The position numbers and the translations under genes are program-made. The notes beneath the pieces were generated by a model that worked only from the letters and a program-made list of their open reading frames with translations, was not told the origin of the DNA and searched no databases. From IMG/VR virus record IMGVR_UViG_3300007712_000002, positions 1 to 64,000 of that record: a stretch of DNA of 64,000 bases; one strand, given 5' to 3'. Origin of the DNA: a virus. Below are positions 1-64,000 of this stretch, in pieces. Within the stretch, counting starts at the first letter, position 1; every line of letters begins with the position of its first letter.

Positions 1-720
1 AAGGCATTCGACCCAGCTGATTATGTAGATTTAACAAGCAATCAAACAATTGGCGGCAACAAGACATTCGCTGACAACATCAATCTCACTAGAAGCACAG
101 GAACAGCACCACACTTTATCCAGATCGGTGAAGGTAGAACAGGCGACGGCAATGCATTTATCGATCTTGTTGGAGGAACTACCTACACAGATTATGGATT
201 TAGAATTCTAAGAGCCAGCGAAGGCAATACAAGCCTGTTTCATAGAGGAACAGACTCACTAATAATGAGAACCATTGATGCTGCTGATATACAGTTTCAA
301 ACAGATGGCGCTAATAATAGATTGGTTGTCAAATCTGATGGTTTGATTGGTATTGGAACTGGTGCACCCGCTGTTAGTCTTGATATCAGCGCAACTGATG
401 CCATCCGGTTGCCTGTAGGAACAGATGCACAAAGACCAACTGGTGCTGATGGATATATCCGTTATAACTCAACAAATAATGAGTTTGAAGGATATTCAAA
501 TAGTTCTTGGGCCGCACTTGGCGGCGGAGGCGGCGCCGGTCTTTTCAAAGGCGAGAATGGTGAAGTTGGATCAGCACCAGGAGATATCTTCCGTGTCAAT
601 GAGCAAGTCCTCAATACAGATGTAACCATAGATGCCAACGAGAATGCCAGCGCAGCAGGACCACTTGAAATTGCTACTGGAACTACCATTACTGTAAATG
701 GAAATTTATCCATTGTTTAA
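1..720 (+). CDS. Tail fibre / fibre-like virion protein, C-terminal part (starts before window)
   Basis: Frame 1 is open from base 1 (KAFDPADYVDLTSNQTIGGNKTF...). G/T/N-rich beta repeats, GIGTGAP and RYNSTNNEFEGY motifs typical of phage fibres. Confidence 0.75.
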   Translation, partial: KAFDPADYVDLTSNQTIGGNKTFADNINLTRSTGTAPHFIQIGEGRTGDGNAFIDLVGGTTYTDYGFRILRASEGNTSLFHRGTDSLIMRTIDAADIQFQTDGANNRLVVKSDGLIGIGTGAPAVSLDISATDAIRLPVGTDAQRPTGADGYIRYNSTNNEFEGYSNSSWAALGGGGGAGLFKGENGEVGSAPGDIFRVNEQVLNTDVTIDANENASAAGPLEIATGTTITVNGNLSIV

Positions 721-729
721 GGAGGACAT

Positions 730-1296
730 ATGAGCACATTACAAATTGGATCACTTCAAGATCTGGACGGAAACAATATGAATGAGAGAGTGCTACTTGA
801 CAGCTTCTTCCGGGGAAGTGAAGGGGAATTGAATACTGATTATCTTGGATTTGACATCCAACCATATGATGGTGACTATGATTATCTTGAGATGGAAATT
901 TTTGCCATCAGTGGAGGATTCGGGACCGATATAGAATTCCGTGTAGCAACAAACACTGGTAGCACCCCTACATGGATTACCACAAATGATTACTCTTATA
1001 TTTCATATGGTGTAAATAACACAGGCGCTTTTTTTGGGACTAATTCAACTGGGGGAGACAGTATTAAAAACAGCATATCTAGCAACACCTCAGGTGATGA
1101 AACCTTGAGAACGCTCATCTTCGATCCATATGCAGCGGCACCAACTCACTTTGAGTTTAGTGGCGCCTTGTATTCAAATAGGTTCCGAGCCACTGGCGCC
1201 TACAATCCCTCAACCAAGATCACATTCGTATCTTTACATGAGCCCGGCGGTGATTTAACCTCGATAGGCATGTCTCTTTATGGAAGGAACTATTAA
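730..1296 (+). CDS. Tail-fibre-associated virion protein
   Basis: 188 aa, strong RBS GGAGGA; beta-rich; ends LYG like its neighbours. Confidence 0.55.
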   Translation: MSTLQIGSLQDLDGNNMNERVLLDSFFRGSEGELNTDYLGFDIQPYDGDYDYLEMEIFAISGGFGTDIEFRVATNTGSTPTWITTNDYSYISYGVNNTGAFFGTNSTGGDSIKNSISSNTSGDETLRTLIFDPYAAAPTHFEFSGALYSNRFRATGAYNPSTKITFVSLHEPGGDLTSIGMSLYGRNY

Positions 1297-1985
1297 TGAC
1301 AACTACCATTGACGATCTTCTTGACGGCAACGGCGAAAGCATATACCGGGACTGGTCCTATGTGGATAGTATTGACTTTGGGTCCCTTCCTGGTAGCACT
1401 GTTGGTGATCCCAGAATGCCTGGGTGGGATGGTATTGATGTAATCGAACGGACATTTGGATTCACTCCAAATGAAGAAGACTTAAATCTATTCGAATTCA
1501 GAATACTTTGTCTTAACCTACACACAACGGTTGATGCGAGGAGATTCCAACTGGTTCCACTGTCAAGAGGAACTAATGGTCACCGACTTGCCCCTATACT
1601 TAATGATGGAAATAAGAGCTGGAGTTATATCGAACTCCAAGCTGATGGAACCCCTGATGTTGATACCCCTGGAGGAAGTGGACAGAACGATGCCATGCTA
1701 CACCCGGCTGATATTCGAGATGAGGATACAGCAGGTGGATGGAGTGGTGAAATTTATGTGGCCCTAGGAAAATTTTTCGCATTCTCATCAATGGGAGTTC
1801 AACTTAATGGGAGTGATAATGTATTTGTCATGCCAAGTGGTGGAGGTAGTCATGTAGCCCTTGCAAATCCCGCTGTGGGATTTGCATTTATGACAGAGAA
1901 CGACGAGACTATTACAGGTAGAGCTGTGCTATATGTGAGACAAAAACCAACAAACAACATGGGAAGAGTAGGACAAAGCCTATGA
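1296..1985 (+). CDS. Tail-fibre-associated virion protein
   Basis: 229 aa, coupled to previous gene; N-term DLLDGNG resembles DLDGN of the previous gene. Confidence 0.5.
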   Translation: MTTTIDDLLDGNGESIYRDWSYVDSIDFGSLPGSTVGDPRMPGWDGIDVIERTFGFTPNEEDLNLFEFRILCLNLHTTVDARRFQLVPLSRGTNGHRLAPILNDGNKSWSYIELQADGTPDVDTPGGSGQNDAMLHPADIRDEDTAGGWSGEIYVALGKFFAFSSMGVQLNGSDNVFVMPSGGGSHVALANPAVGFAFMTENDETITGRAVLYVRQKPTNNMGRVGQSL

Positions 1986-2566
1986 GTGGAACACTAAGAA
2001 CTAATGAATTACGATACCGCGGAAAGGGAATCTATCGTCCGGCTGAGATACGACTAGATGCACAAAACTTTTCTGCGACCAGTGTGATCTTTAATCTAGA
2101 TGGATCATATCCGGTTTATGTTGTCCGTTTCGTGAATACTGTATTTGCATCAAATGATGGTGTTTTTGAAATGGAAACATCAACAGATAACGGAGTCTCA
2201 TGGGACAGCACGAGTGGTGATTACTCAACTATTGCCCAAAGCAGAGATGGCGCTGGAAACAGTTTATATACTGAGGTTGATAATCGTTTAATCTTCAATG
2301 CTTCAGGTGAAGGAATTGGTAATGATGGTGCAAGGGATGGTCTCAGACTAGAGATGTTGATTTTTAATGCCAATGAGGCTGGAGCCTATACGGGATTTGT
2401 GGGTGCTGGAAGTTATCACTCAACAGTTGCTAACGGTGATCGACCAGTGCTTTGTCAGTTTGGCGGAATGCGCTTTACTACTAGTGATATAACAAATCTA
2501 AGATTCCAGATGCCAGCTAGTGTTATGACTGGACGAGGATTTTTATACGGAATTAAAGAGTATTGA
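1982..2566 (+). CDS. Tail-fibre-associated virion protein
   Basis: 194 aa; TSTDNGVSWDS...DY and C-terminal G-x-x-x-LYG, similar to 730..1296. Confidence 0.55.
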   Translation: MSGTLRTNELRYRGKGIYRPAEIRLDAQNFSATSVIFNLDGSYPVYVVRFVNTVFASNDGVFEMETSTDNGVSWDSTSGDYSTIAQSRDGAGNSLYTEVDNRLIFNASGEGIGNDGARDGLRLEMLIFNANEAGAYTGFVGAGSYHSTVANGDRPVLCQFGGMRFTTSDITNLRFQMPASVMTGRGFLYGIKEY

Positions 2567-2640
2567 TCCACGACGAGAAAAAACAGATAATTAAGATAGT
2601 AAGACAGGATAGAATCCAGAAAAGGCAAGAGTAAGTAAAT

Positions 2641-3720
2641 ATGGCACAAGTTTCAAACAGCACCTTTAGAACATTAACAGATACATTGTTCGCAACGAAC
2701 GCAACAGGCGGAATTACCGCTGAGGATTTACGCACACATTTTGATAATATATCAGACAGTGTTCCATTCAAAATTACAGGCAAAACTGCCGCGCCCACTG
2801 TTAACGATGATGTTGACGGTAGTGGTGGTAATGGTAAATTTGCTGTTGGTGATTTTTGGATTGATGAAACAAATGATGCAATATATGTCTGTTTGGACAA
2901 CACAAATGTTACCGCTGTTTGGGAGCAAATAAATGATGGTAATGTTGATTTAAGTGGTAATGATACCGGAGATTTAGCAGAAGGTAGTAATCTTTATTTT
3001 ACAGACGAAAGAGTAGACGACCGTGTTGCTGCAATGTTAGCTGGTGGAACAAATATTGGATTAAGTTACGATGATGGTTCTAACCTACTAACAATCAATG
3101 GACCATCAACCACCGCACAAATATCTGAGGGTAGCAATCTATATTACACAGATGAACGAGTAGACGATCGAGTAAATGATCTTCTTGTTGCTGGATCAAA
3201 TATCACACTTACATATGATGATGGTGCTGGAACAATTACTATTGATTCCTCGGGTGGAGGTGGATCTTTTGCTGTAGAAGATGATGGTGTGAGCATCGTA
3301 GGAACAGCATCAACATTGAACTTCACAGGTTCTAGTGTTACGGTTACAGATGCTGGATCTGGACAAGCGAATATTGCTATAGAAAGTGGTGGTGGAGGAG
3401 GAGGAGGTTTTCCAACTGTTCTAGATGTAACCGCTGATTTCCTTTTCAATCTTGCAGGAATTGACGCAGGCACATACATACGACTTAATAACTCAGGTGG
3501 ATTGCCTTTTGATGTAGAAATTCCATCAAACACATTTTCAGTTGGAGATGAATTTTATATCGAACAATCAGGATCGGGTGCATTAAATTTTACTTCTCTA
3601 GCAGAAGCTGTTACTATTTTAAGTCTTGGAGGCTTAACTCAATCAGCAGGTCAATATGGCGTTGTAACGATTAAGTTTATTGACAATAACGTTGTTAATA
3701 TCAAAGGCGATCTAGCATAA
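2641..3720 (+). CDS. Fibre-like virion structural protein with internal 49-aa repeat
   Basis: Two copies of EGSNLY[FY]TDERVDDRV...YDDG; Gly runs; ends IKGDLA. Confidence 0.65.
   Translation: MAQVSNSTFRTLTDTLFATNATGGITAEDLRTHFDNISDSVPFKITGKTAAPTVNDDVDGSGGNGKFAVGDFWIDETNDAIYVCLDNTNVTAVWEQINDGNVDLSGNDTGDLAEGSNLYFTDERVDDRVAAMLAGGTNIGLSYDDGSNLLTINGPSTTAQISEGSNLYYTDERVDDRVNDLLVAGSNITLTYDDGAGTITIDSSGGGGSFAVEDDGVSIVGTASTLNFTGSSVTVTDAGSGQANIAIESGGGGGGGFPTVLDVTADFLFNLAGIDAGTYIRLNNSGGLPFDVEIPSNTFSVGDEFYIEQSGSGALNFTSLAEAVTILSLGGLTQSAGQYGVVTIKFIDNNVVNIKGDLA
2980..3243 (+). repeat. Two tandem coding repeats, 147-nt period
   Basis: EGSNLYFTDERVDDRV starts at 2980, EGSNLYYTDERVDDRV at 3127. Confidence 0.85.
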
Positions 3721-3725
3721 ATGTA

Positions 3726-4169
3726 TTATCTGATGTCCTGGGCAGTGACAAGCTGATCGACCACAGTTTTGATCTTACTTATTATACGAGGATTTTGAAG
3801 AACTATTTTAGCGCCTGGGTGTAACGGAACTGGATAACGGTCGTAGTTAACCCAGGCGTAGCCTTCGCTTTCGCCATTTATGTTGGGTGTAAATTCTTGA
3901 GGAACAGTGGCGAGGAATGTGTCATACTCAAATGATTCGTCATTACTCACCATTTTATGTATTGGAATAAATTTAGTAATGTCAGGCAAAAATCCAAGCT
4001 CTTCTTCCAATTCACGCTCAATTGTTTGCACAGGAAGTTCTTGGCCTTCTTGTGTGCCTCCCCAAAATCCCCAATAATTTTTGTTTTTGCGGTCTGGTTT
4101 TCGTAGCTGAAGCAAAATCCTTTTTGTATTCTCGCTTAGTAGAATACATCCGCTTGCTCTGATTGTCAT
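3726..4169 (-). CDS. NUDIX hydrolase
   Basis: Nudix box WGGTQEGQELPVQTIERELEEELG; start set at ATG 4169 (MTIRASG), 5 nt after TATAAATA. Confidence 0.85.
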   Translation of the reverse strand: MTIRASGCILLSENTKRILLQLRKPDRKNKNYWGFWGGTQEGQELPVQTIERELEEELGFLPDITKFIPIHKMVSNDESFEYDTFLATVPQEFTPNINGESEGYAWVNYDRYPVPLHPGAKIVLQNPRIISKIKTVVDQLVTAQDIR

Positions 4170-4177
4170 GTGTCTAT

Positions 4178-5530
4178 TTATATGTAAAGACGCCACCAAC
4201 CTTCTCGGTAAGTGCCTTCATAACTGTTCTGCCAAAACTCACCAGTCCACTCAAATTGATCTCCGGTAGCAGTATTAGTTACATATTCTGTGCCACCATT
4301 AGGACTTGAGTCAAAACTGACGACCCATGAACCACCATTAAATTCAATAATATCGTTTTTGCCCGCTGTAATGGTCCCCCAAATTCCACCACTTGGAACT
4401 TCGTCAAGCACAAGATATCTCTGTCCAAGAACTGCACTGGGCAAGTTGCCATCACCCGGGCCTGTATTTTGTGGATTGATAATAGCGTCAACCGTTCCTT
4501 GTGTGTTGTTAGGAAGAGTGTCTGCATCAATATTTACTATTAATCTTTGGTTATTGTTTGGATCAAAATCAATCGTTCCTATTACATCGCTACTGGGATC
4601 TGTTACGTCGTCACCCTGACGTAAACGAATCTGACTTATGCCAGGACGCAATTCACCATAATTGCTGAACACATCCTTCTCCCAATTTAGAACTGTGCCT
4701 AAACCACCTTGATCATCACCATTGCGTTGTAACAACAAGGCGCTGCCATCTTCAAAACGAATCCAATAATCTTCCAGTGTTGTGACCACAAAGCTGCTAT
4801 TATCTCCTGTGATTGCGTCCACAGTCCAAGTTTCAAAGTCTTCCAAGTCTAGGGTATGAATTTGTGTAAGGATAGTATGGATGATATTCATACGCTGAAC
4901 ACGGACAGGAGGATTGATAAAGATAGGCATCTCAAATGTTAGCGTTGCGACATCAATAACAGTATCGGCTCCGCTTGGAAGACTACGACTTGACCAAGTC
5001 GTATTTGTCATTTCACAATATGCAAGACTGGTCCAATCCAGTGTGTTTTGATTTGTGTGTAGGTTGATTCCAGGATTGAACAAGACAAGAATTTGTTCAA
5101 GAAGCTGAAGCTTTTGATCAGTATTGCTGGTCCAAATGTCAACGTTCATGGTAAGCAAATATGGCACAGGTTGGTAACGCGTCACATTATAGCTCTGGCC
5201 TGGGTTTTCTAGATAGGTATGGCTATCCTCATCAAACTCTTTTTCTATTACTTGTAGAGTTTCTTCAAATTGAGGATAACGACGGAGATCTGGTTTCATT
5301 TCAAGATTGTTAACATAGCAACTAATGAAAGGAACAGTGTTTAAACTGTTCTCGCTATTTTCTTTGAGAATATGACCGACTTGTCTACTCATGTCACCAT
5401 AACGCGCAGGCACAGTTTCGTAAACAGGATTTCCTTGTGCATCAAAACCTTTTTGAACTGTGAAATTTCCGAAAATTCGCACAAATTGCAAGAGGTATTT
5501 TCTTATTTGTTCATCGTAAAAATATTGCAT
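4178..5530 (-). CDS. gp15: Tail completion / sheath stabiliser (T4 gp15-like)
   Basis: MQYFYDEQIRKYLLQF, VP.RYG, PVPY...IW...QKLQLLEQILVLFNP motifs; next to neck genes. Confidence 0.75.
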   Translation of the reverse strand: MQYFYDEQIRKYLLQFVRIFGNFTVQKGFDAQGNPVYETVPARYGDMSRQVGHILKENSENSLNTVPFISCYVNNLEMKPDLRRYPQFEETLQVIEKEFDEDSHTYLENPGQSYNVTRYQPVPYLLTMNVDIWTSNTDQKLQLLEQILVLFNPGINLHTNQNTLDWTSLAYCEMTNTTWSSRSLPSGADTVIDVATLTFEMPIFINPPVRVQRMNIIHTILTQIHTLDLEDFETWTVDAITGDNSSFVVTTLEDYWIRFEDGSALLLQRNGDDQGGLGTVLNWEKDVFSNYGELRPGISQIRLRQGDDVTDPSSDVIGTIDFDPNNNQRLIVNIDADTLPNNTQGTVDAIINPQNTGPGDGNLPSAVLGQRYLVLDEVPSGGIWGTITAGKNDIIEFNGGSWVVSFDSSPNGGTEYVTNTATGDQFEWTGEFWQNSYEGTYREGWWRLYI

Positions 5531-6636
5531 TATGGATCATTTCCAAAATCTTTGTTATTGAAACTAACATCAAAACTTTCATCCAGATCAACATCCGCGT
5601 TGCCATCATAATCTGCTCGTGGACGAATCGCATCTTCAATGCTCTGGCGTGAATTATATTCTCGCCCTGTGGCTACATCTGTATCGATATTATTTACAAA
5701 GGTTGAAGCATTGAACGTTCTATCGCTCCAAGTGCGGTCGTCGATGTTATCGTATAGTCTCACCCAACGTGTATCCCTGTAAACAAAGAGACGGTTTGGA
5801 CGAAAATCTGTGCGTATGTAGAAGTCACCTTGATTTGGTGTGCTTGGAAAATTATCGCCTGATGCTATAGTCTCGCCAGGATCCCAATTATATCCTTGTT
5901 CATTGACATAGTTGTAGAGATGATCTACAAGCTGAGTAGCGCCGCCAATAGGATCATTCCCCGCAGCACTTTCAACCACAGCGTCAGTGATATCCATTTC
6001 TTTGGCAAATGTGCTGAATACATTCTTCATACTGTCGGCATCATCTGCATTTCCTAGGATATCGTCAAACTCTTGGCTGTCAGTAATTGGTTCAAGCTTG
6101 GCACGCCAAATGTGTGGCCACCAAGTAGCACTAAAACCTTCACCACCTCTGTTACCATCACTAACAGTATAGAATTTAGGAATGGGCGGCGTGTCTGCAT
6201 CAAGAGCATATTGTTCGATAAGATGCGGCAACTCAATAACGTCGCCACTCATGAGTTTACGTCCCAAAACTTCAACCATTTCATTAAGGTGGAATGTCAT
6301 GTATAGTGTGTCGTTTGTAAGGAATAGGCCAAATTGTGTGAGGTCAAAGTCGTTATCGCTTACATTATAAATGCCGCGCAATTCGTATAGATCTTTGTCA
6401 TACTTGCGGTCACGATTTTCAAGTAACAGCAAGTCTTGTATAGTTGTTTCGTTTATAACATTATTGTTTTGATAATCAGGTCGACTAGGATCATCTGATA
6501 GTTGTCCATCTTCAGGACCAACATACTTGTGAATAATTGCCCCCGTCCCGCCAACATGAAACTGCTCGCGGATAGTGCGGTCAAAGAACTTGTAGTCGTT
6601 GGTCTTATTTGGACTCCACATAGAGAGGCGAGGCAT
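5530..6636 (-). CDS. gp14: Neck protein (T4 gp14-like)
   Basis: LLLENRDRKYD, DLTQFGLFL, GDVIELP; start MPRLSMW at 6636 has RBS AAAGGA. Confidence 0.7.
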   Translation of the reverse strand: MPRLSMWSPNKTNDYKFFDRTIREQFHVGGTGAIIHKYVGPEDGQLSDDPSRPDYQNNNVINETTIQDLLLLENRDRKYDKDLYELRGIYNVSDNDFDLTQFGLFLTNDTLYMTFHLNEMVEVLGRKLMSGDVIELPHLIEQYALDADTPPIPKFYTVSDGNRGGEGFSATWWPHIWRAKLEPITDSQEFDDILGNADDADSMKNVFSTFAKEMDITDAVVESAAGNDPIGGATQLVDHLYNYVNEQGYNWDPGETIASGDNFPSTPNQGDFYIRTDFRPNRLFVYRDTRWVRLYDNIDDRTWSDRTFNASTFVNNIDTDVATGREYNSRQSIEDAIRPRADYDGNADVDLDESFDVSFNNKDFGNDP

Positions 6637-6652
6637 AGCGATTCCTTTCGGG

Positions 6653-6677
6653 TATTTATCCAGTATCGCAATAAATA
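6653..6677. promoter_or_regulatory. Divergent pair of T4-like late promoters
   Basis: GATAAATA on - (6653-6660) and AATAAATA on + (6670-6677) between divergent neck genes. Confidence 0.7.
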
Positions 6678-6697
6678 CCTGACAGCAGGAGCACTTT

Positions 6698-7438
6698 ATG
6701 ACAGATCGCGCAAAAATCACAAAAGAGATTGAGTTGAGACTTGGTGGCCAGATGGTTGACGTTGAACTCGACCCTGAGCACTATGAACTATCAATCGACA
6801 AAGCCTTAGAAAAATATAGACAACGAAGTGAGAACGCTGTCGAAGAAAACTTTCACTTTTTTGAGATTACCGAAGATGTCAACACATACACATTTCCAGA
6901 CAATATCATTGACGTAAAAGATCTTTACGGAAGAGTAAGCGGAACAACATCAACCGGTGTTGAGTTTGAACCATTTGAAGCAAACTACTGGAACACCTTC
7001 CTGCGCGGCTATGGAAGCGGACAGAGCGGAACACTTGCTATGTATGACTTCCTAGCTCAATATCACGAAACCCTTGGTCGTTTGTTCGGTGCTGAATACA
7101 CATATACGTGGAACCGCACCAAGCACCAGTTGATATTGCACCGTCGACCACGATATCCGCGTCCTATATACGCACATGTCTATCAATATCGTGAAGAAGA
7201 CGACTTGTTTGTAGATCACTATGCGCTTCCATGGATCAAAGAGTATTCATTGGCTATGAGCAAGTTCATGCTGGGCGAAGCTCGTGGCAAGTTTGCAACT
7301 GTTGCTGGTCCACAGGGAGGCACTACGCTAAATGGCGATCAACTCAAAGCTGATGCAGCAGAAACCATGGCTCAGCTAGAAGAAGATATCAAGCTCTACA
7401 AAGAAGGTAGTGCTGGGCTTGGAATCATTATAGGATAA
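6698..7438 (+). CDS. gp13: Neck protein (T4 gp13-like)
   Basis: LRLGGQMVDVELD, WIKEY.LA...LGEARGKF...PQGG.TLNG. Confidence 0.75.
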   Translation: MTDRAKITKEIELRLGGQMVDVELDPEHYELSIDKALEKYRQRSENAVEENFHFFEITEDVNTYTFPDNIIDVKDLYGRVSGTTSTGVEFEPFEANYWNTFLRGYGSGQSGTLAMYDFLAQYHETLGRLFGAEYTYTWNRTKHQLILHRRPRYPRPIYAHVYQYREEDDLFVDHYALPWIKEYSLAMSKFMLGEARGKFATVAGPQGGTTLNGDQLKADAAETMAQLEEDIKLYKEGSAGLGIIIG

Positions 7439-7442
7439 GATT

Positions 7443-7676
7443 ATGGATATTAACAGAATAAAAGCTCTTGCGGGTGTTAAGGAAGCTAAAAAGACTCAAG
7501 GTTCACGATTGGATATTGTGGACTTGGATGGAATGACTGTGGGTGATCTGATCAACCATTTACAAACATATTATGATCCAACAGACCGAATCTCAGTTGA
7601 AGAAGAGTATGCTTACAGAGCGATTGGTGGCAGCCAAGAACCGCAAGACGTGATTAAAATTTATCCAGGCAGTTAA
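7443..7676 (+). CDS. Small protein with tag 1 leader (putative internal head protein)
   Basis: N-term MDINRIKALAGVKE. Confidence 0.65.
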   Translation: MDINRIKALAGVKEAKKTQGSRLDIVDLDGMTVGDLINHLQTYYDPTDRISVEEEYAYRAIGGSQEPQDVIKIYPGS

Positions 7677-7687
7677 GTAGATTCACA

Positions 7688-8416
7688 ATGCGTATTCAGG
7701 ATATTGTAGAATACAAGACCAAAGCTGGTGACGATATTAAATTTGAGTTACACCAGGATTCTGAATCAGATCGAAATTTTAATAGTGAATGGATTGTGCA
7801 CAAGCTGGTCCCCCGAGTCAATGGCAAGGAGGCTGGCTACCTTAAAATATCATACATTCCCAAAGAACGATTTGATGCCAGATATCCATCAATGGTTAAT
7901 TATATTCTAAAACAATACATACCACGAGAACTAGTTGGAACACATTGGCGTAATATGCCTGACGAAGTCAAAAAAACACTAGTGACATACACAATTTTGG
8001 GTCGATATGTTCCGAGAACACAAGGGTGGGATCTTGCTTGGTCAGATCAAAGCAAGATCAAAGACATGGATAGTGAAACCTTGGATCATTATTTGGAAAT
8101 GGTTGATGATCCAAAACTGAATAAGAATAATGCTCAAGAATTCCAAAAATTTAAGAAATTTCATGTAGACAAGCCTCTTGTTGATTATATTAGAGTCAAT
8201 GAGGACTTCCAAAGACAGCGAATCGCCCTGGCTATGTATCAAGAAGCAGCCAAATGGCTTGACAAGCAAGGCCTTCTTCTCCATGCTAGTGGACTCCAAC
8301 AGCCCGCAGCAAAAGCAGCATGGGAAAAAATGAAATCCTTGGGATGGACTGCTCCTGCTCCATCAGATCCTAGCCGAACAGTGATAAACCCAAAAAAACT
8401 ACCTAAAGATAACTGA
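7688..8416 (+). CDS. GNAT-like acetyltransferase with tag 2 leader
   Basis: VDYIRVNEDFQRQRIALAMY acetyl-CoA motif A, QQPAAKAAWEK; N-term MRIQDIVE. Confidence 0.65.
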   Translation: MRIQDIVEYKTKAGDDIKFELHQDSESDRNFNSEWIVHKLVPRVNGKEAGYLKISYIPKERFDARYPSMVNYILKQYIPRELVGTHWRNMPDEVKKTLVTYTILGRYVPRTQGWDLAWSDQSKIKDMDSETLDHYLEMVDDPKLNKNNAQEFQKFKKFHVDKPLVDYIRVNEDFQRQRIALAMYQEAAKWLDKQGLLLHASGLQQPAAKAAWEKMKSLGWTAPAPSDPSRTVINPKKLPKDN

Positions 8417-8421
8417 TAACC

Positions 8422-8610
8422 ATGACTTATAATCGATATTTTGAACTTGATCTTGAAGATCTTGAAATCATTGAGTCTGCACTTCGGCAGCAGCTATCAG
8501 CTACAGACAGCCCAGATCGCAAGCGTCTGCTTAACGACATGCTAGGCAAGCTACACCAGCAAAAAACGTGGTATCGTCCCAAAGGCAAAGAACCTTATAT
8601 TTCTGGTTGA
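8422..8610 (+). CDS. Hypothetical protein
   Basis: 62 aa ORF in gene flow. Confidence 0.6.
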   Translation: MTYNRYFELDLEDLEIIESALRQQLSATDSPDRKRLLNDMLGKLHQQKTWYRPKGKEPYISG

Positions 8611-8656
8611 CAAACCAAGGCACATTGCTTATATTGGTAGGGTAAGCAAAGGAGAT
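8605..8656 (+). promoter_or_regulatory. Early sigma70-type promoter/RBS cassette, copy 1
   Basis: TTGACA(8607)-17 bp-TATATT(8630), then GTAAGCAAAGGAGAT; near-identical copies at 9731 and 29261. Confidence 0.85.
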
Positions 8657-8659
8657 ATT

Positions 8660-8971
8660 ATGTCCAATCAAGTTGCCCAAACCATTCTCGACCAGATGGG
8701 TGGACGTCAGTTTTTACTGATGGTAGGTGGCAAGAACATGGTTGCTCTCAGCGGTGATGGTGGACTTGCCCTACAGTTTGGCACCGGCGCCCGAAACCGC
8801 GCTAACCGCCTGCGTGTTGAATATGACCACAGCAGCGACACCTATAACGTTGAGTTTGGTCGTATCCGCAAGCTAGAGTGGAAAACGATCTCGCGTCATG
8901 AAGGTGTTTACGCTGACATGCTGCAAGAGCTGTTCACCGCCGAAACCGGCTTTCACACCACCCTGCGCTAA
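8660..8971 (+). CDS. Hypothetical early protein
   Basis: 103 aa directly after early promoter and RBS. Confidence 0.75.
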   Translation: MSNQVAQTILDQMGGRQFLLMVGGKNMVALSGDGGLALQFGTGARNRANRLRVEYDHSSDTYNVEFGRIRKLEWKTISRHEGVYADMLQELFTAETGFHTTLR

Positions 8972-8977
8972 GAGGAC

Positions 8978-9421
8978 GTGATGCAAGACGATCTTTTTGA
9001 AGGCCAGATGACCGACCCCACTGACATCCAGCGTTTTGTCTATGCGGGCCGCGCCCTGTTCACTGTTGTCAGCAAACGCACCGGCGCCCGCTTTACCTAC
9101 CAAATCAGCCGCAAGCGTGACAAGGATGCAACCATCCGCTTTGTCAGCGCGCTCCGTGGTCCCAACAACGAGACTGATTACGGATACATCGGCTATATCG
9201 ATACTCGTCGTTCTGGACAAGTGCTTTTTGGGCGCAAAGGCAAGCCTGATGCAGCAAGCTTCAAAGCCCTCAACTGGACACTCAAGCAAGTCTGTGCTGG
9301 CAAGATGCCCCAAGAGCTTGAGTTTTACCACAGCGGCACTTGTGGCGCGTGTGGACGGACACTCACTGTCCCTGAAAGTATTCAATCTGGTCTCGGACCT
9401 GTTTGCGCTGGGAGGCAGTAG
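8978..9421 (+). CDS. Zn-finger early protein (DUF6011-like)
   Basis: C-terminal CGACGRTLTVPESIQSGLGPVC. Confidence 0.65.
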   Translation: MMQDDLFEGQMTDPTDIQRFVYAGRALFTVVSKRTGARFTYQISRKRDKDATIRFVSALRGPNNETDYGYIGYIDTRRSGQVLFGRKGKPDAASFKALNWTLKQVCAGKMPQELEFYHSGTCGACGRTLTVPESIQSGLGPVCAGRQ

Positions 9422-9694
9422 ATGCTGACTGAAAAACAAGAAAACCTTTACGACGAATATATGACTCAGGTTGCTGTGCTTCAGAAACAGGCGATTAAAG
9501 CGATTGAAGAGGCTCTGATATGGCACTATCCATATCTTAGTCGGGATGAAATACGTAATGGTGTCATGAAACGTAGTCAGATAGTTGAGGATGTTGTCAA
9601 CACCACAGATCTTGTGGAATTGTCTAACCTCATTGAGGATCAACAAGATTATGTAAATGAAAGCATGATGAAAAAACTTTCAGAAAATCTTTAA
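9422..9694 (+). CDS. Hypothetical protein
   Basis: 90 aa, RBS GGAGG. Confidence 0.6.
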   Translation: MLTEKQENLYDEYMTQVAVLQKQAIKAIEEALIWHYPYLSRDEIRNGVMKRSQIVEDVVNTTDLVELSNLIEDQQDYVNESMMKKLSENL

Positions 9695-9730
9695 GTTATT
9701 GAAGACCAAGAAAAATTAGTTTCACTTTCT

Positions 9731-9782
9731 GGTAGACAAACCAAGGCTTTTTGCTTATATTATATGAGTAAGCAAAGGAGAT
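9731..9782 (+). promoter_or_regulatory. Early promoter/RBS cassette, copy 2
   Basis: TAGACA(9733)-17 bp-TATATT(9756), GTAAGCAAAGGAGAT. Confidence 0.85.
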
Positions 9783-9787
9783 ACACG

Positions 9788-10132
9788 ATGGAAATGACGC
9801 TCGACAACGCAGTAGACGCCCTGGTTGAAGCCATCAAGGCGGACTACCTGACCTACACCCTGCGTGGCAAAGACGAATTGACTGAGATCAATGAACAGAT
9901 GGTCGCAGAGTTCAACGCCGGCTTTGAAGTCCTCCCTGGTCGGAAGTATATCAAGATTGTTTCCAACCGCAGCGTTTGGGGCTTTATTGTTGCCACTGAC
10001 ACGGACAAGAAGTTCCCCAAGGGCACCATCCTTATGGCTGCTGGCTACAACGCTCCGGCCCGCAACCACAGCCGTGGCAACGTCCTTGATGGTGGCTACA
10101 CCATCCAGTGGACTGGCCCGCTTTACATGTAA
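9788..10132 (+). CDS. Hypothetical early phage protein
   Basis: Start MEMTLD at 9788 after RBS; KYIKIV...FIV...KG.I.MAAGYNAPA...RGNV. Confidence 0.7.
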   Translation: MEMTLDNAVDALVEAIKADYLTYTLRGKDELTEINEQMVAEFNAGFEVLPGRKYIKIVSNRSVWGFIVATDTDKKFPKGTILMAAGYNAPARNHSRGNVLDGGYTIQWTGPLYM

Positions 10133-10142
10133 GGATTGGAAA

Positions 10143-10412
10143 ATGACTATTTTCGAGAAATTTCATGTTGCGTCACTTGTAGCCCTTGCGTGGGACCGCA
10201 AAGAATATCGAACTGTTACCAGCGCAGAAGCCTGGGACATGGGATATGACGTTGAAGGATCCATGTTGATCTGGCAAGGAAACGACGTTGTTGACTGCAC
10301 TGCAATCTCTGACGTTGAGAACCCCACAGAGGTTACGGTCGGCGCTGGTGCCGGTCCCAACTATCAGGTTATCGTTTTGGACCTGGAAACCGGTGAGATT
10401 AGGAACGATTAA
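10143..10412 (+). CDS. Hypothetical protein
   Basis: MTIFEKFHV, RBS AAGGA; in-frame part of track ORF 9891..10412. Confidence 0.6.
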   Translation: MTIFEKFHVASLVALAWDRKEYRTVTSAEAWDMGYDVEGSMLIWQGNDVVDCTAISDVENPTEVTVGAGAGPNYQVIVLDLETGEIRND

Positions 10413-10419
10413 TAACGCC

Positions 10420-10587
10420 ATGGCACAGAAACCTGCAAAAATCAAGATGCCCAAAGGCCGCAACCCAGTTGCGGCTACTTTGAGGGATCCTCGCAGCGGG
10501 TTCACCCAACGGACCATTCCTGACAAGCGTGAGACAAAAATAGATCGAAAGCGCAAGCACAAAGGACGACCTTTTGATGAGATATGA
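10420..10587 (+). CDS. Small basic protein
   Basis: MAQKPAKIKMPKGRNPVA...RKRKHKG; K/R-rich. Confidence 0.55.
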   Translation: MAQKPAKIKMPKGRNPVAATLRDPRSGFTQRTIPDKRETKIDRKRKHKGRPFDEI

Positions 10588-10834
10588 TGATCCTCGTGCC
10601 GCCCTAGTTTGCGAACTGGTTGAAAGATTGCACAAAGAAGCCAAGCTTATTGAAAAGCGATCGCCCGACGTTATGGCGCTAGCAAAGCGTGACGGCTTCA
10701 TGATCTATTTTCTTAACTCGCTTTACACAAGTTTGCCTGACGATTCAATGATGGTCGATCATTTTCCACAGGCTCTGGAAAAAATGATCGATCAATTAGG
10801 ACAAGATGAAGCAATGAACAAGTTGGAATCATGA
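10574..10834 (+). CDS. Hypothetical protein
   Basis: 86 aa ORF, overlapping coupling. Confidence 0.55.
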   Translation: MMRYDDPRAALVCELVERLHKEAKLIEKRSPDVMALAKRDGFMIYFLNSLYTSLPDDSMMVDHFPQALEKMIDQLGQDEAMNKLES

Positions 10835-11091
10835 CAGAGACAGAATTTGAAAAAAACATGAATGATCTTCGACGCATGAAATTGAAGCGAGCTCAAGCTC
10901 TTCGCCTTGTTGATGAATTCAAGGAATGGTATTGTAAGCAGACTGGCGAACTTTCCGAAGATGAGCAAATAGTCATCATGGGTTTGACTCGTGACATTCT
11001 GAGAGGAACTGAATCCGAGGTAGATAGGCTTACTGAGCGTATTGATGAACGAAACCAGCAAGCCCTCATGAGAAAACTTGAAAGACAATAA
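10831..11091 (+). CDS. Hypothetical protein
   Basis: 86 aa helical ORF, ATGA coupling. Confidence 0.55.
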   Translation: MTETEFEKNMNDLRRMKLKRAQALRLVDEFKEWYCKQTGELSEDEQIVIMGLTRDILRGTESEVDRLTERIDERNQQALMRKLERQ

Positions 11092-11145
11092 GTGATTGAT
11101 TTTTAAGAGTTTTCATGCTATAAGTATGAATACTCTGGAGATCAA

Positions 11146-11772
11146 ATGAAAAGAAGAATTATTGGTGTCTGTGGCTTTATCGGTTGTGGTAAAGGCACAG
11201 TGGGCGACATTTTAGTTGAAGATTATGGATTTACAAAACTCAGTTATGCAGATAGGCTGAAAGACACAGTTTCCACCCTCTTTGGTTGGGATCGTGGCAT
11301 GGTTGAGGGTGATACACCTGATAGTCGTGAGTGGCGAGAAACACCAGATCCGTGGTGGAGCCAAGAACTTGGATATGATCTCACTCCAAGATTGGTCATG
11401 CAGCGCGTGGGCACAGATTGTATGCGTCGAGGACTTGATGGTCAAATCTGGGTCCTCATGGTCAAGCAGGTGCTTGAACAAAATCCCCAAACAAATTATG
11501 TGATACCTGACGTTCGATTTTATAACGAACGCGATCTCATTCGCAAGATGAATGGCGAGGTGTGGCGTGTTAAACGTGGCCCTGATCCAGAATGGGTTCA
11601 GAAAGCAATTTCTGACAATCGTTATGACACTGATTGGATGCGAGATTATCCAGAAATCCACGAGAGCGAATGGCGCTGGTTGGATTATGCCACAGAGTTT
11701 GAAAAAACGATACCAAACGACGGTGATCTATCAGAACTAAAAAAGCATGTTGAACGCGCAGTAGGTAATTAA
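11146..11772 (+). CDS. Deoxynucleoside monophosphate kinase (T4 gp1-like)
   Basis: IIGVCGFIGCGKGTV P-loop, TPRLVMQ.VGTD, VIPDVRF.NE. Confidence 0.9.
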   Translation: MKRRIIGVCGFIGCGKGTVGDILVEDYGFTKLSYADRLKDTVSTLFGWDRGMVEGDTPDSREWRETPDPWWSQELGYDLTPRLVMQRVGTDCMRRGLDGQIWVLMVKQVLEQNPQTNYVIPDVRFYNERDLIRKMNGEVWRVKRGPDPEWVQKAISDNRYDTDWMRDYPEIHESEWRWLDYATEFEKTIPNDGDLSELKKHVERAVGN

Positions 11773-11863
11773 GCACGTAGTTATCACCGTAACCACCCCA
11801 GATAAGTAGCCGCCCAATAAATACTGGCAGAGCAAAAATATAAGCTTTGACAGGAGATCATAC

Positions 11864-14308
11864 ATGGCTACACTAGTATCACCAGGCGTTGACGTAACAG
11901 TTGTTGACGAAAGCGCATATGCCAGCCCGGGTTCTGGCACAATTCCTCTAGTCATTGTTGCTACAGCACAAGACAAGACAGATCCAACAGGAACAGAAAC
12001 TGATGGCATCGCAAAATACACAAAGGCAGCTAATGCCAATCTTGTTGTTCCAGTAACATCACAGAGAGAACTAACCCAATTTTTCGGAGACCCGACCTTT
12101 GCAGCCACTGAAGGTGCAGAGACAAGCGAATATGGTCTCCTAGCTGCATACAGTTATCTAGGACAAGGCTCACAAGCATACGTTGTCCGTGCAGACGTTG
12201 ACCTTGCAGGACTTGAATCAAGCGAAACAGCACCAACTGGACCAGCAAATGGCAACCAGTTTTGGCTAGACACTGACGCTAGCTCATATGGTATCCACGT
12301 TTGGAGCGGCTCAGCATGGGTCCTACAAACTGTAACCGTTGAGGTTGATCTTGCCGCTGCCAGCGGTGAAGTTTCTGACCCTAAGTCATATACACCATCA
12401 ACCACCGTGGGCGCAGCAGGAGACTTCCTAGTTGCCGTGCTAAGTGATGGCTCAACTGGATTTGCAATTGGTTATTTCTATAGTGACGGTTCAGCATGGG
12501 AAAGTGTTGACACAGCAAACATTGCTGACCTAGCAGCCACAGCAGTAACATATGCTCCACACTATAGCAGCCCATCATCACCAGCAGCAGACGACATTTG
12601 GGTCAAGACTACGTCACCAGGTAATGGTGTTAATCTTGTCATCTATCAGTCAAATAGCCTGGGTGTTTTCAGCCTTGTTGAGGTTGAAGGTGTTTCAAAC
12701 GACGGCGGCACAACTTACGTCGCACAAGATGGAACAAGCGCAACAGACATCATTAATGACATGACCGATGGTAATATTGCACTCAACTTTACAGCCGCAA
12801 ATGCTGGTTTTGAGATCGAAGAAGTTGATACCACAGCCAGTGCGATTGCTGAAGAAGTATATGCACAGGCAGCTGAGCCAACTGGAGATCCAGTTGCAGG
12901 AACATATTGGTATGATCCAACTGTTACAGATCTTGATCTTTACATCAATGACGGAACAGATTGGCTACGTATTGATTCAGCAGACGTAACATACTCAACA
13001 ATAGAGCCAACTTCACCAAGCACAGACGACATTTGGGTTGAAACAGATGGAACAGAAGCTGAATATCCCAAGCTTTACCGTTATGATGGTTCAAACTGGT
13101 TGCTATATGACAACACAGACCAAACCACAGACCGTGGTGTATTGTTCGCTGACTTCACAGCAGACAGCACAATCACAGCAGGTGCCGCACACGATTCAAA
13201 CAGCACTGACTTTGATTCAGCACCAGATGAAGCACTATACCCAACCAACATGCTAGCTGTCAACATGGCGCTGTCAAGCGGAACAGTTCGTGTATGGACT
13301 GAAGGCGTTTCAATCAACGGTGGAGCATCAACTGTTGATGCTTGGACCAATGCTGCCGCAAATAATGCCAATGGCAGCGGCGTGTTTAGTCGTTTGGCAC
13401 AACGTAAAGTTATTGCAACAGCAATGCAAGCAGCAGTAGCAGGTAACGAAGATCTACGTGATCCAAATCGTAACTTCACCCTACTTGCGGCTCCAAACTT
13501 CCCAGAACTAACAGACGAGTTGGTAACGCTTAACAGCGACCGTGGCGAAACAGGATTTATCATTATTGATACTCCAATGCGTCTCACACCAACAGAAGCT
13601 GTTAACTGGGTCCAAGGCACTGGCGCAACAGAAAACGGTGATGAAGGTCTTGTTACAAAGAACACCTACAGTGCGGTTTATTACCCAGCTGGGCGTTCAA
13701 CAACACCAGCCGGAACCACAGTAACCGTTCCAGCAAGTCACATGGTGCTCTACACCTACGCATACAACGACAACATCAGCTATCCATGGTTTGCTCCAGC
13801 AGGCTTGACGCGTGGTGTCGTGCAGAACGGTAGCGCAGTTGGTTACATCACAACAGAAGAAGAATTCAAGGCAGTATCACTTAGCCAAGGCCAGCGTGAC
13901 GCACTATACTTGAACAAGATGAACCCAATTGCTCAATTCCCTCTAGAGGGTGTAGTTGTGTTTGGTCAGAAGACCCTGCATTCAACCAGCAGCGCATTGG
14001 ATCGAGTCAACGTAGCACGTCTCGTTGCTTACCTACGTGAGCGTTTCGACGAGATTGCACGTCCGCTGCTCTTTGAACAGAACGACACATTGACACGTCA
14101 ACGTGCCGTCCAATTGTTCGAAAGCTTCCTAAGCGACTTGCTAACCAAGAGAGCACTCACTGACTTTGCGGTTGTATGTGACGAATCAAACAATACACCG
14201 ATTCGAATCGACCGCAACGAACTATATATTGACGTAGCAATTGCTCCGACCAAGGCGGTGGAATTCATCTACATTCCAATCCGTATTGTCAACACCGGCG
14301 CTCTATAA
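11864..14308 (+). CDS. gp18: Tail sheath protein (gp18-like) with large insertion
   Basis: LVSPGVDVTVVDES, PWFAPAGLTRG, FGQKTL..SALDRVNVARL, VCDESNNTP..IDRNEL; late promoter at 11816. Confidence 0.95.
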   Translation: MATLVSPGVDVTVVDESAYASPGSGTIPLVIVATAQDKTDPTGTETDGIAKYTKAANANLVVPVTSQRELTQFFGDPTFAATEGAETSEYGLLAAYSYLGQGSQAYVVRADVDLAGLESSETAPTGPANGNQFWLDTDASSYGIHVWSGSAWVLQTVTVEVDLAAASGEVSDPKSYTPSTTVGAAGDFLVAVLSDGSTGFAIGYFYSDGSAWESVDTANIADLAATAVTYAPHYSSPSSPAADDIWVKTTSPGNGVNLVIYQSNSLGVFSLVEVEGVSNDGGTTYVAQDGTSATDIINDMTDGNIALNFTAANAGFEIEEVDTTASAIAEEVYAQAAEPTGDPVAGTYWYDPTVTDLDLYINDGTDWLRIDSADVTYSTIEPTSPSTDDIWVETDGTEAEYPKLYRYDGSNWLLYDNTDQTTDRGVLFADFTADSTITAGAAHDSNSTDFDSAPDEALYPTNMLAVNMALSSGTVRVWTEGVSINGGASTVDAWTNAAANNANGSGVFSRLAQRKVIATAMQAAVAGNEDLRDPNRNFTLLAAPNFPELTDELVTLNSDRGETGFIIIDTPMRLTPTEAVNWVQGTGATENGDEGLVTKNTYSAVYYPAGRSTTPAGTTVTVPASHMVLYTYAYNDNISYPWFAPAGLTRGVVQNGSAVGYITTEEEFKAVSLSQGQRDALYLNKMNPIAQFPLEGVVVFGQKTLHSTSSALDRVNVARLVAYLRERFDEIARPLLFEQNDTLTRQRAVQLFESFLSDLLTKRALTDFAVVCDESNNTPIRIDRNELYIDVAIAPTKAVEFIYIPIRIVNTGAL

Positions 14309-14334
14309 TATACGTTGATAATTATGATAAATAA

Positions 14335-14365
14335 GTGGGGCAAGGTGGAAACACTTTTGCCCCAC
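14335..14365 (+). terminator. Hairpin after sheath gene
   Basis: GTGGGGCAAGGTG-GAAA-CACTTTTGCCCCAC; lies just after late promoter GATAAATA (14326), so it could instead be a 5' leader hairpin. Confidence 0.5.
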
Positions 14366-14384
14366 AATCATTAAGGATAAATTA

Positions 14385-14837
14385 ATGAATATGAAATTTT
14401 GGAAGTTTTGGACAGTATTAATATTGACAGTGTTTGTATTAGCAACAGGCCAATATTACCTTGGATTGTTTGACTTCATTCTAAATTATGATCAAACCTA
14501 CCTAACATTCGTTAACCTAGGCATTGCGGCGGTGGCCCACATCTTAATGATTCGTATGCATTGGCGAAAATCATATGAAGAATACGAACACAAAATGGTT
14601 CGTTATATGGGCGAAACCACTGTTTCGATTGGTCTCGTCGGTACATTGATTGGATTTATGATCGTTCTTTGGAGTGTGTTTGGGCCTGGGGTTGTATTAG
14701 ATCCAGCAGATACTGTTGCAATGACACAAGCTCTAACCAGTATGGCAAGCGGAATGGCAGCAGCATTGATTACATCTCTTAGTGGTATTATACTATCAGC
14801 GTTGATTAATTTTCAGTTAGTGATACTTGAAGAATGA
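14385..14837 (+). CDS. MotA/TolQ/ExbB-like membrane protein
   Basis: Four hydrophobic segments; IGLVGTLIGF and GMAAALITSLSG match TolQ/ExbB channel helices. Confidence 0.7.
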   Translation: MNMKFWKFWTVLILTVFVLATGQYYLGLFDFILNYDQTYLTFVNLGIAAVAHILMIRMHWRKSYEEYEHKMVRYMGETTVSIGLVGTLIGFMIVLWSVFGPGVVLDPADTVAMTQALTSMASGMAAALITSLSGIILSALINFQLVILEE

Positions 14838-15445
14838 CATCAGGAACTCTTAGATTAGCATTTTTGGATTTGGTATTCAACTTGTTGTTGGGTATTACGT
14901 TGATGTTTATTCTTGCCTTTCTCATGATCAATCCACCAACCCAAGGCGGACAAATTGATCCTCCCATACGCTTCATGGTCGAAATGGAATGGGATGATGA
15001 AAGTTATGTTGATATTGATCTTTGGGTCCAAGGCAAAGACAGGGATTGGGTTGGGTTTACTCGTATGGATGGTAGTTATTTTGTTCTAGAGCGAGATGAC
15101 CGCGGCACACAAAATGATACTATCATGGTTGATGGTGAGCAAGTGGTAATATCACGCAATTATGAAAATATCCGTTTCACAATTTTGCCTCCAGGTGAAT
15201 ATTTTGTAAATGTTCATTATTATAGCATTACAGGACCAACAGAAGACATCACAATTAATTTGACCATGCTGAATCCGTTCCGCAGTGTGTTTACAGACAC
15301 GGTTACGCTTGACCCTAGTCAAGAGACAACAGTGGTGTCATTCATCGTCGGACAGGATGGAAAGATCACGGACTTAAGAACAAATGTTCAGGTGAGAAGA
15401 AATACGCTTCCGCCTTCAATGAGCGATGGGAATGACGAATGGTAA
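14834..15445 (+). CDS. ExbD/TolR/MotB-like single-pass protein with beta-rich periplasmic domain
   Basis: AFLDLVFNLL (conserved TM Asp), then W...DIDLW...LERDDRG...ENI...PPGEYFVNVHYY. Confidence 0.6.
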   Translation: MTSGTLRLAFLDLVFNLLLGITLMFILAFLMINPPTQGGQIDPPIRFMVEMEWDDESYVDIDLWVQGKDRDWVGFTRMDGSYFVLERDDRGTQNDTIMVDGEQVVISRNYENIRFTILPPGEYFVNVHYYSITGPTEDITINLTMLNPFRSVFTDTVTLDPSQETTVVSFIVGQDGKITDLRTNVQVRRNTLPPSMSDGNDEW

Positions 15446-15864
15446 CAATATTAACTCTCATAGGCATATTAACTGCATTGCTTGTTTCTTTTCTGGCTTA
15501 CTGGTCACCAGCACATTGGTTTTTAAAATCTATCGCGTTGATGTGTTTTCTTATGATCGGAGTAGTCGCTTATGAGCTCTTCGTAAGGCAAATGGGGGCG
15601 CCAATACAAGCCAAACCCCAAGGTGAATATGCCTATGTTTGGCATGAGATAACAAACAAGCCATCAATTATACTCTGGGCGATCAACGACAGAGGTCACC
15701 GCTTGTATGAATACCCATACAGTCGTGAAGAAGCTGCAATGCTGGAAGAAATTAGAGAAGCCAGGAAGGATGGTCAACCACCACAGTGGTTGACATATGA
15801 TCAGCCAGAAGGCGAAGATGATCAACTCATGGTCTTACCCCACCATAATATAATCAAGCCATAA
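15439..15864 (+). CDS. Membrane protein, third gene of TolQ/R-like module
   Basis: Two N-terminal TM helices; overlaps previous gene. Confidence 0.6.
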   Translation: MVTILTLIGILTALLVSFLAYWSPAHWFLKSIALMCFLMIGVVAYELFVRQMGAPIQAKPQGEYAYVWHEITNKPSIILWAINDRGHRLYEYPYSREEAAMLEEIREARKDGQPPQWLTYDQPEGEDDQLMVLPHHNIIKP

Positions 15865-15865
15865 G

Positions 15866-15895
15866 TGAAGCCGCTCAATAAATTGAGCGGCTTCA
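15866..15895. terminator. Perfect 14-bp inverted repeat, probable bidirectional terminator
   Basis: TGAAGCCGCTCAAT-AA-ATTGAGCGGCTTCA between convergent units. Confidence 0.75.
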
Positions 15896-15900
15896 AGTTT

Positions 15901-16078
15901 ACACTAGTGCAAAGCGTTTGCTACAGCTAATTGAGGATGGCATCACCGAAAAGCGAAAGTCTCAACGGCCGTAGTTACGAAACAATGCATATACCGGGCG
16001 ATGGTCTAATACGGTTTCTATCGCCCCTCAGCCCCGTCCTCCAGCCTTATCTGGCCGTGGTCCACGAGTTTCTAGTGC
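15901..16078 (-). ncRNA. Candidate structured non-coding RNA (about 180 nt)
   Basis: ORF-free and GC-richer than flanks; several stems with G-U pairs on - strand; downstream of a - strand sigma70 promoter, upstream of terminator. Confidence 0.5.
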
Positions 16079-16168
16079 TTAGAGAAAGAGAACGCCGTAA
16101 GTGTTGACAAAATCAGTTACAAACAGCGTAGAACCGATAACAAGATTTTCAAGAGTCATAAACATCAT
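16079..16168 (-). CDS. 29-aa hydrophobic peptide MMFMTLENLVIGSTLFVTDFVNTYGVLFL (not in ORF track)
   Basis: RBS AAGAAGGA just upstream; promoter 24 nt upstream of ATG. Confidence 0.55.
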   Translation of the reverse strand: MMFMTLENLVIGSTLFVTDFVNTYGVLFL

Positions 16169-16191
16169 TCAGTTTCCTTCTTTATAGTTAT

Positions 16192-16220
16192 ACTATATAG
16201 TAAGACGTTTTGGCTGTCAA
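16192..16220 (-). promoter_or_regulatory. Sigma70-type promoter on - strand
   Basis: TTGACA(16220-16215)-17 bp-TATAGT(16197-16192). Confidence 0.75.
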
Positions 16221-16280
16221 GGAAAATTTTCTCTAGATGATAAATACTTTGAGCAGAGCGCATTATGAGGAGATAGACGA

Positions 16281-16889
16281 ATGGCAGTTCTTGACAAGCT
16301 AAGTGTCCCAGTAAACGGCGAAAGCCAAGGTACACTGATGCCAAAACTACAATACCGCTTCCGCGTTAACTTCATCAACATGGGTGCAGGCGACACAAAA
16401 GTTGCAACAAACAACGTTGTCAGCGTCACACGTCCGAACCTTACACATGATGAAGTTCTAGTGGACACATACAACTCACGTATCTACCTAGCTGGTAAGC
16501 ACTCCTGGGAGCCTGTAACCATCGAGCTACGTGACGACATTACATCAGCAACTTCAGCACTACTTGACCAACAAGTTGCGAAGCAGATCGATATGGCAAA
16601 CCAGAGCTCACCACAGGCCGGTATTAGCTATAAATTCCAGTGTCAAATTGAAAACTTGAATGGTGCTAACCCAGATCCAGTCCCGCTAGACACATGGGTT
16701 TTGAGCGGTGCATATATTTCAAACCTAACATACAATGAGACCAACTACGGCAGTGGTGGTGAATACCAGACCATTTCAGTGCAGCTACGCTATGACAACG
16801 CACAACACTTTGTTGGTGCAATTGACAACCTTAGCGATCCAAACTTTAGCGTTGAGACTGTCACACAAGCGAACGCAACAGGTTCATAA
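16281..16889 (+). CDS. gp19: Tail tube protein (gp19-like)
   Basis: LMPKLQYRFRV.F, YNSRIYLAGKHSW, LRYDNA; late promoter GATAAATA at 16239; downstream of sheath. Confidence 0.85.
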   Translation: MAVLDKLSVPVNGESQGTLMPKLQYRFRVNFINMGAGDTKVATNNVVSVTRPNLTHDEVLVDTYNSRIYLAGKHSWEPVTIELRDDITSATSALLDQQVAKQIDMANQSSPQAGISYKFQCQIENLNGANPDPVPLDTWVLSGAYISNLTYNETNYGSGGEYQTISVQLRYDNAQHFVGAIDNLSDPNFSVETVTQANATGS

Positions 16890-16897
16890 TGCTAATT

Positions 16898-16941
16898 AAA
16901 AACGGCCGAAGCATTCGGACTGCCTGCTTCGGCCGTTTTTT
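16898..16941 (+). terminator. Rho-independent terminator (bidirectional)
   Basis: AAAAACGGCCGAAGCA...TGCTTCGGCCGTTTTTT. Confidence 0.85.
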
Positions 16942-16957
16942 CGTAAGGAAATAAACA

Positions 16958-17233
16958 ATGAATTTAGATAGACTAAAAGCTCTTTCAGGAATCAATGAAG
17001 ATGGAATTGATGACGAAAAAATGGAAGACATTGCTGATTTACTAATACAAGCATTTGATGGCGATCACATGTATGCTGACATCAAGAAAACCAAAAAATA
17101 TGTTGAAATAGACACAGGCGTAAGTCAGCATGAGCTTCATGTTTTTCCTGAGCATTTGAATAAATTATATCGTCATCCCAGTGTAGCGAGTGTAACAATC
17201 TATAGAGACAAAGCGAGAGCATATCTACAATAA
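16958..17233 (+). CDS. Small protein with tag 1 leader
   Basis: MNLDRLKALSGINE. Confidence 0.65.
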   Translation: MNLDRLKALSGINEDGIDDEKMEDIADLLIQAFDGDHMYADIKKTKKYVEIDTGVSQHELHVFPEHLNKLYRHPSVASVTIYRDKARAYLQ

Positions 17234-17883
17234 TGGCAATCACCAATTTCGCACAAGAGGTTTATAGCTCAGATAGTCCAGGCACATTGGATCTCATTCC
17301 TCGTCAGAGGTTTAATTTCACATTGCAGTTGACTACACATGATCGTGCGATTATCAATTACCACAAAGTTAGTGAAGTTACACAGCCGAGTTTTAGTGTT
17401 GATGGTCAGTTGATGAATCAATACAACAAAAAGCGTTTCGTGCAGACACGAATCAATTATGATCCGATCACAGTGAGTTTTTATGACACATTTGATGACC
17501 AGTGGTATAATATCATGCGTGACTATTTTGCTCATTACTATAACGGAACAGAAGGTTTGACAAGTAGGACTCAGCTTGAGGGAACAAGCACAGTGGAGAT
17601 CAACTTTGAAACAGATTTAGGTTTTACCCCCAATGCCACACGCAACTTCTTTCCTGAGATCCGTATTATACAGAATGGTATCCGCGGCCGTCACCGTGGT
17701 TGGATACTCAAGCAACCATATATTACCTCGGTGACTGGCGATACAATGAACTACAGCGACAGCAATCCAGTTCAGTGGGCAGTAACATTCCAGCCTGAGA
17801 GTGTTCAGACATATGTTGAATCAAGTCAGTTTGATGATGGAATAGAACCTAGCCGTTCTCCACGACCATCCAGCACCGGATAA
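17233..17883 (+). CDS. Tail-tube-like baseplate/tube initiator (gp54/gp48-like)
   Basis: QPSF....MNQYNKKR.VQTRINYDPITVSFYD, tube-fold paralogue. Confidence 0.6.
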   Translation: MAITNFAQEVYSSDSPGTLDLIPRQRFNFTLQLTTHDRAIINYHKVSEVTQPSFSVDGQLMNQYNKKRFVQTRINYDPITVSFYDTFDDQWYNIMRDYFAHYYNGTEGLTSRTQLEGTSTVEINFETDLGFTPNATRNFFPEIRIIQNGIRGRHRGWILKQPYITSVTGDTMNYSDSNPVQWAVTFQPESVQTYVESSQFDDGIEPSRSPRPSSTG

Positions 17884-17896
17884 GCTAAATACGTTT

Positions 17897-18373
17897 ATGT
17901 CGACGTATCAGCAAGGCAATTATCAGCCTAAAAACACAGAAAAATATGTTGGAAAGCACATTCCCAAATACCGATCGGGTTGGGAACTTCATTTTATGCG
18001 TATGTGCGACAATCATCCCAACATCCTGGCTTGGGCTAGTGAAAGCCACCGTATACCTTATATCAATCCAATAACTGGAAAAAAGAGCAATTATGTCCCA
18101 GACTTCTTTGTGATCTATGTAGACAAGGAAGGCAAAAAACATGCTGAATTGGTTGAAGTAAAACCCAGTAGTCATATGGTAGGCAACGCAAAAGGACAAT
18201 ATGATCAAGCCATGGCTGTTATCAATGAAGCCAAATGGAATTATGCCAGACAGTGGTGTAGGCAACAGGGTATTGGATTTCGCATCATTACAGAAAAAGA
18301 AATCTTCAACAAACCACAAAAGCCACGCAGTCAGCGCAAGCCCAAGATGCCAAAAAAGAGAGCTCGTAAATGA
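17897..18373 (+). CDS. gp4: Head completion nuclease (T4 gp4, TnsA-like)
   Basis: YRSGWE, WASE..IPY, YVPDF, ELVEVKP, N.AKW..A. Confidence 0.85.
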   Translation: MSTYQQGNYQPKNTEKYVGKHIPKYRSGWELHFMRMCDNHPNILAWASESHRIPYINPITGKKSNYVPDFFVIYVDKEGKKHAELVEVKPSSHMVGNAKGQYDQAMAVINEAKWNYARQWCRQQGIGFRIITEKEIFNKPQKPRSQRKPKMPKKRARK

Positions 18374-18600
18374 GATTAGAACAGATAGAACCTATTGCTG
18401 AAGTCAAGGTTATGAGCAGTTGGATTGCTGATCTAGACTACGCTGGCCCCAATGTCGTAATCATGACCCTCAACAGCGGGCGCCGTTATCGTGTTTTGGG
18501 AGTGGGCGAAGGTTTATTTCGTCAATGGGTCCGCGCCCCAAGCAAGGGTAAGTTTTGGCACAGCAACATCAGAGGAAACTATAGGGTGAGCAGAATATGA
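18370..18600 (+). CDS. KTSC-domain protein with tag 2 leader
   Basis: SSWIA..DY...L.SG..Y....V.......APSKGKF...NIRG.Y; N-term MRLEQIEPIAE. Confidence 0.75.
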   Translation: MRLEQIEPIAEVKVMSSWIADLDYAGPNVVIMTLNSGRRYRVLGVGEGLFRQWVRAPSKGKFWHSNIRGNYRVSRI

Positions 18601-19127
18601 CACGCAAATTAGAAGATACCTTCAATTTACCACCAATGGATTTACCAGAAGTCAAGGAAGATGACATGGAAGAAATTGAAGGTTACACAGAAGATGAAAT
18701 GCATCAGATCATGGAGAGGGCAGACAAAATCGATGCTGCCTTGCCGCAAGTCAGCGGGCTAGACAACGTTGATACAGATTATGACGAGTATGCACGTAAG
18801 GCTATTGAAACATTTGATGACCTAGTTGATTTGGGTAAAAATGTCGAGGACCGACATGCCGCTGATATCTTCAACGCAGCCAGTAGCATGATGACCAATG
18901 CGCTCAACGCCAAAACTAACAAAGCGCAAAAGAAGCTTGAAATGGTCAAGCTACAAATACAAAAAGCCAAGTTGGAACACGAGAACGAAAAGCTTGATTA
19001 TCTCAAGAAACGACACCTCAAAACACAAGATGATTCAGCAGAAGAAACAGAAGGACGTATTATTGCAACACGTAATGATATGTTAAGTGATATACTTGCA
19101 GGCATGAAAAGAGACGATGACCAATGA
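18597..19127 (+). CDS. Putative terminase small subunit
   Basis: Helical, acidic, coiled-coil; upstream of TerL; position-based call. Confidence 0.45.
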   Translation: MTRKLEDTFNLPPMDLPEVKEDDMEEIEGYTEDEMHQIMERADKIDAALPQVSGLDNVDTDYDEYARKAIETFDDLVDLGKNVEDRHAADIFNAASSMMTNALNAKTNKAQKKLEMVKLQIQKAKLEHENEKLDYLKKRHLKTQDDSAEETEGRIIATRNDMLSDILAGMKRDDDQ

Positions 19128-19546
19128 GATTATTTGAGCTATTCGACTACAAGGCAGATTTTTGGGATAAGACTGTTGATACATTCGATAACCAGTTTTA
19201 TGAAACTTATATCGACAACGATCATATTGAACTAATGTATCAAAGCAGCGGCAGCAGTTCAGAAGATTGGACGGTGGCCTTTAAAAGAAACAAAAAAACA
19301 ACACAAACACATGAGGGCAATGCCAACAAAATATTCTCAGCAGTAATTAATCATATGTTAGAGTGGGTTGAACAAAATCAGCCACACACTCTTACATTTA
19401 GTGGTGATAAAGGCGAGTCATCTCGAACAAATTTATACTCTAGAATGCTTGATCGTTACGCAGGAAAAATGGGATACCGCGTTGTAACTGAAGATTTGGG
19501 AACAGCGGTATATTTTATATTAGTGAAAAATAACCAAGACACATAA
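19124..19546 (+). CDS. Hypothetical protein with tag 2 leader
   Basis: MRLFELFD; F.GDK..SRTNLYSRML. Confidence 0.6.
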   Translation: MRLFELFDYKADFWDKTVDTFDNQFYETYIDNDHIELMYQSSGSSSEDWTVAFKRNKKTTQTHEGNANKIFSAVINHMLEWVEQNQPHTLTFSGDKGESSRTNLYSRMLDRYAGKMGYRVVTEDLGTAVYFILVKNNQDT

Positions 19547-19570
19547 ATACCATAATAGCAGGAGATTCCT

Positions 19571-20080
19571 ATGACCAAGAACCTAGGGCAATATTTGGCA
19601 GAAAATGAAGCGGTCCACGAATTTCGTGTGAAGATTGCTAGAGAACCAACTGATGAGCAGCTCGACGCAATGGAGTTGCACCTAAGAAAGTATGACGGCT
19701 TTGATATCACAACGCCAAAGAAAACAATTATACAGCGTAATCCACGTGATTTCCGCAGTATTGATGCCGCAGAGGTTTACATGGTCGACTTCAAAACGCG
19801 TCAGCCAGCAAGCCCACTTCAGTTGCTTGCTGAACTAACACAAAAAATGGGCATCCATGAACGTTTTCTAATCGTTCGAAACAAGCTAGAGCCTCTACAT
19901 ATTGAAAACGAGGCAGATGAGATGCCAGAAGAGAATTATGAACCACGCCTAACTGACGAAGAATACAGTGAAGTTGAGCAACCCGACCCAGAGCAATTTT
20001 ACGGAGAAAAGTTTAAAGATTCGTTCCTTAAAGAGATTGCCAAAGAGCGTGCAGATCATCTGAAGAAAGCAGAGGACTAA
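19571..20080 (+). CDS. Hypothetical late/virion protein
   Basis: Late promoter CATAAATA at 19542, RBS GGAG; LGQYLAE near N-term. Confidence 0.65.
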   Translation: MTKNLGQYLAENEAVHEFRVKIAREPTDEQLDAMELHLRKYDGFDITTPKKTIIQRNPRDFRSIDAAEVYMVDFKTRQPASPLQLLAELTQKMGIHERFLIVRNKLEPLHIENEADEMPEENYEPRLTDEEYSEVEQPDPEQFYGEKFKDSFLKEIAKERADHLKKAED

Positions 20081-20081
20081 A

Positions 20082-20540
20082 ATGGATAAAACAGAACTCG
20101 ACAGACTACGCCAGCTCGCAGGTAATGAAACAGCAAAAAAATTGCCACAAGACGAGTCAGGACGCAACATGTATCAAATCCGTGACCTAATGGAAGACGC
20201 ACAGGATTCTAAAGAACTCGAAGAAGAAGAAGCGAAACCAGATTTTGCTGATATCGACGGCGATGGTGACGAAAAAGAAACAGCAAAGAAAGCTGCTAAG
20301 GATAAAGAAAAGTCTAAAAAGTCAGCCAAGACCGAACAACAGCAAATGCGTGAATGGTCCAATAGTATCTATAAGCAGTATGATGATCGTGGCCATTATC
20401 AAGAGCCTCCTGAAGGTGAAACAGTTGATTTGAGCCTACGTCGTTATCTCAATGCAGACCCACAAAAAGTTCAGATTGAAGAAGATCATACTGAAGAGGG
20501 TATGCTCAAGGAATACAAGGCACATAAAAAGAAGGGCTAA
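20082..20540 (+). CDS. Charged protein with tag 1 and a DxDxDG loop
   Basis: ELDRLRQLAGNE; KPDFADIDGDGDEKE. Confidence 0.65.
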   Translation: MDKTELDRLRQLAGNETAKKLPQDESGRNMYQIRDLMEDAQDSKELEEEEAKPDFADIDGDGDEKETAKKAAKDKEKSKKSAKTEQQQMREWSNSIYKQYDDRGHYQEPPEGETVDLSLRRYLNADPQKVQIEEDHTEEGMLKEYKAHKKKG

Positions 20541-20586
20541 ACGAGCTCTTCTTTATGGGTCCTGTTTGAATCTGTAAGGAGTAACG

Positions 20587-22146
20587 GTGAATACTGTAAA
20601 TACAGATCTTGTCAAACGCCCGTATCAAGAACAGGCGATGTCACAAAAAGAACTGAGAGAGCTCGCACTTTGCTCAGTTAATCCGTTACATTTCATTAGA
20701 AACTATTGTTATATTCAACATCCAACAAAAGGACGGATGTCTTTCCAGTTGTTTGACTATCAGGAAGGGTTGATCAACAGCTACAATGATTATCGTTATT
20801 CAATCAGCTTGCTTAGTCGCCAGACTGGTAAGTCCACTTGCGCGGCTGCATACTTGCTTTGGTATGCTATGTTTAAGCCGGATAGCACCATATTAGTTGC
20901 TGCTCACAAACGTGACGGTGCACAAGAAATCATGACACGTCTACGTTATATGTATGAAAGTTGCCCAGACTATATTAGGGCTGGCGTAACAGCATATAAT
21001 AAAGGAAGCATTGAATTTGACAACGGTAGTAAAATTGTTGCGCAAGCTACCACAGAAAACACCGGACGTGGTCTTTCACTTTCACTAGTTTACTTGGACG
21101 AATTTGCCTTTGTGCCGCCACGTGTGGCCCAGGAATTTTGGACCAGTATCTCACCAACATTGAGTACTGGTGGTAAGTGTATTATTACCTCAACACCCAA
21201 CCAAGATGACGACCAATTTGCTCAAATCTGGAAGCAAGCTAATCGTCGCGTTGATGAGTTTGGTAATGAAACAGAAACAGGCGTAAATGGTTTCCGTCCA
21301 TATATTGTTAAGTGGGATCAACATCCAGATCGCGATCAAGAATGGGCAACGAACGAAAGATCCAAAATTGGCGATGAACGATTTCGCCGTGAGCATGAAT
21401 GTGAATTCATTGCGTTCGATGAAACTCTTATCAATTCTATTTTCCTCTCCGAAATGGACCTCGGCATGGAGCCACTGCGTCGAAGCGGCCAGATCCGATG
21501 GTATGATGCAATTCGTGATGAGCAAACCTATCTAGTGGCACTAGATCCAAGCCTAGGAACGGGCGGCGACCCTTCTGCTATTCAAGTATTTGCTATACCT
21601 GGCATGCGTCAGATTGGCGAATGGCAACACAATAAGACTCCAGTCCAAGGTCAAATCAAAGTATTAAAAAGTATTTTGGAAGAGCTTGAAGATGCTGCAC
21701 CGAATAGTGAAATCTACTACAGTGTAGAAAACAATACATTAGGTGAAGCCGCCCTAGTTTCTATCGAAGAAATGGGTGAAGAAAATCTGCCAGGGATTTT
21801 CCTTAGTGAGCCAAGGCGACGGGGTAACGTAAGAAGATATAGAAAAGGGTTTAACACAACCCACGGCACAAAACTTGCTTCTTGCGCAAAGCTCAAGCGT
21901 TGGGTTGAAGAAGAAACAATGAAGGTTCGCAGCAAGAACCTTACTCGCGAACTCAAAACTTTTGTAGCAAAGGGAAACAGCTATGCAGCAAAGGACGGGG
22001 ATACAGACGATCTTGTCATGTCAACCCTCCTTGCTGTTCGCATGGCCATGCAAGTTGCCAAATATGATGAGGACGCATTCACTGATCTCAAGGATAGTTT
22101 TGATGATGCTGAACTAAGACGACCCATGCCCATCGGAATATTGTGA
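20587..22146 (+). CDS. terL: Terminase large subunit (gp17-like)
   Basis: SRQTGKST Walker A, YLDEFAF, ITSTPN, LDPSLGTGGD, DDLVM. Confidence 0.95.
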   Translation: MNTVNTDLVKRPYQEQAMSQKELRELALCSVNPLHFIRNYCYIQHPTKGRMSFQLFDYQEGLINSYNDYRYSISLLSRQTGKSTCAAAYLLWYAMFKPDSTILVAAHKRDGAQEIMTRLRYMYESCPDYIRAGVTAYNKGSIEFDNGSKIVAQATTENTGRGLSLSLVYLDEFAFVPPRVAQEFWTSISPTLSTGGKCIITSTPNQDDDQFAQIWKQANRRVDEFGNETETGVNGFRPYIVKWDQHPDRDQEWATNERSKIGDERFRREHECEFIAFDETLINSIFLSEMDLGMEPLRRSGQIRWYDAIRDEQTYLVALDPSLGTGGDPSAIQVFAIPGMRQIGEWQHNKTPVQGQIKVLKSILEELEDAAPNSEIYYSVENNTLGEAALVSIEEMGEENLPGIFLSEPRRRGNVRRYRKGFNTTHGTKLASCAKLKRWVEEETMKVRSKNLTRELKTFVAKGNSYAAKDGDTDDLVMSTLLAVRMAMQVAKYDEDAFTDLKDSFDDAELRRPMPIGIL

Positions 22147-22589
22147 TGAGATATCGACATCTATTTGAAAATAACGACATACAGATGAAAATCATGCCGG
22201 GAAATGATCTAGCTCTTTTCATTTCCCGTAACCAAGATGTCAATCAGGATACATTTGAAAGGCTACGCTATCTTCATGTAAATGAAATGGATAAAGAAAT
22301 ACACATTGCTCATTTTGATGGGCAACGAGTTGTATCAAGTCTAGCATTACAAATAAATCCATATGACAATGATGAACTATGGCTCAAGCACGTCATTGTT
22401 GATGAAGATTATCGTAATCGTGGACTCGCAAGTGAGCTATATCAAGCCGCTGCGGATTATGCTAGAGAAAAGAACAAAGCTATCAAACGTAGCAGTTCAA
22501 CAAAAATGGGTCAGGAATATCTATCACACGTTGTTGATCGCGTCAAGAGAAGAAACCCTAATGTTAAAATAATAGATCAGGATAAATAA
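22143..22589 (+). CDS. GNAT acetyltransferase with tag 2 leader
   Basis: VIVDEDYRNRGLASELY; N-term MRYRHLFE. Confidence 0.8.
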   Translation: MMRYRHLFENNDIQMKIMPGNDLALFISRNQDVNQDTFERLRYLHVNEMDKEIHIAHFDGQRVVSSLALQINPYDNDELWLKHVIVDEDYRNRGLASELYQAAADYAREKNKAIKRSSSTKMGQEYLSHVVDRVKRRNPNVKIIDQDK

Positions 22590-22593
22590 CAGT

Positions 22594-25251
22594 ATGGCAA
22601 GTTCAATTGAGCATATTTCAGAACAGATATTCAAAATCATTAAGGGTTTTGGTCACGATATTGTATTGTTCACAGAAAGCGGCAAAAAGGTTGTAGATCC
22701 ATCTGAAGCCCGCCGCTTCTATGCTAAGGATATCCAGATGATGGTTAACTTTGTTGCTGATGAATCATCTAATGAAATTGTTGTTAATTTGTCCAAGGAC
22801 ACAGAACCCAAGGACATCGCAGCAATGCTCAAGGGACTACGTAACCTAGCCAATCGTTATATTATTGAATACACAGTTAAGACATTTGGCAAATCAATTG
22901 GACCCAAGGATTTCGCATACATGGCAAAAAACAAGGTAGAAGAAGCAGCAAAACCGCTGGGTGGAAAATTCAAAGTAGGACAACGTGTTCTTCCAAGCAA
23001 AAGTAGCAGCAATGTAATGACAATCACTGGTTTTGACCGCGTTGAATATATGGGTAAAATGAAAACATTTGCTGACGGGAAAGATGACAAAGGAAGAACA
23101 ATGCGCCGCCCGTTAAACACATTGATTCCTGTAGATGAATCAGTAAATGAAGCACGAGAGATGACGCGAGCAGCAGTCATGAAAAAGATTCGCGATGGAG
23201 AATGGGAAGCAACGCAGGATGTCAAGCCAGGCAAGCACTGTGAGATTCGCAATACTACAAATGGAAAGAAGATGCAGATCATGGTTAAAGAACACACAGG
23301 CACTCAGCAATCATTTGATCTAAAGGGTGGTTCGGCTATTCATCCAAGCTGGCAGGTATATTTCAAAGGAAAAGCAAGTATTGGAAATCCCAAGACTTGG
23401 GCGGCAGAGCTCTATAAGGAACATAAAGGTGAGCCAATCACTCGTGCAACAATTAAAAAGAAGTGGAAGGAAAATGAAGAACTTAGTTTTTCAGATCGTC
23501 TTTTGTTCAAGCCAAATTATGATGCAATCCTATCCTACTATGAAATGATTCATGATGGACAACCAGATCCATCACGGGTCAAGGAGAATGTGAAAATGGA
23601 AGATATTAAACCAGGCCAGAATTGTGAAATCCGCGACGCAAAAAACAATAAGAGGGTTAAGGTTATGACTAAAGAATCAAGTTGGGGTGGTGCACAAGCC
23701 GAAGGCACTGTAAAGAAATTGAAGGATGGCGGCTGGTGGGCAAAAAACCAAGAAGGCACGATGAAAACATTCAAAGACCATGTTCACGCCAAAAGGTTTG
23801 CTAAGACAGGTGATCCTGAAAATGCACCAGACCGTGTTGATGAGACAGATCAATTAAATGAATTGACACCACGACAGAAAGCTATGAAGCAAGGTGCAAT
23901 TACGGATCCTGTATGGAGAAATAATCCTCATGCCGGTTCATATCCAGCTACTGCTGGTCGTATCCGCAGGGGCGATCCGAAAGATCAAGATGAGAGATCA
24001 CAAAAACGTGCTGCTCAGGTATTGAAAACAAAAGGTTCAACAGCACCATATAATCATGGAGTTGACGCCGGCGATAAGCTAAGGCAAAAACGATACAAGG
24101 CTGATCAGAAAACATACATGAATTTTGATAAACGAATAAGAGATGTAAAAGGACCCGGATCAGATGCAGATCGTGCAGAAAACAGAGGGTTTACACGAAG
24201 ATTTAAGAAAAAACGAGATCTTGATGGGGTTGATCCTACAGCCAGACCAGTTGGCAAGTTGCCTGAATCAGTTAGTGAGGGCTTCAGCGGCTGGCACGGA
24301 TCAGCACGTAAAAGCGTTAACGAACTAGGAGACGCTCGTCTCATTGTTCGTCATAAGCGCAATGTAGATGAAGAAAAGCGTGGCGCAAGAACACGGCAGA
24401 TCGAAAGCATCTTCATTGAAAATAGTGAAGGCGAACGTTTCAAGTTTCCAAGCAACAATATCACCGCTGCAAAAGCCATGGCCCGCCATGTTAAGGAAGG
24501 CGGTACGCCGTTTGATGACTTTGGACAGCACATTTACGAAACAATGGAAGAGCTCAATCAGCTCAAGAAGTTCAATCGTAAAAATCGTCGAAATGACTTT
24601 TTTGAAGACCAACAGATAGGCGAAGAAATCACATCACGTATCAGTGGTTTGCGCAATAACCTCAAGAAGATGGCTAACCCAACTGGTTACAAGACACAAC
24701 TGGAAAGCTTCACAACGGAAAAAAGCGAAGTGCCGCAAGAGCGTATTGACGAACTCAAAAGTGAAACCACAATGACATATTTTGATGAAAGCATCGCAGA
24801 CAGTCTTCCTTATGTTGCACGGGTTATTGAAACATACCGCAATCGTCAAGAACTAGAGCAGCAGGTTGTATCACTTGCGCGTTATGTAATGAAAAACAAA
24901 GACGACATTTACTTCAATCGTGAGGTTGATTTTGATGATCCAGAATCACCAACCAACCAGAGATTCAACGACCCAGCAACTGAAGTCGCAGCAATGGTAG
25001 ACTTTTTGGCGCCAGCCGTCAAGGATGATGAACTCAGCAACATGATGATGAAAGTATCAGATGCAGTTCATGATCTTGGTGGAAAATACATCAACATGGC
25101 CATGCAGGCAATCAACGTTATCAAGCGCGCCGGTCAAGTTGACGAGCAACAGCTTGAGTCTGATAGTGAAAATGTTTACGAGACTGAGCTTGATGCTATC
25201 AACGAGACTTTGAACCGTTACAGTGATACTCGCAAACTCTTCGGCGCATGA
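22594..25251 (+). CDS. Large late/virion protein with modular central region
   Basis: 885 aa after late promoter at 22581; many h-x-E sites and an internal repeat. Confidence 0.65.
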   Translation: MASSIEHISEQIFKIIKGFGHDIVLFTESGKKVVDPSEARRFYAKDIQMMVNFVADESSNEIVVNLSKDTEPKDIAAMLKGLRNLANRYIIEYTVKTFGKSIGPKDFAYMAKNKVEEAAKPLGGKFKVGQRVLPSKSSSNVMTITGFDRVEYMGKMKTFADGKDDKGRTMRRPLNTLIPVDESVNEAREMTRAAVMKKIRDGEWEATQDVKPGKHCEIRNTTNGKKMQIMVKEHTGTQQSFDLKGGSAIHPSWQVYFKGKASIGNPKTWAAELYKEHKGEPITRATIKKKWKENEELSFSDRLLFKPNYDAILSYYEMIHDGQPDPSRVKENVKMEDIKPGQNCEIRDAKNNKRVKVMTKESSWGGAQAEGTVKKLKDGGWWAKNQEGTMKTFKDHVHAKRFAKTGDPENAPDRVDETDQLNELTPRQKAMKQGAITDPVWRNNPHAGSYPATAGRIRRGDPKDQDERSQKRAAQVLKTKGSTAPYNHGVDAGDKLRQKRYKADQKTYMNFDKRIRDVKGPGSDADRAENRGFTRRFKKKRDLDGVDPTARPVGKLPESVSEGFSGWHGSARKSVNELGDARLIVRHKRNVDEEKRGARTRQIESIFIENSEGERFKFPSNNITAAKAMARHVKEGGTPFDDFGQHIYETMEELNQLKKFNRKNRRNDFFEDQQIGEEITSRISGLRNNLKKMANPTGYKTQLESFTTEKSEVPQERIDELKSETTMTYFDESIADSLPYVARVIETYRNRQELEQQVVSLARYVMKNKDDIYFNREVDFDDPESPTNQRFNDPATEVAAMVDFLAPAVKDDELSNMMMKVSDAVHDLGGKYINMAMQAINVIKRAGQVDEQQLESDSENVYETELDAINETLNRYSDTRKLFGA

Positions 25252-25907
25252 GACTACATCAAATAACTGAAGGCAGAGACGCACCCCTATATCATGGGGT
25301 GCGTTTCGATCATGCAGCAAAGCAACTAAAAGAAAATCGAATCGAAGGTAGAACAACTCAGAGATTCTGGCCTGGTGGTAGACGATTGAAAGACGATCAT
25401 CCTGAATATAAAGATAGCTTTTGGCTCAAAGGTGTTAGCCTTACACGCGACATCAATTATGCCAAGCATTGGGCAGATATCGTTTATGTTATAGATCAAA
25501 CAAAACTGTCACAACGTTACAAGATTATACCTTTCAACTGGGGCTATGCTAACGCTAAATCAAGAGGACAACATCACAAACGTGAACGTGAAGAATTTGT
25601 CGTGCTTGGTAAGATTTACAAAAGCCTTCATCAATTCATTGAAGATTATAATGACGAAAGAGATGCACTCTGGGACAAATATGATGAACTATTATATCGT
25701 GGTCAGAAAGAAGCCGCTGAAAAAATCAAACAGCAAATTCGCGATATGCCTAATGCAATGGATGCATGGCAAGGACCAGTCAAGACCAATATTGAACCGC
25801 TAGATCAATACCTACTAGAGATCCGTGCTGACAAAATTCATGATAGATTGAATGCTAAAAAGTTTGAGATTATCAAGTCTCATCCTAAGTTCGCAGGATT
25901 TTTCTGA
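25248..25907 (+). CDS. Putative ADP-ribosyltransferase-fold protein with tag 2 leader
   Basis: PLYHG...GVSLTRD...EREE in ART H-S-E order; N-term MRLHQITE. Confidence 0.5.
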   Translation: MRLHQITEGRDAPLYHGVRFDHAAKQLKENRIEGRTTQRFWPGGRRLKDDHPEYKDSFWLKGVSLTRDINYAKHWADIVYVIDQTKLSQRYKIIPFNWGYANAKSRGQHHKREREEFVVLGKIYKSLHQFIEDYNDERDALWDKYDELLYRGQKEAAEKIKQQIRDMPNAMDAWQGPVKTNIEPLDQYLLEIRADKIHDRLNAKKFEIIKSHPKFAGFF

Positions 25908-25938
25908 TAAATAAATGTGCACGGAAATCAAAGAGTTA

Positions 25939-25967
25939 TTGACACTCAGTGGTTTTTTGTGTATATT
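25939..25967 (+). promoter_or_regulatory. Sigma70-type promoter of SSB-UvsX operon
   Basis: TTGACA-17 bp-TATATT. Confidence 0.75.
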
Positions 25968-26054
25968 CAAGGAGTTAGCTTTAACTTGCTTGTCTCGAAA
26001 CTAACATGAGCCGGATTACCGGTAACAAACATAGGCTAATATAGGAGAAATACA

Positions 26055-27059
26055 ATGTCAACACTCGCAGAAATTCGTGCGAAACTGCTCGAGCAGGAGC
26101 AGAGTAAAGGTGGGAAAAAATTTGGTGGCGATAACCAGATATACCCACACTGGAACACCCCGGAAAATGAAACAAGCGTGATTCGTTTCCTCCCAGATGG
26201 AGATGACGATAACGATTTCTTCTGGCGCGAACGTCAGATGATCAATCTCACATTCAGTGGAATCAAAGGACAGGACGAAGCAAAGCCTGTCACTATCAAG
26301 GTTCCTTGTGTTGAGATGTGGAGTGGCATGAAGTGCCCTGTCCACGAAGAGATTCGTCCTTGGTTCAAGGACCCCAGCATGGAAGACATGGCTCGCAAGT
26401 ATTGGAAGAAGCGCAGTTATCTATACCAAGGTTTGGTCGTTAACAGTGCATTCACTGAAGAAGAAACACCGGAAAATCCCATCCGTCGTTTTGTCATTAG
26501 CACACAGATCCATAACATTATCAAGAGTGCTCTAATGGATCCAGACTTTGGCGATCATCTTCCAACTGATTATGATCAAGGTGTTGACTTCCGCATCACA
26601 AAGACCAAGAAGGGTCAGTATGCTGATTACACTACAAGCAACTGGGCACGTAAGGAACGTAGCCTAGATCAGGATGAGCGTGATGCTATCACAGAGCATG
26701 GACTGTTCAGCCTGAATGATTTCTTGCCCAAGCGTCCAACAGAAGAAGATCTAAACATCATCTTCCAGATGTTTGAAGCAAGCGTTGACGGAGAGCTCTA
26801 CGACCCAGAACGTTTCGCAGACTATTACCGTCCATACGGCATGGATGCACCCAATAGCGGAGCAAGCGACCGTGCCGCAAAAGCCTCTACGCCCAAAGCC
26901 GAACCTGCCGCGGCTAAAAGCGTGGAGACCCGAGCCGAAGATTCAGAGGAGGCCACAGCGGCAACAGCACCTGTGGAAACTCCAGAAGAATCTTCTGGCG
27001 GAGGCAAGCATGCGAAGGATATTCTCGCAGCCATCCGAGCTCGTAAAGAGGCCGGTTAA
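26055..27059 (+). CDS. gp32: Single-stranded DNA-binding protein (T4 gp32-like)
   Basis: IRFLPD, VPC.EM...CPV, YWKKRSY, DF.ITK..KG.YADY..S. Confidence 0.85.
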   Translation: MSTLAEIRAKLLEQEQSKGGKKFGGDNQIYPHWNTPENETSVIRFLPDGDDDNDFFWRERQMINLTFSGIKGQDEAKPVTIKVPCVEMWSGMKCPVHEEIRPWFKDPSMEDMARKYWKKRSYLYQGLVVNSAFTEEETPENPIRRFVISTQIHNIIKSALMDPDFGDHLPTDYDQGVDFRITKTKKGQYADYTTSNWARKERSLDQDERDAITEHGLFSLNDFLPKRPTEEDLNIIFQMFEASVDGELYDPERFADYYRPYGMDAPNSGASDRAAKASTPKAEPAAAKSVETRAEDSEEATAATAPVETPEESSGGGKHAKDILAAIRARKEAG

Positions 27060-27076
27060 TTTCACACTCAAACCCA

Positions 27077-27103
27077 GGACGGGCCATTAGGCCCGTCCAT
27101 TTT
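27077..27103 (+). terminator. Hairpin/terminator
   Basis: GGACGGGCC-ATTA-GGCCCGTCC-ATTTT. Confidence 0.7.
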
Positions 27104-27122
27104 GCCAACTGAGGAGAAATAC

Positions 27123-28214
27123 ATGGCACGAGCATTTGATGTAAGCAAATTTAGAAAATCGATTACGAAAAGCGTTACGGGACTGAGTGTAGGCTTCCGT
27201 GACCCAAACACCTGGATTTCAACAGGTAATTACACACTTAACAAACTCATCAGCAATGATTTCCATAAAGGCGTTCCTCTCGGCAAGGTCACAATGCTTG
27301 CAGGTGAAAGCGGCGCTGGCAAGAGCTTTATTGCGGCTGGTAATCTAGTGCGTCACGCACAAGAGCAAGGCATTTATGTCGTGTTGATTGATAGTGAAAA
27401 CGCATTGGATGAAAGCTGGCTACATGCCCTTGGCGTGGACACTGACGAAAACAAGCTGCTCAAGCTTAACATGGCCATGATTGATGATGTTGCGAAAGTT
27501 ATCAGTGATTTTGTTAAGGATTACCGCGCTGAATATGGAGGAGTCGAAGACGAAGACCGACCCAAGATTCTATTTGTAGTAGACAGTTTGGGAATGTTGC
27601 TCACACCAACCGACATCAATCAGTTTGAAAAAGGTGACATGAAAGGTGACATGGGTCGCAAAGCACGCCAACTAAAAGCACTTGTTACTAACTGTGTCAA
27701 TATGTTTGGTGATCTTAACATCGGCATGGTGTGCACAAACCATACATATGCAAGTCAGGACATGTTTGATCCAGATGACAAGATCTCAGGTGGTAGTGGC
27801 ATGATTTATGCAGCTAGTATTGTGGTTGCTATCAAGAAGCTCAAACTCAAAGAAGACGCTGAAGGCAACAAGACAAGCAAAGTTCACGGCATCCGCGCAG
27901 CCTGTAAGGTTGTCAAAAGCCGTTACAGCAAACCATTTGAAAGTGTTCAAGTCAGGATACCTTGGGACACTGGCATGGATCCATACAGCGGCCTTGTTGA
28001 TTTCTTTGAAGCACATGACTTGCTCAAGAAAACTGGTAACAAGCTGGAATATATTAGCCCAGCCACTGGTGAAGTCACCAAGGAATTCCGTAAGCATTGG
28101 GAAGCCAATACTAACAGTTGCTTGGATGTGATCATGGAAGAATTCGACCAACATGAAATCAAGTTGGAAGACGATGATGATCAAGAGTTTGAAGATCAAT
28201 CAACAGAATCATAA
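27123..28214 (+). CDS. uvsX: RecA-like recombinase UvsX
   Basis: AGESGAGKS, IDSENA, VVDSLG, KSR; ATG 27123 with RBS GAGGAG. Confidence 0.92.
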   Translation: MARAFDVSKFRKSITKSVTGLSVGFRDPNTWISTGNYTLNKLISNDFHKGVPLGKVTMLAGESGAGKSFIAAGNLVRHAQEQGIYVVLIDSENALDESWLHALGVDTDENKLLKLNMAMIDDVAKVISDFVKDYRAEYGGVEDEDRPKILFVVDSLGMLLTPTDINQFEKGDMKGDMGRKARQLKALVTNCVNMFGDLNIGMVCTNHTYASQDMFDPDDKISGGSGMIYAASIVVAIKKLKLKEDAEGNKTSKVHGIRAACKVVKSRYSKPFESVQVRIPWDTGMDPYSGLVDFFEAHDLLKKTGNKLEYISPATGEVTKEFRKHWEANTNSCLDVIMEEFDQHEIKLEDDDDQEFEDQSTES

Positions 28215-28245
28215 AATATAAATAGACCCGAAATGAGGAATAAAC

Positions 28246-28497
28246 ATGAGTCTACACACTACTGAAGTGGTTGCTCTAGTTGAACTTTGGTCTGGCATAA
28301 AAACCTATGTGCCAGTCAAAGATCAACGCAGCGCAGCGGAACACTTTATTACGTCTATTGACGAGGCGGGCCTTGTTGATCTCAGTGTCGCCGGGCCAGA
28401 ACTATATGGAGTCTGTGATACATTTGACAAGGCACTGCGAACATATGTTCAGGAAAATATGATTGAGGATCAAGACCACGAAGACTGGGATGAATAA
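28246..28497 (+). CDS. Hypothetical protein
   Basis: 83 aa, RBS GAGG, TATAAATA at 28217. Confidence 0.65.
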   Translation: MSLHTTEVVALVELWSGIKTYVPVKDQRSAAEHFITSIDEAGLVDLSVAGPELYGVCDTFDKALRTYVQENMIEDQDHEDWDE

Positions 28498-28958
28498 TGT
28501 CTGGATGGTATAACAAAGTCAAGGACAACTTATCAAATATTGTCCCTGCAATCAGTTATTATGAAAAAGAGCTAGAGGAAGCCCGCAAGGAAACATTCTT
28601 GTCGGGTAACCTCGAAGCGAACAGCAAACGTATACCAGGTGATGTAGCTTATCGCTTTGCTCAGTTACAAGAGGTTGATGCTATCTTGGAATATCTCAAC
28701 ATCGAACTTCGCAAGATACATCGTGAGAAGTATCGCAAATATCTTGAGCACTATAACAAAGCACTCAGCAGCCGTGATGCTGACAAGTTTGCGGAAGGCG
28801 ACCAGGACTACATTGACATGGAGCACTTGGTCAATGAGTTTGCACTCGTCCGCAACAAATATCTAGCCATCATGAAGGGACTGGATAACAAAAGCTTCCA
28901 AATTAACAATATCACCAAGCTTCGCACGGCGGGCATGGAAGATATCAGTCTAGATTGA
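28497..28958 (+). CDS. uvsY: Recombination mediator UvsY-like
   Basis: Helical; YLEHYNKALSSRDA.KF, K.FQINNITKLR.AG; near uvsX. Confidence 0.75.
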   Translation: MSGWYNKVKDNLSNIVPAISYYEKELEEARKETFLSGNLEANSKRIPGDVAYRFAQLQEVDAILEYLNIELRKIHREKYRKYLEHYNKALSSRDADKFAEGDQDYIDMEHLVNEFALVRNKYLAIMKGLDNKSFQINNITKLRTAGMEDISLD

Positions 28959-28983
28959 CATGTTGGCGTCGTTCATGTATAGT
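28955..28983 (+). promoter_or_regulatory. Sigma70-type promoter
   Basis: TTGACA-17 bp-TATAGT. Confidence 0.7.
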
Positions 28984-29008
28984 CAATCAGAAAATAAAGG
29001 ATTCTAAC

Positions 29009-29245
29009 GTGGATAACCTTATCCAAACAATCATGTATCTGCTCATCGGATACCTTGTTGGCATTTGGCTGGCCGCGCCAGGCATTTTTTCCTGGACGGT
29101 GAGTGCAACACAGTGGGGCAACATCTTGGTCTACGTCTACATGTTGTTTTGGCCGTTCATACTTCTCTTCCACTTTGTCTTGTGGATCATCGCTATCGTG
29201 TTGATCTTCATCGTGGTTGCAATGATTTTGGAACGCTACTCCTAA
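29009..29245 (+). CDS. Small membrane protein
   Basis: GTG start after AAGGA; highly hydrophobic. Confidence 0.6.
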   Translation: MDNLIQTIMYLLIGYLVGIWLAAPGIFSWTVSATQWGNILVYVYMLFWPFILLFHFVLWIIAIVLIFIVVAMILERYS

Positions 29246-29260
29246 AAAAGTTGAAAGAGT

Positions 29261-29312
29261 GGTTGACAAACCAAGCTACCTTGCTTATATTGGTAAGGTA
29301 AGCAAAGGAGAT
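29261..29312 (+). promoter_or_regulatory. Early promoter/RBS cassette, copy 3
   Basis: TTGACA(29263)-17 bp-TATATT(29286), GTAAGCAAAGGAGAT. Confidence 0.85.
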
Positions 29313-29619
29313 GGACATGGCATCCAAAATTGAAATGCTCGCTGCACTGACTCCAGGTTGCAATACTGCGTCTAGCCAGCCTGCAACGATCAGCAGCCGA
29401 AAGTTTGATTTCGACAAGAGCAAGAACCTGTTCCTCGCCGAAGTCAGCGAACTCCAAATCCGCGAGATGGGCTGCTTCTACATTCGCAGTGCTCGCACTG
29501 GCGACACTCGTCTGTTCATGCTCCAGAAAGTGGAGCGTGACGCAAGTGGCGAGGACATTCTCGCCTTTCACTACATCAGCCCGGGACAAGGTCTCAGTGC
29601 TGTTGTGTTCAACGACTAA
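29311..29619 (+). CDS. Hypothetical early protein
   Basis: After early cassette; start may be 29317. Confidence 0.7.
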   Translation: MDMASKIEMLAALTPGCNTASSQPATISSRKFDFDKSKNLFLAEVSELQIREMGCFYIRSARTGDTRLFMLQKVERDASGEDILAFHYISPGQGLSAVVFND

Positions 29620-29638
29620 ACCTCAAAAAGGAACTAAC

Positions 29639-29752
29639 ATGGATATCTTGATTGTTTTGGTAGCTTGCCCGCTTCTGGCGCTTGGAATTGGTTACCTCTA
29701 TGCACTGAAGATTGGTGCAGAACATCGTCCTGAATACGATAAAATTGCTTGA
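29639..29752 (+). CDS. 37-aa membrane peptide
   Basis: MDILIVLVACPLLALGIGYLY..., RBS AAGGA. Confidence 0.55.
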   Translation: MDILIVLVACPLLALGIGYLYALKIGAEHRPEYDKIA

Positions 29753-29816
29753 CGCCCCGGGGCGTCTCGCAGTATACTAACAACATTAGAAGTATTACAA
29801 ATCAGAAGGAAGTCCG

Positions 29817-30590
29817 ATGATTGGATATCGCCCTACAAAAGAAAAATATCCCCTGATGGAGGCACTTGCTGTCGCCGTTGCGATTGATCGCGAACAAGGC
29901 TTTATCAAGTCCAACCAGGGATACTACGATCAAGATACTGATCAGCGTGTTGATGACAACCGCACGGTTGCTCTCCGCACGTTGCGGGTTCGCCACGGCG
30001 CCAAACCACAGACCAATGGTGATGGTGTGGAACTTTATCGTGTCGAAACCACATCAGAAGATGAACAGAAGGCACAGGAAATCTTCAGCTACTTTGACCA
30101 GGTCTTGCTCATGGACAAGATGGCCGATAACCTTGTCAAGCATGGCCGTGACGGCCTGATCAATGACTACAATCTCCAGTTGAGCAGGATGTTTGACAAA
30201 GGTGAGATTGACGTTAACAAAGAGCTGGCTATGATTGTCAGCCTTCCCAACAGCCGTCGGATGGCCGACAAGCGCGACCAAATGGATGAGTTTCATGCCA
30301 GCCATAAAGCCAACGGCTACGTTGGTGATTTGCGTCAACGTATCAAGGTCGTGGCCCGGGTCATGGACGTCAAGTTTCTCCCCCGTCATCATATTCATCT
30401 TGCGACAGTTGTTACTGAAGATGAAAAGCTTATCAAGTTCTTCATGAACGAGAAGCTGGGTGATATGGCCCGCACGATCAATGGCAAGACTATTGAGATC
30501 ACGGGCACGGTCAAGAAGCAGGAAGTCAATGATTTTACTGGCTGCCAGGAAACAGTGATCAACCGTGTCAAGATCGGAGAAACCCAGTAA
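29817..30590 (+). CDS. Hypothetical protein with OB-fold-like C-terminus
   Basis: YVG...RI...V....ITGTVK...QETVINRVK; RBS AAGGA. Confidence 0.6.
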   Translation: MIGYRPTKEKYPLMEALAVAVAIDREQGFIKSNQGYYDQDTDQRVDDNRTVALRTLRVRHGAKPQTNGDGVELYRVETTSEDEQKAQEIFSYFDQVLLMDKMADNLVKHGRDGLINDYNLQLSRMFDKGEIDVNKELAMIVSLPNSRRMADKRDQMDEFHASHKANGYVGDLRQRIKVVARVMDVKFLPRHHIHLATVVTEDEKLIKFFMNEKLGDMARTINGKTIEITGTVKKQEVNDFTGCQETVINRVKIGETQ

Positions 30591-30608
30591 CCCACTGAAA
30601 ATAAAACA

Positions 30609-30638
30609 GACAAAGGCGCTCCAAGGGGCGCCTTTGTC
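30609..30638 (+). terminator. Hairpin terminator
   Basis: GACAAAGGCGC-N8-GCGCCTTTGTC. Confidence 0.75.
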
Positions 30639-30639
30639 A

Positions 30640-30690
30640 TTGACACTACCAATACCTTTTGCTAGATTACATGGGTAAGCAATAGGAGAT
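30640..30690 (+). promoter_or_regulatory. Early promoter/RBS cassette, divergent copy 4
   Basis: TTGACA-17 bp-TAGATT, GGTAAGCAATAGGAGAT. Confidence 0.75.
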
Positions 30691-30693
30691 AAA

Positions 30694-31725
30694 ATGACCG
30701 AGATCATTGTCAAGCGTGGACGTTACGGAGAGCAAGAAATTGTCAACCAGCCGTTCACCATGGAGCTCAGCCCGCGCATGGGCAAGAAGGGCATGTATGT
30801 CACAGTTGACGGCACGCCGATCGGACAAAAGCGCAAGGTGCGGGTCCTGATCGACAGCGAAAACGATGTCAAACTCAATGATAGCACCGCTGTTATCCGT
30901 CCCGTGGAAGCACAGGCCGAACCTGAAGTCCAAGCCGAGACTGACGAGCAGATCATGGATCGTATGCGTGAAAAGTTTCAAGTGCTGGATGGTATGACCA
31001 TGGCGGCAGTTGAAGGCCATGTCCGCGCTATGATCGTTACAGGTCCTCCTGGTGTTGGCAAAAGCTTTGGTATCGAAACCACGCTGGAGAGCCTGGATGT
31101 CATGGACAAGGTCACTGACACCGAATTGCATGATGAGACTGCGAAGCGCGGCGTCGAGAAGGTCGCAAGTGCAAGCGCACTGGGCCTTTACCAATTGCTT
31201 TGGGAATACCGTGCAGAAGGAAGCCTGCTTGTTCTGGACGATAGCGACAGCGTCCTAAATGACGAAGCTGGCATCAACATGCTCAAAGCTGCCACTGACT
31301 CGGGCAAGAAGCGCAAGTTGACCTGGCGCACTGAAAGCCGTGTGCTTGAAGATCGCGGCATACCTGACGAGTTCGAGTTTGAAGGTAGCATTATCTTTGT
31401 TACCAACCTTGACTTTGAAAAGTCGCGCGGCAAGATTGGTGAGCACCTCAAGGCTATTGTTAGCCGCTGCCACTACCTGGACATGGGTATCCACGACAGC
31501 CATGAAAAGTTTCTCCGCTGCAAGCAGATTGTGCGTGATGGAATGTTGACGTCCTACAAGTTTGATGATGTGATGATTGATCGTATCCTCACTTACATCG
31601 AGGTCAACCAGAAGTCACTGCGCGAACTTAGCCTGCGTATGGTCAAGAAGATTGCGGACCTTGCTCGCATGGATCCTGATAGTTGGCAGACGTATGCAGA
31701 CCAGACTTGCTTGCGGGGGAAGTGA
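30694..31725 (+). CDS. AAA-family ATPase (early)
   Basis: GPPGVGKS, LVLDDSD, IFVTN, SRC. Confidence 0.8.
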   Translation: MTEIIVKRGRYGEQEIVNQPFTMELSPRMGKKGMYVTVDGTPIGQKRKVRVLIDSENDVKLNDSTAVIRPVEAQAEPEVQAETDEQIMDRMREKFQVLDGMTMAAVEGHVRAMIVTGPPGVGKSFGIETTLESLDVMDKVTDTELHDETAKRGVEKVASASALGLYQLLWEYRAEGSLLVLDDSDSVLNDEAGINMLKAATDSGKKRKLTWRTESRVLEDRGIPDEFEFEGSIIFVTNLDFEKSRGKIGEHLKAIVSRCHYLDMGIHDSHEKFLRCKQIVRDGMLTSYKFDDVMIDRILTYIEVNQKSLRELSLRMVKKIADLARMDPDSWQTYADQTCLRGK

Positions 31726-31726
31726 C

Positions 31727-32035
31727 ATGAACCTGGAATCGCTTCGTGAATATGCTGATCTGCAGGAGGAAGTCCTGCAGATCGCACAGTGTATTGTGGA
31801 TACAGAAGCGTCTGATCCACAGGAAAACGCAGGCGAGCCGCTCAGAGCATACAGATTTACACCTGAACTCTACGTCACTGAAGTGGACCTTTCGCCTATT
31901 AACCAAGGCATGATCTCGATCCACTATGTGGAAGACTGGGGACAGGCTGGCAGTGAGAGCAAAATCTTGCATCGCACCATTGAAGAGTTCTGTGATCCTA
32001 AATACCTTTTTAAATCGATAGAAGATGGAAACTGA
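31727..32035 (+). CDS. Hypothetical protein
   Basis: MNLESLREY after GGGGGA. Confidence 0.55.
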   Translation: MNLESLREYADLQEEVLQIAQCIVDTEASDPQENAGEPLRAYRFTPELYVTEVDLSPINQGMISIHYVEDWGQAGSESKILHRTIEEFCDPKYLFKSIEDGN

Positions 32036-32037
32036 TT

Positions 32038-32301
32038 ATGAATATACCAGATGGTATTGATGGATGGGATTTTGATTTTGATAATACAGTTGTCTTCTAT
32101 CATGATAGTCATGTCCAAATGAAAGACATGAAATCCTGGTTCAGATCATTTTTAAATGACGAAGTGCGTTATGTTCCCGTCGCGCGGTCCGGACCATCAG
32201 GACCATATTCTTGGTGGTTCGAACTTACAGATAACGACTTTGTTATGCTCAAAATAGTATTATCAATCACTGAACCTTCTGCTCCACCACGAACATTCTA
32301 A
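32038..32301 (+). CDS. Hypothetical protein
   Basis: 87 aa ORF. Confidence 0.55.
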   Translation: MNIPDGIDGWDFDFDNTVVFYHDSHVQMKDMKSWFRSFLNDEVRYVPVARSGPSGPYSWWFELTDNDFVMLKIVLSITEPSAPPRTF

Positions 32302-32318
32302 TTACTCAAAGTATCTTC

Positions 32319-32347
32319 TTGACATCATTAAAGAATAAATGTATGTT
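32319..32347 (+). promoter_or_regulatory. Sigma70-type promoter with no downstream ORF before the next promoter
   Basis: TTGACA-17 bp-TATGTT. Confidence 0.65.
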
Positions 32348-32353
32348 ATGAAT

Positions 32354-32433
32354 TAACCAGCCAGTATCATCTCCTTTCCATCATTGCGTCCCTGGTTGGT
32401 CAAGCGGGTCGGGCAAGAGTCCGACCCGCACTC
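32354..32433 (+). ncRNA. Candidate small RNA with anti-SD loop
   Basis: Stem ACCAGCCAG/CTGGTTGGT around CATCTCCTTTCC, then 11-bp GC hairpin. Confidence 0.55.
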
Positions 32434-32448
32434 ATCTATGATAAGTAT

Positions 32449-32477
32449 TTGACAATCATAGATAAAAAGTGTATTAT
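32449..32477 (+). promoter_or_regulatory. Sigma70-type promoter of uvsW (leaderless geometry)
   Basis: TTGACA-17 bp-TATTAT, ATG after a 7-nt gap, no SD. Confidence 0.7.
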
Positions 32478-32484
32478 TATTAAC

Positions 32485-34068
32485 ATGGAAGCAAAAATCG
32501 AGCTGCTCGATGAAGTGAATTGTAAAATTCACGGTCTTAACACGTCTACTAGGCGCAAGTTACATGATGAGTTTAGCTTCATGCTACCTCATGCTTATCA
32601 CGTCCCGGCTTTTAAAATGGGTAGATGGGACGGCAAGACCAACTTCTTCGCTCTAGGCGGCAAAACATATGTAAATTTGTTAGAAGATATTCTGCCCTCG
32701 CTCCTTGAAGAAGGATACGAGGTCAGTCTAATTGACAATCGCAATAAGTATGATCTAGAACTCACTCCAATTGATGTAGATCACTTTGCGGATCGTGTAT
32801 GGCCTGAAGGTCATCCAGTCGCCGGCGAACCTGTTATATTGCGCGACTATCAACTAGAGATCATCAATAACTTTTTGAAGAACCAATCCAGTGTTCAAGA
32901 AGTAGCAACAGGAGCAGGCAAGACACTTATTACAGCCGCCCTGAGCGACCTCATCGAGCGCAGTATGACAGAAGAACAGTTAGTGATGCACAAGCTAACA
33001 ACTGGCAGCGACGGCGGCGCTAGAACTATTGTGGTTGTGCCAAACAAAGGCTTGGTTACCCAAACAGAAGAAGACTACCAAAATCTGGGTCTGGATGTGG
33101 GAGTATATTATGGTGATCGCAAAGAATACAATCGCACCCACACCATCTGCACTTGGCAAAGCCTAGAGATCATACAGAAGAATTTCAAGAACGGCAAAAG
33201 CGACATGAGTCTAGAGGACTTCACACGTGGAGTCATGGCAGTGATTGTTGATGAGGCACACGGCGCCAAGGCTGATGTCCTCAAGGCCATGCTGGTCGGC
33301 GCGTTCCGTAACATACCAATACGTTGGGGGCTAACGGGCACCATACCCCCTGAAGAACACGCCGCAGTGGGCCTCAAGGTATCGTTGGGGCCAGTTGTGG
33401 GAGAGCTAGCAGCCGCTACACTACAAGCTGACGGGGTGCTATCAAACTGTCACGTTGACATAATACAGATGCAAGACAATGTGCTTTATGATAACTATCA
33501 GAGTGAGTTGAGTTATCTTACCACTGACAGCGCAAGACTAGACTACATGGCAGAATTTATCATGGCTATCGCTGGTGAAGAAAATACACTCGTGTTAGTC
33601 GATAGGGTAAAGGCTGGACGAGGCCTACTAGAGAGGCTACCTGAAGACCGAACCGTGTTTGTTAGTGGCGAGATGAAGAACGAAGACCGCCGCGGACATT
33701 ACAAAGATATTTCAAACAGCGATGGAAAGATCATCGTTGCAACCTACGGGGTCGCGGCCGTGGGTATTAACGTTCCCCGAATTTTCAATATGGTGCTTGT
33801 GGAACCTGGCAAGAGCTTTATCCGTGTGATTCAAAGTATCGGGCGCGGATTGCGCCGTGCTGAGGATAAAGATTTCGTCAACATTTACGACATTTGTAGT
33901 TCAGCCAAGTTTAGTAAACGCCATCTCACGTCAAGGAAGAAGTTTTATAAAAAGGCCGAGTATCCTTTCAAGATCAACAAAGTAGATTGGCGACAAGACC
34001 AAAAACTGATTCGTGAATTAGGGAAACGAGTATTAAAGGAACCCCAAGTTGAAAATCTTAACCAGTGA
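32485..34068 (+). CDS. uvsW: SF2 helicase UvsW
   Basis: LRDYQ, ATGAGKT, VDEAH, GLTGT, QSIGRGLR. Confidence 0.9.
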   Translation: MEAKIELLDEVNCKIHGLNTSTRRKLHDEFSFMLPHAYHVPAFKMGRWDGKTNFFALGGKTYVNLLEDILPSLLEEGYEVSLIDNRNKYDLELTPIDVDHFADRVWPEGHPVAGEPVILRDYQLEIINNFLKNQSSVQEVATGAGKTLITAALSDLIERSMTEEQLVMHKLTTGSDGGARTIVVVPNKGLVTQTEEDYQNLGLDVGVYYGDRKEYNRTHTICTWQSLEIIQKNFKNGKSDMSLEDFTRGVMAVIVDEAHGAKADVLKAMLVGAFRNIPIRWGLTGTIPPEEHAAVGLKVSLGPVVGELAAATLQADGVLSNCHVDIIQMQDNVLYDNYQSELSYLTTDSARLDYMAEFIMAIAGEENTLVLVDRVKAGRGLLERLPEDRTVFVSGEMKNEDRRGHYKDISNSDGKIIVATYGVAAVGINVPRIFNMVLVEPGKSFIRVIQSIGRGLRRAEDKDFVNIYDICSSAKFSKRHLTSRKKFYKKAEYPFKINKVDWRQDQKLIRELGKRVLKEPQVENLNQ

Positions 34069-34549
34069 AAATCAAACTTACGAGTTGGATTTCGTACCTG
34101 ATGAGATTGATGATATTCGCTATTGCGTTCTCGATTACAGTGACAAGCAAAATCCTGATTACTACTTTATGCCGCTCGTATTTTTGGAGATCTTCAATGC
34201 TCCAGCAGCAGTATTACAAGTGGGTGATTATACATTTAAGATGCCTATTGACTGGAGTTTGATCATATGTGACAGCGAAATTGGTGAGCCTGAAGTTATA
34301 CCTATCACGTCACTTAATGACAGAGGGTTTTCAGCGTTTACTATTAATCCTATCTCAAGCTACATGCCCAGCTATCAAACCATTGAAATCGTCAATGTAT
34401 ACAGCGAGGTTAAATGGCATTTTCCTAAACTCAAACAAGGACATTTGTTAGCAGTGCCAATGGGAGATCAAGACGGATCAAACTGCGCGTTCTTTGTCAA
34501 AGAAACCAGCAAGGTTCCTGATGTGCTCGACATAAGCGAACTATGGTAG
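34049..34549 (+). CDS. Hypothetical protein
   Basis: 166 aa, TTG start with AAGGA, coupled to uvsW. Confidence 0.7.
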   Translation: MKILTSENQTYELDFVPDEIDDIRYCVLDYSDKQNPDYYFMPLVFLEIFNAPAAVLQVGDYTFKMPIDWSLIICDSEIGEPEVIPITSLNDRGFSAFTINPISSYMPSYQTIEIVNVYSEVKWHFPKLKQGHLLAVPMGDQDGSNCAFFVKETSKVPDVLDISELW

Positions 34550-34688
34550 ACCGTGCAATTGTATACGCCCCCTATCTACCACTCTTCCCAGGTCAGCTAA
34601 CGACATTGGATGGATCAAAACACTATAATGACCGCCCGTATATGTGTATAATGAATATGTTAGGTCTATTGAATAACGGAAAAACGAG

Positions 34689-35156
34689 ATGCCAACAATT
34701 AAAGAAGAGATGTCTGCGATTGATTTACGCAAGTATAATTGGTATGCCAATCTCAATGAAGACGACAAAAAAGAGTTGAGCATGTGGGTCCTCATGCGTT
34801 ACTGTTCTAGCACGAGCAGTAAGGTTGATGACATCAACCATTTTTATCTCAATATGACAAACGAACTAGTCAACGTCAATTTTAACGATCTGCGTCACTA
34901 TCCTGATTTGCAGTTTCGTCTCATGCAATGTGTTGGTATTGGCAGTAACCAGTTTCACGCTTGGATCAAACCTGGCAAGAGAAAGAAGTCAAGCAAGGGC
35001 AATGCAAAGCTTGAGGAATTCTATCTTGGTCTATACCCTCATCTAAAAGACGATGAGTTGGCAATGGCATTGGATTCAATGAGCGAACAAGACGTTCGCG
35101 ATATGCTTGAGGACGCCGGCATACCCAAGAACAAGGTAAAAGAATATCTCAAATGA
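34689..35156 (+). CDS. Possible clamp-loader small subunit (gp62-like)
   Basis: WVLMRYCS, N..VN.NF...HYPDLQ, HAWIKP; weak motif recall, replication context. Confidence 0.4.
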   Translation: MPTIKEEMSAIDLRKYNWYANLNEDDKKELSMWVLMRYCSSTSSKVDDINHFYLNMTNELVNVNFNDLRHYPDLQFRLMQCVGIGSNQFHAWIKPGKRKKSSKGNAKLEEFYLGLYPHLKDDELAMALDSMSEQDVRDMLEDAGIPKNKVKEYLK

Positions 35157-35827
35157 CTTTCAAGTGTGAGTATTGTGGAAATACCTTCAAGCGCGAAAGC
35201 TCATTGACTAATCACATGTGTAAGATCAAGAAGCGTTTCCTTCAACGCGACGAGCAACATGTTAAATTGGGCCTGAAGTTTTTTGATGATTGGTATCGTA
35301 TCGCTATGGGCGCTAGTGGTCATAAAACATACGAACAATTTGCAAAAAGTCAATATTATGGGGCTTTTGTTCGTTTTGGACTTTACGTTCTCGAAACCCG
35401 CGTGTTAGCACCAGAGCGTTATCTAAGCTGGCTGATACGTGAGAAGACGCCCGTAGACAGGTGGTGCAAGGACAGCATATACAACCAATATCTGGCTGAA
35501 CAAAGCAAACGGGAAACAGCAGAGCGCGCTCTAGAGCGTTTTGTTATACATGCTGATAGCTGGTCAGAACGCACAGGATATCACTGGACAGAATACTGGC
35601 GCGAGGTCAAACCACATACGTTGGTCAATGATATAAAAATGGGCAAGGTATCTCCATGGGTATTTCTAGGATACAGCAAAGCCAAAGACGCTCTTGATGA
35701 ATTACCAAATGAACTGTTAAATGATATTGCTGAGACAATTGATCTCTCTTATTGGCAACGCAAATTAGAACTGAACCAAAGAGACGTTAAGTGGATTGAA
35801 GGAATATTAGATGTCAAAACAACCTAA
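35153..35827 (+). CDS. Protein with N-terminal Zn finger
   Basis: FKCEYCGNTF......HMC. Confidence 0.65.
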   Translation: MTFKCEYCGNTFKRESSLTNHMCKIKKRFLQRDEQHVKLGLKFFDDWYRIAMGASGHKTYEQFAKSQYYGAFVRFGLYVLETRVLAPERYLSWLIREKTPVDRWCKDSIYNQYLAEQSKRETAERALERFVIHADSWSERTGYHWTEYWREVKPHTLVNDIKMGKVSPWVFLGYSKAKDALDELPNELLNDIAETIDLSYWQRKLELNQRDVKWIEGILDVKTT

Positions 35828-36050
35828 GTATTTGTTCCTTCCAATAAAAGCAATTGCGTCAGATAGCAGAATCGATTCAGATCAAGACCAAGTCATGATT
35901 TTATTATCTGATTACACTTATTGGGGCCATCCAAAAATTAATAAGGCTTTGGAAAAATGGTGTGATGAATATGGCGCCGTCCTGGATGGATTGACATTGG
36001 TTTTTCCTGATGATGAAACATTTTTGTTATTTAAGATGACATGGGTATGA
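35811..36050 (+). CDS. Hypothetical protein
   Basis: 79 aa, ends F..DETFLLFKMTW. Confidence 0.55.
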   Translation: MSKQPKYLFLPIKAIASDSRIDSDQDQVMILLSDYTYWGHPKINKALEKWCDEYGAVLDGLTLVFPDDETFLLFKMTWV

Positions 36051-36055
36051 TATAA

Positions 36056-36637
36056 ATGAAACCAGCAGTAACAGATATCGATATTGACACACCAGATCGT
36101 GACAAAATTCTAAAGCTATTTCGTCATACAATCGCAAGCAACCACAGTGGTAAAAAACCCAGGGCTCATAATACTGGTGTATATTTCCATCGTGTGCCAG
36201 AAGATCCTTTAACTGGTCGTTGTAGCATTGATTACCAAGAAGCCGAGGATTTGGGATATTTCAAAATTGATGTTCTCAATGTCGGTATCTATAAGGATGT
36301 AAAAGATGAACAGCACATGAATCAATTGCTTGAACGAGAGCCTGTGTGGGAATTGTTAGAGGAAAAAGATTTCTGTGATATGCTATTCCACATACGTGGA
36401 CACCATGACATTTGTCGTCAAATGAAGCCACGCAATGTTGAGCAATTAGCAGCGGTTTTGGCTATGATTCGACCAGCAAAAAGATCACTTGTTGGTAAGG
36501 AGTGGGATCATGTCATGAAACATGTCTGGACCCGCCCACGTAACGACGATTACTACTTTAAGAAAAGCCATGCTGTCGGCTATGCAATGGCTGTCAAATT
36601 ACATATGAATTTATTGGTTGAAAAAATAAATGAATAA
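36056..36637 (+). CDS. Minimal DNA polymerase III alpha (DnaE)-like protein
   Basis: DIDID, HNTGVY, KIDVL, LAMIRP, YFKKSHAVGY in DnaE order within 193 aa. Confidence 0.7.
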   Translation: MKPAVTDIDIDTPDRDKILKLFRHTIASNHSGKKPRAHNTGVYFHRVPEDPLTGRCSIDYQEAEDLGYFKIDVLNVGIYKDVKDEQHMNQLLEREPVWELLEEKDFCDMLFHIRGHHDICRQMKPRNVEQLAAVLAMIRPAKRSLVGKEWDHVMKHVWTRPRNDDYYFKKSHAVGYAMAVKLHMNLLVEKINE

Positions 36638-37319
36638 AATTGATCATTTAAATGAACATGGATATGCTGTTTGGAAAACCCTCGTTTCACCTACCTCTCT
36701 CTATAGCCTAGTATATCATAAAGACACATTTGATATTCCTCTGCGTGGTCATGACATAAATGGAAATTATTATGAGTGTTATCACCGCAGTGTTGAATGG
36801 GCAAATTATTGGACACTACCACTCAATCAAAACAATCGAGTCAGAGAAATACGTGCCAATGTTGACCCTGTTGTTGAGCAACTTCTAGATCGTCCGGTTT
36901 TTTATCATGCTGATGCCAGTGTATTAACAGAATTAAACAATACTATACGACCACATATCGATACACCACATAGACATAAGCCTTGGAATAAAAAAATTGA
37001 CCGCAGGCTTGGAATACAAGTTGCAATGCCCATGCATGACATGAAAGTTACAGCTGGCATAACAGCATTTGTTCCTGGTAGTCATCGAAAATACTGGGAT
37101 ATAAAGAAATGTTATCGTGGAGATTACACACAACAATTTTTAAGGGAATGTGAACAACCTCAAATCACATATGGAGATATGATAGTTTGGGATGCAAGAA
37201 CATTGCATAGCCAAATGCCAAATGTTAGTCATTCAAGTCGATACATGTTAATAATGAATTACCTTGAAGAAGACGTTGTTCAAGATGTGATGCAATATGA
37301 AGCTAGTCTGCACGCCTAA
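36630..37319 (+). CDS. PhyH-like 2OG-Fe(II) dioxygenase
   Basis: PHID, FVPGSH, GDMIVWDARTLH...N.S...R. Confidence 0.8.
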   Translation: MNKIDHLNEHGYAVWKTLVSPTSLYSLVYHKDTFDIPLRGHDINGNYYECYHRSVEWANYWTLPLNQNNRVREIRANVDPVVEQLLDRPVFYHADASVLTELNNTIRPHIDTPHRHKPWNKKIDRRLGIQVAMPMHDMKVTAGITAFVPGSHRKYWDIKKCYRGDYTQQFLRECEQPQITYGDMIVWDARTLHSQMPNVSHSSRYMLIMNYLEEDVVQDVMQYEASLHA

Positions 37320-37683
37320 TCAGCTGAACATTCTTTCGCTTTACACGTTTTTGCATGATATCCTTGAGACAAACACTTGGCCCATATTTGATCTCAAAAT
37401 CTTTGATATTGAATGTTCGCAAGCAATCCTTAAAGGGTGCAAAACGTTTGCCAAGAATGATGTTGATTGGAATCATGCGATTTGTTTCCCACCACCATTC
37501 TGCACCATATTCTAAAAACGCTTTGCGAAGTTCTGGTGTTTTGATTTCGTCAAATACATACATGCTAATCAAGTTTGCGTCTTGATTTTGTATGATGCCC
37601 AAATATTCATTCTTGCCGTAAACTGCTACGGTCAAAAAAGGATACTCATCAAGCAAATCTTCTAGTTTAATATTTCCTGTCAT
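37303..37683 (-). CDS. Hypothetical protein
   Basis: YPFL...EYLGIIQNQD...WWWETNRMIPIN; start 37683 after TATAAATA. Confidence 0.7.
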   Translation of the reverse strand: MTGNIKLEDLLDEYPFLTVAVYGKNEYLGIIQNQDANLISMYVFDEIKTPELRKAFLEYGAEWWWETNRMIPINIILGKRFAPFKDCLRTFNIKDFEIKYGPSVCLKDIMQKRVKRKNVQLIRRAD

Positions 37684-37688
37684 GCACC

Positions 37689-37727
37689 TATTTATACGCA
37701 AAACGTCTTGGTGATTTTTGATAAATA
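37689..37727. promoter_or_regulatory. Divergent late promoters, both leaderless
   Basis: TATAAATA(-)-N5-ATG and GATAAATA(+)-N5-ATG. Confidence 0.7.
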
Positions 37728-37732
37728 TCTGC

Positions 37733-38173
37733 ATGACAGTTTATGTATATAATACGCCACACGTTTCCAGTCCGATCAATGATCGCCGCGCAGGAACATA
37801 TCGTGTTGGTAGTGATAGTCCTGATCCAATACAGATTTATAAGGGATGGGACACAGTGTTGTATTTTGCGTTCCGAAACCACACCAATCGAGCTTATTTA
37901 ACAGTGGGATCTACCATTACGGCGCGCGTATACAATACAGAAAATGTTGAAGTTTTCGAAGGCACAATGGTAAGTGATCCTTTGATGGACGGCGCTGCAA
38001 CTTTGTTTATGAACGCAGCCCAGACTGATATTTTCGAGGCCGGACTATATAGCATGATTGTCGAAGTCACTGATGAGCGCGGCCGCACTTTGGTTGCCCA
38101 AACCAGCACCCGCAGCCTTCCCCGCTTTGTAATTGAAGTTATTGACCAGACTACAGTGGCTCTAAACATCTGA
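37733..38173 (+). CDS. Probable virion beta-sandwich protein
   Basis: Late promoter; IYKG.D..L.F.F.N, GLYSM.V. Confidence 0.5.
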   Translation: MTVYVYNTPHVSSPINDRRAGTYRVGSDSPDPIQIYKGWDTVLYFAFRNHTNRAYLTVGSTITARVYNTENVEVFEGTMVSDPLMDGAATLFMNAAQTDIFEAGLYSMIVEVTDERGRTLVAQTSTRSLPRFVIEVIDQTTVALNI

Positions 38174-38210
38174 TAGACACGTCCAGACTATTGTAATATA
38201 CTGATTCTAA

Positions 38211-39221
38211 ATGCATTTCTTTGTGGAGTTTATTCGCAACCGAACCGTCGGTTGGCGGCCCAGTAGTTCAGGCTGGGTGACAGGAAACTGTCCTGTTTGT
38301 GTTCGCATGGGTGAACCTCGTCCTGATACAAAACAACGTGGTGGTTTTCAATTCTCTGATAATGAATGGGTTTATCATTGCTTCAATTGTGGTTTTAAGA
38401 CAGGTTGGTCCAAAGGTCATCGCATGAGTAGTGGTGTTCAGACTCTACTCTCGGGCATGGGATTCGATCGCAGCGATATACAACGTCTAAATATCGAATT
38501 GATGCGTGAGGAAGAAACTGCAAATCTACTCAATCCGTTACCAGAAGAAAAACCTGCCTATACACCAGACTGGCCTGAAAGAAGCTTACCTGAAGGCACA
38601 TCACTAATATCAGACATTGCGCCAGTCAAAATGAACAAGAACTTTGAAGCTGGATTGGTTATGCTCAGTGATCGTCATCTTTTACATTGGCACGATTGGG
38701 CATATACTGATGCTGATTTCAAATATCGAAAACGTATCATCCTGCCTTATAGGTATAAAGGAAAGATAGTTGGCCACAATGCAAGATTTATTGGATCGCC
38801 GCCAGCTAATACACCCAAATATATAGTAATCAAGCCACCACATTTTGTTTTTAATCTTGACAGACAAAAGCCCGAACGGAATGCTGTGATTGTGGTGGAA
38901 GGAGATTTTGACGCCATAAGTATCGATGGTGTTGCACTTGGCACTAACAGTGTCAGCAATGAACAAGCTAGCTTGATCAACCAATTGAACAAGAAGACCG
39001 TGCTGTTACCAGATGCTGACAGGTCAGGTAATTCTCTAATTGGCCCTGCAATTGAGCAGGGATGGCATGTGAGCTTTCCAGAATGGATGGAGTTGTATAA
39101 AGATGCAAACCAAGCCTGTGAAAAACTTGGTTCGCCTTTTGTATTAAAAAGCATATTGTCAAGCGCAACAGATAACCCAACCAAGATAAGAGTTTTGGCA
39201 AAAAGATTTCTCAAGGACTAA
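38211..39221 (+). CDS. DNA primase (gp61-like)
   Basis: CPVC...YHCFNC Zn ribbon; TOPRIM VVEGDFDA, PDAD..G, KDAN. Confidence 0.85.
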   Translation: MHFFVEFIRNRTVGWRPSSSGWVTGNCPVCVRMGEPRPDTKQRGGFQFSDNEWVYHCFNCGFKTGWSKGHRMSSGVQTLLSGMGFDRSDIQRLNIELMREEETANLLNPLPEEKPAYTPDWPERSLPEGTSLISDIAPVKMNKNFEAGLVMLSDRHLLHWHDWAYTDADFKYRKRIILPYRYKGKIVGHNARFIGSPPANTPKYIVIKPPHFVFNLDRQKPERNAVIVVEGDFDAISIDGVALGTNSVSNEQASLINQLNKKTVLLPDADRSGNSLIGPAIEQGWHVSFPEWMELYKDANQACEKLGSPFVLKSILSSATDNPTKIRVLAKRFLKD

Positions 39222-39222
39222 A

Positions 39223-39510
39223 TTGCAGGATATTAGAACATTTGATGAGTGGATTGATGAACCAAGATGGTCCTGGTATTATACTCCATTATGGCGCTGT
39301 CATGCCGTAAGAGTAGAGATACATGAATTAACTTCTACGTCTCGTTTATATCAGTCTGGTGGTTCACTTATGTCAACAAGTCAACTCAGACCCGACCTTA
39401 TAGTATACCACATTTATTTTACACCAGAAGAGTTTGTGATGTGGAAATTAGAATCTAATGCATTGAATTATGACAAAACAAATATAGACCAAGGATATGT
39501 TTACAGTTAA
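39223..39510 (+). CDS. Hypothetical protein
   Basis: 95 aa between primase and helicase. Confidence 0.45.
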   Translation: MQDIRTFDEWIDEPRWSWYYTPLWRCHAVRVEIHELTSTSRLYQSGGSLMSTSQLRPDLIVYHIYFTPEEFVMWKLESNALNYDKTNIDQGYVYS

Positions 39511-40886
39511 TGGCTGAAGAATACAATACAGAGTTACAAAGACTATACCTAGAATTCCTAGTAAGTGATCACGAATTATTTGTGCGTTGCAATTCAATTC
39601 TGGATGAAAGTTATTTTGACCGCAGCATACGTGATAGTGTTAAATTTCTCCGCGAGTATGCTGATGAATATGGTGCGGTTCCTGAGATCAAACAAATAAG
39701 AGCAAAAACAGGTCTGGAATTACAAGACATTGGCAAAGCTGGCGCAGACCATCGTAATTGGTTCCTAGATGATTTTGAACGATTTTGCCGACACAAAGCC
39801 CTTGAAGCAGCTATCCTGCAATCCACAGACAAGTTAGAACGTAAGGAATATGGTGCAGTTGAGGAATTAATCAAACAGGCAGTCCAAATTGGTCTAGCAA
39901 AAGAACTAGGTACCGACTATTGGGAAAATCCGGCAGAACGACTACAGCGTATCATGGAACGCAAGGGTGGAACCAGCACAGGCTGGTCCACGGTTGATTA
40001 TTACTTATACGGCGGCTTCAATCGTGGAGAGCTCAATATTTTTGCTGGAGGAAGCGGCGCGGGCAAGTCACTCTTCCTTCAAAACCTAGCAATCAATTGG
40101 GTTGAAAAAGGATTCAATGTTGTTTACGTGAGTCTCGAACTCAGCGAAGACTTGTGTGCAATGAGACTTGATAGCATGATTACTGGTTTGCAAACCAAAG
40201 AGCTATTCAAGAACATGGAGGACGTTGCGCTCAAAGTTAGCATGAAGAGCAAGAAGTCAGGCAAGTTGCAAATTGTGCAGTTGCCCAATGGCATCAATGT
40301 CAATGATCTCCGTGCTTATATTAAAGAATATCAGATCCAAAACGACATCCGAGTCGACGCTATCCTAGTTGACTATTTGGATCTTATGATGCCAGCAAAG
40401 GCTAAGGTAAGTGCCGACAACGTGTTTCTCAAGGATAAGCACGTATCAGAAGAATTGCGCAACTTTGCAATGGAAGGTGATTACCTCTTTGCTACGGCAA
40501 GCCAGCTAAACCGTGGTGCTGTTGATGAAGTAGAGTTTGACCACAGCCACATATCAGGTGGATTGAGTAAGATTCAGACAGCAGACAACGTGATTGGTAT
40601 TTTCTCCAGTCGTGCCATGCGCGAGCGTGGACGAGTTCAGATACAGTTTATGAAAACTCGTTCAAGCAGCGGTGTTGGACAAAAGGTTGACTTGGGATTT
40701 GATCTTGATAGTCTTAGAATACGAGATTTGGAAGAAGATGAGGATGATGCTGAAACAGTAACCGGCAATGCTCTTTATGAAAAGCTAGCTAAAAAGCCAA
40801 AAGAAACTGAAGATCGGGTTGATCGAACCGAAAGAGCTATAAACAATGGTGACAAACTAAAGGCCATACTAAAAAGAAGCGAGTGA
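39510..40886 (+). CDS. gp41: Replicative DnaB-like helicase (gp41)
   Basis: GGSGAGKS, SLELSE, VDYLDL, TASQLNR, KTR. Confidence 0.92.
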   Translation: MAEEYNTELQRLYLEFLVSDHELFVRCNSILDESYFDRSIRDSVKFLREYADEYGAVPEIKQIRAKTGLELQDIGKAGADHRNWFLDDFERFCRHKALEAAILQSTDKLERKEYGAVEELIKQAVQIGLAKELGTDYWENPAERLQRIMERKGGTSTGWSTVDYYLYGGFNRGELNIFAGGSGAGKSLFLQNLAINWVEKGFNVVYVSLELSEDLCAMRLDSMITGLQTKELFKNMEDVALKVSMKSKKSGKLQIVQLPNGINVNDLRAYIKEYQIQNDIRVDAILVDYLDLMMPAKAKVSADNVFLKDKHVSEELRNFAMEGDYLFATASQLNRGAVDEVEFDHSHISGGLSKIQTADNVIGIFSSRAMRERGRVQIQFMKTRSSSGVGQKVDLGFDLDSLRIRDLEEDEDDAETVTGNALYEKLAKKPKETEDRVDRTERAINNGDKLKAILKRSE

Positions 40887-40918
40887 CGGATAAATAATAC
40901 TAGAAAAAGGACCCCGTC

Positions 40919-41191
40919 ATGGTGAAAAAGCGCACTCGCAGTATACTTGAGGAAATCAGTCGTATTGATATCCACAAGGATAAAGAGCACTTTATCGAAT
41001 CCAAGGCCCGTAATGTTATCGCAGGCACTGAAAATCTATTGACTCTTATCAATGAGACATATGATGAAGACACGGCACACGATTTGACCAAAAGACTGCT
41101 AAATGCTATTCGCACACAGGATCCAAAAAAGTTTGAGCGAGGCATAAGGAAGGTCAATGAAAGTCGAAGATATCCTAAGCGGAGGTCATAA
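40919..41191 (+). CDS. Hypothetical late protein
   Basis: Late promoter at 40889; KKRTRSILEE...DPKKFERGI. Confidence 0.65.
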   Translation: MVKKRTRSILEEISRIDIHKDKEHFIESKARNVIAGTENLLTLINETYDEDTAHDLTKRLLNAIRTQDPKKFERGIRKVNESRRYPKRRS

Positions 41192-42065
41192 ACGACGCAG
41201 CCGTCGTGGACCACGAAAAGGCAGAATTAAAGGCATTGAACTCGCTCCAATCAAGTTGCGTGAAGGCGGTCATATGGATGGAGTTGGTGCTATTCACATT
41301 GATGAGATCAAACCAACACTTCAGAAACTTGAACGTGACTTGGGTATTGATCTTCAAAATAATGTTCTTGGCAGCGTAGGAAAGAAAGAATTTAGCGGCG
41401 ATATTGACGTCGCAATTCATATCAAACCAGAAGATTTTGAAAAATTCAAATCACAAGTAGAAAAGTCGCCTATTGTTGATGACACTGTAAAAGGTCCTCT
41501 TGTGCTTATGAGCCGTGTTCAAATTCAAAACTACGATCCTGAACTCAGCACAGATAAAAAGCGCACAGGATATGTGCAAGTTGATTACATGATGGATGAA
41601 GATCCAGAATGGCTCAAAACGTTTTATCATGCGCCAAGTGAAAAAGAAAGCCGCTATAAAGGAGCTCATCGTAATATTGCAATTGGTGCCCTAAGCCAGT
41701 TTGTTGATCGTGAAGAAGGATCAGAAAAAACTCCTGATGGTCGTCCTGTTGAAGTAGAACGCTATATGTTCTCAAGCACCAAGGGCCTGGTCCGTGTCCG
41801 TCGTCGACTCAAGCCGCGTAAAGATGGCAAGGGCTATACCAAAGCCTGGGAGAATGAAGTAATTGGCGGGCCTTGGAAAACAGGCGATGAGATTGCTGAA
41901 AAATTGGGACTTGGCACAGCAAAAGACCTTAATAGTTTTGAAACAATTTTTTCAGCAATCAAGAAAAATCATCCCCGCCTAGTTAAGCCTTTCGCACAGG
42001 CTATAGCAGCAGACAAGACAATCCAAGATATGGGTGTGCCAGACGAGATCAAAGAGTATCTATGA
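41157..42065 (+). CDS. Pol-beta-superfamily nucleotidyltransferase with leader
   Basis: LGSVGKKEFSGDIDVA and VQVDYM; N-term MKVEDIL, basic stretch, LREGG. Confidence 0.75.
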   Translation: MKVEDILSGGHKRRSRRGPRKGRIKGIELAPIKLREGGHMDGVGAIHIDEIKPTLQKLERDLGIDLQNNVLGSVGKKEFSGDIDVAIHIKPEDFEKFKSQVEKSPIVDDTVKGPLVLMSRVQIQNYDPELSTDKKRTGYVQVDYMMDEDPEWLKTFYHAPSEKESRYKGAHRNIAIGALSQFVDREEGSEKTPDGRPVEVERYMFSSTKGLVRVRRRLKPRKDGKGYTKAWENEVIGGPWKTGDEIAEKLGLGTAKDLNSFETIFSAIKKNHPRLVKPFAQAIAADKTIQDMGVPDEIKEYL

Positions 42066-43165
42066 GAATACGTCACCTAATAGAAGCTGACCGCAAAAAG
42101 ATGGGCAGGGACCTCAATCACATTGAGGACCTTGTTTTCTTCTATGGAAGTGATGGAGCACAAGAGGCCCTAGAAATACTTCAAGATTTGACAGATGATG
42201 ATCGTCATGATCTCAGCATTAAGTGGGATGGCAAGGTTGCGTTGTTTTATGGGCGTGATGAGGATGGTGTGTTCGGAATGGGGACAAAAGGCAATTGGGC
42301 CAAGAACATGCCCATGACAAGCCCAGAGGCAGCCTATGAGTATATTACAACGGCAGGCAAGGGAGAAGACTGGCGGAAAGAAATGGGACAGGATTTCATC
42401 AAGATATTCCCCATGCTTGAAAACAGTGTGCCACAAAACTTCAGTGGATATGTGACTGGCGATTTGATTTTTTCACCAGTGTTAGCACCCAAGAAAAAAA
42501 CACCAGAAGGTATCCAGTTCAAGAGCAATCAGGTTGTTTACACGGTTGATCCTCAGAGTGAACTTGGCAAGCGTGTAGCACAGGCTGAAGTTGGAATGGC
42601 CCTGCACCTTAAATTTGATTCATGGAATAGTTCAAATAAAGCTGTGATCGGACAAGATACAGTAAAACAGTTGAATTCGCCACAAGTATTGGCACTAGGA
42701 CAAACGTATGCACCCAGCGCACCACGTTTGGACGACAGCGTTCTCAAGAAACTCTCCAGTATGATACAAAAGAACAGCCACGCAATTGATAGTTTAATTG
42801 AACGTCGCGCCGGACTGAGCGATATACCAAATATCATATACACATTTAATAATCAAATGACTAGAGCAGGCAAAGCAAACGATGTTTCAACACAAGAGTT
42901 TTTCGAGTGGCTTTCTGGAAGCAAAGTAAGTGCTAACAAACAAGCCAAACTAGCTGCAATAAACGAAGAAAATCCTCGTGCTTTCCCAGCACTTTTTGAG
43001 TTAGTTCGTGCAGTTGCTGATGCAAAGAACAATATCATTGATCAGTTAGAAGCCGCTACGACAGATATTCGAGCATCAACAGACGGACAGGCCGGGGGCG
43101 AAGGCTATGTAAGCCTTAAACACAAAGTAAAATTGGTTCCACGCCATCGTTGGCGACCAAGTTAA
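42062..43165 (+). CDS. RNA-ligase-like covalent nucleotidyltransferase (DUF6267-like) with tag 2 leader
   Basis: SIKWDG (motif I), GDLIF, GEGYV (IV), VKLV (V); N-term MRIRHLIE. Confidence 0.6.
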   Translation: MRIRHLIEADRKKMGRDLNHIEDLVFFYGSDGAQEALEILQDLTDDDRHDLSIKWDGKVALFYGRDEDGVFGMGTKGNWAKNMPMTSPEAAYEYITTAGKGEDWRKEMGQDFIKIFPMLENSVPQNFSGYVTGDLIFSPVLAPKKKTPEGIQFKSNQVVYTVDPQSELGKRVAQAEVGMALHLKFDSWNSSNKAVIGQDTVKQLNSPQVLALGQTYAPSAPRLDDSVLKKLSSMIQKNSHAIDSLIERRAGLSDIPNIIYTFNNQMTRAGKANDVSTQEFFEWLSGSKVSANKQAKLAAINEENPRAFPALFELVRAVADAKNNIIDQLEAATTDIRASTDGQAGGEGYVSLKHKVKLVPRHRWRPS

Positions 43166-43176
43166 GGAGAAGACAG

Positions 43177-43614
43177 ATGGCAGAAGGCAAAGGACTCGTG
43201 TCATGGCTTAAAGCCAATGCTGGTGCAATACTAATACCACTAGCATCAGGTGCAATTGCATTGGTAGTTTCATATGGTTCATCAATCGAAGAAGAAACGC
43301 GGCTTTATAATCGTGTTAGTCAATTAGAGGCAGCAGTTTCATCTCTTGAGAATCAAGACAATGAATTTGACGAAGATATTGACGATCTAGAAGATTTGGT
43401 TGACGATAAAAGCAGAGCAGTTGAACAGATGGTTATCAGTGAGGGCCGTGATCTTGAACGCAGCATAATTAGATTGGAAGGACGTGTTGAAAATCTTAAT
43501 CGACGCTTGACTTTTCTTGATGGTATTGGTGGTCCAGTCTATGGTCCAACTTATGAAAATTACAGCGTTGACCCATCTAATGACAACATGACACAGCCCT
43601 CAGAAACGGAATAA
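43177..43614 (+). CDS. Membrane-anchored coiled-coil protein
   Basis: RBS AAGGAG; N-terminal TM then heptads. Confidence 0.6.
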   Translation: MAEGKGLVSWLKANAGAILIPLASGAIALVVSYGSSIEEETRLYNRVSQLEAAVSSLENQDNEFDEDIDDLEDLVDDKSRAVEQMVISEGRDLERSIIRLEGRVENLNRRLTFLDGIGGPVYGPTYENYSVDPSNDNMTQPSETE

Positions 43615-43615
43615 A

Positions 43616-44323
43616 ATGGAATTAAAACTTATTACAGAATTTAACGAAAGCACACAGTATAGAAGCAAAAGTGCCTTCCGCCAGACTGATGCTCGCACAG
43701 TCTGTGATCATGCCTTCATGGACATGATTGCTTTGTGGATTCTATACAACGAAAACGAGTTTGCTCCTTGGGCATTGGAATATGCTAGTCGCACAGTTCA
43801 GTTCAATCGCTTTACTAACTATCGCCAAATGGGCACAGACCTTTATCTCAATTTGCATGTGATTACTGAAAAAAGAACAGATCTTCTCGGAATGAATGAC
43901 AAGGATCTAATCATGCTTGACCGCGTCCAACTTGATGTTCCTAATATTGTTCGTTATCTTCGCATGATGTCACAGAACAATATAAACCAAGGAATGGCGA
44001 GAATGACACTGCAAAAACTTGAACATTCCCTGCACATCAATAATTCAAATTATCGCAGTGTGCGTCGTATTGCACAAAATTGGCCCAATCTTGCAACTAA
44101 TCAGAAGCGCATGGTAATCACACGTATGAATTTCTTTTATCAGATGAATGCCCGTCGTTCTGAAGTATTCAAGCAAATTAAATTGCTTGGTAAGAGTCAA
44201 GGCCTAATAGCAAAAGATGCAAATAATCCAGAGATACCCTTTGCTGCTAAAGCAGCGGCCGCCGCCGCTGCTGGCGCTACTGGATATGCAATAGGCCACA
44301 GGATTGGTAAAAGTCTTCTATGA
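43616..44323 (+). CDS. Hypothetical (probable virion) protein
   Basis: N-term MELKLITEFNES; C-terminal Ala/Gly-rich helix. Confidence 0.6.
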   Translation: MELKLITEFNESTQYRSKSAFRQTDARTVCDHAFMDMIALWILYNENEFAPWALEYASRTVQFNRFTNYRQMGTDLYLNLHVITEKRTDLLGMNDKDLIMLDRVQLDVPNIVRYLRMMSQNNINQGMARMTLQKLEHSLHINNSNYRSVRRIAQNWPNLATNQKRMVITRMNFFYQMNARRSEVFKQIKLLGKSQGLIAKDANNPEIPFAAKAAAAAAAGATGYAIGHRIGKSLL

Positions 44324-44733
44324 CCCAACAAATATTAGCTTTCACTCTGGTTGATATCACAGATAGTGGCACAACCAGAGTCCGAGATAGCAATACAAAA
44401 GAATATCATCAGCAACAAAATCTCAACGTTCTTTTGCAGACCATTGGATTGAGAGCGCAGCCGTTCGATCCAGAGGTTCAAATCCTTGAAAATGAATCAC
44501 TAGATAATATGGGATTTGGGGAATTTTTTGGAATCGACCCACAAAGAGTATGGTCATTGAAATTCCAAGTTGAACATGAAATGGCATGGAGCGATGGCGT
44601 TGATCAATTAGCACTCCTCAAGCAAGATGCAAATGGTGTAGCAATTACTAGTGATCTAGACAACACAGTTGAATTTCCTATAAATGCGTTTGATACCCGG
44701 GATAATGTAAATCTTTATTTTGCAATCAATTAA
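44320..44733 (+). CDS. Hypothetical protein
   Basis: TLVDIT..G...QQ.N...LLQTIGLRAQP. Confidence 0.65.
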   Translation: MTQQILAFTLVDITDSGTTRVRDSNTKEYHQQQNLNVLLQTIGLRAQPFDPEVQILENESLDNMGFGEFFGIDPQRVWSLKFQVEHEMAWSDGVDQLALLKQDANGVAITSDLDNTVEFPINAFDTRDNVNLYFAIN

Positions 44734-44786
44734 CAGGCTACCTAATTTTTTAACAAGCCCAATAAATATGATTGTAAGGGAATTAG

Positions 44787-45083
44787 ATGACTACACCTTT
44801 TAATAGCGAACTTGAGAAAAAGAATCTCGAAGTACACGTTGACATGGAACGTCAACGGTTTGCAATCCTATCTGAAAAAGTCGAGACGTTGGATGAACGC
44901 ATGGATGCGGTTTTTAGTGAAATCGGTGATTTTCGCAAAGAACACGCAAAAAACATGCAACAGATACGAGAAGAAAATGCCCTTAACTCACAAGGAACAC
45001 ACAAGCTGTTCGTAGGAGCAGCAGCAACAGTAATTGGCGGACTCTTGAGCACTATTGTTGTTCTGTTAATTGCTTTTATATAA
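44787..45083 (+). CDS. Coiled-coil protein with C-terminal TM (possible lysis role)
   Basis: LEVHVD...RF..L...LD, TM at C-term, late promoter 44761. Confidence 0.5.
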   Translation: MTTPFNSELEKKNLEVHVDMERQRFAILSEKVETLDERMDAVFSEIGDFRKEHAKNMQQIREENALNSQGTHKLFVGAAATVIGGLLSTIVVLLIAFI

Positions 45084-45104
45084 AACACTCTTGCATTACA
45101 ACTT

Positions 45105-45132
45105 GCGTCGCCTCTAGGGGCGGCGCCTTTTT
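45105..45132 (+). terminator. Rho-independent terminator
   Basis: GCGTCGCCTC-TA-GGGGCGGCGC-CTTTTT. Confidence 0.75.
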
Positions 45133-45168
45133 ATTAACGGATAGCATAAATACCCAAAAGGAAACGTT

Positions 45169-45453
45169 ATGAAACTGAATGATATTACGGGAGAGAGTGA
45201 TTCACTAGTCGAGACCAAAATGGTCTGGGCAAAGTCAGGTGGAAAAGTCGCCCGCAAATATCGTTGCACATTTGGAAAACGTAAAGGTCGTGTTGTAAGC
45301 GATCCAAGCCAATGTAGCAAGCCAGTTGACATGAAAAAGCGTTTTACCCTGCGCCGCACCAAAGCGCAAAAAGGTAGTAGAATGACTCGCAAGGCACAAC
45401 GCACCAAACGCACAAATCCAGCGAGCAAGATGGTAAAGGCACTAAACAAATGA
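45169..45453 (+). CDS. Highly basic small protein with tag 2 leader
   Basis: MKLNDITGESDSLVE, then K/R-rich body (KYRCTFGKRKGRVV). Confidence 0.7.
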   Translation: MKLNDITGESDSLVETKMVWAKSGGKVARKYRCTFGKRKGRVVSDPSQCSKPVDMKKRFTLRRTKAQKGSRMTRKAQRTKRTNPASKMVKALNK

Positions 45454-45671
45454 CAGATATTGACAGACTACGCAAACTGAGTGGTATTTCAGAAGATAAT
45501 GACAATTCGACGCTAGAAAAAATCCAAAAAGGTATTAGTAACTACGTTCGTCAGGAAAATGATCATCATTGGCCTTTTGGTTTTGAGCGCGAGTTGGCTG
45601 AATTTATTCAAGCTGAGTTGGAAAAAGATGAGACAGTTGATAATATGCCACAATGGGGAGAACGCACATGA
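45450..45671 (+). CDS. Small acidic protein with tag 1 leader
   Basis: MTDIDRLRKLSGISE. Confidence 0.65.
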   Translation: MTDIDRLRKLSGISEDNDNSTLEKIQKGISNYVRQENDHHWPFGFERELAEFIQAELEKDETVDNMPQWGERT

Positions 45672-46747
45672 AACTTCTTGAAGCAATCGAAAGCACTTCA
45701 GTAAAAGATGCTATTCAAAAGATGGTAACTGATATGTTCAATGATGAGTTGGACGATAATCGTCTTGATCAAATTATTGATGGTCTTAGCCTTAGCGATC
45801 TACTTGCCCTTGACCAGGCCTATCAAGATGGCGACAAAGAAACAATTAGCAAAATACTTGGACCTTTTCCAAAATTGGAATACAGCATGGGCGCAGGCCG
45901 CCAATCCAGCAGCGCAGCAAGCAACCGTCCAGCACCAAGAACCGCAGGCGGCCAGCAAGCAAGCAAAAAACCAGGGACGCAAAAAACAGTAAACACCAAC
46001 CGTAACTATAGCAGCGGTGTCCAAAACGCTGTTACCACAAAGAATGTTGATGGTGAAAATGGAGACGATCCTGAAGCAATGGTTAAAGATGATGAACCAG
46101 TTGAAGAAACCAACAGTGGTTCATTCAATGACGAGCGATTCAATTCACATGAAGTTATCCGCGCCCTTGAAGGAATTGCAAGTGATGAAGAAGGCGATGA
46201 TCCTGTGTTTTCATCAGGACTACAACAGCTAGCCAATCGCATTAATCAAAGCTATCCTGATAGTGTTACTATCGCAGAAATCGTTAACATGCTACAGGAA
46301 CCACAGCTAAGTTCTATTGATAAAGATGACGTCTTTTATGCCTTGCAAGCTAGTGGAATTATGGATATACAGATGGAAGCAAGCGTCGGCGCGCCTGACT
46401 ATAATCCAGCAGCAGGTCGCCATAACCAATTCCAAAATAGTGACGACGTGATTGTCACAAGTGGTGAATGGGAAGGTAAGACTGGCATGGTTCAATCAGT
46501 GCGCCCTAATAGTGTCACCGTTCGTCTCTATAACCACGATTTCTTAATGGACTTTGAGCCAGATGAGATCGAACACAATGACTATGCAGATAGCGATCAA
46601 GAAGAAGACAACATGCGTTTGAGTATGGGCGACGACGAATATGATCGTATACATGGCGACTTGGGTTACAAAGATGAGTCAGTAACCGAAAATGTTGATG
46701 TCGTCGACATGGTTAAATGGCTCAAGCGTAGAGCAGGGATTGAATAA
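45668..46747 (+). CDS. Modular acidic protein: tag 2 N-term, KOW-like module, tag 1-like C-term
   Basis: MKLLEAIES; DVIVTSGEWEGKTGMV; ends MVKWLKRRAGIE. Confidence 0.65.
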   Translation: MKLLEAIESTSVKDAIQKMVTDMFNDELDDNRLDQIIDGLSLSDLLALDQAYQDGDKETISKILGPFPKLEYSMGAGRQSSSAASNRPAPRTAGGQQASKKPGTQKTVNTNRNYSSGVQNAVTTKNVDGENGDDPEAMVKDDEPVEETNSGSFNDERFNSHEVIRALEGIASDEEGDDPVFSSGLQQLANRINQSYPDSVTIAEIVNMLQEPQLSSIDKDDVFYALQASGIMDIQMEASVGAPDYNPAAGRHNQFQNSDDVIVTSGEWEGKTGMVQSVRPNSVTVRLYNHDFLMDFEPDEIEHNDYADSDQEEDNMRLSMGDDEYDRIHGDLGYKDESVTENVDVVDMVKWLKRRAGIE

Positions 46748-46971
46748 TGCGCAGTATTGTAACAAAAGGTGGTATTCCTACTTTTGTTTCCAAACATGAG
46801 TATACCTTTATTGAAGAAAACTTTGAACATGGAGACATGATTTATAAGAATGAACTTAACGAGCACGAAGCAGAAATTGCTAGAGTGCTAACTACTAGAG
46901 GAATACTACAGCGTTTTAGTGATGCTGATAAAGGCATTTACTACACGCAAAATATCAATCGAGGAATTTAA
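46747..46971 (+). CDS. Hypothetical protein
   Basis: 74 aa, ELNEHEAEIARVLTTRGIL. Confidence 0.6.
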   Translation: MRSIVTKGGIPTFVSKHEYTFIEENFEHGDMIYKNELNEHEAEIARVLTTRGILQRFSDADKGIYYTQNINRGI

Positions 46972-47151
46972 ATGTTACCAGTAGAACAGACCTGCCCTAA
47001 ATGTCACGGACGATTCATGGGGAGCGATGTCATTGGATATCCATGTCCCAGCTGCACAGGAATAAGTGAGCAAAGCCTCATTGAGGCACTCACATCAATG
47101 AACCAAATGTATTATCAGGAGGAAGAAAATGACAGACCAAGAACAGACTAA
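46972..47151 (+). CDS. 59-aa Zn-ribbon peptide (not in ORF track)
   Basis: MLPVEQTCPKCHG...CPSCTG; RBS GAGGA 6 nt upstream; fills the gap. Confidence 0.55.
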   Translation: MLPVEQTCPKCHGRFMGSDVIGYPCPSCTGISEQSLIEALTSMNQMYYQEEENDRPRTD

Positions 47152-47731
47152 CGCAATGGCTAACATCCTTGGCAAACTGGGCCAAGTTGAAGAAGGCACA
47201 TACGAAAAGACTGGGGGAGGTGCATCTAACGAAGACACAGCAGCAATGGCTGATGTTTTGCGTAAATTACAAGAAACCACTGGTGCGTTTTCACAAGACA
47301 TTGTGAATGAAAGCAAGAAGCAACCCGACTTGGGTGTTGCCGTTCAGGCGCAGCGCACAAAGGCTGGCGTCAGTGTCAGCCATTATGATATTCAGACCGA
47401 GAAGAAAACAGTCCATGAAGGTCTTACAAAAACATTCTATCATGTTGTTGACAACAAGACTGGAGAAATAGTTTATGAGGATCTTGGACTATTTGAAACT
47501 GCCATGGGTATTGTAAAACATCTTCTCTATACCAACAACAGCCAAAAACTATCTCGACTCGTCGACCTTGATCAAGAATATGTCGGGGCAATGATGGAGA
47601 CATATGGTTATAAAACAAGACTCAAGCGTATTGACGAAAGTTCAGTGAAGTATGATGTGACATCAGCCAAATATTCTAATGCTAAATCACGTCTCGGTGC
47701 TGTCAAGATGAAAATCCTCAAGGCTCTATAA
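47129..47731 (+). CDS. Hypothetical protein
   Basis: RBS GGAGGA; repeated AMA.[IV]L.KL motif; IVNES site. Confidence 0.65.
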   Translation: MTDQEQTNAMANILGKLGQVEEGTYEKTGGGASNEDTAAMADVLRKLQETTGAFSQDIVNESKKQPDLGVAVQAQRTKAGVSVSHYDIQTEKKTVHEGLTKTFYHVVDNKTGEIVYEDLGLFETAMGIVKHLLYTNNSQKLSRLVDLDQEYVGAMMETYGYKTRLKRIDESSVKYDVTSAKYSNAKSRLGAVKMKILKAL

Positions 47732-47778
47732 CTAGGGCTTTCGCATAAATACATTACAGACAGTTACGGAGATCTGAT

Positions 47779-48504
47779 ATGATTCTAAAAGAATTTACAA
47801 CACGAGGCGGAACGAAGCTAGAAAAGCTTACTCGCGCCCTCAATGAAAATTACAATTATGATATTAACTTCAAGGGTATGACAGTCGCCCGCGCCGAGCG
47901 CCTAGCTGAGCGAGCACGCCTGAAAGTTGAAGAAAACAGTGATGTCAACAAACGCATTAAATTTGCAATGATTGCAGAGAGCCTCGATCTCTGGATGCAA
48001 GCAAACGTACAAAGTGAACTTACATCATTCAATTTAGCTGAAGGGCTTGATGACGAAAGCATGGAAGAAGCAAAAGTCATCCTTGCAGCAAAAGAATTAA
48101 GCGATAAGATCCAGGGCATGATTGAAGATGCCGCAAAGATGCAGGTTCAAGACCTGCTTCCAATCGTTGATGCCATGAAAGCTGAATTGGGTGGAAGTGA
48201 GGCAGATGCCTTTGCTACATCCGCAGACGCAGCATTGGGCGGCCTAGTCGACACACTCAAGTCAGCCAAGGAAGAATATGACGGAGCAATTCAAGCTGCT
48301 CAAGGACAAGAACCAGCAACCGACATGGACAACTTTGACATGGACGGCGACATGGGCGACATGGGCGATGAAATGGACACAGACATGGACAACTTTGACA
48401 TGGACGGCGGCGATGATATGGAAGTTGACGATGAATTTGGTGGTGATGATGCAAATGTTGCTGATGACGAACCAACCGGACGTGAGATGAAAGACGAGAT
48501 CTAA
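47779..48504 (+). CDS. Prohead-core/scaffold-like acidic protein
   Basis: Late promoter 47744; LNE, LAE sites; helical; D/M-rich tail ending GREMK. Confidence 0.5.
   Translation: MILKEFTTRGGTKLEKLTRALNENYNYDINFKGMTVARAERLAERARLKVEENSDVNKRIKFAMIAESLDLWMQANVQSELTSFNLAEGLDDESMEEAKVILAAKELSDKIQGMIEDAAKMQVQDLLPIVDAMKAELGGSEADAFATSADAALGGLVDTLKSAKEEYDGAIQAAQGQEPATDMDNFDMDGDMGDMGDEMDTDMDNFDMDGGDDMEVDDEFGGDDANVADDEPTGREMKDEI
48322..48409 (+). repeat. 28-nt exact direct repeat (60-nt period) encoding DMDNFDMDG
   Basis: GACATGGACAACTTTGACATGGACGGCG at 48322 and 48382. Confidence 0.9.
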
Positions 48505-48842
48505 TGCGAGCACACGAGCTGTTTGATAGTGATTATAACGAGGATCTCCGTTCAGAAGTAATCACTCTGCTCACAGCCGTAAGTGCTGAAGGAATAGATC
48601 AAGTTAAAACTCAAAACTTGTTAATTGATCTCGAAAACCAGGGTTATGCAGTTGATGAGCAAAGTTTGCTTGAACTTCTCAATACAATGGAAGTGGTTGC
48701 GACTGCCAACAGTGATACAATTGAAATTGCCACAAGCGATGCGGACGTAATGGTCGGCCAGGATGCAGATGAAATTGAGCAAGACCGTGTTGATAATTTG
48801 GCTACTAATCAAGCAACAAAAGACCTGGGAGACGAAATATGA
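48504..48842 (+). CDS. Acidic protein with tag 2 leader
   Basis: MRAHELFD. Confidence 0.65.
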   Translation: MRAHELFDSDYNEDLRSEVITLLTAVSAEGIDQVKTQNLLIDLENQGYAVDEQSLLELLNTMEVVATANSDTIEIATSDADVMVGQDADEIEQDRVDNLATNQATKDLGDEI

Positions 48843-49093
48843 ACGATTTGAATAGGATGAGACAGCTAGCTGGAGTCAGAGAATGGGATGATGAAGGTGA
48901 AGATGAATTTGACGGTTCACAATCACTCTGGTTATTGCAAGTATCAGTTAGGCATGAAGGAACATATTTTGCTGGGATTTATTCATCACGAGAATTAGCA
49001 TGGGATGCATCTGAAAGACTTGATTTAAATAACGACGAATCTGTTAATGTAACACAAGTTACACTTGATGCAGAACCCGAAACCCTTTACTAA
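48839..49093 (+). CDS. Small acidic protein with tag 1 leader
   Basis: MNDLNRMRQLAGVRE. Confidence 0.65.
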   Translation: MNDLNRMRQLAGVREWDDEGEDEFDGSQSLWLLQVSVRHEGTYFAGIYSSRELAWDASERLDLNNDESVNVTQVTLDAEPETLY

Positions 49094-49102
49094 GGAAGAT
49101 AT

Positions 49103-49732
49103 ATGGCATATGATTTAACTGCAACCCAAGCCCGCACAGTGTCAACCACAGACCTAGTTATCTACAACGAGATTGACACAATTAGTCGAGCAATTATGGC
49201 CGCTGCACTAACAGGTGAATTAAGCACCACAGTAGATGACGGGACCACAATGACAGAAAGCACACCTACTATTACTGTAACCAGTTCTGGTGCAGGTGCC
49301 TTTACACCAAGTGAAACCATTGTGCTAGCAGGTTCAACAATTACACTTGGTGATGGTAGTGGTGACGGCACAAATGTCTACCAGGCAACAGCAGATATTA
49401 ATGCCGCTGATATTACTGGTCTTACAGCTACAACAGATGGAAGCGAAATTACACTATCATATGAACCACCCCAAGCAACCTGGGGAATAACACTGGCAGA
49501 AGGATCAGGCTCTGCATTGGCAGATTTGGGCTTTACAGCAGGATCAGAAAGTCCTGCAACACCAGAGAGCGTGGATTATTATAGTGTGTGGAGTGGCGTA
49601 ACAGAAGACAGAAAGAAATCATATGAGCTTGCACAAGTTGTAAATCATTTTCAGAATCTAGGATATAATATCCTTGCTAAAAAGAACACAACCACAGCAT
49701 CGAGCGTTATTAAATGGGAGATATATTGGTGA
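49103..49732 (+). CDS. Virion structural protein
   Basis: T/S/G-rich; central DINAA.ITGLTA...LA.LG insert; ends W.IYW. Confidence 0.55.
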   Translation: MAYDLTATQARTVSTTDLVIYNEIDTISRAIMAAALTGELSTTVDDGTTMTESTPTITVTSSGAGAFTPSETIVLAGSTITLGDGSGDGTNVYQATADINAADITGLTATTDGSEITLSYEPPQATWGITLAEGSGSALADLGFTAGSESPATPESVDYYSVWSGVTEDRKKSYELAQVVNHFQNLGYNILAKKNTTTASSVIKWEIYW

Positions 49733-50034
49733 TGGATATTAATAGACTGAGACAACTTTCTGGTATGGCAAATAATCCAAAGCCTGCTATTTTTGAAAGT
49801 TTTGATGAGAATACCAAAATAGCTATTGAGAGAAATAAAGGTCGAATAGGCCAACCAGTTCTTGGTCCAAAAGAAAATGAATTACCCAACACAATGGTGC
49901 TATCTAATGATGGAAATATTATAGCAGTGTCAGCTTCGGGTGGCGCAACTATTGTAATTTATGACACGCTTCTTGAAGAAAAGGAAGATATTTTCTTGCC
50001 TGACGAGGCAATTCGCGCACTCGTTAACATGTAA
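49732..50034 (+). CDS. Tag 1 array gene 1
   Basis: MDINRLRQLSGM...IFES, start 49732. Confidence 0.7.
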   Translation: MDINRLRQLSGMANNPKPAIFESFDENTKIAIERNKGRIGQPVLGPKENELPNTMVLSNDGNIIAVSASGGATIVIYDTLLEEKEDIFLPDEAIRALVNM

Positions 50035-50062
50035 TCAAACAAAGACTTAAAAAGGAAAGATA

Positions 50063-50284
50063 ATGGATATTAACAGATTAAAGAAGCTCAGTGGTTTAAC
50101 AGAAAGCGTGGACCTTGAAGAGCAGGTAGGAAATGAAGGCCTCCTTCGTGCAGCATTGCAATGCTTACAGGCTTGCAAAGAAGGCGATACATCAAGTTGT
50201 GATGAAGTTATTTCAGCTATCGAGTTTGAGCTTGACGGTCCTGAGTATTACGATCCTTATCCTAATATGGATCATCGTTATTAA
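50063..50284 (+). CDS. Tag 1 array gene 2
   Basis: MDINRLKKLSGLTES. Confidence 0.7.
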   Translation: MDINRLKKLSGLTESVDLEEQVGNEGLLRAALQCLQACKEGDTSSCDEVISAIEFELDGPEYYDPYPNMDHRY

Positions 50285-50299
50285 TAGGAAGATAGTAAA

Positions 50300-50551
50300 A
50301 TGAACATTAACAGATTAAAAAAACTAGCAGGCATGTTAACTGAGTCAATCGATGGTGAGGAAATCGGAGAACATCTTATTGAAATTTCAGAGCATATAGA
50401 CTACACAATTTCACATATAAATCAACTTCATAATCAAATTATTGGAGATGATCCAGAAGCAGATGCTATTTTAGCTGAAGTCTTGGAAACGATGAAAAAC
50501 CACGAAATAAAAATACGCAGGCTTGCAGAGTCTAGAATGACAGGAATTTAA
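50300..50551 (+). CDS. Tag 1 array gene 3
   Basis: MNINRLKKLAGMLTES. Confidence 0.7.
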   Translation: MNINRLKKLAGMLTESIDGEEIGEHLIEISEHIDYTISHINQLHNQIIGDDPEADAILAEVLETMKNHEIKIRRLAESRMTGI

Positions 50552-50561
50552 GGGCAATATA

Positions 50562-50804
50562 ATGGATATTAATAGACTAAGAGCACTTGCAGGCACAGAA
50601 GTTAGTGAAGCTCGACCACGCCGCGGCGAAGTTGGTGCTATGAGCCAAGAAGAAATCACTGAATATGTCTCTGAAGTTGCAGCACTTGTAAACCAGGCAG
50701 CAGACAAGTTAGAAAGGATCACACCAGAGCTAGGCCTTGATGCCGACGCTGATGGTATTATCCCAGAAATGCGCCGTATTGCAAAAGAACTAGGGAGCAT
50801 ATAA
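50562..50804 (+). CDS. Tag 1 array gene 4
   Basis: MDINRLRALAGTEVSEA. Confidence 0.7.
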   Translation: MDINRLRALAGTEVSEARPRRGEVGAMSQEEITEYVSEVAALVNQAADKLERITPELGLDADADGIIPEMRRIAKELGSI

Positions 50805-51118
50805 TGGATATTAACAGATTAAGAAAACTAGCAGGCATGATAAATGAGTCAGCTCAATTTGATGAAGATACAAGAAAGATGACGAATGAATTGCATCGCA
50901 TGATGGACGAGGGTGAAATTGATCCGCGCACAGTTGCAGATGCGGCACTCATATATATGAGCGAAGATGAAGTTGCAGACATGATGCACTCCAACGAAAT
51001 GATGCCATATGATTCATACGACGATGAAGATGAAGATGAAGATCCAGATTATTTCGACGACCTTGATGCTGGTGATACTGAAATGGATCGCCGTTCAGAC
51101 CTACGTAGAGGATGGTAA
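50804..51118 (+). CDS. Tag 1 array gene 5
   Basis: MDINRLRKLAGMINES; very acidic. Confidence 0.7.
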   Translation: MDINRLRKLAGMINESAQFDEDTRKMTNELHRMMDEGEIDPRTVADAALIYMSEDEVADMMHSNEMMPYDSYDDEDEDEDPDYFDDLDAGDTEMDRRSDLRRGW

Positions 51119-51120
51119 AA

Positions 51121-51366
51121 ATGGATATTGATCGACTAAAACAACTATCAGGATTGAATGAACTTGGTTATGACAGCCCACCTGGTCGCGGCAAGCCTAT
51201 GGGCGTTGAAGAAATCAACGCCAAAGTTGAAGCTGCAAAAGACAAGGCAATGGACCTCGCACGTGACCTTGAAGCACTGGCCCCACATCTTGGGCTTGAC
51301 GACGCAGAGGTCCGTGAGATGAGCGATTGGCTAGCAGGACTAGCTGGCGATTTGGATAGTATTTAA
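51121..51366 (+). CDS. Tag 1 array gene 6
   Basis: MDIDRLKQLSGLNE; body resembles gene 4. Confidence 0.7.
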   Translation: MDIDRLKQLSGLNELGYDSPPGRGKPMGVEEINAKVEAAKDKAMDLARDLEALAPHLGLDDAEVREMSDWLAGLAGDLDSI

Positions 51367-51374
51367 GATTTTTC

Positions 51375-51403
51375 TAGACTTTTCAACATTTTACATGTAA
51401 TAT
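51375..51403 (+). promoter_or_regulatory. Sigma70-type promoter (leaderless)
   Basis: TAGACT-17 bp-TAATAT-N6-ATG. Confidence 0.6.
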
Positions 51404-51409
51404 GGTGGT

Positions 51410-52087
51410 ATGATTGTTGAAAAATTCCCTTATCAAGAAATCAAACGCAAGCGCGTTGAAGGCAAGCGACTCTACGATACCGAGAGTGGCTTTCTTCCTT
51501 CTGTAACAACTATCCTTGACAAAACCAAACCAGCTGAAGCAGTTCGAAAGCTTAACGAGTGGCGACGACGTGTAGGGCAGGAAGAAGCCCAACGCATCAC
51601 AAACGAAGCTGCTAACGTCGGAACTCTTATGCACGGGTTCCTAGAGGAATGGTTACTGACTAACGACTTCAATGCCGGCAAAAACATGCCAAACATAGTG
51701 GCAAAGAAAATGGCTGAAACGGTCATTGGAAACATACAAGACGATTTAGACGAAGCTTGGGGCACAGAAATTGGTCTTTACTATCCTGGGCTTTACGCAG
51801 GAACAACTGACCTCGTAGGTGTATGGAAAGGCCGCCCAACCATCATGGATTTCAAGCAAACAAATCGTCCTAAGAAGCGTGAATGGATCGAAGATTATTT
51901 CATGCAAGGCGCAGCATATGGCCAAGCCCATAACGCTCTTTTTGATACTGACATTGAAAATGTCGCTATCTTTATGTGCTCACGCGATTGTGAGTTTCAA
52001 TTATTTGAGCTTGATCAAAACGAGTTCAAAGAGTATAGTGAAAAATTTGCTTATCGAGTGGGCAGATTTTACGAACTCGATAAATAA
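51410..52087 (+). CDS. PD-(D/E)XK exonuclease
   Basis: PSVTTIL, W...VG, GT.MH..LE, YAGTTD, IMDFKQ, Q..AY. Confidence 0.85.
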   Translation: MIVEKFPYQEIKRKRVEGKRLYDTESGFLPSVTTILDKTKPAEAVRKLNEWRRRVGQEEAQRITNEAANVGTLMHGFLEEWLLTNDFNAGKNMPNIVAKKMAETVIGNIQDDLDEAWGTEIGLYYPGLYAGTTDLVGVWKGRPTIMDFKQTNRPKKREWIEDYFMQGAAYGQAHNALFDTDIENVAIFMCSRDCEFQLFELDQNEFKEYSEKFAYRVGRFYELDK

Positions 52088-52102
52088 AAACAAGCGGGAT
52101 AG

Positions 52103-52152
52103 ACGCAACATATAGTGTCATTAATACACTATGAGCGCACTATACGTTGTTG
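52103..52152. promoter_or_regulatory. Two NrdR-box-like palindromes
   Basis: ACGCAACATATAGTGT (52103) and GCACTATACGTTGTTG (52137) upstream of the RNR operon. Confidence 0.45.
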
Positions 52153-52174
52153 AAAAACAATATTAGTCAACACT

Positions 52175-52687
52175 GTGGAACAACTGAACATTAGTCAGTT
52201 ACGAAATTTGTGGTTGCGTTCACCCGATGAACGTCTAGCAGGTTGGAGAGAGTTTAGGATTGAACTTCAGTCCTCGTATGACCTATACGAGGCAAACGGC
52301 ACTGACGCGGATGACAAAATCCTTCTGTCTTGTCTACAAGCTATTAGCACGTGGTGGGAACAAACACCGCTTGTTAGCGTAGCTATTGATCCGTTCGATT
52401 CTAGCTCATGGCCAACTGTCTGGGAAATCATTGATCAAGGTGAATGCTGTAAGTATAGTAGAGGCCTTGCAATGGCGTATAACATGCATTATATGGATAC
52501 AAACGTCAAAATCACCCTAGACCGGGTGCACGACCTCACCTTCAATGACGAATACATGATTGCCAATTTTGGTGACAAGTATGCCTTGAACTCACTACAT
52601 GGACAAATTATAGACCCTCATGTTGACTCTTTGGATATAAGAGAGTCGTGGGACATACAACGATCTCTCCTAGAAAATCAATACTAA
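52175..52687 (+). CDS. Hypothetical protein
   Basis: RL..WREFR, WPT.WEII..G..C. Confidence 0.6.
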   Translation: MEQLNISQLRNLWLRSPDERLAGWREFRIELQSSYDLYEANGTDADDKILLSCLQAISTWWEQTPLVSVAIDPFDSSSWPTVWEIIDQGECCKYSRGLAMAYNMHYMDTNVKITLDRVHDLTFNDEYMIANFGDKYALNSLHGQIIDPHVDSLDIRESWDIQRSLLENQY

Positions 52688-52700
52688 ACAACAGGAGAAC

Positions 52701-54914
52701 GTGATGAAAGATATCGATACCCGTGCCCTTATGGGAGAAGCCAAATTCTATGAAGGATATAGTCGCTGGGATGATGACTTAGGCAGGTATGAAACATGGG
52801 AAGAAAGTGTTGCCCGTGTTATGAATATGCACCGTGAGTTTTACAAAGACAATATGACAGAAGAGTTGTCATTGCTCATTGATGAAGCAGAGGCACTTTA
52901 CAAACTCAAATATGTGTTAGGTGCACAACGAGCACTTCAATTTGGTGGTGAGCAGATCCTCAAGCACCAGATGCGTATGTATAATTGCACTTCGTCGTAT
53001 GCTGATCGCCCAGCTTTTTTTGGCGAACTATTTTACGTTCTCCTATGTGGAGCGGGCGCGGGTTTCTCAGTTCAGAAACACCACGTTGCGAAGTTGCCAA
53101 AAGTGGCGCAGCGCAAGGGCCAAGCCAAGATCCACGAAGTAGAAGACAGCATTGAAGGCTGGGCTACAGCACTAGACGTCCTCATGTCAAGTTTCTTTGA
53201 AGATGGCGGCAAGCACCCAGAATATATAGGTCGTCGAGTTTATTTCGACCTCAACAAAATACGTCCTCGTGGCGCAATGATCTCAGGAGGATTCAAGGCA
53301 CCTGGTCCAGAGCCTCTACGCAAGGCACTTGACAAGATCGAGCATCTTGTGCAAGGTGCAGTGCTAGCAGGTCGCAACACACTCAAGCCCATTGAAGTGT
53401 ATGACATTTGTATGCACGCCGCTGATGCTGTTCTAGCCGGCGGTGTTCGTCGTTCAGCCACCATCTGCTTGTTTAGCCCTGATGATCGTGAAATGATCGA
53501 GGCAAAAACAGGCGACTGGTATATCCGTAACCCGCAGCGTGGACGTTCAAACAACAGCGCAGTGATTGTGCGTAAACAAGCAGACCGTGAACAGTTTTCA
53601 GAAATCATGAAGAGCATTCGCCAATTTGGAGAACCAGGTTTTGTGTTTACTGAAAGCACAGAGCATACATACAATCCTTGTGTTGAAATCGGCAAATATC
53701 CGGTCCTCATTGAAGGCAAGAAAAAGCGCAGCGGCTGGCAAGGCTGTAACCTAAGTGAACTTAATGGCGCCAAAGCGACTACTAAGGAAGAGTTTCTCAA
53801 AGCTTGCCGTGTAGGTGCTATATTGGGCACCCTGCAAGCAGGTTACACAGATTTCAAATTCCTTGATGAAACCAGCAAGAAGATTTTTGACCGTGAAGCA
53901 CTTATTGGAGTGAGCATTACAGGGTGGATGAACTCACCAGACGTCTTGTTTGATGAAAAGATCCTCAAAGAAGGTGCAGAGCTTGTCAAGCGTGTCAACC
54001 GTCAGGTTGCCAAGCTACTAGGAATCAATCCAGCGGCGCGAACAACATGTGTCAAGCCAAGCGGTAACGCTAGTGTTCTCCTAGGCACATCAAGTGGTAT
54101 TCATGGTGATCATTCACCTAGATATATTCGTCATGTTCAAATGAACAAAGATACGGAAGTTGCACAACTATTTGCCAAGACCAATCCATATATGGTTGAG
54201 GAAAGTGTCTGGTCAACAAACAACACTGACTATCAGATTGCTTTCCCAGTCATTGCCCCAAAAGAGTCGCTGTTCAAGCGAGACCTCTACGGCGTTAACT
54301 TGCTTGACAAAGTCAAGCTTGTTCAAAATAGCTGGGTTGAGTATGGCACAGACGAGAGTCTTTGTGTCGACCCAACAGTGCGCCACAATGTGAGTAACAC
54401 AGTTCAGGTTGCAAACGATCAATGGGATGAAGTTGAAGAATATTTGTTCACTAACCGTGATAGTTTTGCGGGTATCAGTTTTATCTCTGTTAGTGGTGAC
54501 AAAGACTTCAACCAAGCACCATTTACAGAAGTTCTGACTGAAGAACAGATTGTTGCAAAATATGGAAGAGCAGCTATGTTTGCCAGTGGATTGATTGTCG
54601 AGTCAACCAAAGGGTTTGGAGATTTGTGGTCAGCAACATTTGCAGCACAACAAGACCAAGAGCAACGAGGCGAACAAGCTGACCTAGGTGCTGAATGGAC
54701 CCGACGTTTCAAGAAGTTCTCCAACAATTATTTTGATGGTGATGAAAAGAAGGCTGAGTATTGTCTCAAAGATGTCTACTTGTTACACAAATGGACAAAA
54801 ATCCAACAAAACATGCAGCCAGTTGATTTCTTGACAGGCCTATCTAAGAAAATGTATACTGACATAGATCAAATGGGCGCTCAAGCTTGCGCGGCAGGAG
54901 GTTGTGAGATTTGA
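52701..54914 (+). CDS. nrdJ: Class II (B12-dependent) ribonucleotide reductase
   Basis: YNC, GGVRRSA, NPCVEI, CNLSE, TCVKPSG, C-terminal CAAGGC; no beta subunit nearby. Confidence 0.85.
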   Translation: MMKDIDTRALMGEAKFYEGYSRWDDDLGRYETWEESVARVMNMHREFYKDNMTEELSLLIDEAEALYKLKYVLGAQRALQFGGEQILKHQMRMYNCTSSYADRPAFFGELFYVLLCGAGAGFSVQKHHVAKLPKVAQRKGQAKIHEVEDSIEGWATALDVLMSSFFEDGGKHPEYIGRRVYFDLNKIRPRGAMISGGFKAPGPEPLRKALDKIEHLVQGAVLAGRNTLKPIEVYDICMHAADAVLAGGVRRSATICLFSPDDREMIEAKTGDWYIRNPQRGRSNNSAVIVRKQADREQFSEIMKSIRQFGEPGFVFTESTEHTYNPCVEIGKYPVLIEGKKKRSGWQGCNLSELNGAKATTKEEFLKACRVGAILGTLQAGYTDFKFLDETSKKIFDREALIGVSITGWMNSPDVLFDEKILKEGAELVKRVNRQVAKLLGINPAARTTCVKPSGNASVLLGTSSGIHGDHSPRYIRHVQMNKDTEVAQLFAKTNPYMVEESVWSTNNTDYQIAFPVIAPKESLFKRDLYGVNLLDKVKLVQNSWVEYGTDESLCVDPTVRHNVSNTVQVANDQWDEVEEYLFTNRDSFAGISFISVSGDKDFNQAPFTEVLTEEQIVAKYGRAAMFASGLIVESTKGFGDLWSATFAAQQDQEQRGEQADLGAEWTRRFKKFSNNYFDGDEKKAEYCLKDVYLLHKWTKIQQNMQPVDFLTGLSKKMYTDIDQMGAQACAAGGCEI

Positions 54915-55711
54915 CCGGAGATGTTATTCATTCAGATGCTGTTACAACAATGCGACAGCATCTGAATGATAATTCGATTGATCTTGTTTTGACCAGTCCG
55001 CCTTATGATGATTTGAGAACATACAATGATTCAATACAGTGGAGTTGGTCGGTTTTTGAAGAATCTGCCGCTGACCTAACGAGAGTAATCAAACCTGGCG
55101 GCGTGATTGTTTGGAATACAGGCGATCAAACTATTAATGGTAGTGAAACAGGAAACAGTTTTAGACAAGCATTGCATTTTAAAGACCAATGCGGATTGCG
55201 ACTTCACGACACTATGATCTGGCAAAAGAGCAATTTTAGCAATCCAAGTCGCAATCGTTATCACCAGGTATTTGAATACGTTTTTATATTGAGTAAAGGC
55301 GCACCAAAAACATTTAATCCCATCATTGATCGCAAAAATGTCTATGGAGGTCAACCTGGATCATTTGGTGAAAATACGGTTACAAATCGTGATGGCAGCA
55401 AAAGTGTTCGTGATCGCAAAATCAATCGCGAGTATGGTATGAGGCATAATGTATGGATTGTAAATACTGCTGGACAAGAACGAACGGCGCGGCGCTGGGG
55501 TCACCCAGCCATGTTTAGTCTCGAATTTGCTATGGATCAAATGCGTTCGTGGAGCAACCCTGGTGATCTGGTTTACGATCCTTTTGGTGGTAGTGGCACT
55601 ACAGCAGAGGCAGCGATACGTCTTGATAGAGATTTTGTAATCAGTGAAATTGATCAATCATATTGTGAGATCATAAAGGAAAGAATTGATGCTACATTAC
55701 GTAAAGGGTGA
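54911..55711 (+). CDS. DNA N4-C/N6-A methyltransferase (beta class)
   Basis: TSPPY, HPAMF, DPFGGSGTT. Confidence 0.9.
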   Translation: MTGDVIHSDAVTTMRQHLNDNSIDLVLTSPPYDDLRTYNDSIQWSWSVFEESAADLTRVIKPGGVIVWNTGDQTINGSETGNSFRQALHFKDQCGLRLHDTMIWQKSNFSNPSRNRYHQVFEYVFILSKGAPKTFNPIIDRKNVYGGQPGSFGENTVTNRDGSKSVRDRKINREYGMRHNVWIVNTAGQERTARRWGHPAMFSLEFAMDQMRSWSNPGDLVYDPFGGSGTTAEAAIRLDRDFVISEIDQSYCEIIKERIDATLRKG

Positions 55712-56120
55712 TGTAACCGATGCAAAACAACAGGTCGTTGCCCACGGCGTGAATTGTTCCGGCGGCTTTGGTAGTGGCGTTGCTGGCGCTATTCGCCGTA
55801 AATATCCTGAAATACGAGAAGCATATATCAAACACGAACCCAAAATGTTGGGAACCTGTCAATTTGTTGAACATGCTGATCGCATCTGGGTAAATGCATT
55901 TACTCAACAAAACTACGGCTATGATGGTGCACAATATGCTGACCTCACAGCCGTTGGACTTTGCTTTGCTGAGATCGCAGACTATATGGACGAGCATGGC
56001 CTTGTAACTATTGCCATGCCAAAAATTGGCTGCGGACTTGGAGGACTCGACTGGGATCAAGTAAGTGTTCTAGTTGAAGGACTATTTGAAGACCACGAGG
56101 TCTACGTTTACGAACTATAG
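55686..56120 (+). CDS. Macro domain protein
   Basis: VKGDV, HGVNC.GGFGSGVAGAI, PKIGCGLGGLDW. Confidence 0.9.
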   Translation: MMLHYVKGDVTDAKQQVVAHGVNCSGGFGSGVAGAIRRKYPEIREAYIKHEPKMLGTCQFVEHADRIWVNAFTQQNYGYDGAQYADLTAVGLCFAEIADYMDEHGLVTIAMPKIGCGLGGLDWDQVSVLVEGLFEDHEVYVYEL

Positions 56121-56129
56121 GAAAATAAT

Positions 56130-56405
56130 ATGTCAGAAACTATTATATGGAGCAAAAATGGCTGCCCATATTGCGATCAAGCTAAAGTATTGCTTGATGG
56201 TTCGGGTATTGAATATCAAGAGCGCAATATTAGTGAACAACCAGAGCTAAGAGAAACACTACTTGAAACACTGGATCAGGTCAATCCTGGTGCACCAAAA
56301 ACTGTCCCGCAAATCTGGCTGCATGGTAAGTTTGTTGGAGATTATCGCGCTCTTTGTCAATATTATGAAGATCACAATATGTGGTCTGGAAACACAGGAG
56401 TTTAA
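56130..56405 (+). CDS. Glutaredoxin
   Basis: CPYC, TVPQI, VG. Confidence 0.9.
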   Translation: MSETIIWSKNGCPYCDQAKVLLDGSGIEYQERNISEQPELRETLLETLDQVNPGAPKTVPQIWLHGKFVGDYRALCQYYEDHNMWSGNTGV

Positions 56406-56735
56406 ATGTTAACACCAAAGATAAATGAAGTTGTAACCCTCAAACTTGTTTCAGGGGAAGAAGTAATAGGATATTTTGTTGCTGAAGACGCAGAATCAAT
56501 TGTTTTGCGAAAACCACTGGTTCCAGTCGCAACAGGACAAGGGTCAATAGGACTAGCGCCTTTTGTGATGTCAAGCGACTACCTCAAACCAGGTGCGAAT
56601 GTAGATATCCCTTTCAATAAACAAACTATTATTTCCACTGTGCCTACAGAAAAGCAATTTGCTGACGCTTATACACAACAAGTAAGCGGTATTGATATGT
56701 CGGCATCTGGAAAGCCAGGACTGATTACTACATAA
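56406..56735 (+). CDS. Sm-like hypothetical protein
   Basis: VVTLKLVSGEEVIG, Y...VSGI. Confidence 0.55.
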   Translation: MLTPKINEVVTLKLVSGEEVIGYFVAEDAESIVLRKPLVPVATGQGSIGLAPFVMSSDYLKPGANVDIPFNKQTIISTVPTEKQFADAYTQQVSGIDMSASGKPGLITT

Positions 56736-56755
56736 ATACTCCGTGAGGAGTATGT

Positions 56756-57703
56756 ATGAACGTTCCAGTCCATCGCAATACAGACAGTCGTATTTGCGGC
56801 GCATCAACAACAGTTAAAGGACAGAGCAATGTCTTCGTGAATAATCTGCTTGCAAGTGTGCAAGGAGATACCAATACTCACGGCGGCGGAGCTCTTTCTG
56901 CATCTGTAAATGATGGAACAGTGTTTATAAATGGCGTCAAGGTCGTTTTACAAGGCAGTGCTGCTTCTCCAGACAGTCTATGCCCGCCCCGTGGTCAACC
57001 ACATTGTAACCCTCGAAGCTCTAGCGGTAGTCCAGACGTTTTTGCATGTAACGGCGTAGCAGGTGGTGGAACGGGGAGCTCTGGGGCAGGCGCTGGTGGA
57101 CGCGATCAAGCAGCGGACAGCACTACCCAAGCACAAGGCCAGGCGCCTGATCCCAACGCTACACCAGAAGAAGATCTGGCTGATGATTATACAGATCCAA
57201 ATGGTGAAAAATCATTTGATCGCTCAGCCTTTAGTGAAGAAGATCTTGCACGTATCGATGAATTAGAAAGTGATCCGGCTTGGCGTAGTGAATTGGAAGC
57301 ATTGGAAGCAAAGTATCCAAACTTGGATCGAACCGAGCTATACCAAATTGTAAATGGTGAAAGCGACTTCGATCCACAAGCAACAAACCCGAGCGGTGCA
57401 ACTGGACTCTTCCAGCTGATGCCTGACAGCGCTCGTGAGATTGGATACTCTACTACTCAGATTTATAATCAGACACCAGCGCAGCAACTCAATACCTATG
57501 GCAAGTATCTGGACCGTTGGAATTACAATTCCAACAATTCTTTGGGTATGATGCAAGCCGCCCCTGCTTATGCAAGCAGAGCTCCAAACGAAGTTGTTTA
57601 TGGTGTAAACAGTGCGGCTTGGAAACAAAATCCAGGCTGGCGTTCTAGTAGAAATGGACCGATCACTGTGGGAAGCATTAACGACTATTATAGGAAAACC
57701 TGA
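56756..57703 (+). CDS. PAAR-like spike tip fused to lytic transglycosylase
   Basis: N-term VHR..D...CGA...VFVN...GD..H...VFING; C-term ESDFDP.A.N.SGATGLFQLMP; late promoter 56731. Confidence 0.75.
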   Translation: MNVPVHRNTDSRICGASTTVKGQSNVFVNNLLASVQGDTNTHGGGALSASVNDGTVFINGVKVVLQGSAASPDSLCPPRGQPHCNPRSSSGSPDVFACNGVAGGGTGSSGAGAGGRDQAADSTTQAQGQAPDPNATPEEDLADDYTDPNGEKSFDRSAFSEEDLARIDELESDPAWRSELEALEAKYPNLDRTELYQIVNGESDFDPQATNPSGATGLFQLMPDSAREIGYSTTQIYNQTPAQQLNTYGKYLDRWNYNSNNSLGMMQAAPAYASRAPNEVVYGVNSAAWKQNPGWRSSRNGPITVGSINDYYRKT

Positions 57704-59547
57704 TGGCATTTACTGATTTCCCAAACGGCCTCGGAAGCGCCGCCGACTATCTTAGTGCAAACAACAGCACTCGTGCCGAGTTGACTGGCAGTGTTGCTGA
57801 TATTGGGCGTTTGGTTGTCAGTGCTGAGCTGGATTTCAACCTCAAAGAAATCATTTGTAGTTTGTTGGCAGGGCGAGGACTCAAGCTGCCAAATATTCAG
57901 ATCTGTATCAGCCTCAATCTCAAAGAGCTGTTGGGAACTATTTTTGGTCAAGTGCAACAGGTTCTCTACGATGCATTGGCATCCTTGGATGCAGCATTTG
58001 ATCGTTTCCTTGATCATCTTAAACTAGATGAAGTTTTGGGACGAATCAATAATGTATTGGGCGAAGTCACACAGATCGCCAACATGATCAACTTCTGCTC
58101 TGCACCCCTTGATCCGATCCAAATTCCAAACGTGCTAGAGAATGCCATGGACAGTTTCCTGGGTGCTGGTAAATCAATCATTGATTCTATCGGACAGATA
58201 TTGCCAGGTGAGATTGGTGGTTGTTTAATTGATGGCCAGTTCAACGGCAGCATTTTTAATGGCGGTATCCTCAAGAAGATTTGGGATAACTTTGACGATC
58301 TTGATACCATAGCAGATACGATCATCAATGACGCTAACTCTGTCATTAGACAAATCGATGACCTCATTGATCGAGAAAACAACGTGTCAGGTGTATACGA
58401 TCAAGGTGGTAGCGATCTACTTGAAGATGATGATCGTCCAGTGAACGACGGCATAGGTGCGCTATACAACTCACAAGATGAAGGCATCCAGGGCGCAGTT
58501 TACGCGGCAGGCCAACTTTGGTCCTCATATCAAAACCTTGCAAGTTATCAGGTTGTTGGTAGCGACGGCACTGTATACAACAATATTTTTGAAACATTCT
58601 GTGAGCCAGAACTGTTACGCATATTGCGCAGAACACCAGATCCCCGCCCAGAGATCGCAGAACGTGAGCCAGTATTCAACTACTGTGGTGAAATCATTGG
58701 TTACACGAAAGTTACAACACAAGAGTCTCCGACGACCAGTGTAGGCAAGGTTCCTGGTGAAATTGATCAACCAGGATTCGACGCAGGAGGCCTGTCAACC
58801 AGTCCAATCGCTGAAGCTATTGAGATCGCCGCAACAGGAAGCGGTTCTTCAACGTCTGGCGATACTACTATCATCAATAATATTGACGGCACTGGTGTCC
58901 TGTTTGCTGAGAGTGAAGCAGCTCAACTCAGTCTCGGAACAACAGAAGGACAACTTGTCTACAGGACCGATACTGGAACCACATATGTTGATAACGGAGG
59001 AACCAGCAACACTATATCAGACTTCAATGTGGTTGGCGGTGCATCAGGTGCGAATGTTGGTGCTGGCTCTCAAGTTTATGCTGGTCTTTCAGGGCAAGAA
59101 TTGCAATTTCGCACGATTACCAGCGGCGAATATATCAACCTAACACAAACACTCAACGAGATCGAAGTATCTGCAGACATTGCCCGTTACGAAGGAACGT
59201 TACTCACCACAGATGCTACCCTGACTGAAGTGTTGTTTGACACTGTGCCCAATCCTACTCCTGGCACCAACACAACGTGGTTCCTAACCATCACCGCTGT
59301 GGCCAACCGCAGAAACACCAACGACGCAGTTGCTATCCGAATGGAAACTGTGATCGACAACGCCACTGGCACCGTTTCCGTGGTTGGCGTGGGCGGAAAC
59401 AAAACTGTCTACAACGCATCAGCAGCGACCGCCAACTATGATCTCGTGGTTGACGTATCCAGCAACCAAACTCGTGTTAGAGTTCAAGGGGATACAGCGC
59501 ACAATGTTGACTGGAAGGTGCGCATGGAATATATTGCAAGTCCGTAA
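57703..59547 (+). CDS. Baseplate-associated structural protein
   Basis: Coupled to PAAR gene; C-terminal fibre-like ANVGAG...LQFRTI. Confidence 0.5.
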   Translation: MAFTDFPNGLGSAADYLSANNSTRAELTGSVADIGRLVVSAELDFNLKEIICSLLAGRGLKLPNIQICISLNLKELLGTIFGQVQQVLYDALASLDAAFDRFLDHLKLDEVLGRINNVLGEVTQIANMINFCSAPLDPIQIPNVLENAMDSFLGAGKSIIDSIGQILPGEIGGCLIDGQFNGSIFNGGILKKIWDNFDDLDTIADTIINDANSVIRQIDDLIDRENNVSGVYDQGGSDLLEDDDRPVNDGIGALYNSQDEGIQGAVYAAGQLWSSYQNLASYQVVGSDGTVYNNIFETFCEPELLRILRRTPDPRPEIAEREPVFNYCGEIIGYTKVTTQESPTTSVGKVPGEIDQPGFDAGGLSTSPIAEAIEIAATGSGSSTSGDTTIINNIDGTGVLFAESEAAQLSLGTTEGQLVYRTDTGTTYVDNGGTSNTISDFNVVGGASGANVGAGSQVYAGLSGQELQFRTITSGEYINLTQTLNEIEVSADIARYEGTLLTTDATLTEVLFDTVPNPTPGTNTTWFLTITAVANRRNTNDAVAIRMETVIDNATGTVSVVGVGGNKTVYNASAATANYDLVVDVSSNQTRVRVQGDTAHNVDWKVRMEYIASP

Positions 59548-59557
59548 AACTTTTTGG

Positions 59558-59586
59558 TTGACAGGCAAAGCCGTTTGCCATATAGT
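59558..59586 (+). promoter_or_regulatory. Sigma70-type early promoter
   Basis: TTGACA-17 bp-TATAGT; spacer holds GGCAAA-N4-TTTGCC. Confidence 0.75.
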
Positions 59587-59620
59587 CTTGGTATATTGAT
59601 TCTAACCAAGGACTGAAAAT

Positions 59621-59923
59621 ATGAGATCCAAAATCTGCGAAGACGGCAAAGCACGTATCCTTGCCAAGGTGGTTGTTCCCATGGGCGTCCAGGAAATCAC
59701 GCTGTTCGCTATGGCAAATCCTCGGTTCCACGAGAATGATGAGGCCATGAATGACTTCGAAAACCTCAATAAGCGTCAGCTGTTCAATGTTGCCAAGGAG
59801 AGCGTTGCTCTTCGTGGCGATAACATCGAACTGGCCGACAACATTGTTGTGGACAACTGGACGACTCGTCAGATCGCTCGTGCAACACAACATGTCAAGC
59901 GGCTCTTTCCTGAGGTCGACTGA
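59621..59923 (+). CDS. Hypothetical early protein
   Basis: 100 aa, RBS AAGGA. Confidence 0.65.
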   Translation: MRSKICEDGKARILAKVVVPMGVQEITLFAMANPRFHENDEAMNDFENLNKRQLFNVAKESVALRGDNIELADNIVVDNWTTRQIARATQHVKRLFPEVD

Positions 59924-60186
59924 TGGCAAGTATTTACGATTACCCGCCTGGAACATATGTTCAAGGCAAGGAAGACGACTGGATCGGAACGGTCGAATAC
60001 CTGTCTGTCAATCCATATGGTGAGCCGTGTTTGGTTATTCGCATGATCAAACGCTCATTCACCAATAACAAGGGAATGCACGATTTGGGTTGGACACCGA
60101 TAGACCAATCCTGTGAATTTTGGCGGCGCACAGACAGGATGCATCACGGAAACATTAAACTTCTTGAAGAAGAAATGAGGGTATAA
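59923..60186 (+). CDS. Hypothetical protein
   Basis: 87 aa, coupled. Confidence 0.55.
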   Translation: MASIYDYPPGTYVQGKEDDWIGTVEYLSVNPYGEPCLVIRMIKRSFTNNKGMHDLGWTPIDQSCEFWRRTDRMHHGNIKLLEEEMRV

Positions 60187-60187
60187 G

Positions 60188-60430
60188 ATGTGGTTGGTTG
60201 TCTGGCTGGCAGGAGAAGCCAGCATGATCATGGGTGGCAACACGGGCATGAGCGTTGTATTTTGTAACACAATGCGAGAAGTGGTCATCACTGACATTGC
60301 AGAAGGTGTGCGGCAAGATACTGACGGAACGCTCTGGGTAGAAGCTGAAAATGGTGATCGTCTTCCTTTCCAGGAATGGTCGGTTACATGTGAAGAAACA
60401 CGTCCTGTGCTAGGCGATGTGAGGAAATAA
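60188..60430 (+). CDS. Hypothetical protein
   Basis: 80 aa, RBS GAGG. Confidence 0.5.
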   Translation: MWLVVWLAGEASMIMGGNTGMSVVFCNTMREVVITDIAEGVRQDTDGTLWVEAENGDRLPFQEWSVTCEETRPVLGDVRK

Positions 60431-60642
60431 TGACAAAGACAACGCAAGACTTTATCGAAAACCCTGGTCTATCTGACTGTCTCATGAACATCATGCCGTT
60501 TCTGGTTTGGTCAGCAGACATGGACGAGATACACGGCGGCGTTCACGCTCGCGACGCCCTAGCTAGTTTCCGTCACATACTAGGCTGGGAACAAGAACGT
60601 TTTGACGCATTGTGTGATATCTTTCGCCAGGAACCAGAATGA
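60430..60642 (+). CDS. Hypothetical protein
   Basis: 70 aa, coupled. Confidence 0.5.
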   Translation: MTKTTQDFIENPGLSDCLMNIMPFLVWSADMDEIHGGVHARDALASFRHILGWEQERFDALCDIFRQEPE

Positions 60643-60974
60643 CACGTTACAGCCTTTTCATTGATGACGAACGCTTGCCACCTCGCAATGACGGCCGCAA
60701 TTGGGTCGTCGCTCGAGACTGGGAAGATGTCATGATGAACCTGCGTATTCGCGGAATGCCAGGATTTGTCAGCTTTGACCATGATCTCGGCGAAGACCTT
60801 CACACTGGCTACGACATCGCCAAGTTCTTGGTTGAGCTAGATATGGGTGGCGATGATGCTTTTGTTATCCCAGATGAGTTTGATTTCTACGTGCACAGCC
60901 AAAATCCTGTGGGCAAAGCAAACATCGAACATTATCTTAACAACTATTTGGAGCACCGAAAAAATGTGGTATGA
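60639..60974 (+). CDS. Cyclic-phosphate-processing receiver-like domain protein
   Basis: LFIDDER.P, SFDHDLG, TGYD, HSQNPVG. Confidence 0.7.
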   Translation: MTRYSLFIDDERLPPRNDGRNWVVARDWEDVMMNLRIRGMPGFVSFDHDLGEDLHTGYDIAKFLVELDMGGDDAFVIPDEFDFYVHSQNPVGKANIEHYLNNYLEHRKNVV

Positions 60975-61428
60975 TATTGTTAGCTTTATTGGCAGTAACT
61001 ATGCTCAATTTATCTTGTGGCTGGGTGGCGGCGCCGCCAGTGCAGAAATTTGGCTGTTGCTTATTGCAGTGGTTCCTGCTATGATATTCATGGCTGTTCC
61101 CCTTTTCTGCGTGGCTCGGCTGACAGCCGAGCCGGGACGGACCGGGACGCAGACAGGAGCAATTTTTGCTTTTTTGAGTGTTCCTCTGTTTGTCTTGGGA
61201 TTTATGTTATCCATGATCTTTGGGATCAATGGAAATGTTCATTTCCAAGAAAACTTTCGCGAGTGTGTGCAGTTTGAAGACATAACTATAGAGGCTCAAA
61301 CTCCTGTGATGGTTCTCATGTGCCGCTACCGTGATCATGTTGACAACGATTTCAGCCCCTGGGAACCACGCCGAGCACTTTATGGCACCAAATTTCTTGA
61401 TGCTGATGTTGTTGACGAAATGCCTTGA
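60964..61428 (+). CDS. Membrane protein
   Basis: MWYDIVSF start; 2-3 TM segments. Confidence 0.55.
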   Translation: MWYDIVSFIGSNYAQFILWLGGGAASAEIWLLLIAVVPAMIFMAVPLFCVARLTAEPGRTGTQTGAIFAFLSVPLFVLGFMLSMIFGINGNVHFQENFRECVQFEDITIEAQTPVMVLMCRYRDHVDNDFSPWEPRRALYGTKFLDADVVDEMP

Positions 61429-61483
61429 CAAGCACGAATAAATCTGCTAAACAAAACTTCTGTAAGTAACTAGAGAGACAGAT

Positions 61484-62035
61484 ATGATTCGTCTAACGGT
61501 TTTTCTAACTCAGTTAGCAGGCATCGCAGCCGTAACGGCAAGTGCAGAGCCCGTGTCTATCACCTTGCTTCCATCATCATATGAAAAGGAAGCCCATGAA
61601 CAGGACAAAATTGACCCACAATCACACCATTGTCTAACCGAAGCCATCTACTGGGAAGGGCGAAACCAGGACGGATTTGCCATGGCTGCGATTGGTCATG
61701 TGATCATGAATCGTGTTCGCAGTCCTGATTTTCCTGATGCGGTATGTGACGTAGTCCATCAAGGACCTCTTGATGGAGGCCCTATCGAATTGAATCGCTG
61801 CCAGTTTAGTTACTACTGTGACGGCAAAAGTGACACGCCTCCCCTTGAAAACATATTAGAAATAACCGCATGGGATTTTTCTCATATTATTGCAGAGCTC
61901 ATCTTGTATGGAGAAAGCGAAGATTTAACCAGCGGTAGCACCTACTATCATGCAACTTATGTTGAACCATTTTGGAGCAAAGAATACCAAGAAGTTGCAA
62001 TGTTGGGAGATCACATCTTTTATCGACACTACTAA
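61484..62035 (+). CDS. Cell wall hydrolase, SleB/Hydrolase_2 family
   Basis: Signal peptide; CL..AIYWEGR, V.MNRV..FP..VC.VV.Q, CQFS.YCDGK, YYHA.YV.P.W, HIFY. Confidence 0.88.
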   Translation: MIRLTVFLTQLAGIAAVTASAEPVSITLLPSSYEKEAHEQDKIDPQSHHCLTEAIYWEGRNQDGFAMAAIGHVIMNRVRSPDFPDAVCDVVHQGPLDGGPIELNRCQFSYYCDGKSDTPPLENILEITAWDFSHIIAELILYGESEDLTSGSTYYHATYVEPFWSKEYQEVAMLGDHIFYRHY

Positions 62036-62057
62036 ACAACTTATACGTGCACAAGCC

Positions 62058-62086
62058 ATCCCCTGCCTAGAAATAGTGCAGGGGAT
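62058..62086. terminator. Hairpin overlapping a late promoter
   Basis: ATCCCCTGC-N11-GCAGGGGAT; GATAAATA at 62084. Confidence 0.55.
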
Positions 62087-62120
62087 AAATATGATGACAT
62101 AACAAAAAGAGGCTTGTAAA

Positions 62121-62429
62121 ATGCACGAATATCCATGCCGTATGATCCGGATCATAAACGGCAATACAATTGAGGCTGATATCGATCTGGGATTTGGTAT
62201 ATCTATTAGACAGAATATCAAACTTTACGGTATCGACAATACTGAAGAAAGTATGGCTGCTCTAATCAAAACACTACCACGAAAATTCATCTGTAGGACC
62301 ATTTATAATAAGCGGGGGAGAACAGGGCGAGTATTGGGATATGTCTTCAGTGAAGACAGTCAAGGCGATCTAATAAATATTAACGATCAATTAATAGAAC
62401 AAGGTGTCGCCAAAAAATACAACTCATGA
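62121..62429 (+). CDS. Thermonuclease (SNase)-like protein, degenerate
   Basis: RIINGNTI.ADIDLGF, IKLYGID, GRVLG, IN.QLIEQG; usual DGDT reads NGNT. Confidence 0.6.
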   Translation: MHEYPCRMIRIINGNTIEADIDLGFGISIRQNIKLYGIDNTEESMAALIKTLPRKFICRTIYNKRGRTGRVLGYVFSEDSQGDLININDQLIEQGVAKKYNS

Positions 62430-63889
62430 GATTAATTTTTGGAATTTGGACAATGATCGTCGCTCTGACAGTCAGTGTCGTTGCCGCATATTATAGTATT
62501 GTCGGTCTCACAGCAATTTTTGCTGCGGCAGTTATTCCGATTATTATTATGGGCGCTACACTTGAGGTTGCAAAAGTTACAGCCGCGGTGTGGCTACACA
62601 GTTTCTGGCAGGAAGGAGCATTTCTAACTAAAGCGTATTTGGTTAGCGCAGTAGTTATACTCATGTTCATTACCAGCATGGGCATTTTTGGCTTTCTATC
62701 CAAAGCACATATAGAACAAGCTGCCAACAGTGGTGGTCTTGTGGCTCAAATCGAACGTGTTGATCAAGAAATATCACGCGAACAGCAAATAATAGAACGT
62801 GCTAATATTGCAATAACAGGCTACGGAGAGCGTGTCGAAAGCGCAGACACAGGCATCCAACGACGTATTGAAGCACAGGAACGTCTGATAGCAGACATTA
62901 GCGATCGCCTCGAACGTGATATTGCCACACAAAATCAAATAATTAGCCAAAGTAATAACCTATTGGCACCATTGCAACAAGAACTCGAACGCATCGAAGA
63001 GCGCAGGAACGAGCTCAGAGCAGCCCAAGCAAGCGGCGATGTGGTAGCACTACAGGCACTCGTTGGTGCCGATCCTGATGGTGTGTTGGGGCCACAAACA
63101 CAACAGAGCATTCAGGAATTCCAGGATGATCTAGATACCCGCCGAACAGAAACAATCACACAGCTAGAGAGAGTGTCCAATACAGATGATCCAGCCGTTG
63201 TGGCAGCTCGTGCCGAAATAACACGATTACAACAGGCAGCAAATGCTGAGATTGCGCGAGCACAAGAAGCCATCAATGCTTTTCGTGAACAGTTGGTTTC
63301 AGTTACAACACAAGACAACACATCTGATATCCAAGCACAAGAAGAAACTATACGCACATCAAATGAACGTATCGATGAACTTCTTGATCGTAAATTTGAG
63401 TTACAAGGTGAGTTGAGAGTTTTGGAAACAGAAGTGGGTCCTGTGCGTTATGTTGCAGAACTTGTATACGGTGACACCAACACAGAGTTACTTGAAGAAG
63501 CAGTTAGGTGGGTCATCATTATCATCGTTCTTGTGTTTGATCCTCTTGCTATTGTTTTGGTTCTTGCTGGTCTCAGCATCTTGCATCCCAAGCAAACACT
63601 TGACAATGATGATGAAGTGCTGCATAATGAGAACAATGAAACATCAGATGAGTCTAGCGAAGGTTCTGTTCAAGGACAGCACCCGCAGTCTCCGTCTAGT
63701 TTTGCTGATCAACCAGCAAAAAATTTATCAGAAGTTCAGAAGGACATTATGTATGGCGCAAGCACCTCAGAAACCCAAGACGCAAAAGTAAAGAGTGCAC
63801 CTTCTGAAAAACCTAAAGGTCGAGCGACTGGATTCGCAGGAATTCATGTAACGCCAATTGACAATGGATCAAAAAATAATGACAACTAA
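62426..63889 (+). CDS. Membrane coiled-coil protein with peptidoglycan-binding-like insert
   Basis: N-terminal TMs (ITSMGIFGFLSKAH), long coiled coil, EVGP.RY, FDPLA TM. Confidence 0.7.
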   Translation: MRLIFGIWTMIVALTVSVVAAYYSIVGLTAIFAAAVIPIIIMGATLEVAKVTAAVWLHSFWQEGAFLTKAYLVSAVVILMFITSMGIFGFLSKAHIEQAANSGGLVAQIERVDQEISREQQIIERANIAITGYGERVESADTGIQRRIEAQERLIADISDRLERDIATQNQIISQSNNLLAPLQQELERIEERRNELRAAQASGDVVALQALVGADPDGVLGPQTQQSIQEFQDDLDTRRTETITQLERVSNTDDPAVVAARAEITRLQQAANAEIARAQEAINAFREQLVSVTTQDNTSDIQAQEETIRTSNERIDELLDRKFELQGELRVLETEVGPVRYVAELVYGDTNTELLEEAVRWVIIIIVLVFDPLAIVLVLAGLSILHPKQTLDNDDEVLHNENNETSDESSEGSVQGQHPQSPSSFADQPAKNLSEVQKDIMYGASTSETQDAKVKSAPSEKPKGRATGFAGIHVTPIDNGSKNNDN

Positions 63890-64000
63890 AAACACGGTGT
63901 ATACTGTTACACCGCCAGATCTACGAATCAATATGATAGGTCCCAGTGTTCTATTATTAGGAACCGATCTTGAACACTGCCAGGATTATACACAACTTTA
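63879..64000 (+). CDS. Partial ORF running off the window
   Basis: MTTKNTVYTVTPPD... open to end. Confidence 0.5.
   Translation, partial: MTTKNTVYTVTPPDLRINMIGPSVLLLGTDLEHCQDYTQL

Follow-up and report, generated by a model that had tools for sequence, protein, structure and literature searches.

The capsid-targeting sequence (CTS) of phage T4 is the classic phage route for smuggling proteins into the cell along with the DNA. Related uses of short terminal peptides are found in the encapsulins, whose cargo-loading peptides can sit at either end and direct unrelated cargo inside an HK97-fold shell, and in the scaffolding proteins of P22, phi29 and other phages, whose extreme C-terminus forms a short coat-binding helix that is amphipathic, carries basic residues and is the best-conserved part of the protein. 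Such P22/phi29-type scaffold tails are not known to recur on other proteins, unlike the situation described here. In T4, as described in PMC9026906, the protease gp21 cleaves after L/I-x-E and the internal proteins are basic; the sets of internal proteins are variable among the T-even phages (PMC3012670, PMC9026906). Here, an 11-residue tag, M-D-I-N-R-L-[RK]-x-L-[AS]-G, was found at the start of at least 12 small acidic proteins of a giant, T4-related ocean phage. Judging from its sequence, the tag is probably a removable capsid-loading label for changeable cargo, made of a copied scaffold tail and an h-x-E site.

Occurrence and Genomic Setting of the Tag

The window analysed, 64,000 nt in length, belongs to a 92.5-kb contig that represents about one quarter of a jumbo T4-superfamily myovirus (~25% complete by CheckV), and the large terminase (TerL) of the contig is 53% identical to that of Pseudomonas phage PA5oct. 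Identical proteins are also encoded on a 332-kb contig. PA5oct and Atu_ph07 are cultured relatives, each with one or two tagged proteins. All 11 tagged ORFs listed in the preliminary description were recovered in the window, and a twelfth copy (MSNINEESFDRLRQLAGL) was located beyond it, at contig position 87230; every tagged ORF is on the + strand with a ribosome-binding site upstream. The motif begins at residue 4 in the ORF at 20082 and at residue 2 in those at 45450 and 48839, and the longest ORF for 51121 begins at 51112. When all six frames of the window were translated, a relaxed form of the core, [RK]-h-[RK]-x-h-[ASG]-G, matched 12 times (11 real and one spanning a stop), against 0.7–0.9 matches, with a maximum of 4, in 200 shuffles. 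The profile HMM of the tag that had been suggested earlier, built with 12 residues and run on four related contigs, returned 25 hits at ≥12 bits versus noise at ≤6.6 bits.

The tagged ORF at 7443..7676 (77 aa, MDINRIKALAGVKE..) follows the head-tail adaptor gene (6698-7438) as an insertion, the one at 16958..17233 (91 aa, MNLDRLKALSGINE..) lies between two tail-tube genes, and the one at 20082..20540 (152 aa, MDKTELDRLRQLAGNE..) belongs to a conserved family immediately upstream of the large terminase, the tag being present in its orthologues in related contigs and in its positional counterparts, PA5oct gp281 and Atu_ph07 gp111. The place before TerL suggested a small-terminase role, which was dropped in view of the strong acidity of this protein and of the annotation of PA5oct gp281, its counterpart, as a virion protein that had been detected. 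Further downstream, a tagged ORF at 45450..45671 (73 aa, MTDIDRLRKLSGISE..) is followed, also on the + strand, by the gene of a larger protein at 45653..46747 (start earlier placed at 45668), which corresponds to PA5oct virion protein gp249 both by position and by eye; the degenerate copy reported at its C-terminus is indeed present (..VKWLKRRAGIE-stop), and its related-contig homologue ends ..EWLKRRAGIA-stop.

The very acidic protein encoded at 47779..48504 (phrog_14154) corresponds to PA5oct virion gp247 by position and by its acidic C-terminal region, and returned no matches in a tblastn search of the phage collection. The gene at 48504..48842 (phrog_15050) corresponds to virion gp246 by position, and the tagged ORF at 48839..49093 (84 aa, MNDLNRMRQLAGVRE..) has a weakly DUF7336-like body and no PA5oct equivalent at that position. 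It is set apart by one conserved gene (49103..49732), the counterpart of virion gp245 by position and common C-terminal ending, from the six tandem tagged genes at 49732-51366, whose arrangement agrees with the preliminary description. These are 49732..50034 (100 aa, MDINRLRQLSGM.., with a 65% identical orthologue in contig G003), 50063..50284 (73 aa, MDINRLKKLSGLTE..), 50300..50551 (83 aa, MNINRLKKLAGMLTE..), 50562..50804 (80 aa, MDINRLRALAGTEVSE.., a paralogue of 51121 whose orthologue is the sole array gene of contig G002), 50804..51118 (104 aa, MDINRLRKLAGMINE.., with a small helical body, an acidic tail and a conserved C-terminal module ..DYFDDLDAGDTEMDRRSDLRRGW) and 51121..51366 (81 aa, MDIDRLKQLSGLNE..). 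The array, bounded upstream by the gp245 counterpart and downstream by an exonuclease gene (51410..52087, matched to PA5oct gp244 by its annotation and position), adjoins the genes that correspond to the PA5oct virion proteins gp247-245. These context genes are likewise on the + strand. Around the array, searches for the T4 late promoter (TATAAATA) and for sigma-70 enrichment were both negative.

The tagged genes had been said to lie, without exception, in late or structural regions. Inside the window this is borne out by synteny with PA5oct virion genes, but it does not extend to the twelfth copy, which lies in the contig's final third, beyond the mapped structural synteny, nor to a tagged NUDIX enzyme of Atu_ph07 (gp257), whose neighbours are metabolic genes. 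A second leader family, closer to the T4 CTS (MKTYQEFIAE) than the tag is, was also seen in the window.

Selection on the Peptide

The synonymous codons of the tag vary (Ser TCA/TCT/AGT; Arg AGA/AGG/CGA/CGC/CGT) and the flanks of the 33-nt tag are unrelated (~32% identical, with similarity dropping sharply at the tag edges), so selection acts on the peptide; a DNA-level repeat as the main explanation was rejected on these same grounds. The tag also recurs on unrelated proteins of distant phages, including Atu_ph07, PA5oct and several IMG/VR contigs. In relatives, larger proteins end exactly in ..LAGI-stop, one protein bears both N- and C-terminal copies and another bears three, and these C-terminal and internal copies in relatives had been overlooked before.

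If the common start were a relic of tandem duplication or a DNA recombination cassette with a functionless peptide, some residual DNA likeness such as that in the array, where synonymous-codon identity within the tag is 54% against a codon-usage expectation of 32%, would fit, as would the two paralogous array members and the modules shuffled among homologues (50063-like middles with the 50804-type C-terminal module). About half of the synonymous positions nevertheless differ, including Ser TCA versus AGT and Arg AGA versus CGC, and the sharp edges of similarity, together with the occurrence of the same peptide on unrelated proteins of distant phages, at C-termini and on the scaffold, leave this explanation largely refuted and very improbable.

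Match to the Scaffold Tail

As far as sequence can tell, the tag is a copy of the tail that is conserved at the C-terminus of the scaffolding protein in this clade. The scaffold ORF is situated between a gp21-type protease gene (S77, PF03420) and a gp23-family capsid gene (PF07068), with the order portal, protease, scaffold ORF and capsid gene in G002; this order is also found in PA5oct, 121Q, GAP32 and RaK2, and in Atu_ph07 the scaffold gene is ahead of the capsid gene. Several deposited records name the gene 'scaffolding protein', and its likeness to T4 gp22 is weak both by BLASTP (E 0.67) and by hhalign (E 0.065 over 58 columns). The scaffold ORF of relatives ends ..SADIIELKKLAGLS, and 117 of 120 metagenomic scaffold homologues end [ST]-A-[DE]-I-[IV]-x-[LI]-[KR]-K-L-A-G-[LI]-[SN], which can be simplified to ..A-D-I-I-x-L-K-K-L-A-G-L-S-stop. 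PA5oct scaffold gp330 ends ..VEELRRLAGIK and Atu_ph07 scaffold gp214 ends ..EINDLKRLAGIKK (short form of the tail, ..INDLKRLAGIKK). Scaffold, protease and capsid genes were all absent from the ~25% complete contig, so the scaffold-tail match is drawn from relatives with 50-90% identical proteins.

The tag and the scaffold tail of the same phage may co-vary, as the Atu_ph07 tag MNIDKLKKLAGIKKDE has the same ..AGIKK as its own scaffold, and marine tags run on G-[ILM]-[SNT] as marine scaffold tails do. In the enterobacterial relatives 121Q, GAP32 and RaK2 the scaffold tails have diverged (..LSGINKK and similar), and a search of these three genomes with their own tail motif and the marine tag gave no further matches. 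When the capsid protein of a relative (32-row alignment) was modelled in complex with residues 1 to 40 of the tagged protein of that relative, the score was 0.10 against a mark of 0.32, a result that weighs neither way on binding.

Candidate Cleavage Site and Virion Detection

An h-x-E commonly follows the tag, as previously reported: it occurs within 8 residues past the Gly in nine of the 11 window copies, and in 16 of 23 cases across four contigs, against a background of 9.7% (p 7e-12, with orthologues that are not independent). Three of the 12 tags, chiefly on longer proteins, have no nearby h-x-E, and in 49732 the earliest one is at residues 24-26 (IFE). The S77 protease is encoded by G002 and G003 (Peptidase_S77, 78 bits) and annotated in PA5oct, and a relative's capsid protein, ..ALTE|SATVGA, aligns with T4 gp23, ..FLTE|AEIGG. 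The h-x-E after the tag is most likely a T4 gp21-type (S77) prohead protease site.

Two PA5oct carriers, gp281 (MFNINDILRLAGVQAVKE.., an N-terminal variant) and gp249 (..KEIDRIKKLAGIS..), are annotated as structural and were detected by ESI-MS/MS in purified phage (PMC7318152). The detection is weak proof of location, since the sample was a purified lysate in which enzymes such as ribonucleotide reductase were also detected. PA5oct scaffold gp330 carries no ESI-MS/MS note and its neighbours do, a missing note being a weak sign. The proposal of the preliminary description that the tag is a targeting peptide which copies the scaffold end and is removed after h-x-E is strengthened in part by the scaffold-tail match, the enrichment of the cleavage motif, the S77 protease of relatives and these two PA5oct proteins.

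The same carriers bear on the thought that the motif might be a docking signal or degron of general use, read by a non-capsid partner such as a phage protease adaptor or a chaperone, with the scaffold tail as one client of many and with stability or timing, not location, being set. In favour of this are the ClpS homologue of the contig (PF02617, E 2e-25), the ClpX-like, ClpS-like and FtsH-like genes annotated in the PA5oct record, the tagged genes beyond structural regions (87230 and the Atu_ph07 NUDIX enzyme) and the fact that degrons are typically short and placed at one or the other end of a protein. ClpS, however, recognises N-terminal Phe, Leu, Trp or Tyr and not the tag peptide; the best-conserved carrier is the scaffold, with a known job inside the prohead, the site of the head protease comes after the tag, and two PA5oct carriers were detected in phage particles, which together make such a docking role improbable.

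Protein Bodies and Array Turnover

The bodies were found to be short and acidic, in line with the first account, with 61-138 aa beyond the tag and pI 4.05-5.2, and mostly unrelated, the only likely paralogues being 50562/51121 (32% identity, E 3e-4) and, weakly, 50300/50562. Pfam and PHROGs searches assigned a trustworthy family to none of the tagged bodies; weak matches were obtained for 49732 (phrog_4363, 'internal virion protein', E 2e-4), 20082 (phrog_24078, of unknown function, E 6e-5) and 48839 (DUF7336, E 0.003, with a fold likeness to DUF7336 in the ESM Atlas that is weak too). Modelling of 50804 with 14 homologues yielded a structure of low quality (pLDDT 61), in which the tag is helical, the body small and likewise helical, and the acidic tail disordered. 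The size of the tandem array changes from none in PA5oct to one gene in G002, four in G003 and six in the source phage, and a DNA search of the region matched the exonuclease alone.

The acidic bodies had been proposed to be DNA mimics or anti-defence proteins; the acidity itself stands, but it fits the expelled T4 core proteins gp22, gp67 and gp68 as well as it fits DNA mimics. The tagged proteins might accordingly be accessory prohead-core or scaffold-like parts, or assembly modulators comparable to T4 gp67 and gp68, which would enter via the scaffold-tail site, shape, size or fill the very large head, and be degraded and expelled before the DNA enters, without being injected. Such a role would suit bodies that are acidic, as T4 core proteins are, and so differ from the reportedly basic internal proteins of T4 (PMC9026906), an array that comes after the extremely acidic counterpart of PA5oct virion gp247, the short helical body and disordered acidic tail modelled for 50804, and a pre-terminase tagged family kept across the clade, as a morphogenetic part would be. 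Head-geometry parts would, on the other hand, not usually have unrelated bodies or be gained and lost between phages whose neighbouring proteins are 60-90% identical, the tagged genes at 7443 and 16958 are single insertions scattered among tail genes, and one Atu_ph07 cargo is an enzyme. We consider this role unlikely.

Proposed Mechanism

From these patterns we infer binding, packaging, cleavage and a fate of the cargo, returning to the reading of the tag as a loading label. The pattern D-I-x-R-L-[RK]-x-L-[AS]-G-h would be a portable address label modelled on the C-terminal tail of the phage's own scaffold. During prohead assembly, a tagged protein would take the place of the scaffold tail. 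The site in question is most plausibly part of the gp23-type capsid protein, either its inner face or its N-terminal propeptide, or else lies on the scaffold core; the tagged protein would then be incorporated into the prohead core. The S77 prohead protease would cut at h-x-E, by which the tag is lost and the small body released inside the head, where it may be either kept and injected or expelled. The set of cargo is variable and changes fast, with at least 12 small acidic proteins here and larger proteins and a NUDIX enzyme in relatives.

The origin of the tag can apparently be read from sequence: it would be the tail of the scaffold itself, put to new use at one or the other end of further proteins. 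Such an origin points to a concrete, predicted binding site common to scaffold and cargo, and would explain how new cargo is recruited, by the addition of 11 residues. The dozen small proteins in a quarter of a genome are candidate injected factors of abundant uncultured ocean phages. A bolder version, which we regard as doubtful, is a two-ended address code in which a copy of the scaffold C-tail at either end would be necessary and sufficient for head loading, a second leader, copying the scaffold N-terminus, would load a second class that includes enzymes, and the acidic cargo would be injected DNA-mimic or counter-defence proteins. If true, the heads of giant phages could be loaded with cargo programmably, and the cargo genes would make up a list of new anti-defence genes.

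Comparison with Known Systems

The encapsulin cargo-loading peptides offer an analogy only: they are of another sequence class, serve a compartment that is not viral, involve no protease and mimic no scaffold. The scaffold ends of P22, phi29 and other phages resemble the scaffold tail of this clade in being short, well conserved, C-terminal and amphipathic with basic residues, although the P22 helix-turn-helix is longer.

The T4 CTS, carried by IPI, IPII, IPIII and Alt and removed by gp21, is alike in being a short N-terminal peptide common to otherwise unrelated proteins, with an L/I-x-E-type site after the peptide, in a phage of the T4 superfamily whose close relatives here have an S77 protease. 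The make-up of the cargo likewise changes from one related phage to the next (PMC9026906, PMC3012670), and array turnover is similar to that of the T-even internal proteins. In contrast, MKTYQEFIAE (PMC8442874) and M-D-I-N-R-L-R-x-L-A-G have no common pattern, so the tag is not a homologue of the T4 CTS. The tag also appears to copy the C-terminal and not the N-terminal end of the scaffold and has C-terminal and internal copies in relatives, the tagged bodies are acidic, in contrast to the reportedly basic internal proteins of T4 (PMC9026906), and the set, known from sequence, is larger, with 12 or more members in one quarter of the genome compared with about four in T4. In our own comparison, the T4 CTS resembles the N-terminus of the T4 scaffold gp22, MLKEQLIAEA, and copying a scaffold end may therefore be a common principle. 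The tag system is best read as a variant of the T4 capsid-targeting-sequence principle, in which the label would have been taken from the other end of the scaffold.

Occurrence and conservation of the tag

All eleven ORFs previously described as beginning with an MDINRLRxLAG-type peptide start with M-D-I-N-R-L-[RK]-x-L-[AS]-G, and a twelfth tagged ORF was found at contig position 87230. The loose 7-residue core occurs 12 times in the six-frame translation, versus 0.7–0.9 in shuffles. A 12-residue HMM of the tag, scanned on this contig and three related ones, gave 25 matches of 12–23 bits (next best, 6.6 bits), with all but one of the true matches at the extreme start or extreme end of an ORF. 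Synonymous codons vary within the tag (TCA, TCT and AGT for Ser; AGA, AGG, CGA, CGC and CGT for Arg; five codons for Leu), the 30 nt flanking it on either side are ~32% identical, and conservation acts at the protein level. In the array of six tandem tagged genes (49732–51366), codons at synonymous positions are identical somewhat more often than expected (54% versus 32%), a pattern consistent with duplication or gene conversion in the fairly recent past and not with a DNA element; that the tag is a mere relic of duplication is largely excluded. As had been noted, the bodies behind the tag are mostly unrelated, short (61–158 residues; 61–138 within the window) and acidic (pI 4.05–5.2). Only 50562/51121 and, weakly, 50300/50562 are related, and none of the bodies could be given a function.

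Gene content and turnover of the array

The window covers the first 64 kb of its parent viral contig (92.5 kb, without terminal repeat), which has a completeness of ~25% (CheckV). The contig encodes a tail sheath of a contractile tail (11864–14308), tail tubes (16281–16889 and 17233–17883), a large terminase (20587–22146), a gp32-like SSB, UvsX, primase and DnaB-type helicase. Its terminase shares 53% identity with that of the Pseudomonas jumbo phage PA5oct and 50–51% with the terminases of Agrobacterium phage Atu_ph07 and Sinorhizobium phage Phosso. PA5oct and the contig share the order adaptor, sheath, tube, terminase, UvsX, primase and helicase, after which a PA5oct-like order continues with a block of virion proteins (PA5oct gp259–gp245, annotated there as such and detected by ESI-MS/MS), then exonuclease and ribonucleotide reductase. 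ORFs 47779, 48504 and 49103 were matched to gp247, gp246 and gp245 by position, PHROG family and eye. A PAAR motif and an SLT lytic transglycosylase domain occur together in a protein at 56756–57703, which matches PA5oct gp239 (tail-tip lysozyme) by annotation and position. A strong terminator-like hairpin (45105–45126; nine pairs, seven of them G-C, then a T run) lies directly before 45169, so that the genes of 45169–51366 may be transcribed together as a unit.

In PA5oct no gene lies between gp245 and the exonuclease, while at this place the related contigs G002 and G003 carry one and four tagged genes and this phage six. Gene 48839 is an additional tagged gene of this phage, inserted one gene upstream of the array region, and other tagged genes are single insertions among tail genes. 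In homologues of 50804, tag and C-terminal module (..DYFDDLDAGDTEMDRRSDLRRGW) are kept while the middles vary, some of them being 50063-like, an indication that modules are shuffled within the array. Across 50804–51118 and its homologues P0008–P0018, this C-terminal module is nearly invariant. T-even phages have diverse internal proteins with only the capsid targeting sequence (CTS) in common (PMC3012670, PMC9026906), a similar case of differing cargo behind one common leader.

Match between the tag and the scaffold tail

A further, low-scoring HMM match fell at the very end of an ORF of ~370 residues that two related contigs encode. This ORF occupies the scaffold position, downstream of a T4-type portal and between a Peptidase_S77 (T4 gp21-type) protease and the gp23-family capsid gene; its homologue is called scaffolding protein in several deposited genomes, and no homology between the clade scaffold and T4 gp22 could be demonstrated. 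In the related contigs the scaffold tail is ..SADIIELKKLAGLS-stop, and 117 of the 120 best metagenomic homologues (identity down to 55%) end in [ST]-A-[DE]-I-[IV]-x-[LI]-[KR]-K-L-A-G-[LI]-[SN]. PA5oct gp330 ends in ..VEELRRLAGIK and Atu_ph07 gp214 in ..EINDLKRLAGIKK, and the tail of enterobacterial relatives has diverged (..L-S-G-[IM]-x-K-K). When aligned, A-D-I-I-E-L-K-K-L-A-G-L and M-D-I-N-R-L-R-K-L-A-G-M have D, I, L, K/R, K, L, A and G in common, and each finishes on a hydrophobic residue. Judged from this alignment, the tag is a copy of the scaffold's C-terminal tail, in line with the preliminary description, which had suspected imitation of a scaffold end. Tags also seem to track the scaffold of their own phage: the Atu_ph07 NUDIX protein starts MNIDKLKKLAGIKKDE, with the same ..AGIKK as the Atu_ph07 scaffold, and marine tags go on G-[ILM]-[SNT], as marine scaffold tails do.

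The best-supported reading, which we consider probable, is a capsid-loading tag: the tagged protein would take the putative binding site of the scaffold tail and be loaded into the capsid, and the tag would then be cleaved from the cargo. The acidity of the bodies would fit DNA mimics and, equally well, core proteins destined for degradation and expulsion; this latter identity of the cargo is the main rival, though a rather unlikely one.

The prohead proteases of PA5oct (gp331, L042:1712-2344) and G002 (L032:432-1067) end in ..REIIKLISELKK and ..EEMIRFIQDLGRK, with a similar amphipathic pattern. Both ends are reminiscent of the scaffold tail's D-I-I-x-L-K-K-L core, and they may serve to load the protease itself.

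C-terminal and internal copies

In more distant contigs, the acidic pre-terminase protein (family of 20082) starts MNLEDLIKLAGV and ends in ..MLRKLAGI-stop or ..NRLKSLAGI-stop, one version having N-terminal, internal and C-terminal copies, and an adjoining protein ends in ..LLKKLAGI-stop. In Phosso, the protein that follows the terminase (979 residues) has the end ..ARLRKLAGI-stop. The C-terminal variant reported for ORF 45653 (there 45668) is present (..WLKRRAGIE-stop), and its PA5oct counterpart, gp249, has ..KEIDRIKKLAGIS.. near the C-terminus. Use at both ends and the exact stop after ..AGI would be expected if the motif served for docking and imitated a C-terminal tail. Such docking, or a degron role, outside the capsid has a very small likelihood, although the phage encodes ClpS. 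The ClpS adaptor homologue (PF02617, E 2e-25) lies at contig positions 65688–65984 (L060:89-385), outside the window, and the 425-aa ORF following it matched no Pfam family.

Atu_ph07 gp257 (L010:1099-1545, minus strand) is a NUDIX-domain enzyme (PF00293, E 6e-11) with the tag at its N-terminus and no nearby h-x-E; it is a candidate for an enzyme that a cultured phage packages. The tagged proteins L051:13550 and L052:292, from IMG/VR contigs, share the body motif PGT[ED]EWF[RK]LWFSRP.

Putative cleavage site and virion detection

T4 gp21 cleaves after L/I-x-E (PMC9026906). The h-x-E motif said to follow the tag closely was recovered: [LIVM]-x-E lies within 8 residues of the tag Gly in 16 of 23 cases, against 9.7% for random 8-residue stretches taken from the proteins of this phage (p = 7e-12), cases that are not independent because orthologues are among them. 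Tags without a nearby site mostly belong to longer proteins (20082, 87230 and their orthologues). Protease specificity is probably conserved, since a relative's capsid protein, ..KKALTE|SATVGA, aligns with the T4 gp23 cleavage site, ..SFLTE|AEIGG.

A profile search of the 287 kb of PA5oct found three motif copies, in the scaffold tail, gp249 and gp281, the last directly upstream of the terminase and beginning MFNINDILRLAGVQAVKE. The PA5oct record lists both gp281 and gp249 as structural and as detected by ESI-MS/MS, a note that the neighbours of the scaffold carry but the scaffold itself lacks. The mass spectrometry used purified lysate and identified 93 products, of which seven are enzymes with no connection to the virion (PMC7318152); it is supportive of a particle link, not stringent.

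Comparison with known systems

No description of the tag was found in the open-access literature. A second leader, M-[RK]-h-x-[ED]-h-x-E, begins at window positions 7688, 18370, 19124, 22143, 25248, 41157, 42062, 43616, 45169, 45668, 47779 and 48504; among its carriers, 22143 is a GNAT acetyltransferase and 18370 has a KTSC domain. This leader is similar to both the T4 CTS and the clade scaffold N-terminus (G002 MPKSFKDIL.., PA5oct MTVKFEHIL.., 121Q MSKLEKLLKE..; T4 gp22 MLKEQLIAEA), and may be another loading tag, copying the scaffold's other end.

The tag would work in like manner to the T4 CTS, yet, as had been proposed, it is not its relative in sequence; it copies the opposite scaffold end and is used at both protein ends. 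In our own comparison, the T4 CTS, MKTYQEFIAE, resembles the gp22 N-terminus, and copying of a scaffold end may therefore be a common principle.
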